Below are positions 1 through 36,110 of a stretch of 36,110 nt of DNA, in pieces. The translations under genes were made by a program, and so were the position numbers. The notes under the pieces are model-generated. The model ran no database searches, was not told the DNA's origin, and saw only the letters and a program-made list of their open reading frames with translations. The stretch spans positions 1-36,110 of the forward strand of contig CAJWJW010000001.1 in the NCBI GenBank assembly GCA_913041775.1, written 5' to 3'. The stretch is from an uncultured Flavobacteriales bacterium (GTDB taxonomy: Bacteria > Bacteroidota > Bacteroidia > Flavobacteriales > UBA7430). Numbering within the stretch: the stretch's first letter is position 1; each line of letters starts with the position of its first letter.

Positions 1-2
1 CT

Positions 3-533
3 AAAAATAGAATTATTGGTATGGGTGGAGCTTTAGATTCTGCTCGTTTTAAATACCGTTTGAGTGAGGCTCTAGATTGCCCTGCTTCTGATGTAGAAGG
101 TCTTGTGATTGGTGGTCATAGCGATAAAGGAATGGTTCCTTTAATTCGTTTAGCTTCTAGAAATAGCGTTTTAGTTTCTGAGTTTTTATCAGCACAAAGA
201 TTGGCTCAAGTTGCCGCCGATACTAAAGTTGGTGGTGCTACATTAACAGGAATGTTAGGTACTTCTGCTTGGTATGCTCCAGGTGCAGCAGTTTCTTCTT
301 TAGTGCATGCAATTGCTTGCGACCAAAAGAAAATGTTCACTTGTTCTGTATTATTAGAAGGTGAGTATGGCTTAAACGATTTAACAATTGGAGTACCTGT
401 TATTTTAGGTAAAAACGGTATTGAGAAAATTGTTGAAATCGAATTAGATGCAAATGAAAAAGCTTTATTAGCTGAATCTGCGAAAGGAGTTTCTGCAACG
501 AATGCTTTACTTACGGAACTGAATTTGTTTTAG
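3..533 (+). CDS. mdh: Malate dehydrogenase (LDH-like MDH family), C-terminal part; the 5' end is cut by the window edge
   Basis: The frame is open from nt 3 (KNRIIGMGGALDSARFKY...). It contains the typical MDH/LDH GMGG.LDSARF segment and a C-terminal substrate-domain sequence. Stop at 531-533. Confidence 0.9.
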   Translation, partial: KNRIIGMGGALDSARFKYRLSEALDCPASDVEGLVIGGHSDKGMVPLIRLASRNSVLVSEFLSAQRLAQVAADTKVGGATLTGMLGTSAWYAPGAAVSSLVHAIACDQKKMFTCSVLLEGEYGLNDLTIGVPVILGKNGIEKIVEIELDANEKALLAESAKGVSATNALLTELNLF

Positions 534-551
534 TAAGTGATACTTATATAC

Positions 552-586
552 AAAAAAGGAGCTAGATTTATCTAGCTCCTTTTTTT
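552..586. terminator. Bidirectional Rho-independent terminator between convergent mdh and folA
   Basis: Perfect 10-bp stem aggagctaga (557-566) / tctagctcct (571-580) with loop ttta. An A-run lies 5' and a T-run 3' (581-586). Confidence 0.75.
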
Positions 587-602
587 ATGTGATAAATTTT
601 AT

Positions 603-1106
603 TTAGGCTTTCTCATAAACTTCAAAACAATAAGCACATTGGTGTTTGTCATCTGCCTCATGTGATTCTGAACTCACCAATTTCCAGTCGCTAGAAAGTA
701 CTGGAAAAAATGTATCTCCATCGTAGTTTTTATGTATTCGTGTTAGATACACTCGGTCTACTAGGTTTTGTTCTAAAGCTAGGCGGTAAATTTCTCCACC
801 TCCAATAATAAAAGGTTCCTCGTCTTTCGATTCTTTGGCTTTGTTTAAAGCTTCGGATATAGAATTAACAACAACACATCCTTCTGCTTTATAAGTCCCT
901 TGTCTCGTTACCACAACATTTGTTCTATTGGGCAGAGGTCTGTATTTATGAGGAATAGATTCAAAGTTTTTCCTTCCCATAATCACAAAATGACCTTTGG
1001 TAGTGTCTTTAAAAAACTTCATATCTTTTGGCAAATGCCATATCAAGTCATTGTCTTTTCCAATAACGTGATTTTCTGAGCAGGCAACAATTAATGATAC
1101 TTTCAT
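603..1106 (-). CDS. folA: Dihydrofolate reductase
   Basis: 167 aa. N-terminus SLIVACSENHVIGKDNDLIWHLPKDMKFFKDTT and GRKNFESIP match type-I DHFR. The start overlaps the thyA stop (TAATG). Confidence 0.93.
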   Translation of the reverse strand: MKVSLIVACSENHVIGKDNDLIWHLPKDMKFFKDTTKGHFVIMGRKNFESIPHKYRPLPNRTNVVVTRQGTYKAEGCVVVNSISEALNKAKESKDEEPFIIGGGEIYRLALEQNLVDRVYLTRIHKNYDGDTFFPVLSSDWKLVSSESHEADDKHQCAYCFEVYEKA

Positions 1107-1900
1107 TATACAGCTACTATACCTTTAATGTGTGGATGTGGATCGTAATTCACCAATTCAAAATCGTCTATGGTAAAGTCGAATATGTTTTTAATATCAG
1201 AATTCATTTTCATAGTAGGAAGCTTTTTTATTTCTCTACTTAACTGTAATTCTGTTTGCTCTAAATGATTAGAATATAGATGAGCATCTCCTAGTGTATG
1301 TATGAACTCCCCTGCTTCTAAACCACAAACCTGTGCGACCATCATAGTTAATAAGGCATAGGATGCGATATTAAAAGGCACTCCTAAAAATATATCTGCA
1401 CTACGTTGGTAAAGCTGACAAGATAATTTACCATCTGCTACATAAAATTGAAAGAAGGCATGACATGGAGGCAAAGCCATATTTTTAATTTCGCCAACAT
1501 TCCATGCACTCACTATTAATCTACGTGAGTCTGGATTGGTTTTTATTTGATCTATTACTTGCGTAATTTGATCTATGTGTTTACCATTTGCCGCTGGCCA
1601 AGACCTCCATTGTGATCCATAAACAGGGCCTAGATTACCGTATTCATCTGCCCATTCGTCCCAAATACGAACTTTATTTTCTTTTAAGTACTGTATATTA
1701 GTATCGCCTTTTAAAAACCACAGTAATTCGTGAATTATAGAACGTAAATGTAGTTTTTTAGTAGTAATACAAGGAAAGCCTTCGGCTAAATTGAAACGCA
1801 TCTGATGTCCGAAAACACTAACTGTACCTGTACCTGTTCGGTCACTTTTTAATTGGCCATTTTCTTTAATATGGCGCATTAAATCTAAATACTGCTTCAT
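1106..1900 (-). CDS. thyA: Thymidylate synthase (ThyA type)
   Basis: 264 aa. MKQYLDLM...DRTGTGT, the active-site region [13 protein letters not shown], and DAHLY; highly conserved ThyA signature stretches. Confidence 0.97.
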
Positions 1901-1995
1901 ATAATTAAAATTTGAAAGTTTAAGATTGAAGGTTTTTCAGGATCAATAATTTTCTGTTCTATTACACTGTAAATTTAATTTTTTTCTAGAAATAA

Positions 1996-3678
1996 TTACA
2001 ACATCATACCTACAATAACAGCGGTAAATAATGAAGCTAAAGTTCCCGCTACAAGAGCTAGTAAACCTAAATCAGATAGTAATGCTTTCCTGTTTGGAAC
2101 AAGCGCTCCTATTCCTCCAATTTGGATTCCAATAGAGGCGAAATTAGCAAATCCACATAATATATAGGTAGACATAATAATCGACTTTTGATACGTAAAT
2201 AATCCAGCACCTTTCATTTCTCCTAAAGTTTTGTAGGCGTAAAATTCATTTAAAATTGTTTTCTCTCCCAAAAGTTGTCCTACTAAAACAGCATCCTCCC
2301 AGGCAATACCCATGAGCCATGCGATAGGAGCAAAGGTATAACCCACCATAAATTGCATTGTAAAACCAGTATAACTAGTGTTAGCAATAATCCATGTATT
2401 TATTCCAGTCCAGTTTCCTATGAGGTCATTGCTTATGTAATTCCCCATTGCAATAAGTGCGGTAAATACGAGTAACATAGCACCTACGTTTACTGCGAGT
2501 CGTAATCCATCGCTTGTACCATTACTTAAAGCTTCTAAGGCGTTGCTTCCAACCTTATCCTTATTCAGTTTCATTTTCTTGTCATACTCTTCAGTTTCAG
2601 GAACAATTATTTTTGCTGCTATTACTGCTGCAGGAGCAGAAAGCAAAGATGCTGCCAATAGATGTTTTGCAAATAGAAGCTCTTGTACTGGGTCGCTACC
2701 GCCTAAAAATCCTATATATGCTGCAAGTACTCCACCTGCAATAGTTGCCATACCTCCAGACATTAAACAGAAAATTTCTGATTTTGTCATTTTATCTAAA
2801 TAGGGACGTACTAATAATGGCGCTTCTGTTTGGCCTAAAAATATATTTCCTACTGCAGCTAAACTCTCAGAGCCTGATAGTTTCATAAATTTCTTCATCA
2901 ACCAAGCAAAAAAGTAAACGACTCTTTGGAGAATCCCTAAGTAATAAAAGAGACTGGTAAGTGCCGAAAAGAATATGATAGTAGGTAATACCTGTACCAT
3001 GAAGTTAATTAATGGTGCTTCAATTTTACCTGTAATAAAAGAGGCAAATAGAAAGTTTGTTCCTGCCTGTGTAAAAGATATTACTTTAATAAATCCACTT
3101 GAAATATTTTCGAAAATTGATTCTACGAAGGGAACTTTTAGTATCCCAACTGCAAAAATAAATTGTATTAATAATCCTTTTGCTACTAGTACCCAATCTA
3201 TTTTTTTTCTATTTCTACTAAATAGTACTGCGATTAGTAATAGGCTTATAATTCCGAGTAAGCCTCGTGTAATATTCCAAAACCTACTTTCGGATTCTAT
3301 TGGAATTAGAGTTTTGTTAATTGGTATTTTTAAATCGAATAAATAACTTATTCCATTTTCCTCTAGTCGTAAGCTGTTTTGGTTTAATGTGTATGTATAA
3401 CAGCGGCTTGTATCTGTAGGACTTGTATACTTTAAACAAATAAGAGAATCAATAATAGACCATTGACCACTTGCTTGTAAATTGTTTTTTGCCGCTAAAG
3501 AATATTGAAAACTATGATCTTCGAAGAGTTGCATCTCGTCGGATTTTTCTAGTTGAACAATGTTTTTTTCTTCTGAGCTATCGATCGATTTAAATACCCA
3601 AATTCCAATAACGTTTTGCCCAGATAATAGAGTGCTTATGCTGAGCAAAAAGCTTAGCATTAAGATTGATTTTTTCAT
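1996..3678 (-). CDS. Concentrative nucleoside transporter (CNT/NupC family) with an extra ~130 aa N-terminal signal peptide plus soluble domain
   Basis: 560 aa. The C-terminal ~420 aa is polytopic and has NupC-like stretches (GQTEAPLLVRPY, MSGGMATIAGGVLAAY, GFANFASIGIQIGG). The N-terminus has a signal-like helix followed by a non-membrane segment. Confidence 0.85.
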   Translation of the reverse strand: MKKSILMLSFLLSISTLLSGQNVIGIWVFKSIDSSEEKNIVQLEKSDEMQLFEDHSFQYSLAAKNNLQASGQWSIIDSLICLKYTSPTDTSRCYTYTLNQNSLRLEENGISYLFDLKIPINKTLIPIESESRFWNITRGLLGIISLLLIAVLFSRNRKKIDWVLVAKGLLIQFIFAVGILKVPFVESIFENISSGFIKVISFTQAGTNFLFASFITGKIEAPLINFMVQVLPTIIFFSALTSLFYYLGILQRVVYFFAWLMKKFMKLSGSESLAAVGNIFLGQTEAPLLVRPYLDKMTKSEIFCLMSGGMATIAGGVLAAYIGFLGGSDPVQELLFAKHLLAASLLSAPAAVIAAKIIVPETEEYDKKMKLNKDKVGSNALEALSNGTSDGLRLAVNVGAMLLVFTALIAMGNYISNDLIGNWTGINTWIIANTSYTGFTMQFMVGYTFAPIAWLMGIAWEDAVLVGQLLGEKTILNEFYAYKTLGEMKGAGLFTYQKSIIMSTYILCGFANFASIGIQIGGIGALVPNRKALLSDLGLLALVAGTLASLFTAVIVGMML

Positions 3679-3681
3679 GTT

Positions 3682-4311
3682 TTAATGATGCGTATTTCTA
3701 AGGTTTAACTCATCTCTTATCTGAGCTGCTATTTCGTATTCTTCTTTTTCTAAAGCCTGATTAAGTTGTGTATTTAATACAGTATCCGAGAGTCTAGAAA
3801 ACTTGTTTGGATCTTGTGAGTGGCTTTTTTCAATGTCTACTACCTTTTTAGGTGTAGCTGTATTTTCTAGTAAAACTCTTCGTTTTGTTTTGTCCTCGTC
3901 TAAAATTATGCCAGCCTGTTTGAGTATTGATTCGTATGTGTAAATAGGACAATTAAATCGCAGAGCTAGTGCTACGGCATCAGAAGTTCTAGAATCTAGT
4001 CGTTTTATTTCTCCATCTAATTCACACACTAAATAGGAGTAAAAAACCCCTTCTTTTAGTTTGTGTATGATCACCTCTTTGAGGTATATATTAAATGAAA
4101 GAGCAAAGCTAGTAAACAAGTCATGAGTAACAGGCCGGGGGGGCATTTTGTCTTTATCTAAAGCTATAGCAATAGATTGAGCCTCGTGCGCACCAATTAC
4201 TATTGGCAACCTACGAGGCCCATTTTCTTCACCCAAGAGTAATGCATAAGCGTTACTCTGCGATTGACTATATGTTAATCCTATTATATTAAGTTGAACT
4301 GTTTTCATCAA
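3682..4311 (-). CDS. Bifunctional nuclease family protein (DUF151) with C-terminal UVR motif
   Basis: 209 aa. LPIVIGAHEAQSIAIAL and DLF motifs are typical of DUF151/BFN. The C-terminal EEYEIAAQIRDEL resembles a UvrB/C motif. The stop lies 3 nt upstream of the transporter start. Confidence 0.78.
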   Translation of the reverse strand: MMKTVQLNIIGLTYSQSQSNAYALLLGEENGPRRLPIVIGAHEAQSIAIALDKDKMPPRPVTHDLFTSFALSFNIYLKEVIIHKLKEGVFYSYLVCELDGEIKRLDSRTSDAVALALRFNCPIYTYESILKQAGIILDEDKTKRRVLLENTATPKKVVDIEKSHSQDPNKFSRLSDTVLNTQLNQALEKEEYEIAAQIRDELNLRNTHH

Positions 4312-4367
4312 TTGATATTAGCATGACTAAAATACTAAAATTGGTGGACTGCTCAGCTTATTTTGGA

Positions 4368-5336
4368 TTAATTATTTGCTTTATGTATTTTTAAAGCTTC
4401 AATCAGCTTAGGAACAACATCAAAGGCATCTCCTACAATTCCATAATCTGCTGCTTTAAAGAAAGGAGCTTCTGGATCGGTATTAATAACCACTATGTTT
4501 TTAGACGCATTAACTCCGGCTAAGTGTTGTATAGCTCCCGAAATACCAATTGCTATGTATAATTCAGGGTTAATTGCAATTCCTGTTTGCCCAACGTGTT
4601 CACTGTGAGGTCTCCATCCAATATCAGAAACTGGTTTAGAGCAAGCAGTAGCCGCACCTAAAAGTCCAGCTAACTCTTCTACCATACCCCAGTTTTCTGG
4701 TCCTTTTAAACCACGTCCTGCCGATACAACAAAGTCAGCTTCAGTTAAGGATATTTTTCCTGAAGCTCTATCAACAGATACAGAACTTAGTCTATTATCT
4801 GAGCTTGTAGCTGTATAATCAAACGATTCTATTTGTGCAGTAGCTCCATTTTCTATAGTTCCCAATGCATTAGGCGTAATAGAAATTACATTTTGTGCAG
4901 CAGTAGAACTATAGTTAGTAAATGCTTTACTAGAAAAAGTTTTTCTTTTTACTGTTAAAGGACTTGTAGAGCTTGGCAATTCAATTGCATTTGTAATTAA
5001 TCCTGCATTTCTCTTTGCAGCAATAATAGGTGCAATCGCTTTTCCGTTGTTTGTATTCGATATAATAATGGTGTCTGCACCATTGGCCTCTGCAGCAGCA
5101 ACAATAGCATTTGCATATGCTTGATTGTTAAATGTTGCTAAAGACTCGTTTGTTATATTAAGTACTTTAGTAGCACCGTAATTTCCTAATTGAGCAGCAT
5201 CGTCGCTAGAAGCAATTGTTAATGCAATCGCTTCAGTTCCTATTTTGTTGGCAAGTTGAGCAGCGTAACTTACTGCTTCAAAAGATGCTTTCTTAAAGCT
5301 TCCGTTCCAACTTTCTGTATATACTAAAACAGCCAT
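4368..5336 (-). CDS. etfA: Electron transfer flavoprotein alpha subunit
   Basis: 322 aa. FAD-binding C-terminal half (VVSAGRGL, QTG..I.P.LYIA.GISGAIQHLAG, I..IN.D..APIF..ADYG). Confidence 0.93.
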   Translation of the reverse strand: MAVLVYTESWNGSFKKASFEAVSYAAQLANKIGTEAIALTIASSDDAAQLGNYGATKVLNITNESLATFNNQAYANAIVAAAEANGADTIIISNTNNGKAIAPIIAAKRNAGLITNAIELPSSTSPLTVKRKTFSSKAFTNYSSTAAQNVISITPNALGTIENGATAQIESFDYTATSSDNRLSSVSVDRASGKISLTEADFVVSAGRGLKGPENWGMVEELAGLLGAATACSKPVSDIGWRPHSEHVGQTGIAINPELYIAIGISGAIQHLAGVNASKNIVVINTDPEAPFFKAADYGIVGDAFDVVPKLIEALKIHKANN

Positions 5337-5354
5337 AATCTTTTTTGTTCTTTA

Positions 5355-6104
5355 TTAAATTACTTTTGCTTCAGTGTGAAGTAACTCTACAAGTTGCTCT
5401 ACATTTCCAGCATCAATCATTGTACATGCAGCTTTAGTTTCTGGTAATTCGAAACTTACAACTGTTGTACTTACTCTAGTATCTCCCGCAGCTATAACAG
5501 AAAGAGGCTTTTTACGTGCCATCATAATTCCACGCATAGCAGGAATTCTTAATTCCTTTTCTTCTACTAAACCTTTTTGTCCAGCAATTAGCATCGGTAG
5601 TGTACCTTCTAAAGTTTCTTTCCCTCCGTCTATTTCTCTTACTGCTTTCGCGTTCGTTCCCTCTAGTTCAAAACCAATGCAAGCATTCACAAATGGAATG
5701 TCTAAATATGTAGCGAGCATTCCAGGAACTATTCCACCATTATAATCTATCGATTCGCGGCCAGTAACAATTAAGTCGAAGTTTTGTTCTTTTGCATAAT
5801 CTGCAATTAAACGAGCAACCGTTGAACCATCTTTCGGGTCAGCATCAATTCTTACTGCTTCGTCTGCACCAATAGCTAAAGCTTTTCTTAGTGTTGGTTC
5901 TGTACTCGCGGCTCCTACATTTACAACAGTAATTGTTGCGCCTGTAGATTCCTTAATTTTCATTGCCCTTGTTAAACCAAACTCATCGTAAGGGTTTATA
6001 ACAAATGTTATCCCGTTACTATCAAATTCTGTTTGGTTGTTTGTGAATTTAATCTTCGAAGTCGTGTCTGGAACATGACTTATACAAACTAGTATTTTCA
6101 TCAC
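5355..6104 (-). CDS. etfB: Electron transfer flavoprotein beta subunit
   Basis: 249 aa. MKILVCI..VPDT, INPYDE and ALA.GADEA motifs. Lies immediately upstream of etfA. Confidence 0.93.
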   Translation of the reverse strand: MMKILVCISHVPDTTSKIKFTNNQTEFDSNGITFVINPYDEFGLTRAMKIKESTGATITVVNVGAASTEPTLRKALAIGADEAVRIDADPKDGSTVARLIADYAKEQNFDLIVTGRESIDYNGGIVPGMLATYLDIPFVNACIGFELEGTNAKAVREIDGGKETLEGTLPMLIAGQKGLVEEKELRIPAMRGIMMARKKPLSVIAAGDTRVSTTVVSFELPETKAACTMIDAGNVEQLVELLHTEAKVI

Positions 6105-6205
6105 TTATTTTATTTTTTACTATTCTACAGCCTAATTTAAGAGAAATTCTAGTTTAGAATTCCTTAGAATTGAACAATAAAATACTTTGTTTTTATGTGT
6201 AGTTG

Positions 6206-6213
6206 CAAATGTA
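6206..6213 (-). promoter_or_regulatory. Candidate Bacteroidota -7 box (TAcaTTTG on the minus strand) for etfBA
   Basis: The plus strand reads caaatgta, whose reverse complement is TACATTTG, matching TAnnTTTG. It lies about 100 nt upstream of the etfB start, so the leader would be long. Confidence 0.25.
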
Positions 6214-6374
6214 ATTAAATTTACTTGAAAACAAAGTGTAATGCGCGCATTGTATTTTGAGTTTTGTATACATCTGTATTTATATGTAGATGCCCTAGTG
6301 CAGCAACTTAAAGCTCTAAATAGGGATTTTTGAAATGGATGTTTAGCATCCTATTATATAAACTATAATTTATG

Positions 6375-6382
6375 TAATTTTG
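6375..6382 (+). promoter_or_regulatory. Candidate -7 box TAatTTTG for pdhB
   Basis: Exact match to the Bacteroidota sigma-A -7 consensus TAnnTTTG, 22 nt upstream of ATG 6405. Confidence 0.4.
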
Positions 6383-6404
6383 TAGCCTGAAAAAAACAAG
6401 TCTT

Positions 6405-7385
6405 ATGAGAGTTATACAATTTAGACAAGCAATAGCCGAAGCGATGAGCGAGGAAATGAGAAGAGATGAAAAAGTCTTCTTAATAGGTGAAGAAGTTGCT
6501 GAATACAATGGCGCTTATAAAGCGAGTCAAGGGATGCTTGATGAATTTGGAGCAAAAAGAGTTATCGATACACCTATTGCCGAACTTGGTTTTTCCGGAA
6601 TCGCTACAGGTGCTACCATGAATGGTTTGAGACCTATTGTAGAGTTTATGACCTTTAATTTTTCGTTGGTTGCTATAGATCAAATTATTAATTCTGCAGC
6701 AAAAATGAACCAAATGTCTGACGGACAATTCCCGATGCCTATGGTTTTTCGAGGTCCTTCATCAGCGGCTGGTCAATTAGGAGCTCAACACTCACAATCT
6801 TTTGAGTCGTGGTATGCAAACTGCCCTGGTTTAAAAGTGATTTGTCCATCTAATCCATACGATGCTAAAGGTTTATTAAAAGCGGCAATCCGCGATAATG
6901 ACCCTATTATTTTTATGGAGTCTGAGCAAATGTATGGGGATAAAGGAGAAGTTCCAGAAGGAGAATATATAATTCCTATTGGTGTAGCTGATGTAAAAAA
7001 AACAGGTACGGATGTAACTTTAGTTTCTTTTGGGAAAATAATGAAGAAAGTATTTGAAGCTGCTGATAAATTATCTGAGGAAGGAATTAGTGCCGAAGTA
7101 ATTGATTTAAGAACTGTTCGTCCTATAGATTACGCTACGGTCATTGAATCTGTTAAAAAAACAAATCGTTTGGTAATTATTGAAGAAGCTTGGCCTTTGG
7201 CATCGCTATCTACAGAGATTGCTTTTACCGTACAACGGGATGCTTTCGATCACTTAGATGCACCCGTAAAACGTATTTGTACTGCGGATGTACCTATGGC
7301 TTATGCACCTAATTTAGTAGAGGAGTTTATGCCTAAAGTAAGTAAGATTATAGAAGAAGTAAGGTCGGTGCTTTACCTTAAGTAG
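6405..7385 (+). CDS. pdhB: Pyruvate (2-oxoacid) dehydrogenase E1 component, beta subunit
   Basis: 326 aa. GEEV..Y.GAYK...GL...FG..RV.DTPI.E.GF.G.A.GAA transketolase-like pyrimidine-binding domain plus C-terminal domain. No adjacent alpha subunit in the window. Confidence 0.88.
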   Translation: MRVIQFRQAIAEAMSEEMRRDEKVFLIGEEVAEYNGAYKASQGMLDEFGAKRVIDTPIAELGFSGIATGATMNGLRPIVEFMTFNFSLVAIDQIINSAAKMNQMSDGQFPMPMVFRGPSSAAGQLGAQHSQSFESWYANCPGLKVICPSNPYDAKGLLKAAIRDNDPIIFMESEQMYGDKGEVPEGEYIIPIGVADVKKTGTDVTLVSFGKIMKKVFEAADKLSEEGISAEVIDLRTVRPIDYATVIESVKKTNRLVIIEEAWPLASLSTEIAFTVQRDAFDHLDAPVKRICTADVPMAYAPNLVEEFMPKVSKIIEEVRSVLYLK

Positions 7386-7403
7386 TACTGTTGTATTCAA
7401 ATA

Positions 7404-7434
7404 AAAAAAAGCCATCTGAAAAGACGGCTTTTTT
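7404..7434. terminator. Probable bidirectional terminator between convergent pdhB and the YkgJ-family gene
   Basis: An A-run, then a 7-bp stem gccatct / agacggc with one mismatch and loop gaaa, then T6. Confidence 0.5.
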
Positions 7435-7437
7435 GCG

Positions 7438-7923
7438 TTATACATTTTTCATTTTATCAACAATCCTTGATACTGCAGGGCAAACTTCTACATTCTGCAA
7501 TGTTAAAGGAAGTATATGCGACATCTTCTTTCTCTTGGTATGCGGATACTCTGAACAAGCTCTAGGTCTTACATCGTATATAGAACAAGAGTTATCGTCG
7601 TCTAAAAAAGCACAGGGACTTTCTTTTAAAACAATATCATATTCATCATCTCTCTTTAAGTACTTTTCATGAAACTTTCCAGGTTTCATGTTTAAGTGTT
7701 TCGCAATTCTATCCACATCTTTTTCAATAAAAATAGGGGAGGATGTTTTGCAGCAATTTGCACATTCTAAACAGTCAATATTTTCAAAAACCTCATCGTG
7801 TAAAGTATGGAACTTTTCATCTAAAGGCGCACCTCTCATTTTTTTGAGTTTCTCAAATAAATCTCTATTCGCTTTTCTGTCTTGAAAAGCCTTTTTCTTA
7901 AGGTCTTGAATTTCTTTTTCCAA
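7438..7923 (-). CDS. YkgJ-family Cys-cluster (CxxCxxCC) zinc/iron-chelating domain protein
   Basis: 161 aa with CLECANCC (CxxCxxCC) and a second Cys group (C..L.......C.IY..RP..C..YP), typical of the UPF0153/YkgJ family. Confidence 0.78.
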   Translation of the reverse strand: MEKEIQDLKKKAFQDRKANRDLFEKLKKMRGAPLDEKFHTLHDEVFENIDCLECANCCKTSSPIFIEKDVDRIAKHLNMKPGKFHEKYLKRDDEYDIVLKESPCAFLDDDNSCSIYDVRPRACSEYPHTKRKKMSHILPLTLQNVEVCPAVSRIVDKMKNV

Positions 7924-7937
7924 ATCGTAAATTTTGT

Positions 7938-7945
7938 CAAAAATA
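7938..7945 (-). promoter_or_regulatory. Candidate -7 box (TAttTTTG on the minus strand) for the YkgJ-family gene
   Basis: The plus strand reads caaaaata, whose reverse complement is TATTTTTG. It lies 15 nt upstream of the start at 7923. Confidence 0.4.
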
Positions 7946-8019
7946 CATTAATTAAAAACTTTTACTATTGACTTAGGAATCAAATGCTGAAACTACTGCT
8001 TTTGCTCTATTCAATTTTC

Positions 8020-8027
8020 TATTTTTG
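8020..8027 (+). promoter_or_regulatory. Candidate -7 box TAttTTTG for the methyltransferase gene
   Basis: Exact TAnnTTTG, 19 nt upstream of ATG 8047. Confidence 0.4.
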
Positions 8028-8046
8028 CAATCCAAACTAAGCCGAC

Positions 8047-8763
8047 ATGATCAAAAAGGAACAAGACCCTATGGGGCAAGCTATCTATAATTATTTTCAT
8101 CATAAAGATGAAACTTCAGTAAAGGTGGATACGAATATTACAGAGGGTGAAGAATTGCCTGTTCCTTATTTGTTTCGATCTTTTAAAGAGATGCCTTTGC
8201 TAGAGAAAAAAGCACTTGAACTTGTAAAAGGGACTGTTTTGGATGTGGGCGCAGGTGCAGGCGCACATAGTGTATACTTACAAGAGAACGGATTCGATGT
8301 TACATCGATTGATGTTTCGGAGTTGTCTTGTAGTGTGATGAAATCTAGGAATTTAAAGTCTGTTTCGTGTAGCGATATATGGACTTTAGAACCCAAGAAA
8401 TTTGACACTGTTTTATTTATGATGAACGGTATCGGTCTAGTGAAAACCTTAGACGGTTTAGAAACTTTTTTTGAACACTTAAAAAAATATGTGGCAACTA
8501 ATGGACAAGTATTACTTGACTCATCAGATTTAAAATATATGTTTGAAGATGATGAAGGTGGACTTTGGGTGAATCTTAACAGTAATTATTATGGAGAGTT
8601 ACATTATACCCTAAGCTATAAAGAGTGTGTTGCAAAACCTTTCCCTTGGTTATTTGTAGACTTCGATAAGCTTCAGCAGGTTGTTGAAAGTTGTGGTTGG
8701 TCGGTAAGTTTGGAATACCAGGATGATCATTTTCTTTATTTAGTTAGGCTTACATTAGCATAG
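8047..8763 (+). CDS. Class I SAM-dependent methyltransferase
   Basis: 238 aa. Motif I VLDVGAGAGAHSVYL followed by an acidic residue at the end of beta-2 (DVTSIDVS). Confidence 0.8.
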   Translation: MIKKEQDPMGQAIYNYFHHKDETSVKVDTNITEGEELPVPYLFRSFKEMPLLEKKALELVKGTVLDVGAGAGAHSVYLQENGFDVTSIDVSELSCSVMKSRNLKSVSCSDIWTLEPKKFDTVLFMMNGIGLVKTLDGLETFFEHLKKYVATNGQVLLDSSDLKYMFEDDEGGLWVNLNSNYYGELHYTLSYKECVAKPFPWLFVDFDKLQQVVESCGWSVSLEYQDDHFLYLVRLTLA

Positions 8764-8773
8764 ATTATTTTAC

Positions 8774-8781
8774 TAGATTTG
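8774..8781 (+). promoter_or_regulatory. Candidate -7 box TAgaTTTG for the lipoprotein/beta-barrel pair
   Basis: Exact TAnnTTTG, 36 nt upstream of ATG 8818. Confidence 0.4.
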
Positions 8782-8817
8782 TTTAGTATTGATTTAGAAT
8801 TTTATAAATAAAGAAAT

Positions 8818-10875
8818 ATGAAAAATAGACCAGTAAGCTTTTTGATCCTTAGTCTTCTATTAATATCCTCATGTATGGAGCACGATCTAACTAGTTTGTC
8901 TTCTGAAATTGATGTAGAATATAATCTTGCTATACCTTTAATACATTCTACAACTAGACTCGGAGATTTGTTGCCAGAGAATGAAAACATGTCTACCGAT
9001 GATGATGGCTTAATTCGGATATCATTTCGTCAGGATAGTATTGCTGAAATTTTAAGTGATAGTTTATTAGTGATAGAAAATCAAGAACCTACACTTGAAG
9101 AATTTACGGTAGGAGAAATTGCTATACCTGCTTTTACTAGTAATGTAACAATCGTTATGGGTGACTTAACGAGTAATTTAGATCCCACTATTTCAAGTCA
9201 AATATCAGAAGCTATAGATTATAGTCAGGATTTTGGTTCTGCTTATTTCCCACCAATAGAAGAGCAGTCTGGGGGTGTTTATAATGCCCAAGGTTCCGAT
9301 CAATTTCATTCTGTTTTTATTTCAGAAGGACAATTAAGTATTACCATTACAAACAATTTAGCTATCGATTTAAGTGTTCTTAATTTAAGACTTCGCAATA
9401 CTATAGACAACTCAGTAGTTGGCTTGTTTGAATTTTCAAATGTACAATCAGGTTCTGTTTCATCATCAATCGTTACTTTAGATGGAGTAAGTTTGTACAG
9501 TGATTTAAGTATGGAAATACTTGATTTAGCCTCCCCAGGAACAGGGACTAATCCACTAGATCAATCTCAATGGGTTCCTATTTCTAATTCTGATGAATTA
9601 GAACTTGTTATTGAAGGTGAAGGCTTAGTCGCTACTGAAGGTATGGTAAAGTTTCCTGCACAATCTGGACCCGATAGCACTTTTGTTGTTGATATGGATT
9701 TTGATGATGATGTTGAAATAGATTTTATAGAAATCGCTGCTGGACAATTTGTTTATTCTTTTAATTCAGACTTAAATACAACGCTAGAATTAACTTTAGA
9801 AATACCACAATTGGTAGATGAGAATAATAATTCATTTATTGAACTCATACAAATCGTAAACTCTGGTTTAGTTACAAATTCAGTTTCTTTAGAAAATTAT
9901 ACATTCGATTTTTCTAATTCTCTAAATCAATTACAAGTAATTTATAGTTCTCAGATATTAGCGAGTCAGAATTATGTCTCGTATGATGAAACAAATGAAA
10001 TTTCATTGACAATTGGGATGGAGGATTTAGAGTTCAATTTAATACAAGGTTACTTTGGGCAGTTAGAGGAAATAATAGCTGAAGAAGTACTCGATTTAGA
10101 CTTAAGTGTTTTGGCCGATATTTCTTCAGGAATTATTTTAGAATCTCCAAAATTGATTTTTTCTGCAGATAACTCAATCGGTATTCCATTTGAAATAGAT
10201 CTAGCACTAGTTGGAGAGAATGGTACCGGGCTAATAAACCTAGCTGGCCCTTTGCTTGAAATTGCCTCAGATCAAATGAGTCAAACTACTTTCGACAACA
10301 CAAACTCTCAATTGCCAGAATTGATTGCTTTAAATCCAACGGCTATAACTTACAGCGGGAGTGTAATATCTAACCCTATTGGCAACACAGGCTTACCTAA
10401 TATTTTAAGGCCAAATACAAGTATAGTATTAGGTTTCGAAATGGACTTACCACTTCATTTACGTATCCAGGACGCTCTTACTAAAGATACACTCGATTTA
10501 TCGTTTGACTTTGATAGTCCTGCAGATAAGATAGAATCTGTTAAAATGAAATTACGTACGCAAAATGAATTCCCACTAGATGTAGGCTTAAGTATGTTTT
10601 TTGAAGATTCTATTAGTGGTGCGATACTAGATTCTTTAACTATAGATTTACTAGAGGCCGCTCCAGTAGATGAGAATGGGAGAACAATTGAGGCTATAAT
10701 TTACAAAAGTAATATTGTGATTAATGCCGACCAGTTTGAAGCTCTACTAAATTCTAATAGAACTATTCTAGATATTCGAATGAATTCTTACAATAGTGAA
10801 AACACAGCCATTAAGTTATATACCGACTATGAGTTTATTATTGATGCTGGGATTATTGTTGAATTAAAAATGTAA
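8818..10875 (+). CDS. Large acidic lipoprotein of unknown function
   Basis: 685 aa. Signal peptide with lipobox LLISSC. D/E/S/N/I/L-rich and beta-rich looking, with almost no Cys after the lipobox. I recognise no family motif. Confidence 0.75.
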   Translation: MKNRPVSFLILSLLLISSCMEHDLTSLSSEIDVEYNLAIPLIHSTTRLGDLLPENENMSTDDDGLIRISFRQDSIAEILSDSLLVIENQEPTLEEFTVGEIAIPAFTSNVTIVMGDLTSNLDPTISSQISEAIDYSQDFGSAYFPPIEEQSGGVYNAQGSDQFHSVFISEGQLSITITNNLAIDLSVLNLRLRNTIDNSVVGLFEFSNVQSGSVSSSIVTLDGVSLYSDLSMEILDLASPGTGTNPLDQSQWVPISNSDELELVIEGEGLVATEGMVKFPAQSGPDSTFVVDMDFDDDVEIDFIEIAAGQFVYSFNSDLNTTLELTLEIPQLVDENNNSFIELIQIVNSGLVTNSVSLENYTFDFSNSLNQLQVIYSSQILASQNYVSYDETNEISLTIGMEDLEFNLIQGYFGQLEEIIAEEVLDLDLSVLADISSGIILESPKLIFSADNSIGIPFEIDLALVGENGTGLINLAGPLLEIASDQMSQTTFDNTNSQLPELIALNPTAITYSGSVISNPIGNTGLPNILRPNTSIVLGFEMDLPLHLRIQDALTKDTLDLSFDFDSPADKIESVKMKLRTQNEFPLDVGLSMFFEDSISGAILDSLTIDLLEAAPVDENGRTIEAIIYKSNIVINADQFEALLNSNRTILDIRMNSYNSENTAIKLYTDYEFIIDAGIIVELKM

Positions 10876-10877
10876 GA

Positions 10878-12209
10878 ATGATGCGGAATTTTATACTACT
10901 ACTTATTGCAGTTATAGTCAGTTTTAATACTCTGGCTCAAAATAGCTCAGCCAGCTATCACTCACAATCTTTTGTTCTTCAGTCAAGTGCAAATTCCTCC
11001 GTTTTCCCCGAGGCTAATATTGTACTTGGTTTGCCTGCATTTTCAAATGTTAATTTGGGTATGCAGTGGCCCCTTAGCCTAAACGACTTTCTTCAAAAAC
11101 AGACGGATGATTCTCTTCATTTTAACTTGCCTTTGTTGAGGTCTAATTTGAAAAAAGAAAATATTTTGAATTCGAGTTTTAGAAATCAATTATTTTATTT
11201 TGGAATTAAAGTAGGAAAAAAGAAAAATGTATTCGTTTATATTGGCGATGAATTAGTTGTTGATGCTGGAATGCAATTCTCTAATAAATTAGTAGATTAT
11301 TTAACCCAAGGGAATGCAAATTTCATCAATCAACGTATGGTGTTTGATTCACAAATAATTGAATTCACCGCTTATAATAGTTTGTATTTAGGAACTGCAA
11401 TAAAAGTAAATAAAAAGCTTGAAATTGGCGCACGTATTAAAATACTCCGAGGTATTGCCAATGTTCATACCCAAAAACTCAAGTTTAGTGCTTTTACTGA
11501 TTCTACATCGAGCCCAATATTTTCTACCGAGCTAAGCTCTGATATTCTTATCCTAACATCGGGTAGGGGTGCAGCCGATAAATCATTACTATTCGACCCG
11601 AAGCTAAATAAAGGTTTTGCTATTGACCTTGGTGCTTCATATGTTTTTACCGATCAATTTACTGCCAGTATTGCACTCAATGATATTGGGTCGATAAATT
11701 GGGATAAGTCAAATACCACTCTCTTTACTACTAATGGGGAAAAAGAATTTGAAATTGTAGGACTTAGTCAGTCTAGTGCTGGCGGAGAAGACTTGTTAGC
11801 CCAAATAGAAACCCTGTCGGATTCATTGCTACTGACACTTCAGCCTGCAGAAGCTCTTGGAGCCTACTCAACAAAATTAAATCCAAAATTCTTTTTAGGA
11901 CTCTCCTATTCAATAACTAGTAAACATAGCTTTTCTGCATTGTATAATTGGAGGAGGAACTTAAGTAAAGGTGCTAGTGCAATAAGTTTAGGGTATCAAT
12001 TCCAGTTGGTAAATTCCTTAGAACTTCTTACTTCTTTAAGCAGATTCTCTAAAAACACATCTTTAGCTGCAGGTTTCGTTTGGAGTCCAGGACCTGTGCA
12101 ATTAAATGTTTTAGTCGATAATATAATGTTTGTAGATTTATTTAATGCTAAGAGTTTGTTTCTTCAGTTTGGTCTAAGCTTTCAGCTGGGAAAATCACAA
12201 ATGCAGTAA
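10878..12209 (+). CDS. Putative outer-membrane beta-barrel protein of unknown family
   Basis: 443 aa. Signal peptide ending TLAQ. Alternating hydrophobic/polar strands throughout (e.g. GFAIDLGASYVF, LSLGYQFQL, LAAGFVWS, LFLQFGLSFQLG). The start is 2 nt after the stop of the preceding gene. Confidence 0.65.
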   Translation: MMRNFILLLIAVIVSFNTLAQNSSASYHSQSFVLQSSANSSVFPEANIVLGLPAFSNVNLGMQWPLSLNDFLQKQTDDSLHFNLPLLRSNLKKENILNSSFRNQLFYFGIKVGKKKNVFVYIGDELVVDAGMQFSNKLVDYLTQGNANFINQRMVFDSQIIEFTAYNSLYLGTAIKVNKKLEIGARIKILRGIANVHTQKLKFSAFTDSTSSPIFSTELSSDILILTSGRGAADKSLLFDPKLNKGFAIDLGASYVFTDQFTASIALNDIGSINWDKSNTTLFTTNGEKEFEIVGLSQSSAGGEDLLAQIETLSDSLLLTLQPAEALGAYSTKLNPKFFLGLSYSITSKHSFSALYNWRRNLSKGASAISLGYQFQLVNSLELLTSLSRFSKNTSLAAGFVWSPGPVQLNVLVDNIMFVDLFNAKSLFLQFGLSFQLGKSQMQ

Positions 12210-12322
12210 AAAACAATATTCATTCAATTTATTGTTTTATAATGCCTCTTTTCTTTTGGTTAATACTTGAGATAACTAAATTTATAATAGCTTCGAAAGT
12301 AGATTATTACATCAAATTTTAT

Positions 12323-12330
12323 TAAGTTTG
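12323..12330 (+). promoter_or_regulatory. Candidate -7 box TAagTTTG for paralog 1
   Basis: Exact TAnnTTTG, 51 nt upstream of ATG 12382. Confidence 0.4.
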
Positions 12331-12360
12331 GAGTCTGGTGAAGTTTAAGACATCAGTATT

Positions 12361-12378
12361 TTAACTAAATCCCCCCCC
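12361..12378 (+). promoter_or_regulatory. Conserved leader motif TTAACTAAATCCCCC, extended here to a C8 homopolymer, directly upstream of the paralog 1 start codon
   Basis: The same 15-mer occurs at 18887-18901 upstream of paralog 3. C8 tract at 12371-12378. Confidence 0.35.
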
Positions 12379-12381
12379 TCG

Positions 12382-15300
12382 ATGAAAAAGTTACTACTAT
12401 CTTTTTGTGTTGTTATGTTTAATTTCAACGCTTTTTCACAATGTGAAATCCCACAATTTTTTACTGGAAATACAGGCTCTAATATGACTGTGATGCTTAC
12501 TCCAGACTTTATTAACTCTCTTGCCTTTATTTCTGAAGATGCATATATTGTTGCAGTTACTCCAGAAGGTATGGTTGTTGGTTCTAAAGCTATCTTTGGT
12601 TTGCCTCAGACTTCTTTAGCAGTTTGGGGAGATGATTCTTCTACTACTGAGCTCGATGGAGCTCCTTCTGGTGTTGAAATCAGTTTACAATTAATCGATG
12701 GTGGCAATTTATATGATTTATCAATCCCTAGTGCCATAATTTATTCTACTGGTGGTATGGTTGTGCAAAGTTCTCCTGTTACTGCAGACTTATGTGGTGG
12801 GGATGTTCTTGGCGGAGATTGTGTATATCCAGGTATCTATTCTGGGAATACTGGAAATAACATGACTCTTATGTTAACTCCAGGCTTTATCTCTGCTCTT
12901 TTGATTACAGATGAGTCGGCTTACATTTCAGTTTCATCTAACGGTATGTTAGTTGGTTCTGTTGGTGTTTTCGGTCTTTCTCAAACATCCTTAGCTGTAT
13001 GGGGAGACGATTCTTCTACTCCTGAAACTGATGGTGCTGTACTAGGCGTAAATGTGGTAATGGAATTAGTCGACGGCTCAAACATCTATTTATTGAACAC
13101 TGAAGATGTTGGATACGTTGTGAATGGTACTCAAATTTTATCTTCTTTAAACTCACAAGTTCTTACTTGTGGCTTAATAGATATTGAAGGTTGTATGGAA
13201 GAATGGGCTGAAAACTTCAATCCAAGCGCAAATGTTTCTGATGAATCTTGTTTCTTAACAGGTTGTATGGATTCAGAAGCTAATAACTATATTGAACTTG
13301 CAAACACTGCAAGCGAATGTGAATATTTAGGATGTACAAATTCTAATGCTTGTAATTTTGATGCGCAGGCAAATAACGATGATGATTCTTGTTTCTTTAA
13401 TGAAGTTGGATACGATTGTGACGGTGTTTGTTTGGTCGATTCTGATGCCGATGGTGTTTGTGATGGTTTTGAAGTTTTAGGTTGTATAGATAATACTGCC
13501 TGTAACTATAATGAATTGGCAACTGATGCTGGTTTTTGTACTTACCCTTCAGAAGAATGGTTAAACTGTGAAGAACAGTGTAATAACGATTTAGATAACG
13601 ATGGTGTGTGTGATGAGTTTGAAGTTGAAGGTTGTATTGACCCAACAGCATTTAATTACAATTCAAATGCAACTAACGATGACGGTTCTTGTATTGCTAT
13701 ATCTTTAGGATGTACTAATGTAAACGCCACTAACTTTAATGCTTCTGCTAATACTGATAATGGATCGTGTTTAGTTGAAGGTTGTACAGATGCTTCCGCT
13801 TTTAACTTTAATGCAGATGCAAATATAAACGACGGATCTTGTGAGGCTGTAATTGAAGGTTGTACAGATGTTGATGCTGCAAACTATGATGAGTCTGCAA
13901 ATATTGACAACGGTACATGTGAAGATGTTTCTTACGGTTGTATAGATGCTAACGCTTTAAATTACGATTCAAGTGCCAACACCAACGATGACTCATGTGA
14001 ATACCTTTCGTTTTCTGGTAACTGGCCTTCTTCTGCAGACGGTATTACAAATACAGGGAATAACTCTACAATTGGTGTTTCTGCTGATTTAGATCTTGAA
14101 GATGGTGACTACTTAGGTGCTTTCTACGAATCTAATGGAGAGTTAGTTTGTGGTGGTTTATTAGTTTGGGATACTGATGCTGTAAATCAATTAATTGTTG
14201 TTTGGGGTAATGACGCAAACAGTGAAATTAAAGATGGTTTTGATTCTGGCGAACAAATTGTTTGGAAATCTAGAGATATATCCGCAGACGTAGATGCTAG
14301 TTTATATCCTATTTATTCTTTAGGATCTAATACTTATATGGTAAACGCTGCATATATTATTACAGGTTGGATTATAGATCCTGAATATGGTTGTATGGAT
14401 GCTGCTTATTTAGAGTTTAGTTCTTCTGCTTTAGTTTCAGATGGTTCTTGTTCTATATTTTGGAGTTCTTTATATGCTCTGCAAGCCGATGAATTAGCTG
14501 CTGCAAATGTTGTTATTGATGAGTTGAGTACAGACTTGTTAAATATTAACAATACTTTAAATATGACGATTCTTTCTATGCAATCAGACTTCGATAATAT
14601 GGTGTTAGATTACCAAGGACAGTTGTTTGTTTTAGAAAGTACATTAACTGACTCGTTAAATGATGTACATGCATCTTATATTGCAGACATTACTTCTCTT
14701 AACAGCTCTTGGGATATTGAAGTTGCTGGTTTAGAAAATGACCTTGTTGTATTAAATCAAGGTCTAGTAGATTCTATATCTTCTTATGAAACTCAAATAG
14801 CTAACTTAACTTCATTAATGAATTCTGATGTTGCTGATTTAGAAGCGGCTATTCTTTCTCTTCAGTCTGATAGTTTAGGTTTAGAGAATTTGTTAGCTAG
14901 CACGATTTTAGATTATGATTCTCAAATTGCAACTCTTAATGCTTCATGGGATTCTGAGGTTGCTGGTCTTAATGCAGATATAGATGGTTTAAATACTGAC
15001 TTAGCAAATACAATTTCAAGTTACGACACTCAAATTGCTAACTTAATTAGTTCTTACGACACAGAAATTGTAGCAATCAATGCTACACACGACTTAATTG
15101 TTGAAGGACTTAATGCTGATGCAGCTGCCGCTGCTGATGCTGCACTTGATTTGTTAAATCAAACTATTGATAACTACGACTTAGATCTAGAAAATATGGA
15201 GTTTGATTATGAGTCTCAGTTAGCTACTTTAATTGCTAATTACGATAACACAATCGCAATTCTAAATGCTAACGACGCATCAGAAGATGCAGCTTACGAA

Positions 15301-15888
15301 GAGCACGTAGCTAATTTACAATCAGACAGTACTCAATTTGAATTAGAAATTGATTTCTTAATGACGTATAATGAATCTTTAGATACTGATATTGCTAATT
15401 TACAAGCTGAGAATATTGATCTTACTGAAAACTTAACTTATCATTCTACTGCATTGTATGTTGATTTAAATCAGGGATGGAATATGATTGGTTTCCCTTT
15501 ACAAGAGGAGATGGATGCTGCAGCTTCTTTGGAAGTGCTAGGGTCAGATTTACACTTAATCAAAAACAACTTTGCTGCAGTATATTGGCCAGAATTTGGA
15601 TTCAATAGTTTAGGTACTTTAGTTCCTGGACAAGGATATCAAGTTCGTATGTATGAAGCTTACGCAAATTATACTTTCCCTTATATCTCTGGAGAAAGAT
15701 TAGATGTTTACCCTCAAATACCTACTTGGGCAATAGAAATGGAAATCCCTTCTCATCCAAATGATACTCATACCTTGGTGCGAGTAGTGAATATGATGGG
15801 GCAAGAAGTAATACCTGCCGATGTATTCAAAGGTGAAGTATTATTGTATTTATACTCAGATGGTACAGTTGAAAAGACCATCAATTAA
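12382..15888 (+). CDS. Giant modular secreted protein, paralog 1. Order: signal peptide, 2 NTGSNMT modules, 9 Cys-bounded repeats with 2 TSP3-like motifs, a third NTGSNMT-like module, 1 Cys repeat, ~325 aa acidic helical stalk, conserved C-terminal domain
   Basis: 1168 aa uninterrupted ORF. Signal peptide MKKLLLSFCVVMFNFNAFSQ. Modules identified by internal and between-paralog similarity. Has its own promoter box and terminator. Confidence 0.9.
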   Translation: MKKLLLSFCVVMFNFNAFSQCEIPQFFTGNTGSNMTVMLTPDFINSLAFISEDAYIVAVTPEGMVVGSKAIFGLPQTSLAVWGDDSSTTELDGAPSGVEISLQLIDGGNLYDLSIPSAIIYSTGGMVVQSSPVTADLCGGDVLGGDCVYPGIYSGNTGNNMTLMLTPGFISALLITDESAYISVSSNGMLVGSVGVFGLSQTSLAVWGDDSSTPETDGAVLGVNVVMELVDGSNIYLLNTEDVGYVVNGTQILSSLNSQVLTCGLIDIEGCMEEWAENFNPSANVSDESCFLTGCMDSEANNYIELANTASECEYLGCTNSNACNFDAQANNDDDSCFFNEVGYDCDGVCLVDSDADGVCDGFEVLGCIDNTACNYNELATDAGFCTYPSEEWLNCEEQCNNDLDNDGVCDEFEVEGCIDPTAFNYNSNATNDDGSCIAISLGCTNVNATNFNASANTDNGSCLVEGCTDASAFNFNADANINDGSCEAVIEGCTDVDAANYDESANIDNGTCEDVSYGCIDANALNYDSSANTNDDSCEYLSFSGNWPSSADGITNTGNNSTIGVSADLDLEDGDYLGAFYESNGELVCGGLLVWDTDAVNQLIVVWGNDANSEIKDGFDSGEQIVWKSRDISADVDASLYPIYSLGSNTYMVNAAYIITGWIIDPEYGCMDAAYLEFSSSALVSDGSCSIFWSSLYALQADELAAANVVIDELSTDLLNINNTLNMTILSMQSDFDNMVLDYQGQLFVLESTLTDSLNDVHASYIADITSLNSSWDIEVAGLENDLVVLNQGLVDSISSYETQIANLTSLMNSDVADLEAAILSLQSDSLGLENLLASTILDYDSQIATLNASWDSEVAGLNADIDGLNTDLANTISSYDTQIANLISSYDTEIVAINATHDLIVEGLNADAAAAADAALDLLNQTIDNYDLDLENMEFDYESQLATLIANYDNTIAILNANDASEDAAYEEHVANLQSDSTQFELEIDFLMTYNESLDTDIANLQAENIDLTENLTYHSTALYVDLNQGWNMIGFPLQEEMDAAASLEVLGSDLHLIKNNFAAVYWPEFGFNSLGTLVPGQGYQVRMYEAYANYTFPYISGERLDVYPQIPTWAIEMEIPSHPNDTHTLVRVVNMMGQEVIPADVFKGEVLLYLYSDGTVEKTIN
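13189..14004 (+). repeat. Array of ~21-23 aa Cys-bounded coding repeats (GC[TIM]D..A.N[YF]...AN.[DN][DN]GSC) with two DxDxDGVCD.FEV inserts
   Basis: Nine copies read directly from the translation (aa 270-541 of paralog 1). Diverged at the nucleotide level. Confidence 0.85.
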
Positions 15889-15903
15889 TGGCATAAAAAT
15901 TGT

Positions 15904-15939
15904 AAAAAAAAATGGAGGCTAAACGCTTCCATTTTTTTT
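15904..15939 (+). terminator. Rho-independent terminator after paralog 1
   Basis: An A-run, then an 8-bp stem atggaggc / gcttccat (one G-U pair) with loop taaac, then T8. Confidence 0.75.
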
Positions 15940-15966
15940 CTTTATTAATAACTTAATAACTTGTTT

Positions 15967-18765
15967 ATGAAAAAGCTCTTTTCGGTACTATCTGCATGTT
16001 TGCTGATAGCCCTCCCCTTACAGGCTCAAATTGAGCCGGCTCAATGCGATTTAGATTTCGATTTTGTGAATACAGGATCTAATATGACCGCATTTTTCAC
16101 CCCACCCGCTGCTGCTTCAATCTATAGTGAATTGGGAGATGGTGTTGTTGGTGCTTTTTATTTAGCCGAAAATGGTGAGTTTGTATGTGCTTCTTCCGCT
16201 ACTTTTACTGGTAATCAGTTGCAGTTAGCTGTAATGGCAAATGATGCAACAACTACAGAAAAAGATGGTTTCAATTCTGGAGAAGCTATAAATTGGTTTT
16301 ATCAATCTACTGATGGCACAAGCTATTCTTTATCTTTAGCTCCATCTGATAATTTTGTTATCAATGCGATGACTTTTATTAATTCATCGGCGTATTCTGA
16401 AATTGATTGTGCCGGTGGTAATGACGGTACTTGTCCACCTTTAGATGTAAACTTTGTGAACACTGGATCTAACATGACTTTATTTCTTACTAGTCCCTCT
16501 TTATTGACAGATTTGGGTAATGGAACAGTTGGTGTTTATTTTATAGACGACAATGGTGTTGAAATTTGTGGAGGGGCTTCTAGTTTTTCAGGAGGACAAG
16601 TTCAAATTGCTGCCATGGGTAATGATGCTACAACAAATGTAAAAGATGGTTTTTCTGCAGGAGAAGCTATTGTTTGGAAATTTGAAAGTAACGATGGTAG
16701 TCAATATAATTTAACTCCAAGTCCACAAGATGTTTTTACTTTAAATGCTACTTCTTTCGTAGTTGGTATGTCTAACGATGCAATATCTTGTTCTGTTGAT
16801 GTCGAAGGCTGTACAGATAATACTTATTTAGAGTACAATTCTAATGCAACTATAGATGATGGTTCGTGTATTTTAGTTGCTATTGCGGGCTGTACAGATT
16901 CAAATTATGTTGAGTATTATGCAAATGCAAATGTAGATGATGGCTCCTGTGTTACAGTGAGTTTAGATGGTTGTACAGATGCAACGGCATGTAATTATAA
17001 TTCAGCTGCAACAACAGAGGATGGTTCTTGTTATAATAATGATTTAGGTTGTGGATGTGATACTCCAGCAGCTGATGATGGTTATGATTGTGATGGAAAT
17101 TGTTTAAATGATGCCGATGGAGATCAAGTATGTGATGAAGATGAAGTAGTTGGCTGTCAAGATCAAGAAGCTGACAACTATGATTTAAGTGCAACAGATA
17201 CAGGATATTGTGAATATGAAGGTTGTACAGATACAAGTTATTTAGAGTATGACTCTAGTGCAAACGTTGATGATGGTTCCTGTACTACTTTAATATCCGA
17301 AGGATGTACAGATTCAAATGCAACCAATTATGATTCTTCAGCTAATACTTCTGATGGCTCATGTGAATATGATTTAATTGGTGCAGGATGTTCAGTAAGT
17401 TTTGAAACAACAAATACTGGTTCTAATGCAACAGTATTTCTGACACCAACAGCTGTAGAAGGTACGCCTCTATCATTAGGAGATAATATAGGTGTGTTCT
17501 ATGTTTCAGAAGATGGAAGTGCGCACTGCGCAGGTTCTACTCAGTGGACAGGAGGTGCTGTTCAGATTGCAGCCTATGGAGATGATACAACAACAGATGA
17601 GATAGATGGTTTAAGTTCGGGTGCACCTTTGTTGCTACTTGCTCAATCTGGAGATGATGTATATTTAGTATCAGCCTCTTATGAGACACCAAGTATGTCA
17701 ACATTTGCTATTAACGGTATTTCATTTGTTGTAGGCTTAGATTTTGAATCAGCTTGTACAGTAGAATATTTTGGTTGTACAGATCTGAATGCCTGTAACT
17801 ATGATCTCTCAGCAAATACAGATAACGGTTCTTGTTCATATCCAGAAGAATATTATAACTGTGTAGGTTCTTGTCTTAGTGATTTTGATGAGGATGGTAT
17901 TTGTGATGCTCTTGAATTAGGAGGGTGTACTGATATTACTGCTTCAAATTATGACTCTTCAGCAACGGAAGATGATCTTTCGTGTATTTCGTGGGAAGAT
18001 GCTTACAATTCTTGTGTAGAATCCGGAGGAGATGATGGTGTTTCTCAATCTGATGTAGATGCCGTACAAGCTTTACTAGATGCAATTGTTCCTGAAGACG
18101 GTGTTTCTCAATCTGATGTAGATGCCGTACAAGCTTTACTAGATGCAATTGTGCCAGAAGATGGTGTTTCTCAATCTGATGTAGATGCAGTTCAAGCTTT
18201 ATTAGATGCTATTGTGCCAGAAGACGGTATTACTCAAGCTGATCTAAATGCAGCAAATTCAACTATTTCTTTATTGCAAACTCAATTAGATGAAGCTTTA
18301 GGTAATACAGGATCTTCGTGTGATCCAATTTATGTTGATTTACTAGCTGGATGGAATATAATTGGGTTTACTTTAAACTCAAGTCAAGACGTTGTTGCTA
18401 CCCTGGATCCTATTGTAGATGCTGTACAAATTGTTAAAAACAATGCTGCCAATGTTTATTGGCCAGAGTACGGGTTTAATGGTATTGGAGACTTTATTCC
18501 TGGGCAAGGTTATCAAATCAGAATGTATAATGAGGTTTCTGATTATACATTCCCTGATACTGATGGTCAACGAATGAATTTAAATTTAACAGTTCCTTCA
18601 TATGTGTATGATTTACCTATTTTAAATCATCCAAATGATATAAAATCTCTTGTACGTGTAGTAAATATGTTAGGTCAAGAAGTGAGTCCTGATGAACAAT
18701 TTAAGGGTACGATTTTATTGTATTTATTTAACGATGGTAGTACAGAAAAAAGAATCGTAGAGTAA
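15967..18765 (+). CDS. Giant modular secreted protein, paralog 2. Order: signal peptide, 2 NTGSNMT modules, 6 Cys repeats plus a TSP3-like motif, a third module, 2 Cys repeats plus a TSP3-like motif, 3x21-aa tandem repeat stalk, conserved C-terminal domain
   Basis: The ORF is open from TTG 15961. ATG 15967 (MKKLFSVLSACLLIALPLQAQ) is the likely start. Same module order as paralogs 1 and 3. Confidence 0.9.
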   Translation: MKKLFSVLSACLLIALPLQAQIEPAQCDLDFDFVNTGSNMTAFFTPPAAASIYSELGDGVVGAFYLAENGEFVCASSATFTGNQLQLAVMANDATTTEKDGFNSGEAINWFYQSTDGTSYSLSLAPSDNFVINAMTFINSSAYSEIDCAGGNDGTCPPLDVNFVNTGSNMTLFLTSPSLLTDLGNGTVGVYFIDDNGVEICGGASSFSGGQVQIAAMGNDATTNVKDGFSAGEAIVWKFESNDGSQYNLTPSPQDVFTLNATSFVVGMSNDAISCSVDVEGCTDNTYLEYNSNATIDDGSCILVAIAGCTDSNYVEYYANANVDDGSCVTVSLDGCTDATACNYNSAATTEDGSCYNNDLGCGCDTPAADDGYDCDGNCLNDADGDQVCDEDEVVGCQDQEADNYDLSATDTGYCEYEGCTDTSYLEYDSSANVDDGSCTTLISEGCTDSNATNYDSSANTSDGSCEYDLIGAGCSVSFETTNTGSNATVFLTPTAVEGTPLSLGDNIGVFYVSEDGSAHCAGSTQWTGGAVQIAAYGDDTTTDEIDGLSSGAPLLLLAQSGDDVYLVSASYETPSMSTFAINGISFVVGLDFESACTVEYFGCTDLNACNYDLSANTDNGSCSYPEEYYNCVGSCLSDFDEDGICDALELGGCTDITASNYDSSATEDDLSCISWEDAYNSCVESGGDDGVSQSDVDAVQALLDAIVPEDGVSQSDVDAVQALLDAIVPEDGVSQSDVDAVQALLDAIVPEDGITQADLNAANSTISLLQTQLDEALGNTGSSCDPIYVDLLAGWNIIGFTLNSSQDVVATLDPIVDAVQIVKNNAANVYWPEYGFNGIGDFIPGQGYQIRMYNEVSDYTFPDTDGQRMNLNLTVPSYVYDLPILNHPNDIKSLVRVVNMLGQEVSPDEQFKGTILLYLFNDGSTEKRIVE
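18037..18225 (+). repeat. Three tandem 63-nt coding repeats, each encoding GVSQSDVDAVQALLDAIVPED
   Basis: Copies at 18037, 18100 and 18163. By my alignment all 8 nucleotide differences between copies are synonymous. A degenerate fourth unit follows at 18226. Confidence 0.95.
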
Positions 18766-18787
18766 TATTATTCATACTAAATTTCTA

Positions 18788-18820
18788 AAGGGCTATGTTT
18801 ATAAAACATAGCCCTTTTTT
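18788..18820 (+). terminator. Rho-independent terminator after paralog 2
   Basis: 11-bp stem gggctatgttt (18790-18800) / aaacatagccc (18804-18814) with loop ata, then T6. Confidence 0.8.
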
Positions 18821-18861
18821 ATGTTTTAACAATTTAGTATTGTAATTTGTATATATAAATG

Positions 18862-18869
18862 TATATTTG
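18862..18869 (+). promoter_or_regulatory. Candidate -7 box TAtaTTTG for paralog 3
   Basis: Exact TAnnTTTG, 35 nt upstream of ATG 18905. Confidence 0.45.
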
Positions 18870-18886
18870 AGGAATACACTGAATAT

Positions 18887-18901
18887 TTAACTAAATCCCC
18901 C
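18887..18901 (+). promoter_or_regulatory. Conserved leader motif TTAACTAAATCCCCC upstream of paralog 3
   Basis: Identical 15-mer to 12361-12375. It ends 3 nt before the start codon. Confidence 0.35.
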
Positions 18902-18904
18902 ATC

Positions 18905-21900
18905 ATGAGAAAAATCTATACTTTTTTCTGTTGTTTGACTTTACTCTTGGCTTCCAGCCAATTGAGTGCCACTAATTTTGATGTCGTAAACACAGGGTCT
19001 AATATGACCGTATTCGTAACTCCAGAGGCAAATATTTCTGGAGACTTTGTAAATGTGACCCAAATTGGTATTTTTTATACTAATGACGCGGGTGAACTTA
19101 CTTGTGCTGGATCGTCTCCTTTTTCAGGAAGCGCACCATTTCAAATTACTGTCTGGGGTACTGAGGCAGCAGAACTTGATAATGGAATGGCTAATGGAGA
19201 AGAGCTAACGTGGTTAGCTCAATCTGACAATGGCTATTTATATGATATCACTCCTTCTTATCAGACTGAGGTAATGAATGTATATGCTTTGAATGCAATT
19301 TCATTTGTAACTGGAATCGATTTTTCTTTAGTTGATTCTTCCGTTATAGAAGGTTGTATGGATGGTCATTACATAGAATACGATGTAAACGCAAATGTTA
19401 ATGTTCAAGCTCTTTGTATTACTTGGAAAGTAACTGGTTGTACTGATGCAGATTATGTAGAATTTAACGAAGATGCTAACTCTGATGATGGATCGTGTGA
19501 GAACTTAGTTCCTACTTGTGATGGTTCTGAAGTAACAATAAATATGTTTGACTCTTATGGAGACGGTGGAGGAAGTGTTACTGTAGGTGACGTTACTGCT
19601 ACTAATGCTGGTGCTGGATCATCAACTATTGCATGTGTAGATTTATCAGCATGTAATGCAGTAGTTTATTTAGCAACTGATACCTATGCATATGAAAATA
19701 GCTGGACTATAACTGACGCATCTGGAGCACTATTAGCAGCAGGTGGAGCAGAAGATGGTTCGTTTGGAGGATGTGTAACAGCATGTACAGATGATACAGC
19801 AACAAACTATAATGCAGATGCAGACATTTCTGACAATGCATTATGTGAGTATGAATTAGTACAAGGATGTACAGAAGCTACCGCTTGTAACTTTGATGCA
19901 ACTGCAGAACAAGATGATGCATCTTGTACTTATGCTGCAGCAGGCTTTGACTGTGACGGAAACTGTATCTCAGGAACACTTGTAACTGTAGACGGTGGAA
20001 ATTATTTAGGAGAAAAATCTTGGACTATTGCAGATTGTGATGGAACAGAATTAGCTGCCGGTGGCGCACCATTTGCTGGATGTGCTGACTTAAGCGGTTC
20101 TTATACAATTAACTTAGTAGATGCATTCGGTGACGGATGGGATGGAACAGTAATGACAATCGGAGAGTCTACTTATACAGTAGAGTCAGGTGCAACAGCA
20201 TCATTCGATATGGGTTGTGTTGTTTTAGGTTGTACAGATGCTACTGCAACAAACTATAATGTAGCTGCTAATACTGATGACGGGTCATGTGACTTTGATG
20301 TTATGGGTTGTACTAACGACCTTGCATGTAACTACGATGTAGCTGCAACTGCTGATAATGGTTCTTGTACTTATGCAGATGCTGGACTTGACTGTGATGG
20401 AAATTCTATAGGTGAGCCTTGTGCTGCTTTAGACTTCTCTTCAGTTAATACTGGATCAAACATGACATTGTTTATTACACCTAATGCTTTAGAAGGACCT
20501 TTATCAATAGGAGACATGATTGGTGTGTTCTATACAAATGATATTGGTAACTTAGTTTGTGCAGGTTCATCATCATGGACTGGGTCTTCAATGCAAGTAA
20601 CTGCATGGGGAGACGATTCTTCTGCAGACGGTATAGATGGATACAACGCAGGAGATGAGCTAGTATGGATGGCTCAAACTTCTGGAGGTATTTATAATAT
20701 TTCTAGTTCATATTCTAATGGTGAAGGAACATATTCCTTGAATGGAGTGTTGTTTGTCTCTGCTTTAGACTATACTTATTCTTGTACAGGTAATGCAGCT
20801 TCAGGTTGTACTGATGCAACTGCTTTAAATTACAGTCCAAACGCTATTGTAGATGATGGATCTTGTATCGCTACAATTGAAGGTTGTATGGATGGTCATT
20901 ACATAGAATACGATGTAAACGCAAATGTTAATGTTCAAGCTCTTTGTATTACTTGGAAAGTAACTGGTTGTACTGATGCAGATTATGTAGAATTTAACGA
21001 AGATGCTAACTCTGATGATGGATCGTGTGAGAACTTAGTTCCTACTTGTGATGGTTCTGAAGTAACAATAAATATGTTTGACTCTTATGGAGACGGTGGA
21101 GGAAGTGTTACTGTAGGTGACGTTACTGCTACTAATGCTGGTGCTGGATCATCAACTATTGCATGTGTAGATTTATCAGCATGTAATGCAGTAGTTTATT
21201 TAGCAACTGATACCTATGCATATGAAAATAGCTGGACTATAACTGACGCATCTGGAGCACTATTAGCAGCAGGTGGAGCAGAAGATGGTTCGTTTGGAGG
21301 ATGTGTAACAGCATGTACAGATGATACAGCAACAAACTATAATGCAGATGCAGACATTTCTGACAATGCATTATGTGAGTATGAATTAGTACAAGGATGT
21401 ACAGAAGCTACCGCTTGTAACTTTGATGCAACTGCAGAACAAGATGATGCATCTTGTACTTATGCTGCAGCAGGCTTTGACTGTGACGGAAACTGTATCT
21501 CAGGAACACTTGTAACTGTAGACGGTGGAAATTATTTAGGAGAAAAATCTTGGACTATTGCAGATTGTGATGGAACAGAATTAGCTGCCGGTGGCGCACC
21601 ATTTGCTGGATGTGCTGACTTAAGCGGTTCTTATACAATTAACTTAGTAGATGCATTCGGTGACGGATGGGATGGAACAGTAATGACAATCGGAGAGTCT
21701 ACTTATACAGTAGAGTCAGGTGCAACAGCATCATTCGATATGGGTTGTGTTGTTTTAGGTTGTACAGATGCTACTGCAACAAACTATAATGTAGCTGCTA
21801 ATACTGATGACGGGTCATGTGAGTATGCTGTTCTAGGTTGTACTGATCTTACTGCTTCTAATTATAACGGTGAAGCAACTGATGATGATGGTTCGTGTAT

Positions 21901-22903
21901 TTCGTGGCTAGATGTTGCTACTGGTTTACAAGCTGATTTAGATTACACAAATGCTGCAATTGTTGAAGCTCAAACTTCACTAGATGCCGCTCTTGTTGCA
22001 ATTTCTGAAATGGAAGCTTTAGGATCTCAGTATTTAGCTGAATATCTTGCTGCTGTAGAAGCTGCTTCATATGCACAAGGTCAGTTAGATGATGCTCTTG
22101 CTAATGTGTCAGACTTAGAAGCTCAATTAGAAACTGCTATGGCAAACCAAGAAGATGGTATATCTCAAGCAGATTTAGATGCTCAAGCCGATTTATCTTA
22201 TGGATATGGTTACGACTTGGGTTACTCTGACGGTGAAGCTTCTGTAACACCAGAAGATGGTATATCTCAAGCTGATGTAGATGCTCAAGCCGATTTATCT
22301 TATGGATATGGTTACGGTGATGGTGCAGCTTCTGTAACACCAGAAGATGGTATATCTCAAGTAGATGTAGATGTTGCTGTAAGTGCTGCAGATCTTATCT
22401 CAGGAGGAATTATTGCTGACTTACAAGCTGAATTAGATGATGCTCTAGCTAATTCTTGCGCTCCTATATATGTTGATATTGTGGATGGATGGAATATCTT
22501 AGGATATACATTGTCTTATGAGCAAGATGTAGTTGCTACACTTTCTTCAATAGAAGTGTCAATTGCTATTGTTAAAGATAATAATGCAAATGTGTACTGG
22601 CCTGAGTTTGGCTTTAATGGTATAGGAAACTTTATTCCTGGTCAAGGTTACCAGATTAAAACATTCTCTGCAATTGAAGGCTATACATGGCCAAATACAA
22701 ATGGTGAGCGTATCGAAATGTCTCCAACAGTACCTCAATGGGCTGCTAATATGGAAGCTGATGTTCATCCAAACGATATTCGTTCACTTGTAAAAGTGGT
22801 GAATATGTTAGGTCAAGAAGTAAATGTTCAAGATCAATTTAAAGGTGAAGTTGTATTGTATTTATACAATGACGGAACTGTAGAAAAGAAAATTGTTCAA
22901 TAA
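18905..22903 (+). CDS. Giant modular secreted protein, paralog 3. Order: signal peptide, NTGSNMT module, duplicated block of Cys repeats plus GDG/SW modules, second NTGSNMT module, second copy of the block, helical segment, tandem acidic repeats, conserved C-terminal domain
   Basis: 1332 aa uninterrupted ORF. Signal peptide MRKIYTFFCCLTLLLASSQLSA. Shares N-terminal module, Cys repeats and C-terminal domain with paralogs 1 and 2. Confidence 0.9.
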   Translation: MRKIYTFFCCLTLLLASSQLSATNFDVVNTGSNMTVFVTPEANISGDFVNVTQIGIFYTNDAGELTCAGSSPFSGSAPFQITVWGTEAAELDNGMANGEELTWLAQSDNGYLYDITPSYQTEVMNVYALNAISFVTGIDFSLVDSSVIEGCMDGHYIEYDVNANVNVQALCITWKVTGCTDADYVEFNEDANSDDGSCENLVPTCDGSEVTINMFDSYGDGGGSVTVGDVTATNAGAGSSTIACVDLSACNAVVYLATDTYAYENSWTITDASGALLAAGGAEDGSFGGCVTACTDDTATNYNADADISDNALCEYELVQGCTEATACNFDATAEQDDASCTYAAAGFDCDGNCISGTLVTVDGGNYLGEKSWTIADCDGTELAAGGAPFAGCADLSGSYTINLVDAFGDGWDGTVMTIGESTYTVESGATASFDMGCVVLGCTDATATNYNVAANTDDGSCDFDVMGCTNDLACNYDVAATADNGSCTYADAGLDCDGNSIGEPCAALDFSSVNTGSNMTLFITPNALEGPLSIGDMIGVFYTNDIGNLVCAGSSSWTGSSMQVTAWGDDSSADGIDGYNAGDELVWMAQTSGGIYNISSSYSNGEGTYSLNGVLFVSALDYTYSCTGNAASGCTDATALNYSPNAIVDDGSCIATIEGCMDGHYIEYDVNANVNVQALCITWKVTGCTDADYVEFNEDANSDDGSCENLVPTCDGSEVTINMFDSYGDGGGSVTVGDVTATNAGAGSSTIACVDLSACNAVVYLATDTYAYENSWTITDASGALLAAGGAEDGSFGGCVTACTDDTATNYNADADISDNALCEYELVQGCTEATACNFDATAEQDDASCTYAAAGFDCDGNCISGTLVTVDGGNYLGEKSWTIADCDGTELAAGGAPFAGCADLSGSYTINLVDAFGDGWDGTVMTIGESTYTVESGATASFDMGCVVLGCTDATATNYNVAANTDDGSCEYAVLGCTDLTASNYNGEATDDDGSCISWLDVATGLQADLDYTNAAIVEAQTSLDAALVAISEMEALGSQYLAEYLAAVEAASYAQGQLDDALANVSDLEAQLETAMANQEDGISQADLDAQADLSYGYGYDLGYSDGEASVTPEDGISQADVDAQADLSYGYGYGDGAASVTPEDGISQVDVDVAVSAADLISGGIIADLQAELDDALANSCAPIYVDIVDGWNILGYTLSYEQDVVATLSSIEVSIAIVKDNNANVYWPEFGFNGIGNFIPGQGYQIKTFSAIEGYTWPNTNGERIEMSPTVPQWAANMEADVHPNDIRSLVKVVNMLGQEVNVQDQFKGEVVLYLYNDGTVEKKIVQ
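19349..20292 (+). repeat. Copy 1 of a 944-bp perfect direct repeat inside paralog 3
   Basis: Line-by-line comparison with 20879-21822 (offset exactly 1530 nt, i.e. 510 codons) showed no mismatch. Confidence 0.93.
20879..21822 (+). repeat. Copy 2 of the 944-bp perfect direct repeat inside paralog 3
   Basis: Identical to 19349-20292 and in the same reading frame. Identity ends at the codon gac/gag (D463 versus E973). Confidence 0.93.
22151..22342 (+). repeat. Tandem coding repeats of 102 and 90 nt (EDGISQAD[LV]DAQADLSYGYGY...ASVTP), with a partial third unit from 22343
   Basis: Units start at 22151, 22253 and 22343. They are near-identical apart from one internal indel. Confidence 0.9.
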
Positions 22904-22920
22904 ATTATTTTCTGATAATC

Positions 22921-22953
22921 AAAAGCCTCTTCTGAAAAGAAGAGGCTTTTTTT
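22921..22953 (+). terminator. Rho-independent terminator after paralog 3
   Basis: 8-bp stem gcctcttc (22925-22932) / gaagaggc (22939-22946) with loop tgaaaa, then T7. Confidence 0.8.
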
Positions 22954-22995
22954 ATGCTTAAACCTTAATGTACTTGTACCTTTTAGATAGATTAT

Positions 22996-23003
22996 TATCT
23001 TTG
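22996..23003 (+). promoter_or_regulatory. Candidate -7 box TAtcTTTG for the DUF4199-GT2-GT4 genes
   Basis: Exact TAnnTTTG, 18 nt upstream of ATG 23022. Confidence 0.4.
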
Positions 23004-23021
23004 TTCTAAACAATATTAAAT

Positions 23022-23555
23022 ATGTCTGAAGAATTAAAACAACATGTGCTTAAAAATGGATTAAGCCTTGGAGCAATATTAGTTGCCATTACTACAATTA
23101 CTTATATTGGAGGTCCTGAATTACTAACGAATTATGCTGTATCTATCAGTTCATTTGTTTTAATGATCGCTTTCCCTATTTATCACACTCGTAGATTTAG
23201 ATCTTTAAATGATGGCTTTATAAGCTTCAGAGATGCATTTACCTCTTGTACGGGTATCTTAATTGCTGCAGGCTTTATAAATACCTTTGCGAGTATTCTT
23301 CTTTACAATATAATCGATCCAGATTTTGGTCTTGAGGTTATTGATGCTATTATTAATAAAACAGTTTCTCAATTAGAAAGTATAGGAGCAGAGGAGTCTA
23401 TAATTGAAGCAACAATAAAGAACTTGGAGGAAGGTTCTAGTTTTGATGCACTTAATATGTTTAAGGGCTTCATCTTCTCTATAGTCTTTTATACCGTATT
23501 TGGTCTTTTAGTTGCAGCTTTCACTAAGAACGAAAATCAACAACTTAGCGAGTAA
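23022..23555 (+). CDS. DUF4199-family membrane protein
   Basis: 177 aa with four predicted TM helices and an ISFRDAF motif. It sits upstream of a GT2 gene, as in many Bacteroidota (recollection, not searched). Confidence 0.65.
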   Translation: MSEELKQHVLKNGLSLGAILVAITTITYIGGPELLTNYAVSISSFVLMIAFPIYHTRRFRSLNDGFISFRDAFTSCTGILIAAGFINTFASILLYNIIDPDFGLEVIDAIINKTVSQLESIGAEESIIEATIKNLEEGSSFDALNMFKGFIFSIVFYTVFGLLVAAFTKNENQQLSE

Positions 23556-23559
23556 TTAA

Positions 23560-24504
23560 GTGGAGAAACTACAACTATCTATCTGTATACCTCTGTTTAA
23601 CGAGGCCGAATCACTTCAAGAACTTCACTCATGGATAACACGAGTGATGGTGAAACATTCTTTTACCTACGAAATAGTTTTTGTAGATGATGGAAGTACT
23701 GATAATTCATGGGAAATTGTTGCTAATCTAGCTAAAGACGATAGTTCTGTAAAAGGAATTAAATTTCGCAGAAATTATGGTAAATCTGCGGGGCTTTATG
23801 TAGCTTTCGAAGCTGCTAAAGGAGATGTTATTATTACCATGGACGCAGACTTACAAGATAGCCCTGAAGAAATAGCAGAGCTCTATAGAATGATTAAGGA
23901 AGATGGATTACACCTTGTTTCGGGATATAAAGAAAAGCGATTTGACCCCTTAACAAAAACAATCCCTACAAAACTATTTAATTGGGCTACTAGAAAAATG
24001 TCTGGTATAACTTTAAACGATTTTAATTGTGGCTTAAAGTCCTACGACCATAAAGTAGTTAAGAGCATTGAGGTTTACGGCGAAATGCATCGTTATATTC
24101 CCGTATTAGCTAAATGGGCTGGATTTGATAAAATTGGTCAAAAGGTTGTACAACACCAAGAAAGAAAATATGGTGTTACTAAATTTGGAATTGAACGTTT
24201 TATAAACGGATTCTTAGATTTATTCACAGTTATGTTTATTTCTAAATTTGGTAAAAAACCAATGCACCTTTTTGGATTAATGGGTGTTTTAAGCTTTGCT
24301 ATTGGTTTTGCAATTGCTACCTATTTAGTTTTTGCTAAACTTATGTGGCAAGCTTATAATATGACAGATAGACCTTTGTTTTACTTTGGGATGTTAGCTA
24401 TGATAATTGGAGCACAATTATTCATGACTGGCTTTATAGCAGAATTAATTGCTCGTTCTAACACCGATCGCAATAAATATATTATAGAAGACCTTCTGAA
24501 TTAA
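23560..24504 (+). CDS. Family 2 glycosyltransferase, polyprenyl-phosphate sugar transferase type (GtrB/ArnC/DPM1-like), GTG start
   Basis: 314 aa. LSICIPLFNEAESL, FVDDGSTDNS, ITMDADLQD (DxD), and two C-terminal TM helices. There is an in-frame stop immediately upstream of the GTG, and the first ATG would remove the conserved N-terminus. Confidence 0.88.
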   Translation: MEKLQLSICIPLFNEAESLQELHSWITRVMVKHSFTYEIVFVDDGSTDNSWEIVANLAKDDSSVKGIKFRRNYGKSAGLYVAFEAAKGDVIITMDADLQDSPEEIAELYRMIKEDGLHLVSGYKEKRFDPLTKTIPTKLFNWATRKMSGITLNDFNCGLKSYDHKVVKSIEVYGEMHRYIPVLAKWAGFDKIGQKVVQHQERKYGVTKFGIERFINGFLDLFTVMFISKFGKKPMHLFGLMGVLSFAIGFAIATYLVFAKLMWQAYNMTDRPLFYFGMLAMIIGAQLFMTGFIAELIARSNTDRNKYIIEDLLN

Positions 24505-24509
24505 TATTA

Positions 24510-25631
24510 TTGGAAAAGAAAAAAATTATTCTCATTGGTCCTGCATTTCCTCTACGTGGAGGTATTGCAGATAGTAACCATTCCTTAGCTTTAGCTTTAC
24601 AGCACTTAGGACACGAGATAATTATGCTTTCTTTTTCGATTCAGTACCCTTCTTTTTTATTCCCAGGAAAGACTCAGTTCGATTTTAAGTGCGTTAAACC
24701 ACCTATAGAAATTCATACATCTATAAATTCTGTAAATCCATTATCTTGGATTAAAACAGCTTTATGGCTTCGAAAACAAAAACCTGACCTGATTATTACC
24801 AGATTTTGGATACCCTTTATGGGTGCAGCTTTAGGTTCTGTCTTAAAGTTCTCGCGTTTAAAAAGTAGTACCCCACTCATTGCTTTATGTGACAATGTTA
24901 TCCCACATGAAAAGAGAATGGGCGACCGATTATTAACCTCCTATTTTCTTAAAGCAAATAATCAATTTTTGGTGATGTCTAAGTCTGTAGGGAAAGACAT
25001 CAATAAATTCATTAAGAGTCCAAAAGTTAATTTCCATCCACATCCTGTGTATGATCAATTTGGAGATTTACAAGAAAAAAATACTGCATTAAAGAGCTTG
25101 AATCTTGATCTCGCTAAGAAATATATTTTGTTTTTTGGATTTATCAGAAGGTATAAAGGACTCGATTTATTGATTGAATCTCTACCTTCAATAAATGATA
25201 ATGTTGAATTAATTGTTGCTGGCGAGTTTTATGAATCTAAGCTAGATTACACAAATTTAGTCCAACAATTAGGCTTAAGCGCTAGAGTTCATTTTCATGC
25301 AGATTTTATTCCTCAAGAAAAAGTTGCTACTTTTTTCTCTGCTTGCGACATCTTAGTTCAACCATATAGATCTGCTACACAGAGTGGTGTTGCTCAAATT
25401 GCTTATCATTTTAATAAACCTATTTTGGTGACTAATGTTGGTGGACTACCAGAAATAGTTCCTCATAATAAAGTAGGTTATGTAGTGGAGGTAGACCCTA
25501 CCGAAATTTCATTAGCCATTAATGATTTTTATGATAATGATAGAGAATTAGAGTTTATAGAAAATGTAAAAGAGGAAAAGAAAAAGTATTCTTGGATTAA
25601 TATGGCTAGTCAAATCATTAACACATTATAA
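24510..25631 (+). CDS. Group 1 (GT4-like) glycosyltransferase, TTG start
   Basis: 373 aa. C-terminal GT-B signature region (FFGFIRRYKGLDLL, ILVQPYRSATQSGV, GGLPEIV). Confidence 0.82.
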   Translation: MEKKKIILIGPAFPLRGGIADSNHSLALALQHLGHEIIMLSFSIQYPSFLFPGKTQFDFKCVKPPIEIHTSINSVNPLSWIKTALWLRKQKPDLIITRFWIPFMGAALGSVLKFSRLKSSTPLIALCDNVIPHEKRMGDRLLTSYFLKANNQFLVMSKSVGKDINKFIKSPKVNFHPHPVYDQFGDLQEKNTALKSLNLDLAKKYILFFGFIRRYKGLDLLIESLPSINDNVELIVAGEFYESKLDYTNLVQQLGLSARVHFHADFIPQEKVATFFSACDILVQPYRSATQSGVAQIAYHFNKPILVTNVGGLPEIVPHNKVGYVVEVDPTEISLAINDFYDNDRELEFIENVKEEKKKYSWINMASQIINTL

Positions 25632-25681
25632 CATCTACTGCGTAGTATAAATTAGTATATTTAGCCTCTTAAAATTAGATT

Positions 25682-28600
25682 ATGAAATTGAGAAACCTAT
25701 TTGCTAGTTTACTATTAATACCTTCATTCCTTTTTGCTCAATCGTTTAATGTTGAGTCAGAAGTTGAAGCCTATTTACAAAAAAACAGCACCAAGCTTGC
25801 GTTAAGTCAAAACGACTTTCAAGACTACTCTATTTACAGAGATTATTATAGTAAGCAAACACATTTGCAACATGTTTTTTTACAACAAAACTATTCTGGG
25901 ATACCTATACATAAAGCAGAAATCCGCTTACATTACAGAGAAGACAAAGGTTGGATGCAAACGCAGAATACTTTTGTTTCGGATCTAGAAAACCAACAAG
26001 TATTTAGCCAAACAAGCTTAAATCAAATTCAAGCTATTGAATCTGCTTGTAGAATTTTAGAAATCGACTATTCTAAACCGAATAGAATTTCCAAAAATAA
26101 CGAAACGACATCTCTTTATTCTGCAGATTTCTCTATTGATGCAATCCCAGTGAAAGAAGCGTACTTTGAAATTAATAATACACTCAGAAAAGTATGGGAT
26201 TTAACAATCTACGAAAATGATGCTACCGATTGTTGGAATGTACTTGTTGATGCAACTACAGGAGAAATACTACGTAAGTATAACTGGGTTCAACACTGTT
26301 CGTTTAATTCTACTGCAGACTGTAGTCATGATAATCACGATAAAGTTTTAGCTATTGAAGAGTTTATTGCAACTCCTGTAGTCGGTCCTTCATATAATGT
26401 ATTTGCTATTCCATTAGAAAGTCCTTCACATGGGGATAGAACCATGGAGGTTTCTCCTAGTAATGCAGATGCGTCTCCTTTTGGATGGCACGACACTAAT
26501 GCTTTAGAAGGCCCCGAATATTATATTACTAGAGGAAATAATGTACACGCCTATTCTGACCTTACAGACTCTAATACGCCTCAAGGTGATGAACCTACTG
26601 GTGGCTTCGATTTGGTTTTCGATTATCCTTTCGATGCTATGACAGAACCAGATCAGAATCTTGATGCAGCTACGGTAAACTTGTTTTATATGGCTAATAT
26701 GATGCACGATGTTTGGTATCACTATGGATTTGATCCTGCTTCGGGTAATTTTCAATTCAATAACTATGGTGAAACTGGTTTTGGAAACGATTATGTACTT
26801 GCACAAGCTCAAGATTCAAGTGGTATTGATCAAAATATAGCCTTAAACAATGCCAATTTTATGACTCCAAACGATGGGTCTAACCCAGTCATGCAAATGT
26901 ATATTTGGGATAAACCAGCAAATCCATTTGATTTATTTACGGTTAATTCTCCTGAGCAATTTGCAGGAGTTTACGAAGTTTCACCGACAACAGATTGGGC
27001 TGGAGAAATCACCAGTATTCCTCTTACTGCTGATATTGTTCCTGTAGACGATGGCTCGGCATATGGTATAGAAGGCTGTGGTGAGATATTAAATGATCTA
27101 ACCGGGAAAATTGCACTTGTTAGCCGTGGTACTTGCGAATTCAGTACAAAGGCATTAAATGCTCAAAATGCTGGAGCAATTGCTGTAATTATTTACAATA
27201 ATGTGGGAGGTATTATTGGAATGGCTGCAGGTGTTGATGCTGCTGAAGTGACTATTCCTGCTGTTTTTATGGGGAAATATAATGGAGATGAGTTTTACAA
27301 TTACCTGTTGGGTGATGGTGTTATAAATGCAACCTTTGTTAACAACTCACCTCCAGGTCCTTCTTATTTAGATGGCGACTTTGATAACGGTATCATTGCA
27401 CACGAATATGGTCATGGAATCTCTTCTCGTTTAACTGGTGGAAACTGTTTATACGGAGACGAACAAGCAGGTGAAGGTTGGAGTGATTTCTTCGGTTTAG
27501 CAATGACTTCAAAAGTAGGCGATACAGGAGCAATGTCTCGTGGAATTGGAACCTATGTTTCGGCAGAGAATAACGATGGTAGAGGAATACGTTCTTATCC
27601 ATATAGTAGAGATATGGGCTTAAACCCTATGACCTACGATAATATTATTACTGAGTCTGTGCCTCATGGTGTTGGTTCTGTTTGGGCTACTATGATTTGG
27701 GATTTATACTGGAATTTCACGGATTTATACGGTTACGATACTGATAGATACAACGGTACTGGAGGTAATAATATGGTAATGCAATTGGTAATTGATGGTT
27801 TGAAATTACAACCTTGTAATGCTAATTTTACAGAAATGAGAGATGCCGTAATTCTGGCAGATGAATATTTATACAACGGAGAAAATGCTTGTATGATTTG
27901 GGAGACTTTTGCTCGTAGAGGATTAGGTTACTCTTCCAATGCTGGTTCTGCTGACGATAGAGGCGATGGAATTGAAGCATTTGATAATATTCCTGAATGC
28001 ATTAAAACTTTAAAGATTGTTAAGTCTGCAATTGCTGATGCTAACTCTTCTGATGACTTATTATACACTTTAAGCGTATACAATCATACACCTGATTCTG
28101 CTATGGCTGTATATATTGTTGATACTTTACAAGCTGATGTGTCTTTTATTAGTGAGTCTGCTACCTGTGATGCACAAATAGAAGGGAATGTTTTAACCTT
28201 TACACTAGGCGATATGCAAACTGGGGAATCGATAGAATGTTCTTACTCAGTGAGTCCAAACGAAAACTTGTTTAGTGAAGTTATTTTCGAAGATGATATG
28301 GAAGATGATGACTATTACTGGATAACGTGGGCAGACGAAGGTTTTGACCCAGAATGGGCTTTAATAGATTTTGAAGCTAATAGTGGTGAGTATGCATGGT
28401 ATGCTCCAAATGTTGATTACCGCACAGTTTCTTACCTAGGCTTAGAGCCATTCACAGTAGAAGGAAACGCTCCTACTTTAAGTTTCTGGCATCAATACAG
28501 TACGGAAGCTAGTTACGATGGTGGTTATATTTCTGTTTCTACAGATGAAGTAAACTTCGAACAAGTGAGTTCAAGTATTATTAGAGGCCATTATAGAGGT

Positions 28601-29167
28601 GTTTCTCAAGCATCGCCTCCTCTAGGTGGTATTAACTCTTTCTGGGGTAACAGTGATGGTTTTGTAAATACTTTGGTTGATTTATCTAACTATATGGGCG
28701 AAACAATTACCATCCGTTTTACTTATGTTACAGACGATGGCAATTCTACTGAAGAAGTAGAAGGTTGGACTATTGACGATGTACGTATTATAGATCGTTT
28801 CCAAGTTGAAAATACGGCTTGTGTTTATAGTGCAAGCTCTTCAGATCTCTCTTGCGATAATGTTTCTGATGGTGGTACACTTATGTTCGATCATTACGGA
28901 GTTTCTGTAGATGAAGTCGAAGAAGTTTCTTTCGCACATCTATACCCTAATCCTTCTAAAGATGCATGTACTATTTCTTTAGCTGGACTTTGGTCAGATG
29001 ATGTACAAGTGGTTATTTACGATGTACAAGGGAAAGTAGTTTTAAACGAAATACAGTCTAATTTGAATTTCACTATCCAAACAAAAAACTTCGCAAATGG
29101 TTTATACTTTGTTGAACTTAACGATGGAAGTAATAAATTAATGAAAAAACTTACCGTTGTTCATTAA
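25682..29167 (+). CDS. M36 (fungalysin-type) zinc metalloprotease with PA domain, extra beta-rich domains and a T9SS type-A C-terminal sorting domain
   Basis: 1161 aa.
- Signal peptide, then an N-terminal propeptide-like region.
- HEYGHGISSRLTGG plus EGWSDFF, the M36 zinc site.
- PA-domain stretch GKIALVSRGTCEFSTKALNAQNAGAIAVIIYNN.
- C-terminus LYPNPSKD...VVIYDVQGKVV...GLYFVELNDGSNKLMKKLTVVH, a canonical T9SS CTD. Confidence 0.9.
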   Translation: MKLRNLFASLLLIPSFLFAQSFNVESEVEAYLQKNSTKLALSQNDFQDYSIYRDYYSKQTHLQHVFLQQNYSGIPIHKAEIRLHYREDKGWMQTQNTFVSDLENQQVFSQTSLNQIQAIESACRILEIDYSKPNRISKNNETTSLYSADFSIDAIPVKEAYFEINNTLRKVWDLTIYENDATDCWNVLVDATTGEILRKYNWVQHCSFNSTADCSHDNHDKVLAIEEFIATPVVGPSYNVFAIPLESPSHGDRTMEVSPSNADASPFGWHDTNALEGPEYYITRGNNVHAYSDLTDSNTPQGDEPTGGFDLVFDYPFDAMTEPDQNLDAATVNLFYMANMMHDVWYHYGFDPASGNFQFNNYGETGFGNDYVLAQAQDSSGIDQNIALNNANFMTPNDGSNPVMQMYIWDKPANPFDLFTVNSPEQFAGVYEVSPTTDWAGEITSIPLTADIVPVDDGSAYGIEGCGEILNDLTGKIALVSRGTCEFSTKALNAQNAGAIAVIIYNNVGGIIGMAAGVDAAEVTIPAVFMGKYNGDEFYNYLLGDGVINATFVNNSPPGPSYLDGDFDNGIIAHEYGHGISSRLTGGNCLYGDEQAGEGWSDFFGLAMTSKVGDTGAMSRGIGTYVSAENNDGRGIRSYPYSRDMGLNPMTYDNIITESVPHGVGSVWATMIWDLYWNFTDLYGYDTDRYNGTGGNNMVMQLVIDGLKLQPCNANFTEMRDAVILADEYLYNGENACMIWETFARRGLGYSSNAGSADDRGDGIEAFDNIPECIKTLKIVKSAIADANSSDDLLYTLSVYNHTPDSAMAVYIVDTLQADVSFISESATCDAQIEGNVLTFTLGDMQTGESIECSYSVSPNENLFSEVIFEDDMEDDDYYWITWADEGFDPEWALIDFEANSGEYAWYAPNVDYRTVSYLGLEPFTVEGNAPTLSFWHQYSTEASYDGGYISVSTDEVNFEQVSSSIIRGHYRGVSQASPPLGGINSFWGNSDGFVNTLVDLSNYMGETITIRFTYVTDDGNSTEEVEGWTIDDVRIIDRFQVENTACVYSASSSDLSCDNVSDGGTLMFDHYGVSVDEVEEVSFAHLYPNPSKDACTISLAGLWSDDVQVVIYDVQGKVVLNEIQSNLNFTIQTKNFANGLYFVELNDGSNKLMKKLTVVH

Positions 29168-29193
29168 TCCTGTTGTTTAAAACCTAATTTTTT

Positions 29194-29226
29194 AAATGCC
29201 ACCGAAATTCGGTGGCATTTTTGTTT
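29194..29226 (+). terminator. Rho-independent terminator after the M36 protease gene
   Basis: Stem aaatgccaccg (29194-29204) / cggtggcattt (29210-29220) with loop aaatt, followed by a T-rich tail. Confidence 0.8.
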
Positions 29227-29237
29227 TTGCTATATTT

Positions 29238-29509
29238 ATGAAAAATCAACTTTATATTTTACTGGTATTTCCTCTGTTCTTTATTCTTCTTGTGAGTAGG
29301 TTACTTATAGTAGTTACGACTGTATTTTAAATGTTAGTACTCCAGTTGTTGATAACCCTTAATATTTAACATTTCCTGACTATCAAAGTGATTGTTCAGA
29401 TTATTCAAATATTCAGATTGGAGCAATTTATCAAAGTGGATTTATTTTCTATATAAACGAAACTGGTGATCATGGCTTTGCAGCGACCACCAATAATCAT
29501 AAAAGATAA
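29238..29509 (+). pseudogene. Degraded 5' remnant of a small lipoprotein gene (DUF1566/Lcl-like N-terminal motif)
   Basis: ATG 29238 opens a 30-codon signal-peptide-like ORF that stops at 29330. A lipobox-like LYSSC sits in another frame. Frame 2 (29363-29509) reads ...IGAIYQSGFIFYINETGDHGFAATTN..., has no start codon, and resembles the G.I.QGGIVFY.D.TG.HGL motif of intact homologs (recollection). Confidence 0.4.
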
Positions 29510-29573
29510 AATACAAAATGCCGAAGCTTCATTCTGAGAAAAAGTATCTTTATATTTACCAAAACTTCTATTT

Positions 29574-30260
29574 ATGCGCTTAGTTATTCTAACAGTACTT
29601 ATTTGTACCACTTTCCTTTCTGCACAAAATCATGCTGACGAAAACGGTTTAAAACAAGGTCTTTGGTCTAAAGATTATCCTTGGGGTTCTCCTCGTTATG
29701 AAGGAGCTTTTGAAGACGGTAAAGAAATTGGCTTGTTTAAGTTTTACGATCAAAACGGGAAAATTGTATCCCAAAGAAATTATGAAATAGCGGGTGGAAT
29801 TGCCACAGCTGTAATGTACCTTCCTAAAGGTGGCGTAGAAGCTTTAGGAAAGCTAGATGGAAAAAACAAAATAGGAGAGTGGAAATATTTCAGTACCAAA
29901 GGATATTTAGTTTCTACAGAAAACTATAATAAGGGTTTAAAAGATGGTTTAGAAAAAGTGTTCTATTCTGATAGTACTACAGCCGAAGTAACTAATTGGA
30001 TTAAGGGAGTAAAGAATGGTTCTTGGGTTAAATATAACACCAACGCTAAGGTATTACAGAAATCAAATTATGTATCCGGACAATTACATGGGCAAAGTAC
30101 TTCGAACCACCCCTCCGGAAAGACAAAAATTGCCGGAAGCTACAAGAAAGGACTTAAAAATGGGAAATGGTTCTACTTTGCTGAAAGTGGTGTTCAAGTG
30201 AAAATGGAAATCTATGAATTTGGAGACCTTATAGAGACTAAAACCAAGTTTGAAGAGTAA
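29574..30260 (+). CDS. MORN-repeat-variant / YwqK-family protein, secreted
   Basis: 228 aa. Signal peptide ending FLSAQ. Repeated G.K.G.W..Y..(N)G units (GLKQGLWSKDY, GKEIGLFKFYDQNGK, NKIGEWKYF, GLKDGLEKVFY, GVKNGSWVKY, GLKNGKWFYF). Confidence 0.8.
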   Translation: MRLVILTVLICTTFLSAQNHADENGLKQGLWSKDYPWGSPRYEGAFEDGKEIGLFKFYDQNGKIVSQRNYEIAGGIATAVMYLPKGGVEALGKLDGKNKIGEWKYFSTKGYLVSTENYNKGLKDGLEKVFYSDSTTAEVTNWIKGVKNGSWVKYNTNAKVLQKSNYVSGQLHGQSTSNHPSGKTKIAGSYKKGLKNGKWFYFAESGVQVKMEIYEFGDLIETKTKFEE

Positions 30261-30332
30261 GGTTTATTTTAATTATTTAGCTTCTAAAAATTATAAAAAC
30301 ACTTTCTTGAACTGTTTTAATACAATCAATTC

Positions 30333-31280
30333 ATGACTAAAAACAGAATTACACAACTATTCAATATAGAACTTCCAATTATTCAGGCCGGAATGATTTG
30401 GTGTAGCGGATGGGAATTAGCTTCTGCTGTTAGTAATGCGGGCGGCCTAGGTATTATTGGCGCTGGCTCTATGTATCCTGAGATTTTAAGAGAACAAATA
30501 CTTAAATGTAAAGAGGCTACCAATAAACCGTTTGCTGTAAATCTACCTTTACTATACCCAAGTATAGAAGAGCATGTTCAAACAATTATCGAACTTAAAG
30601 TACCCATTGTTTTTACTTCTGCTGGTTCGCCTAAAAAATGGACTCCACTTTTTAAGCAACACGGAATAAAGGTAGTTCATGTAGTTTCTAATGTGATGTT
30701 TGCACAAAAATCTGAAACCGCTGGAGTAGATGCTATTGTTGCTGAGGGATTTGAAGCTGGTGGACATAATGGAAGGGAGGAAACGACCACAATATGTTTA
30801 ATTCCTTTAGTAAGTGATGCAGTTAATATCCCTGTAATTGCAGCAGGTGGTATAGGGTCTGGTAGAGCTATGGCAGCAGCCTTTTCTTTAGGTGCTGAAG
30901 CAGTTCAAATAGGATCTCTTTTTGTGGCGAGTCCAGAATCGTCAGCTCATCAAAATTTCAAAGATCTTATTCTAAGTTCCGCTGAAGGTGATACAGAATT
31001 ATCACTTAAACAATTAACTCCGGTGCGCTTACTTAAGAATAAGTTTTACGCAGATATACAAGAATCATTGCAACAAAACGCTAGTACTGAAGACTTAAAA
31101 GTATTACTAGGTAGGGGGAGAGCTAAAAAAGGAATGTTTGAAGGCGACTTAGTTGAAGGTGAATTAGAAATTGGTCAAATTTCATCTGCCATAAATACTA
31201 TAAAACCAGCTGCTACTATTGTCGCTGAGATTTGGACTGACTTTAATAAAACGATCCAAAAATTACAAAGCTCTTTTTAA
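30333..31280 (+). CDS. NAD(P)H-dependent flavin oxidoreductase of the nitronate monooxygenase / FabK-like family
   Basis: 315 aa. PIIQAGM, AVSNAGGLGIIG, EG.EAGGH and AAGGI..G motifs of the NMO (2-nitropropane dioxygenase) TIM-barrel family. Confidence 0.85.
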   Translation: MTKNRITQLFNIELPIIQAGMIWCSGWELASAVSNAGGLGIIGAGSMYPEILREQILKCKEATNKPFAVNLPLLYPSIEEHVQTIIELKVPIVFTSAGSPKKWTPLFKQHGIKVVHVVSNVMFAQKSETAGVDAIVAEGFEAGGHNGREETTTICLIPLVSDAVNIPVIAAGGIGSGRAMAAAFSLGAEAVQIGSLFVASPESSAHQNFKDLILSSAEGDTELSLKQLTPVRLLKNKFYADIQESLQQNASTEDLKVLLGRGRAKKGMFEGDLVEGELEIGQISSAINTIKPAATIVAEIWTDFNKTIQKLQSSF

Positions 31281-31394
31281 TCTAAACCAGAAAACAGCTT
31301 ACACAGTACTTATAAATTTTTCATCTAATTATGCCACAAAAAAATGCTTTTCAGATATTTTATCCGAAAGTCATTTTTAATTTTATAATAAATA

Positions 31395-33002
31395 CTACTT
31401 CTTCTTTTTCTCCAAAGCTTTTTTAAACTCAATAAACTCATCGTAGTCCATTAACTTATCGTGTTGTGAACTAGGCATAATTTCTAGTATACGATTAGAA
31501 ACCGATTGGATTATAGTATGATCATGAGAAGAAAAAAGAACTGTTCCTTTAAATTCTGTCATGGCATTATTAAGAGCCTGAATAGATTCTAAATCTAAGT
31601 GAGATGTAGGTTCGTTAAACATTAATAAATTCCCTTGTGCCAACATCATTCTAGATAGCATACATCTAACTTTCTCCCCCCCAGAAAGTACTCGAGCAGA
31701 TTTAAATGTTTCCTCTCCACTAAATAACATCTTCCCTAAAAACCCACGTACATACACCTCATCTTTAACTTCCGAGAACTGACGTAACCAGTCTATCAGG
31801 TTGTCATCAGTATCAAAGTACTTCGCATTGTCATTTGGTAAAAATGCTTGTGTTATTGTTTGTCCATAAGAGAAAGTACCCGATGTTGCTTTTCGTGTAC
31901 CATCAAGAATACCATACAATGCTTCTAGAGCTAATTTGTTTTCTGCTAATAAAGCAACTTTATCTCCTTTATTAACTTTGAAGTTTAGGTTTTCGAAAAG
32001 TAGAACTCCATCATCTGTATGCGCACATAAATTCTCTACTTCTAATATCTGATCTCCAGCCTCTCGCTCTTGGTCGAATATAATTGCAGGGTATTTACGA
32101 CTAGATGCTTGAATGTCGTCGAGGTCAATTTTTTCTAGTAATTTTTTACGACTAGTTGCTTGCTTACTTTTAGAAGCATTTGCGCTAAAACGAGAAATGA
32201 ATTCTTGTAATTCTTTACGCTTGTCCTCTGCTTTTTTGTTGGCTGACGATCGCTGACGTAATGCCAACTGACTCGACTCATACCAAAAAGAGTAGTTACC
32301 CGTGAATAATTTAATTTTCCCAAAATCTATATCTGCTATATTGGTACATACAGTATCTAAAAAGTGACGGTCATGCGAAACTACGATTACTGTATTCTTA
32401 AAGTTTAATAAGAAATCTTCTAACCACTCAATCGTTTTTAAATCTAAATGATTGGTAGGTTCATCGAGGATTAACACATCAGGATTACCGAATAGAGCTT
32501 GAGCTAATAATGCTCTTACTTTTATACTACCGTCAAAATTATTCATTAATTTATAGTGTTCTTCGGCAGGAATACCCAATCCACATAACATGTTAGATGC
32601 ATCAGATTCTGCATTCCAACCATTCATTTCTTCAAACTCAATTTCTAAATCTGCAGCGACTAAACCATCTGCTTCATCAAAATCGGGCTTTGCATAAATA
32701 GCATCCTTCTTTTGAATTAATTTCCACAACTCTTGATGACCCATTATAACCGTGTTTAAAACCGTTTCTTCATCGTATTTAAAGTGGTCTTGACTCAAAA
32801 CAGCCATCCTTTTTCCAGGCTCTAAACTTACCTGTCCAGTATTTGCTTCCATTTCCCCAGAAAGAACTTTTAGGAAAGTAGATTTACCAGCACCATTGGC
32901 GCCGATCATCCCATAGCAGCGTTCGCCGTGGAATTTCACATTTACATCGTCGAATAATATTCTTTTTCCAAATTGTATGGAAATGTTTGTTGCAGAAATC
33001 AT
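31395..33002 (-). CDS. ABC-F family ATPase, YbiT-like, with a degenerate second nucleotide-binding site
   Basis: 535 aa with two ABC domains joined by a basic linker (RFSANASKSKQATSRKK).
- NBD1 is canonical (GANGAGKST, LILDEPTNHLD).
- NBD2 lacks a P-loop (LLAENKLALEA) and has NEPT instead of DEPT.
- NBD2 keeps LSGGEK and SHD. Confidence 0.9.
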   Translation of the reverse strand: MISATNISIQFGKRILFDDVNVKFHGERCYGMIGANGAGKSTFLKVLSGEMEANTGQVSLEPGKRMAVLSQDHFKYDEETVLNTVIMGHQELWKLIQKKDAIYAKPDFDEADGLVAADLEIEFEEMNGWNAESDASNMLCGLGIPAEEHYKLMNNFDGSIKVRALLAQALFGNPDVLILDEPTNHLDLKTIEWLEDFLLNFKNTVIVVSHDRHFLDTVCTNIADIDFGKIKLFTGNYSFWYESSQLALRQRSSANKKAEDKRKELQEFISRFSANASKSKQATSRKKLLEKIDLDDIQASSRKYPAIIFDQEREAGDQILEVENLCAHTDDGVLLFENLNFKVNKGDKVALLAENKLALEALYGILDGTRKATSGTFSYGQTITQAFLPNDNAKYFDTDDNLIDWLRQFSEVKDEVYVRGFLGKMLFSGEETFKSARVLSGGEKVRCMLSRMMLAQGNLLMFNEPTSHLDLESIQALNNAMTEFKGTVLFSSHDHTIIQSVSNRILEIMPSSQHDKLMDYDEFIEFKKALEKKKK

Positions 33003-33021
33003 AGTGCTATTTTTGAGGCTG

Positions 33022-33029
33022 CAAAGATA
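33022..33029 (-). promoter_or_regulatory. Candidate -7 box (TAtcTTTG on the minus strand) for the ABC-F gene
   Basis: The plus strand reads caaagata, whose reverse complement is TATCTTTG. It lies 19 nt upstream of the start at 33002. Confidence 0.4.
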
Positions 33030-33125
33030 TGCTTTTTAGCATTTACATCGTTTGCCATTGCTTCTAAATACAAGATGTCTTATTTTTGATTTTTCTAGAA
33101 TAAGTTTAATCTTTATCCAAAACTA

Positions 33126-33503
33126 ATGACTTCACAAAAGGTATTAAAAATAGCTTCAATTTTCGGCTTGCTAGCTGTTGCAATTGGTGCTTTTGGCGCA
33201 CATAGTTTATCTTCTTTTTTGATTGAGAATAATCGAGTTGCTACTTTTGAAACTGCTGTACGTTACCATTTTTACCATACAATTGCACTTTTAGTAGTTT
33301 CTGTTTTACTCCAAAATAATTCTAGTAAGCATCTAAATCGTGCAGCTATTTTTTTTTCTATAGGGATACTAGTATTCTCGGGCTCCTTGTATATTCTTGC
33401 ACTAAGTAATTTTACTTTTTTAGTAGCTATAACCCCTTTAGGTGGTTTGTGTTTTATGGTAGCTTGGATTTCTTTGTTCTTCTTTGCTAAAGAGCTTAAA
33501 TAA
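33126..33503 (+). CDS. DUF423 (YgdD/TMEM256-like) small membrane protein
   Basis: 125 aa with four TM helices and GAFGAH plus RYHFYH motifs. Confidence 0.8.
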   Translation: MTSQKVLKIASIFGLLAVAIGAFGAHSLSSFLIENNRVATFETAVRYHFYHTIALLVVSVLLQNNSSKHLNRAAIFFSIGILVFSGSLYILALSNFTFLVAITPLGGLCFMVAWISLFFFAKELK

Positions 33504-33652
33504 GCTTTAGAACACTAGAGTTTTATCTTACTCTAAGTATTTACTTCGACTACTTATAAAGTGTTTTTTAAATTGACAGCTTTCTTTTATTCACTAAAAG
33601 TTAAACATTGTTAAGTATGGTTTTTGGTTCATCTTAATCTGTATTTTTGAGT

Positions 33653-35074
33653 ATGCTAAAGAGAAACCTATATTCCATTGTTACCTTAATGAGTTTGTCT
33701 TTATTGGGACTTATTGCTTTTCAGTGGTACTGGGTGAGTAATTATTTCGAAGCCAACAAAAGAGAACTCGACTGGGAGATTAATCGTGTTTTGGCACGTA
33801 CTTCTGATCGTTACTTAAACGAAAGTTTAGATGGCTTTGATTATTTTTCTCTGCTTACAGATTCTTTACAACCTGTAACTTCCAGTAGTCCTAATACAAT
33901 TAATTTATTTCATAAAAGTTATCATCCTTCTATAGACAGTGTTTTCCATACTGCGGGTAACCCACTAAATTATATGGGCACCGACTATATGCAAAAGGTT
34001 AATGGACTACTCAGTAACCTACTGTCTAAAGTGAGTCAGCCCAAAATTATAAATTTTGATCGTTTACTTGCTATACTAGATGAGGAGCTACATTCTATAG
34101 GTATAGAAAATGAATATAATTTAGCAATCTCTAACCTCAATAATAAGGTTATTTATTATAAAGATCCTGCTAGTTTACAAGCAACCATATTGTTTGGTTA
34201 TAAGAGTCCCGTTATTTTAAGTAGTATTTCAAATCCGTACTTCACTCACTTATATATTTACCACAAAGGGAAGTTATTACTCCAGAAAACATGGATTATC
34301 CTACTTAGTTCCCTACTGTTAATTATCATTGTACTTGCTTGTTTTGCTTACGCATTACACATTATTTTCGATCAGAAAAAAGTATCTGAAGTTAAAACAG
34401 ATTTCATTAATAATATGACTCATGAGTTAAAAACTCCTATTTCTACGGTATCTTTAGCCCTCGAAGCTTTGGTGAATTTTGATGTAAGAAATAATGAAGA
34501 ACGTAGCCTTAGGTATCTCGACATTTCTCGTAGAGAGTTACAAAGATTAAGTACTATGGTAGAGAAAGTACTCAATATTGCTCAGTACGAAAAAGGTGAG
34601 ATAAGTTTAAATATTGAGCAATACCATTTAAATGATCTTATTGAAAATGTTGTCGAAACCATATCTATGCAAGTTCAAAGAAAAAATGGAAGCCTTACCT
34701 GTGAACTAAATGCAAATCATGATATTATTTTAGCTGATAAAGTGCACTTTAATAATTTGCTCTATAATTTGATTGACAATTCGAATAAGTATTTTGTTGA
34801 TAAACCTGAGATTCTAATAGTTACAAAAAATACTCATAACGAAATTATCTTAGAGATTTCTGACAAAGGAATAGGTATTTCTAAAGAAGATCTCTCCCGG
34901 GTATTCGATAAGTTTTATAGAGTTCCTACTGGCAATATTCACAATGTAAAGGGGTATGGCTTAGGTTTAAGTTATGTGAAAGACATTGTGGATATGCATC
35001 ATGGAAAACTCAAAGTTACTAGTGAAATAAATAAAGGAACTACATTTATAATAAGCCTGCCTTATGAACGATAA
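33653..35074 (+). CDS. Sensor histidine kinase (HisKA plus HATPase_c) with two TM helices flanking a ~180 aa extracytoplasmic region
   Basis: H-box FINNMTHELKTPIS, N-box LIDNSNKY, G-boxes DKGIGI and GYGLGLSYV. The ORF is open from TTG 33647 and ATG 33653 is the likely start. The 3' end overlaps the regulator gene by 11 nt. Confidence 0.9.
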   Translation: MLKRNLYSIVTLMSLSLLGLIAFQWYWVSNYFEANKRELDWEINRVLARTSDRYLNESLDGFDYFSLLTDSLQPVTSSSPNTINLFHKSYHPSIDSVFHTAGNPLNYMGTDYMQKVNGLLSNLLSKVSQPKIINFDRLLAILDEELHSIGIENEYNLAISNLNNKVIYYKDPASLQATILFGYKSPVILSSISNPYFTHLYIYHKGKLLLQKTWIILLSSLLLIIIVLACFAYALHIIFDQKKVSEVKTDFINNMTHELKTPISTVSLALEALVNFDVRNNEERSLRYLDISRRELQRLSTMVEKVLNIAQYEKGEISLNIEQYHLNDLIENVVETISMQVQRKNGSLTCELNANHDIILADKVHFNNLLYNLIDNSNKYFVDKPEILIVTKNTHNEIILEISDKGIGISKEDLSRVFDKFYRVPTGNIHNVKGYGLGLSYVKDIVDMHHGKLKVTSEINKGTTFIISLPYER

Positions 35075-35780
35075 AATTAAAGTTTTAATAGCCGAAGATG
35101 ATCCATTTATTGGGATGATTACCAAGGAGTGTTTCGAAACACGAGGTTTTGAAGTTCGCTTGTGTGAAGATGGAAATGCTGCATTTAAAAGCTACATCGA
35201 TTTTAAGCCTAACATCTGTATTTTTGATGTAATGATGCCTTTGAAAGATGGCTTTACTTTAGCTGAAGAAATTCGTGCTACCGATAAGACAACCCCTATA
35301 CTTTTTCTAACTGCAAAATCTTTAAAAGAAGATGTTATAAGAGGTTTTAAAATTGGAGCAGACGATTATGTTAAAAAACCTTTTAGCGTTGAGGAGCTCA
35401 TCGCTAGGGTAGAGGCTATACTCCGTAGATTTGGACAACCGGATCTTGAGGAGCCTTTGGAAACCATTTTTCAACTAGGCACCTTATCTTTTGATTGTGA
35501 CTTTAAAATTTTAAAAAGTCCTACTCTTGAAGTTAAGCTTACAGATAAAGAGTCTGATATCTTGGCTGAACTTTGTAGAAATCAGAATCAAATTACCGAT
35601 AGAAGCGCTTTGCTAATGAAAGTTTGGGGAGATGATAGTTTCTTTAACTCTCGTAGTTTAGATGTTTACATTACAAAGCTTCGTAAATATTTAAAAAATG
35701 ATGAGAATATAGAACTAGTAACAGTACGCGGAAAAGGGTTTAAATTATGGGCTGGCGGTAAGAAAGCCTTTGATAACTAA
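35064..35780 (+). CDS. OmpR/PhoB-type response regulator (receiver plus winged-helix DNA-binding domain)
   Basis: 238 aa. Receiver residues EDD, phospho-acceptor FDVMMP, and LTAK. C-terminal trans_reg_C features (LT.KE..IL..L, V..LRKYL, I.TVRG.G). Confidence 0.92.
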   Translation: MNDKIKVLIAEDDPFIGMITKECFETRGFEVRLCEDGNAAFKSYIDFKPNICIFDVMMPLKDGFTLAEEIRATDKTTPILFLTAKSLKEDVIRGFKIGADDYVKKPFSVEELIARVEAILRRFGQPDLEEPLETIFQLGTLSFDCDFKILKSPTLEVKLTDKESDILAELCRNQNQITDRSALLMKVWGDDSFFNSRSLDVYITKLRKYLKNDENIELVTVRGKGFKLWAGGKKAFDN

Positions 35781-35834
35781 TGCCGTGTGTTTTTTTTGTA
35801 TATTGTTTGAATCTAAACATCTAAAATTATTGAA

Positions 35835-36071
35835 ATGGGAAAAGGCGATCAAAAATCTAAAAAAGGAAAAATAACTAGAGGTACTTCTGGTGTTAGAAGA
35901 AATAAGAAAAAACAAATAGTTGAACTTCTTGTAAAGCCAAAAAAGGTTGTTAAAAAGAAAGCTGCTCCTAAAAAGGAAACTGCAGGTAAAAAGGCAGCTC
36001 CTAAGAAAGTAGCTGCTAAAAAGCCAGCTGTAAAGAAAGTAGCTACAGAAAAGAAAACTACAGAAGAATAA
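35835..36071 (+). CDS. 30S ribosomal protein bTHX fused to a Lys/Ala/Pro-rich histone-H1-like tail
   Basis: The first ~27 aa, MGKGDQKSKKGKITRGTSGVRRNKKK, match the THX signature (MGKGD..T.RGK...G.YG..RPRK, from memory). The remaining ~50 aa are KKAAPKK-type repeats. A strong terminator follows. Confidence 0.7.
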   Translation: MGKGDQKSKKGKITRGTSGVRRNKKKQIVELLVKPKKVVKKKAAPKKETAGKKAAPKKVAAKKPAVKKVATEKKTTEE

Positions 36072-36104
36072 AAAAAGCCCAACCTAATTAGGTTGGGCTT
36101 TTTT
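36072..36104 (+). terminator. Rho-independent terminator after the THX-like gene
   Basis: An A-run, then an 8-bp GC-rich stem gcccaacc (36077-36084) / ggttgggc (36091-36098) with loop taatta, then T6. Confidence 0.85.
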
Positions 36105-36110
36105 AGGTTT

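Follow-up and report, generated by a model that had tools for sequence, protein, structure and literature searches.

Three consecutive genes (A, B and C) of an uncultured marine flavobacterium encode giant proteins that are built from domains no database describes and that end in a short tail, probably a cut-down export signal for a type IX secretion system (T9SS). They lie in the window, the whole 36,110-nucleotide stretch of DNA analysed here. Judging from sequence, we favour the reading that A, B and C reach the cell surface by T9SS export, resemble adhesins or coat proteins, and carry a CTD of a shortened, variant kind, and give it a probability of roughly 55%. Under this proposal, each protein would cross the inner membrane in a Sec-dependent manner via its N-terminal signal peptide, the repeats containing two Cys residues would form disulfide-closed loops in the periplasm, and the outer membrane would be crossed via the T9SS, which would recognise the last ~50 residues. 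The tail could then have arisen by shortening of a type A CTD, keeping a strand that resembles motif D (LVRVVNMLGQEV) and an end that resembles motif E (G-x-LLYLYNDGTVEKKIV). The mature proteins would remain on or near the cell surface, with the GWN domain and a Lys/Arg-free acidic stalk close to the cell, and with the rods of Cys repeats (which in A and B carry DxDxDG loops of the Ca2+ type) and the N-modules placed distally as binding or coat modules. Composition and architecture suggest that such proteins may be fibrillar and may act as adhesins.

Gene structure and expression signals

ORFs A (12382-15888, 1168 aa), B (15961/15967-18765) and C (18905-22903, 1332 aa) all lie on the forward strand, as described in an initial annotation made from the sequence alone. 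B has 934 aa if translated from the TTG at 15961 and 932 aa, the length originally given, from the ATG at 15967. The public gene call for B starts at the ATG (932 aa), and the database protein P0108 is 100% identical to B. All three proteins are very acidic (pI about 4, K+R 1.0-1.4%). The signal peptides proposed for them were borne out by inspection (MKKLLLSFCVVMFNFNAFSQ; MKKLFSVLSACLLIALPLQAQ; MRKIYTFFCCLTLLLASSQLSA), showing Sec-type N-termini that open K/R-rich, run through a hydrophobic core and close in an AxA-like manner.

A TAnnTTTG promoter box had been reported for two of the genes, and these are A and C; none was found upstream of B. The -7 box of gene A (TAAGTTTG, 12323-12330), of the Bacteroidota type, lies 59 nt upstream of A on the same strand and is kept in an alignment of upstream regions, and that of gene C (TATATTTG, 18862-18869, +) lies 43 nt upstream of C. 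A conserved 5' leader of A, consisting of TTAACTAAAT followed by C8 (12361-12378, +), stops 3 nt before the ATG, as does the leader of C, which has the same TTAACTAAAT followed by C5 (18887-18901, +). The conserved leader in genes of this family ends with a poly-C run of variable length.

Hairpins with stems of 13-15 bp followed by a T-run lie 16-21 nt past the stop codons of A (15905-15939), B (18787-18817) and C (22921-22950), all on the forward strand. Because terminator-like sites in the whole region are not in excess by count (10 versus 7.8 ± 3.3 in shuffled sequences), the evidence for termination is strength and position, not number. The three strongest terminator-like hairpins between 8 and 26 kb are those directly past the three stops, in support of the clean terminator originally assigned to each gene.

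Neighbouring genes and family distribution

Upstream of the array are two possible accessory genes on the same strand, encoding a 685-aa predicted lipoprotein (8818-10875, lipobox LISSC) that belongs to no family in Pfam or NCBIfam, and a DUF5723 protein (10878-12209, PF18990, Pfam E = 1.2e-58). The latter had no PorV or PorP/SprF match in NCBIfam and no similar sequence in the PDB; it is probably an outer-membrane protein, to judge only from the titles and contexts of papers that mention DUF5723. The same pair is present upstream of an A-like gene in another locus (L035).

A survey for the architecture and its gene neighbours, which the initial annotation had proposed, revealed that several other species-level MAGs have genes resembling A, B and C arranged in this order, and synteny of the array with an M36 protease gene in at least eight related loci. 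The N-module/GWN/tail architecture occurs in 145 proteins or ORFs of the fetched set, from 17 species-level MAGs or SAGs, and the hosts belong to the marine, planktonic Flavobacteriales. A, B and C match the N-module, GWN and tail HMMs with iE values of 1e-30 to 1e-52; the N-module match is partly circular, because that HMM was trained on the window's own copies, and an exhaustive search with copy B2 as the query gives independent support. Public data contain 629 clusters with the N-module.

Synonymous divergence between the C-termini of the paralogs is saturated (pS 0.65-0.74, dS 1.5-3.2), and dN is far under dS in this region. From their sequences and distribution, A, B and C are old, maintained paralogs, and the family they belong to is restricted to marine Flavobacteriales. 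The earlier view of an old family rather than a recent amplification therefore holds for the family, but not for one part of C described below.

Module architecture

Protein A consists of a signal peptide, two N-modules, Cys repeats with two TSP3-like motifs, an N-module, a Cys repeat, a helical stalk, the GWN domain and the tail. Protein B consists of a signal peptide, two N-modules, Cys repeats, an N-module, Cys repeats, a tandem-repeat stalk, GWN and the tail. Protein C starts with a signal peptide and an N-module, followed by a block of two Cys repeats, a GDG module, two Cys repeats, a GDG module and a Cys repeat; then come a Cys repeat, an N-module, a Cys repeat, the same block again, a Cys repeat, the stalk, GWN and the tail. 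The module order that was thought common to all three is thus shared by A and B but not by C, which alone has four additional GDG modules, lacks TSP3-like motifs, and has no N-module immediately N-terminal to the stalk. Searches of Pfam and NCBIfam gave no above-threshold match for any module of the three proteins, in agreement with their initial placement outside known families.

C contains an internal direct repeat of 944 nt, 100% identical between 19349-20292 and 20879-21822 (+), each copy encoding five Cys repeats and two GDG modules. From its sequence, this part of C is a recent amplification. A C-like orthologue in an independent assembly (L005) likewise has internal repeats that are 100% identical.

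The N-module (~125 aa, NTG[SN]N[MAS]T) is present in eight copies, three each in A and B and two in C, with 19-48% pairwise identity. Forward-strand copies located with hmmsearch include two in tandem in A (12439-13188, as 12439-12810 and 12817-13188) and a third with NTGNNST (14020-14406), two in tandem in B (16039-16806) and a third with NTGSNAT (17383-17772), and the second copy in C, between the two 944-nt repeats (20417-20800). Structure prediction for single modules, also proposed at the outset, gave a confident AF2 model of the N-module as a compact beta-sandwich (pLDDT 93; target B2, predicted from alignment A2). It had no close neighbour in the PDB, and the N-module profile gave weak, sub-threshold matches to lectins (E about 0.07).

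The 31 Cys-bounded repeats of ~20 aa (10 in A, 8 in B and 13 in C) have the consensus GC[TM]Dxx[AY]xN[YF]xxxAxxDDGSC, an unmodelled unit distinct from TSP3. Nine are found at 13192-13998 (+) in A, where the stretches 13438-13464 and 13588-13614 encode DxDxDGxCD motifs; in B, six are found at 16810-17364 (+), with a TSP3-like motif at 17110-17136, and two at 17776-17985 (+), with another at 17881-17907. A regular-expression search for DxDxD[GQ]xCD returned four motifs (A353, A403, B384 and B641) and none in C. The TSP3_bac profile (PF18884) matched A residues 403-415 at 11.1 bits (E = 0.38), under its cut-off of 25 bits, and did not match B or C; some relatives sharing these repeats do have genuine TSP3_bac matches (P0172, E = 1.5e-16). 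The TSP3-type motifs reported within the Cys-repeat runs are present, at sub-threshold level, in A and B but absent from C, and Ca2+ binding is suggested by these four motifs only.

The stalks of all three proteins are free of Lys and Arg. That of A (14452-15441, +; ~330 aa, acidic and without K, R, P or C) is probably alpha-helical, and has weak matches to coiled-coil families in Pfam and NCBIfam. The stalk of B contains a 63-nt tandem repeat in 3.5 copies, detected with TRF (18030-18251, +), which encodes EDGVSQSDVDAVQALLDAIVP, and the acidic stalk of C (21902-22453, +) contains PEDGISQADVDAQADLSYGYGY repeats.

The C-terminal region

The C-terminal ~145-148 aa are 49-59% identical between the paralogs, compared with about 30-35% elsewhere. 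The region had been described as a single conserved domain of ~145 aa; the conservation stands, but the region is made up of two units, a GWN domain of ~80 aa and a tail of ~50 aa. HMM matches place GWN at 15442-15696 in A, 18316-18570 in B and 22454-22708 in C (all +). The tail, a candidate export signal, spans 15739-15885 in A (HPND...VRVVNMMGQEV...LLYLYSDGTVEKTIN) and, by HMM, 18613-18762 in B and 22751-22900 in C (all +). It is separable from GWN, since two proteins (P0318 and P0381) end in an N-module followed by the tail with no adjacent GWN domain. The AF2 model of the C-terminus (pLDDT 85.5) predicts an alpha/beta GWN domain, then a linker modelled with low confidence, and just three strands (residues 112-147). 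The GWN domain is present in several phyla, whereas MAGs of marine Flavobacteriales are the only place where the tail occurs.

Of the 273 proteins matched by the tail HMM, 262 are matched up to their final residue; for the HMM of the whole 148-aa region this holds in all 92 carriers (among 120 full-length matches). The tail never varies at H, P, N, D, V, N or G, and conservation is 90% or more for L, Q, Y, D, E and K; E144 and K145, near the C-terminus, are at this level. Such strong conservation in a strictly C-terminal position is what one would expect of a sorting signal.

Comparison of the tail with T9SS sorting signals

The T9SS CTD models PF18962, TIGR04183, PF13585 and TIGR04131 did not match A, B or C in Pfam/NCBIfam searches at E ≤ 1, or 40 homologous C-termini at E ≤ 10. 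No T9SS component genes were found in the window. A neighbouring M36 protease, six genes downstream, carries a canonical Por_Secre_tail (E = 1.3e-15 with the same library), and a T9SS is therefore very probably present in the organism.

In the fetched set of proteins and locus ORFs, N-module and GWN were found together with the tail 145 times and with Por_Secre_tail 54 times, and the tail was never found together with Por_Secre_tail. Bacteroidota and Ignavibacteriota have a GWN-GWN-N-Por cassette, to which GWN-GWN-N-tail in L058 corresponds, and the two fetched Chloroflexota loci have neither tail nor Por_Secre_tail. No T9SS is known from Chloroflexota, which also carry the N-module and GWN, and these domains are therefore not T9SS-specific.

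When the tail profile was compared with 105 Por tails using hhalign, motif D was aligned at LVRVVNMLGQEV with a score of 19.8 (P = 0.0017), at a low probability (10-40%) and over only ~20 columns. The controls stayed below this score, with 18.5 for the highest among 60 column shuffles, 11.1 for the reversed profile, 9.3 for the N-module and 8.8 for GWN. A Foldseek search of the C-terminal AF2 model against the PDB brought up no structure of a T9SS CTD (best E = 0.4), and the last ~40 residues are modelled as three strands only, instead of the seven-strand Ig-like sandwich of ~70-100 residues expected of a type A CTD. In HBP35, the final 22 residues of the CTD, comprising motifs D and E, are enough for secretion of GFP, the conserved motif E lysines are needed, and CTDs that are neither type A nor type B ('type C') exist (PMC10202324). 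T9SS export of A, B and C is thus supported indirectly, by the Por_Secre_tail of the M36 protease, the positional replacement in other taxa and the weak similarity at motif D. With the C-terminal region divided in two and the module order of C revised, the original interpretation survives as one of real, old, apparently secreted paralogs with a C-terminal element resembling a sorting signal.

Alternative explanations

That every CTD model fails to recognise the tail would also fit a less probable explanation, in which GWN and the tail form a surface-anchoring or self-assembly module and the proteins are exported by another route. N-modules could bind GWN domains in trans, head to tail, giving a lattice or fibril coat, possibly on the adjacent lipoprotein/DUF5723 pair. 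N-modules and GWN are found together in four phyla, both in single proteins and in adjacent genes, typically as a large GWN-GWN protein and, after it, a small one whose N-terminal part is an N-module (L061, L062, L069, L070, L073), and the lipoprotein/DUF5723 pair lies directly upstream of the array in the window, as it does in L035. However, the upstream flank of the array lacks DUF5723 in L008, the tail is found without an adjacent GWN domain and replaces Por_Secre_tail position for position, and no alternative outer-membrane export route for proteins of >100 kDa is encoded near the array.

Somewhat less likely still, A, B and C might be released, soluble glycan- or particle-binding proteins, with CBM-like N-modules that capture algal polymers. 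The predicted beta-sandwich, the sub-threshold lectin matches and the planktonic marine hosts are consistent with this, and T9SS cargo may be released into the medium (PMC10202324). However, no significant CBM or lectin family or fold match was obtained, the window contains no glycoside hydrolase or SusC/D genes, and the long stalks suggest that the proteins are held out at some distance from a surface. The initial annotation had also raised assembly chimeras, to which decaying pseudogenes may be added; the perfect 944-nt repeat in C is a feature that assemblers can mishandle, and the exact C sequence is on record only in this 36,110-bp contig. Such an artefact is largely refuted and very improbable, given three intact ORFs with a terminator each and a promoter box for A and C, a protein at least 90% identical to A on two other contigs, more than 90 full-length homologues sharing the C-terminus, the gene order repeated in other MAGs, the low dN of the C-terminal region, and the similar perfect repeats in L005.

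Comparison with known systems

One motif (GCTNVDSPNFNFQANMDDDSC versus GCTNSNACNFDAQANNDDDSC) has a nearly identical counterpart in segment 331-353 of MPEG1/perforin-2 (PDB 6SB3, 6U2J), to which the publication consulted gives no function. There, it is single-copy and part of a metazoan pore-forming protein, and the overall E-value is 0.025; the likeness may reflect homology or convergence. With bacterial TSP3 repeats (PF18884), A and B share the acidic DxDxDGxCD loops, but with only two sub-threshold motifs each and none in C, and the abundant Cys-bounded repeat is another unit.

Like SprB and RemA, which are flavobacterial surface adhesins exported by the T9SS with a type B CTD, A, B and C are giant repetitive Bacteroidota proteins, predicted to be secreted to the surface, whose genes adjoin that of a probable outer-membrane protein. 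In contrast to these, they showed neither SprB repeats nor a type B CTD (PF13585/TIGR04131) in the profile searches, and the adjoining gene encodes DUF5723 rather than the clustered PorP/SprF partner.

Another close comparison is with T9SS type A cargo, such as the M36 protease in the window and RgpB and HBP35 of P. gingivalis; secretion of such cargo relies on T9SS core components, and PorU cleaves the CTD. Relative to a type A CTD, the tail is shorter (~50 aa rather than ~75-100 aa) and missed by the family HMMs, is modelled with three strands rather than a seven-strand sandwich, has a motif D-E spacing about 13 residues shorter, and has HPND in place of the usual PNP-type motif. A, B and C nevertheless resemble this cargo in combining a predicted Sec signal peptide with a conserved exact C-terminus, in which a possible motif-D-like strand is followed by a Lys-containing end that may correspond to motif E. 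The tail sits where Por_Secre_tail sits after the N/GWN cassette of homologues, and the host genome encodes a canonical T9SS cargo.

Results

Three ORFs on the forward strand encode the giant secreted paralogs: gene A (12382-15888, 1168 aa), gene B (15961-18765, 934 aa from a TTG start; publicly called from the ATG at 15967 as a 932-aa protein, P0108, 100% identical) and gene C (18905-22903, 1332 aa). By inspection, each protein has a plausible N-terminal Sec signal peptide. Terminator-like hairpins at 15905-15939, 18787-18817 and 22921-22950, the three strongest in the 18 kb scanned, lie 16-21 nt past the stop codons of A, B and C. A Bacteroidota-type TAnnTTTG box was found 59 nt 5' of A and 43 nt 5' of C, and none upstream of B. 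The initial annotation had claimed three same-strand ORFs, each with a signal peptide and its own terminator, and a promoter box for two of them, and both claims were borne out. The 36-kb chromosomal contig is low in G+C (31-41% in 1-kb windows) and carries housekeeping genes, including thyA, folA, a nucleoside transporter, etfAB, the pyruvate dehydrogenase beta subunit, an ABC-F protein and a two-component system. It is deposited in NCBI and ENA, where its proteins are without a name.

The three proteins were dissected with regular expressions and HMMs. They contain eight 'NTGSNMT' N-modules of ~125 aa (three in A, three in B, two in C; pairwise identity 19-48%), 31 Cys-bounded repeats of ~20 aa with the pattern GC[TM]Dxx[AY]xN[YF]xxxAxxDDGSC, and four DxDxD[GQ]xCD motifs resembling thrombospondin type 3 (TSP3) repeats, which are confined to A and B. 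Next comes an acidic stalk with zero Lys/Arg, which in A (14452-15441) is ~330 aa long and probably helical, in B (17989-18315) contains a 63-nt tandem repeat in 3.5 copies, and in C (21902-22453) contains PEDGISQADVDA...SYGYGY repeats. The C-terminal ~148 aa are conserved in all three. The proposal that all three share one module order holds only approximately: C departs from it in lacking any TSP3-like motif and in carrying four modules of its own, termed GDG (...TINMFDSYGDGGGS..., ...INLVDAFGDGWDG..., ...SWTI[TA]D..G..LAAGG...), and a 944-nt duplication. Over their full lengths, the proteins are extremely depleted in Lys/Arg (K+R 1.0-1.4%, D+E 15-16%, pI ~4).

Searches of full-length A, B and C against Pfam-A and NCBIfam returned nothing above threshold. 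The best sub-threshold matches, Binary_toxB (E = 0.06) and TSP3_bac (E = 0.38), both fell on one DxDxDG loop, and the rest were coiled-coil noise. The same libraries gave only spurious coiled-coil or low-complexity matches for 40 C-terminal homologues and for distant relatives. An AlphaFold2 (AF2) model of the N-module, built from a 40-sequence alignment, is a confident beta-sandwich (pLDDT 93, pTM 0.85). Foldseek found no significant match for this model in the PDB (best E = 0.045, a weak transthyretin-like sandwich with TM about 0.35) or in the BFVD viral library (best E = 0.046), and the C-terminal model matched no CTD structure in the PDB (best E = 0.4). Against PDB sequences, neither the Cys-repeat array and the GDG block nor the A1 and A2 profiles had a significant match, a single MPEG1 look-alike aside, and the GDG block matched only unannotated marine metagenome proteins in the databases. 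The view that the modules cannot be assigned to known families stands after sequence and structure searches. Our literature search on the repeat motif, DUF5723, Bacteroidota poly-C leaders and novel CTD classes found no description of the family.

The MPEG1 look-alike is a Cys repeat at 13324-13392 (A residues ~315-337), which closely resembles a single segment, residues 331-353, of metazoan MPEG1/perforin-2 (PDB 6SB3/6U2J; GCTNVDSPNFNFQANMDDDSC). The overall E-value is only 0.025, and the likeness may not reflect homology. In the MPEG1 paper this segment carries no annotation.

When one N-module was searched exhaustively with phmmer against 1.84 billion cluster representatives, it matched 629 clusters (50% identity) at E <= 1e-3, 22 of them at E <= 1e-30, with up to 10 copies per protein and host proteins of up to 6410 aa. 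Because of these 629 clusters, the N-module is a real, widespread and unmodelled domain. The homologue search gave matches of at most ~1.7 times the query length, so the short 'proteins' in the homologue lists are mostly fragments rather than stand-alone domains. Counted together, the unmodelled domain families defined by this locus number four to five: the N-module, the GWN domain, the Cys repeat, the GDG module and the C-terminal tail.

The C-terminus, previously described as one conserved domain of ~145 aa, is indeed highly conserved in an alignment of 40 C-termini (A1; K..N...YWP, PGQGYQ, HPND, VRVVNMLGQEV, LLYLYNDGTVEKK), but both HMMs and modelling divide it into two parts. The AF2 model (pLDDT 85.5, pTM 0.59) shows a compact alpha/beta unit at residues 1-80, named GWN for its GWN[IM][IL]G motif, then a low-confidence linker and three strands at 112-147. 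These strands fall within a tail of ~50 aa with the layout HPND...VRVVNMLGQEV...LLYLYNDGTVEKKIV. Of 120 full-length homologues, 92 matched a whole-region HMM from end to end, and in each the match stopped at the final residue. Distant N-module proteins matched only over the first ~75 residues, internally and usually as a GWN-GWN tandem, followed by nothing or by further domains including the canonical Por_Secre_tail (P0271, P0281). Conversely, two proteins (P0318, P0381) and an ORF of locus L058 end in an N-module and then the tail, with no adjacent GWN domain. Since each part occurs without the other, the last ~50 residues are, as judged from these sequences, a separable unit.

We then compared the tail with known type IX secretion system (T9SS) sorting signals. 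Profiles of the type A CTD (Por_Secre_tail, PF18962/TIGR04183) and type B CTD (PF13585/TIGR04131) did not match it in any of 40 homologues, even at E <= 10. Of 273 proteins matching the tail HMM, 262 have the match run to their final residue, and few parts of these otherwise fast-evolving proteins are as conserved as the tail. Among the fetched proteins and ORFs, N-module and GWN were combined with the tail 145 times and with Por_Secre_tail 54 times; both endings never occurred together, and the tail occupies the Por_Secre_tail position after a GWN-GWN-N cassette. Neither ending was present in the two Chloroflexota loci that were retrieved. When a profile of 83 tails was compared with one of 105 Por_Secre_tail sequences, LVRVVNMLGQEV aligned to motif D of the type A CTD with a score of 19.8 (P = 0.0017), against a maximum of 18.5 in 60 column shuffles, 11.1 for the reversed profile and about 9 for the N-module and GWN profiles. 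A global alignment also puts G-x-LLYLYNDGTVEKK on the strands of motif E and leaves a gap of about 13 residues between the two motifs. Taken as a whole, these comparisons suggest that the tail acts as a CTD, possibly one derived from type A by truncation.

With each GTDB species represented by one genome, a scan found the full C-terminus only in marine Flavobacteriales MAGs and SAGs. The 17 carrier genomes, with several loci each that are usually tandem arrays, include Cryomorphaceae CM1_5m.P23, MED-G21, UBA6772, X_MB68 and one Crocinitomicaceae MAG. The GWN domain alone reaches Cytophagia, Bacteroidales, Ignavibacteriota, Fibrobacterota and Chloroflexota (Promineifilaceae). Among loci of Fibrobacterota, Ignavibacteriota, Chloroflexota and Bacteroidota (L059-L073), a C-terminal cassette N-GWN-GWN-N(-Por_Secre_tail) recurs, and gene pairs encode a large GWN-GWN protein followed by a smaller protein with an N-terminal N-module. 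These arrangements hint that the two domains work together.

Genes resembling A, B and C, distinguished by signal peptide and first modules, occur in the same order in several species, and this conserved order indicates that the triad is ancestral to them. Downstream (23022-31280) lie genes for a DUF4199 protein, a GT2 (ArnC/PgfS-like) and a GT1/GT4-type glycosyltransferase, an M36 fungalysin, a MORN-repeat protein and nitronate monooxygenase, and synteny of the array with this block is retained, completely or partially, in at least eight related MAG loci. The fungalysin contains PA, MAM-like and Por_Secre_tail domains (the last at E = 1.3e-15), and because of this nearby Por_Secre_tail the host very probably has a T9SS. 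Directly upstream of A (8818-12209), on the same strand and 2 nt apart, are genes for a 685-aa lipoprotein (lipobox LISSC, no known family) and a DUF5723 protein, probably in the outer membrane; PDB searches found no relatives of either. The pair precedes the A-like gene in locus L035 and is absent from the flank of L008. A functional link to the array, accessory or anchoring, is possible from this gene context.

A and C share an identical leader, TTAACTAAATCCCC (= TTAACTAAAT), which runs into C8 in A (12361-12378 in all, C-run at 12371-12378) or C5 in C (18887-18901, C-run at 18897-18901) and ends 3 nt 5' of the ATG. These are two of the three runs of at least five C on the forward strand of the window, and no such run was present at B or at any of the 22 other gene starts. 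In 56 related loci (L001-L056, 744 kb), 37 such runs lie within 8 nt upstream of a long-ORF ATG. Of these ORFs, 33 are family genes, and all but one of the other four encode further large proteins whose N-terminus resembles a signal peptide. The run varies from 5 to 11 C among orthologues. The consensus consists of a -7 box (TAAGTTTG), an AT-rich leader, TTTAACTAAA, C(5-11), N(0-7) and ATG. The exact leader AACTAAATCCCC was rejected as a conserved feature, being absent from other loci; the conserved part is the looser TTTAACTAAA plus C-run. An Rfam scan of the window found no known RNA family, including at the leader, which we did not find described in the literature. The leader may serve to control translation, or it may be a hypermutable tract. 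Bacteroidota lack Shine-Dalgarno-based initiation, and it could represent a new expression-control feature in this phylum.

In their best-conserved region, the C-terminus, A, B and C share 49-59% protein identity, with pS 0.65-0.74, dS 1.5-3.2 (saturated) and dN 0.32-0.45. The saturated synonymous sites agree with the earlier view of an old, well-diverged family, and outside one block of C the paralogs are old. That there was no recent amplification does not hold for C, which contains a 944-nt direct repeat that is 100% identical (19349-20292 = 20879-21822). In a separate assembly (L005), a C-like orthologue likewise contains internal repeats of at least 300 nt that are 100% identical (13779-14078 = 14895-15194), which makes an assembly artefact less likely than recurrent, recent amplification within the gene or gene conversion. 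Two other 1332-aa proteins (P0115, P0116) were rejected as C orthologues with the same duplication, since they share only about 36% identity with it. The suggestion that the array is an artefact or a pseudogene was also rejected; it is largely refuted, and we give it almost no credence.

Discussion

Flavobacteriales with small genomes, still uncultured, play a major part in the surface ocean. The proteins on their cell surface determine how they attach to particles and algae and how exposed they are to phages and grazers. To our knowledge, these proteins are almost entirely unannotated. The observations of the initial annotation were confirmed with corrections, and its interpretation, a family of Ca2+-binding adhesins or coat proteins, is partly supported. 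Ca2+ binding is suggested by the DxDxDG loops of A and B, the acidic, Asp-rich ends of the Cys repeats, and the genuine TSP3_bac repeats in some relatives with the same repeats; it is plausible for A and B, and not a property shared by all three. The architecture suggests a possible role as adhesin or coat.

The most likely reading, to which we assign a probability of roughly 55%, is that A, B and C would cross the inner membrane by Sec and fold in the periplasm with one disulfide per Cys repeat, after which the tail would direct translocation by the T9SS. The extended, extremely acidic product would stay exposed on the surface, its GWN domain and stalk lying close to the cell and its Cys-repeat rods and N-terminal N-modules farther out. 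Alternatively, the GWN domain and tail could anchor the proteins, or let them self-assemble, through contacts between N-module and GWN. The co-occurrence of these domains in proteins and neighbouring genes across phyla suggests such contacts, and we consider this account rather unlikely. That the proteins are released to bind glycans seems less probable still. A broader scenario would join several of these elements: the tail would be a new minimal T9SS signal (motifs D+E only) that arose within a single clade of marine Flavobacteriales that are planktonic and abundant, exporting an acidic coat that self-assembles through N-module-GWN contacts, with individual coat genes tuned or switched by hypermutable poly-C tracts of 5-11 C. 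We regard it as quite speculative; if true, it would give these cells a variable surface facing phages and grazers.

Under the T9SS reading, the tail offers a specific case, open to experiment, of what may be a naturally minimal export signal, present in at least 270 proteins of a limited sample. If 50 residues suffice, this bears on which CTD motifs the T9SS really reads, and on how many substrates are missed by current predictors, since these rely on TIGR04183 and TIGR04131.

Among known signals, the type A CTD is a seven-strand Ig-like sandwich, whereas the tail model has three strands. According to a recent review (PMC10202324), the last 22 residues of the HBP35 CTD (motifs D+E) suffice for export of GFP, which needs the lysines of motif E, and besides types A and B there is an unrelated third CTD, 'type C'. 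The tail probably works like, and is derived from, the type A CTD, and is not filed as a formal member because the profile and fold membership tests failed. A, B and C are probably T9SS-type giant surface proteins of Bacteroidota, with undescribed domain families and an unusually short candidate sorting signal.

Follow-up and report, generated by a model that had tools for sequence, protein, structure and literature searches.

Organization of the p3 Locus

The window (the whole stretch of DNA analysed, 36,110 nt) originates from an uncultured marine Flavobacteriales bacterium, a Gram-negative member of the Bacteroidota from seawater. On its forward strand, to which all features of the p3 family below belong, it carries the chromosomal gene p3 (positions 18905–22903), which was identified from the ORF list and its translation and encodes a putative modular secreted or surface protein of 1332 aa. 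Two paralogues of the same family precede it: p1 (12382–15888; 1168 aa), which shares its C-terminal domain, N-modules and Cys repeats with p3, and p2 (15967–18765; ~932 aa), which includes a 63-nt tandem repeat at 18030–18251. The p1 orthologue in the related locus L063 is of equal length; p2 orthologues differ in length (1104 aa in L063 and a 1249-codon open frame in L069). The gene at 25682–29167 matches NF038113 (T9SS-dependent M36 metallopeptidase; 892.9 bits, above the cut-off) as well as PF18962, which indicates that the host encodes or uses a T9SS. No transposase or integrase gene is present among the genes flanking p3, which are housekeeping genes. As the neighbourhood holds only such genes, a mobile element or a site-specific recombinase is an unlikely cause of the p3 repeat.

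The p3 protein is ordered as signal peptide, N1, A, spacer (Cys repeat, N2, Cys repeat), A, Cys repeat, stalk and C-terminal domain. It thereby has two arms: arm 1 comprises N1 and a block, arm 2 comprises N2 and a similar block, and each block is built of Cys-rich mini-repeats and beta-sandwich modules, with the stalk and the C-terminal domain following arm 2. The product is a large modular protein, probably located at the cell surface or secreted. The N-terminus (MRKIYTFFCCLTLLLASSQLSA; 18905–18970), judged by eye from the translation to be signal-peptide-like, is nearly identical in the related sequences P0001–P0003 and L069. The N1 module (18971–19348; ~126 aa, delimited on the translation) carries the NTGSNMT motif and heads arm 1. 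The first repeat copy, A1 (19349–20292; 944 nt), was defined by exact identity to 20879–21822. Its Cys repeats are a1, a2, a4, a5 and a7, with a GDGG/SW beta-sandwich module between a2 and a4 and an SW/GDGW one between a5 and a7. It opens with a 21-nt motif (GAAGGTTGTATGGATGGTCAT; 19349–19369) which encodes EGCMDGH, opens arm 1 and is a candidate left recombination anchor.

The unique spacer S (20293–20878; 586 nt) is collinear with its counterpart in L069 and is also found in L061 and L070. It consists of a Cys repeat (~20293–20419), the N2 module (~20420–20800) and a further Cys repeat (~20801–20878). The second copy, A2 (20879–21822; 944 nt), is exactly identical to A1 and its position is conserved in relatives; motif comparison places a second 21-nt copy encoding EGCMDGH at its start (20879–20899), where it opens arm 2. 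The tail R begins with a Cys repeat (21823–21915), ~60–74% identical to the Cys repeat after A1. It is followed by a stalk-like region (21916–22420; translation and repeat families), in which a coiled-coil-like stretch precedes imperfect repeats, those at 22118–22373 having 102- and 90-nt spacing and EDGISQADVD... units. The conserved C-terminal region (22421–22900; ~160 aa) is common to p1, p2, p3 and all orthologues, and its last ~40 aa look like the closing part of a T9SS C-terminal domain (CTD).

Predicted Modules and Secretion of the p3 Family

Searches of Pfam and NCBIfam found no family for whole p1–p3 or for five or six pieces, and a PDB sequence search gave nothing meaningful. The N2 module was modelled as a seven-strand beta-sandwich (pLDDT 92.6), and the AF2 model of the A unit (pLDDT 90.4) has beta-sandwich domains at residues ~58–146 and 208–295. 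With these two AF2 models, both of them confident, as queries, Foldseek found nothing in the PDB below E = 0.01; the hits were only generic beta-sandwiches and weak local CBM60/GH2-like ones, which supports no functional assignment. Neither a Pfam family nor a structural relative of solved structure exists for the NTGSNMT beta-sandwich, the GDGW beta-sandwiches or the 26-aa Cys repeats; these modules are widespread in marine metagenomes and are therefore worth curating.

The models for T9SS CTDs (PF18962 and TIGR04183) did not match whole p1–p3 or their C-terminal 57 or 160 aa at E-values up to 10. Comparison of the p3-family tail alignment with 23 canonical T9SS CTDs by hhalign gave a probability of only 26% (P = 7e-4) over 20 columns. 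Homologues with the same modules as p3 do end in PF18962 domains. Within the Bacteroidota, T9SS cargo proteins and fibrillar adhesins, such as those of the SprB type, are among the nearest known counterparts of p3. Like them, p3 combines an N-terminus of the Sec type with numerous small modules, both beta-sandwich and Cys-rich, and with stalk-like repeats; its tail is similar to the final strands of a T9SS CTD, and the neighbouring M36 peptidase has a canonical T9SS CTD; unlike T9SS cargo, p1–p3 match no T9SS CTD model, and adhesion and surface location are predictions only. Fibrillar adhesins are surveyed in PMC9210967.

A Perfect Direct Repeat within p3

The original prediction of identity between 19349–20292 and 20879–21822 holds at 944 of 944 positions, with the reservation that this 100% identity and the two-copy count both come from the assembled contig, in which short-read loop resolution or bubble popping could produce both. 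The offset is 1530 nt (510 codons) as claimed, so that the repeat is in frame, both copies lying inside the ORF 18905–22903, and the 944-nt match is the sole run of at least 15 nt at this offset. A perfect match of this length cannot be due to chance. The content proposed for the repeat was also recovered, namely five Cys repeats, one GDGG/SW module and one SW/GDGW module in ~314.7 codons (315 aa), but the 586-nt spacer, for which a single Cys repeat had been proposed, has two, flanking the second NTGSNMT module. No tandem array was detected in the repeat region of p3 by TRF.

As had been stated, the paralogues and the other internal repeats are diverged, in contrast to the identical 944-nt copies. 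N1 and N2 are 44% identical in amino acids, 54% in nucleotides and 37% at third codon positions; the Cys repeats are 60–83% identical among themselves; and the C-terminal parts of the paralogues are 65–81% identical. Since the adjoining N1 and N2 have only 54% nucleotide identity, the 944-nt identity is not a remnant of the original duplication of the unit.

The two borders of the repeat differ. The left edge is sharp: in-register identity upstream is ~30%, the random level. Of the three bases that immediately precede 19349, two also match. At the right edge, ~60% identity continues over ~80 nt, corresponding to the next Cys repeat, and then falls to random, for which reason BLAST reports the repeat as 1030 nt at 97.4%. 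The Cys repeat at 21823–21915 marks the right-hand limit of older homology. Older, diverged homology beside the tract in the window thus amounts to ~80 nt at 60–74% on the right and, on the left, to just the 21-nt motif followed by random sequence.

Conservation of the Two-Arm Layout in Relatives

Comparison of the locus with relatives, a check suggested along with the original prediction, recovered the A–S–A layout and all four junctions in orthologues. Positional orthologues of p3 are present in L062, L063, L069 and L070. In positional orthologues, which come from independent metagenome assemblies, the junctions N1–A, A–spacer, spacer–A and A–tail are all found, the spacer and the junctions having 75–94% nucleotide identity to the window. 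The A1–S junction is 93% conserved in amino acids in L069; the S–A2 junction together with the HY-type Cys repeat after N2 occurs in L069, L070 and L061; the A2–R junction occurs in L063 (81%) and P0005 (77%); and the N1–A junction occurs in L061 and L062. The two-arm layout of p3 is therefore old, and there is no new junction to explain in the window.

The closest relative is L069, with flanks 91–94% identical to the window in nucleotides. Window positions 19773–21100 align collinearly with L069 positions 7764–9094 (1331 nt, 88%), a stretch that covers the 3' end of A1, S and the 5' end of A2. Each arm begins with the EGCMDGH 21-mer, in L069 as in the window (exact and with one mismatch), and the L069 arms diverge directly after it; the alignment of the flanks between the window and L069 stops at 19370, just past the motif. 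L069 likely represents the state prior to homogenization in the window. The Cys repeat after N1 is of the HS type in L069, L063 and P0004 and of the HY type in the window, L061 and L062.

Two relatives have perfect cores of their own, which share the assembly caveat that loop resolution or bubble popping could produce such identity: in L070, 2256 nt match without a single mismatch and the next 108 nt contain 14 mismatches, and in L069, 198 nt with 33 differences lead into 1131 nt with one difference (a core of ~1.1 kb). These cores differ in content from that of the window, and their shoulders are older homology at 83–87%, this older diverged border being present on one side in L069 and on one side in L070. 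L061 is in the unconverted state, with an identity of 86.6% over 307 nt. Copies of the SW/GDGW module are 100% identical within the window and 92–99% identical within L069, vs. 83–86% between the two genomes. The p3 locus is prone to recombination. Of the 135 family loci, 7 carry direct repeats that are 400 nt or longer and at least 95% identical. L149, the closest GTDB species representative (GT2 85% identical in amino acids), has a frameshifted p3 orthologue of ~3000 aa and is too distant to polarize the copying event.

Origin of the Repeat

Three origins had been offered for the repeat, of which gene conversion is favoured here. The 944-nt identity probably results from recent intragenic gene conversion, in which arm 2 was copied onto arm 1 of a recombination-prone modular protein. 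This reading is preferred because the spacer and the four junctions are old, the N-modules are anciently diverged, and the perfect cores of relatives are flanked by 83–87% homology. In the lineage of the window, the A2 block would have been copied over the matching block of arm 1 by non-reciprocal homologous recombination, in the form of intragenic gene conversion or, equivalently, of a double exchange between misaligned sister chromosomes. On the left, the exchange point would be the 21-nt EGCMDGH motif that heads both arms, and on the right it would lie in the SW/GDGW module and Cys repeat that close both arms, leaving perfect identity out to the limits of pre-existing homology.

The direction of copying (A2 to A1), its dependence on RecA and its timing are inferred. 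A2 is the likely donor; by parsimony, the polarity is ambiguous, as the HY-type Cys repeat after N1 is also found in L061 and L062. At 21 nt, the left anchor is barely long enough for RecA-dependent exchange, so that the left end might instead stem from an illegitimate or microhomology-mediated join.

A second explanation, considered fairly unlikely, accepts the two-arm topology and attributes the perfection of the repeat to assembly or polishing, the true copies being slightly different or more than two in number. A collapsed graph edge might have been traversed twice, or polishing with multi-mapped reads might have equalized the copies. The region is indeed hard to assemble. A look-up of the downstream DUF4199 protein retrieved four short-read contigs carrying five loci (two from one record) at 99.3–99.8% nucleotide identity; these four contigs of the same population stop at 21634 and 22274–22362, all inside p3, and never span it. 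The samples with the 99.8% contigs are ERZ27286446, TARA SAMEA2621536 and ERR599121 and those behind MDTF01 and CESE01. The L069 and L070 cores also push all differences to one edge, as a collapsed repeat edge would, and the repeats of the long-contig relative L149 are only 91–96% identical, although its gene is frameshifted and may be error-rich. However, the window is contiguous over 36 kb with intact ORFs across three repeat-rich paralogues, and collapse needs ~98–99% identity or more, so that recent homogenization relative to the 54% identity of the N-modules would still stand. An assembly effect bears chiefly on whether the identity is exactly 100% and the copies are exactly two.

Look-ups for further copies of the locus covered several collections. 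Exact-sequence look-ups with p3, p1 and p2 gave no match in the protein collection; a protein search with the spacer and both junctions gave no fragment above 61% identity; the first 200 aa of p3 had a best protein match of 82%, with no same-population assembly over the repeat; and an exact search of the JGI metagenome contigs did not find a 29-mer from the end of A. The L064 contig reaches 189 nt into A2, which is longer than k − 1 at k = 119 and has no clear bearing on a graph branch.

De novo segmental duplication, in which A was newly inserted beside N1 and no pre-existing arm was overwritten, is distinctly unlikely. Such an insertion could have come about by unequal crossover, by template switching during replication or by microhomology-mediated joining where Cys repeats begin or end, and it would account for the perfectly sharp left boundary with no diverged homology upstream, for the location of both boundaries at Cys-repeat edges with common short conserved motifs, and for one-arm architectures in the family (P0004 and P0002/L063), which shows much module shuffling. 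Yet the spacer and both A junctions are already collinear in the closest relative L069, the junction of N1 with an HY-type Cys repeat is also present in L061 and L062, and no novel junction calls for such an insertion. A simple tandem duplication by a single unequal crossover, also among the origins offered earlier, is rejected, as it predicts tandem identity over the full 1530 nt, whereas 944 of the 1530 nt are identical and the 586-nt spacer is present once.

The remaining earlier suggestion, that the duplication is false and a chimeric or mis-joined contig represents a single genomic copy of A, draws on the general difficulty of repeat assembly and on the lack of an independent same-strain assembly spanning the region, and is extremely improbable, because the unique S is bounded by A on both sides with different outer ends, so that a genome with S has A at least twice, the 3' end of A, S and the 5' end of A are collinear in L069, the other junctions occur in L061, L063 and L070, and the reading frame is unbroken throughout.

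Comparison with Other Repeat-Containing Genes

Descriptions of concerted evolution by gene conversion mostly concern tandem arrays or gene families. Gene conversion between the p3 arms would resemble it in several respects: the copies within a genome are closer to each other than to the segments at the same positions in relatives, the paralogy predates the homogenization, as the same architecture and junctions are present in diverged relatives, and in L069 and L070 perfect tracts are edged by older diverged homology while the architecture is kept. Unlike in the usual cases, the homogenized blocks are arms of one protein, and the module content differs between lineages. As a clean and dated case of intragenic homogenization, p3 has blocks of 100% identity beside neighbours of 54%.

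A more far-reaching and doubtful possibility is that the arms, each with a different N-module at its head, are actively kept identical in each lineage while the module content turns over, p3 being a dedicated two-armed display protein with the ubiquitous 78-nt Cys-repeat linkers and the EGCMDGH motif as recombination joints. If true, this would join concerted evolution to a bacterial counterpart of exon shuffling, and selection might have favoured it for bivalent binding or for rapid switching among one-, two- and three-arm forms in populations.

Repeat-driven size change is a well-known mechanism for bacterial surface proteins; the mechanism here is ordinary, and the protein family is uncharacterized. 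Periscope Proteins (SasG, Aap, Rib and Sgo_0707) are repetitive bacterial surface proteins of variable length, in which DNA-level identity has been proposed to allow intragenic recombination and length change in whole-domain, in-frame steps (PMC8201768). Like these, p3 has long DNA-identical segments inside a putative surface-protein gene, a putative N-terminal binding module, stalk-like repeats near the C-terminus, and a gene on which short-read assemblies fail. Unlike these, p3 has two copies separated by a 586-nt unique spacer with a second N-module, and lacks the tandem array of DNA-identical folded-domain repeats that is characteristic of Periscope Proteins; its repeat unit is a seven-module composite of 315 aa rather than one folded domain; and what varies among its orthologues is the set of modules, not the number of copies of one unit. 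Also, the host is a Gram-negative marine bacterium, no wall-anchor motif is present, and a rod-like stalk function of the p3 repeat is hypothetical.

The Helicobacter pylori cagY gene, which encodes a surface-exposed protein, is described as containing many direct DNA repeats whose recombination yields in-frame variants (PMC2194252). According to this description, cagY and p3 are alike in that direct repeats within one gene would serve as a built-in generator of protein variants. The cagY repeats are reported to be short and numerous and to belong to a type IV secretion system of a host-adapted pathogen under immune selection (PMC2194252), whereas p3 has two kilobase-scale copies in a free-living marine bacterium, and its variants are predictions made from the DNA.

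Length Variation of p3

The size variation suggested by the original prediction is found between lineages, orthologues ranging from 891 to 2370 aa or more, but no series in 510-aa steps was found within one population. Orthologues of 891, 1022, 1179, 1332, 1455, at least 1542 and 2370 aa have conserved ends, and their length differences come from different module content. The orthologues compared for length have 66–94% nucleotide identity; a second full-length allele from the same population, at 99% identity or more, was not found. Orthologues of ~0.9 to >2.3 thousand residues are thus present in abundant uncultured marine Flavobacteriales. As short-read metagenome assemblies break in p3 or collapse it, its diversity is systematically under-recorded. 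If population data confirm it, variation in surface-protein length and valency, best known from Gram-positive pathogens, would extend to free-living ocean bacteria, where phage, grazers or particle attachment are likely pressures.

Direct repeats are a substrate for unequal exchange, and from general knowledge of recombination the two 944-nt copies would now be such a substrate. One exchange would delete the spacer and one A to give an in-frame one-arm protein of 822 aa with native junctions only, and the reciprocal exchange would add a spacer-plus-A unit to give 1842 aa. Protein length and the number of N-modules might therefore shift in 510-aa steps. One HSP, at 57.6% identity, matches the hypothetical 822-aa product to P0004 over the whole length; P0004 is a natural one-arm form.

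An exact in-frame repeat in a two-armed gene

The p3 gene, one of three paralogous genes (p1, p2 and p3) in the window, is a 1332-aa ORF at 18905–22903 on the forward strand, and holds two copies of a block, A1 (19349–20292) and A2 (20879–21822), that match at 944 of 944 positions. The offset between the copies is exactly 1530 nt, or 510 codons, and the match is the sole run of at least 15 nt at that offset; the exact in-frame duplication of the original prediction is thus borne out. The left edge of A is sharp, with in-register identity of ~30% upstream. To the right, ~60% identity runs on over roughly 80 nt of the next Cys repeat before becoming random, which is why BLAST reports 1030 nt at 97.4% for the two copies.

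In order, p3 encodes a signal-peptide-like N-terminus, an N-module of about 126 aa with an NTGSNMT motif (N1), A1, the 586-nt spacer S (20293–20878), A2, a Cys repeat, a stalk-like region (a coiled-coil-like stretch and imperfect EDGISQADVD... repeats) and a conserved C-terminal region of ~160 aa. Block A comprises two Cys repeats, a GDGG/SW module, two Cys repeats, an SW/GDGW module and one Cys repeat, as had been described; S had been credited with one Cys repeat besides a second NTGSNMT module (N2), and carries two, one on each side of N2. The block borders of the repeat are module borders, and p3 is a two-armed gene in which each arm consists of an N-module followed by A. N1 and N2 share 44% aa identity, 54% nt identity and 37% identity at third codon positions, versus 100% for the adjoining A blocks.

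The p3 modules had no Pfam or NCBIfam match, as a whole protein or in pieces, and no relative by PDB sequence search. The AlphaFold model of N2 is a seven-strand beta-sandwich (pLDDT 92.6), and in that of the A unit small Cys modules link two beta-sandwich domains (pLDDT 90.4). Neither model had a significant structural match in the PDB (best E-values 0.013 and 0.014), where only a weak, local CBM60/GH2-like resemblance was seen.

Age of the layout and origin of the identity

The four junctions of the N1–A–S–A–tail order (the tail being the part of p3 after A2) are each present in other lineages. Among related loci (L numbers) and homologous proteins (P numbers), the A–S junction occurs in L069 (93% aa identity), S–A in L069, L070 and L061, A–tail in L063 (81%) and P0005 (77%), and N1–A, with the HY-type of the two kinds of Cys repeat (HS and HY) that follow an EGCMDGH motif, in L061 and L062. 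L069 has the same A–S–A order as the window, and a single alignment with it (1331 nt, 88%) starts in the 3' part of A1, spans S and ends in the 5' part of A2. A layout of two arms with a spacer is therefore older than the lineage split, and the perfect identity of A1 and A2 is younger than the layout.

The original prediction had left the origin of the identity between unequal crossover, gene conversion and an assembly artefact; the comparison moderately favors gene conversion, recent and intragenic, on a two-arm scaffold that is older. A simple unequal crossover does not fit, as tandem identity would then span 1530 nt, whereas 944 nt of identity and a unique 586-nt spacer are seen. Assembly artefact in the sense of a false duplication is very unlikely: S is flanked by A on both sides and the outer flanks differ, so that a genome with S has A at least twice, and the order in L069 is the same.

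For gene conversion, both ends of the block offer candidate exchange sites. In L069, both arms start with a 21-mer, GAAGGTTGTATGGATGGTCA(T/C), encoding EGCMDGH, past which arm 1 has an HS-type and arm 2 an HY-type Cys repeat. The same 21-mer starts both A copies in the window, and the flank alignment between the window and L069 ends at 19370, just past it. In both the window and L069, both arms end with the same SW/GDGW module and Cys repeat. In the simplest history, the arm-2 block would have been copied onto arm 1 by exchanges in these two shared end segments, and identity would then reach the limits of older homology. We infer the direction of copying, the enzyme dependence and the date; HS/HY parsimony is ambiguous, the HY-type after N1 being shared by L061 and L062.

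Comparable repeats are found in relatives. L070 has a 2364-nt block that follows N1 and has a second copy 3132 nt downstream, following N2; the two agree throughout the first 2256 nt, and all 14 mismatches fall in the final 108 nt. A 1329-nt block of L069 has its second copy 2397 nt downstream, and here 33 differences fall in the first 198 nt and a single one in the remaining 1131 nt. Perfect cores with 83–87% borders are the expected look of conversion tracts that end in older paralogous sequence. The corresponding copies in L061 (86.6% over 307 nt) look unconverted. For the SW/GDGW module, identity among copies is 100% in the window and 92–99% in L069, but 83–86% between the two. Of 135 family loci, 7 have direct repeats that reach 400 nt or more and 95% identity or more. 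The mechanism is textbook and the protein family uncharacterized; as a comparative observation, the recurrence in several lineages is a good one.

Exact identity and assembly

Short-read assemblers that cross a collapsed repeat edge twice, or pop bubbles, yield identical copies as a by-product, and the 100% identity as assembled, like the copy number of two, may depend on the method. Among the protein collection and JGI metagenome contigs searched, no second assembly from this population spans the repeat. Four short-read contigs from marine metagenomes, TARA among them (five loci, as one record contains both L065 and L073), match window positions 21634–33555 at 99.3–99.8%. All stop inside p3, four loci (three contigs) at 22274–22362 in the stalk repeats and one at 21634 inside A2, indicating that p3 assembles badly. 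As collapse needs near-identical copies, recent homogenization, set against 54% for the neighboring N-modules, would still stand.

Length variation and related systems

Positional orthologues of p3, which lie after p2 and, where the contig reaches, before genes for DUF4199, GT2, GT4 and M36 proteins, have near-identical N- and C-termini and very different middles. They measure 891 aa (P0004), 1022 aa (P0003/L061), 1179 aa (P0002/L063), 1455 aa (P0001/L062), at least 1542 aa (L069, cut by the contig end), 2370 aa (L070) and ~3000 aa with frameshifts (L149), compared with 1332 aa in the window. Flank nucleotide identity to the window is 91–94% for L069, 86–95% for L061, 75–80% for L063, 65–75% for L070 and 65–77% for L062. 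The ~9-kb orthologue in L149 (119–9180; MAG X_MB68, a 627-kb contig of the closest GTDB representative) lies in three frames and has four ~1.1-kb units of a different module type at 91–96% identity; it may be a pseudogene, or long-read indel errors may have broken the frame. By contrast with p2 and above all p3, which vary in length, p1 is 1168 aa in both the window (12382–15888) and L063 (2971–6477) at ~75% nt identity, and instability is therefore gene-specific within the cluster.

From what is generally known of homologous recombination between direct repeats, two identical 944-nt copies with 586 nt between them should readily serve as a substrate for unequal exchange. The predicted deletion product would be an in-frame, 822-aa N1–A–tail protein with native junctions only and the architecture of P0004, and the reciprocal product would have one extra S-plus-A unit (1842 aa); each such step would gain or lose one N-module and seven other modules. 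P0004 itself is, by architecture, a one-arm version: the hypothetical 822-aa product aligns with it in one end-to-end HSP (57.6% identity), whereas the actual 1332-aa p3 aligns in pieces only.

The closest named class is that of Periscope Proteins, surface proteins with long DNA-identical repeats whose number varies by intragenic recombination (PMC8201768). p3 would work like one in principle, but the tandem array of one domain that defines the class is absent, and the orthologues of p3 differ in module content. A further analogue is Helicobacter pylori cagY, whose interspersed direct repeats yield variants that stay in frame (PMC2194252).

Genomic context

The window is ordinary chromosome, with no mobile-element gene among its genes. 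Upstream are genes for malate dehydrogenase, DHFR, thymidylate synthase, a nucleoside transporter, ETF and other housekeeping functions, followed, before p1, by those for a 685-aa protein without a family match and a DUF5723 protein, which might help to export or anchor the p1–p3 proteins as their partners. On the 3' side of p3 are genes for DUF4199, GT2 and GT4 proteins and a T9SS-dependent M36 metallopeptidase with a canonical sorting domain, and beyond the last, further housekeeping and two-component genes. The cluster from the 685-aa protein to the M36 peptidase, including p1–p3 (8818–29167), is conserved wholly or partly, by contig extent, in L062, L063, L070 and L071. Context makes the p3 protein plausible T9SS cargo, given the canonical C-terminal domain of the neighboring gene product and homologues with the same modules that end in PF18962; no family model matched a T9SS C-terminal domain at the p3 C-terminus, where profile–profile comparison gave a probability of only 26%.

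All relatives are from marine Flavobacteriales, as MAGs or as metagenome contigs. Given the 99.3–99.8% contigs in marine metagenomes, the organism is an abundant uncultured marine flavobacterium; its closest GTDB species representative has only 85% aa identity in the GT2 gene. Some family members (L005, L008, L019, L024, L029 and others; P0171) come from a Phaeocystis antarctica transcriptome set or from bins whose labels read Methanobacteriota archaeon, Comamonadaceae or Candidatus Neomarinimicrobiota. Some of these labels probably reflect binning error or contamination; for Neomarinimicrobiota, with many loci, sharing of the module set may be real.

Module families and stalk repeats

The N-module occurs eight times across p1, p2 and p3 (12442–12822, 12820–13200, 14023–14403, 16042–16422, 16432–16812, 17386–17766, 18962–19342 and, as N2, 20420–20800). 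It is widespread among proteins of marine Bacteroidota and has the look of a domain family that lacks curation. The (D/N)SYGDG(W/G)(N/D)G modules are confident beta-sandwiches (A unit, 19349–20290; homologues P0025, P0077, P0078 and P0115). The 26-aa repeat GCTDxxAxNYNxxAxxDDGSC is present in tens of copies in thousands of marine metagenome proteins (2066 matches at E ≤ 0.001 among 8000 candidates scored). Pfam has no model for either of the latter two.

More distant family members carry direct repeats of 939 nt (99.3%, offset 1290; L081, 1–2228), 531 nt (98.5%, offset 1743; L058, 10429–12702) and 492 nt (95.5%, offset 1461; L083, 864–2816), and tandem repeats at 97.6–98.5% with periods of ~231–243 nt (L007, 13250–14019 and 17821–18848).

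Short imperfect repeats occupy the stalk-like regions of p2 (18030–18251) and p3 (22118–22373). In p2, a 63-nt unit encoding EDGVSQSDVDAVQALLDAIVP is present in 3.5 copies at 89% identity, and in p3 the repeats are spaced 102 and 90 nt at 91–97% identity. The stalk unit count differs widely among orthologues (e.g., P0004, P0005 and L070).
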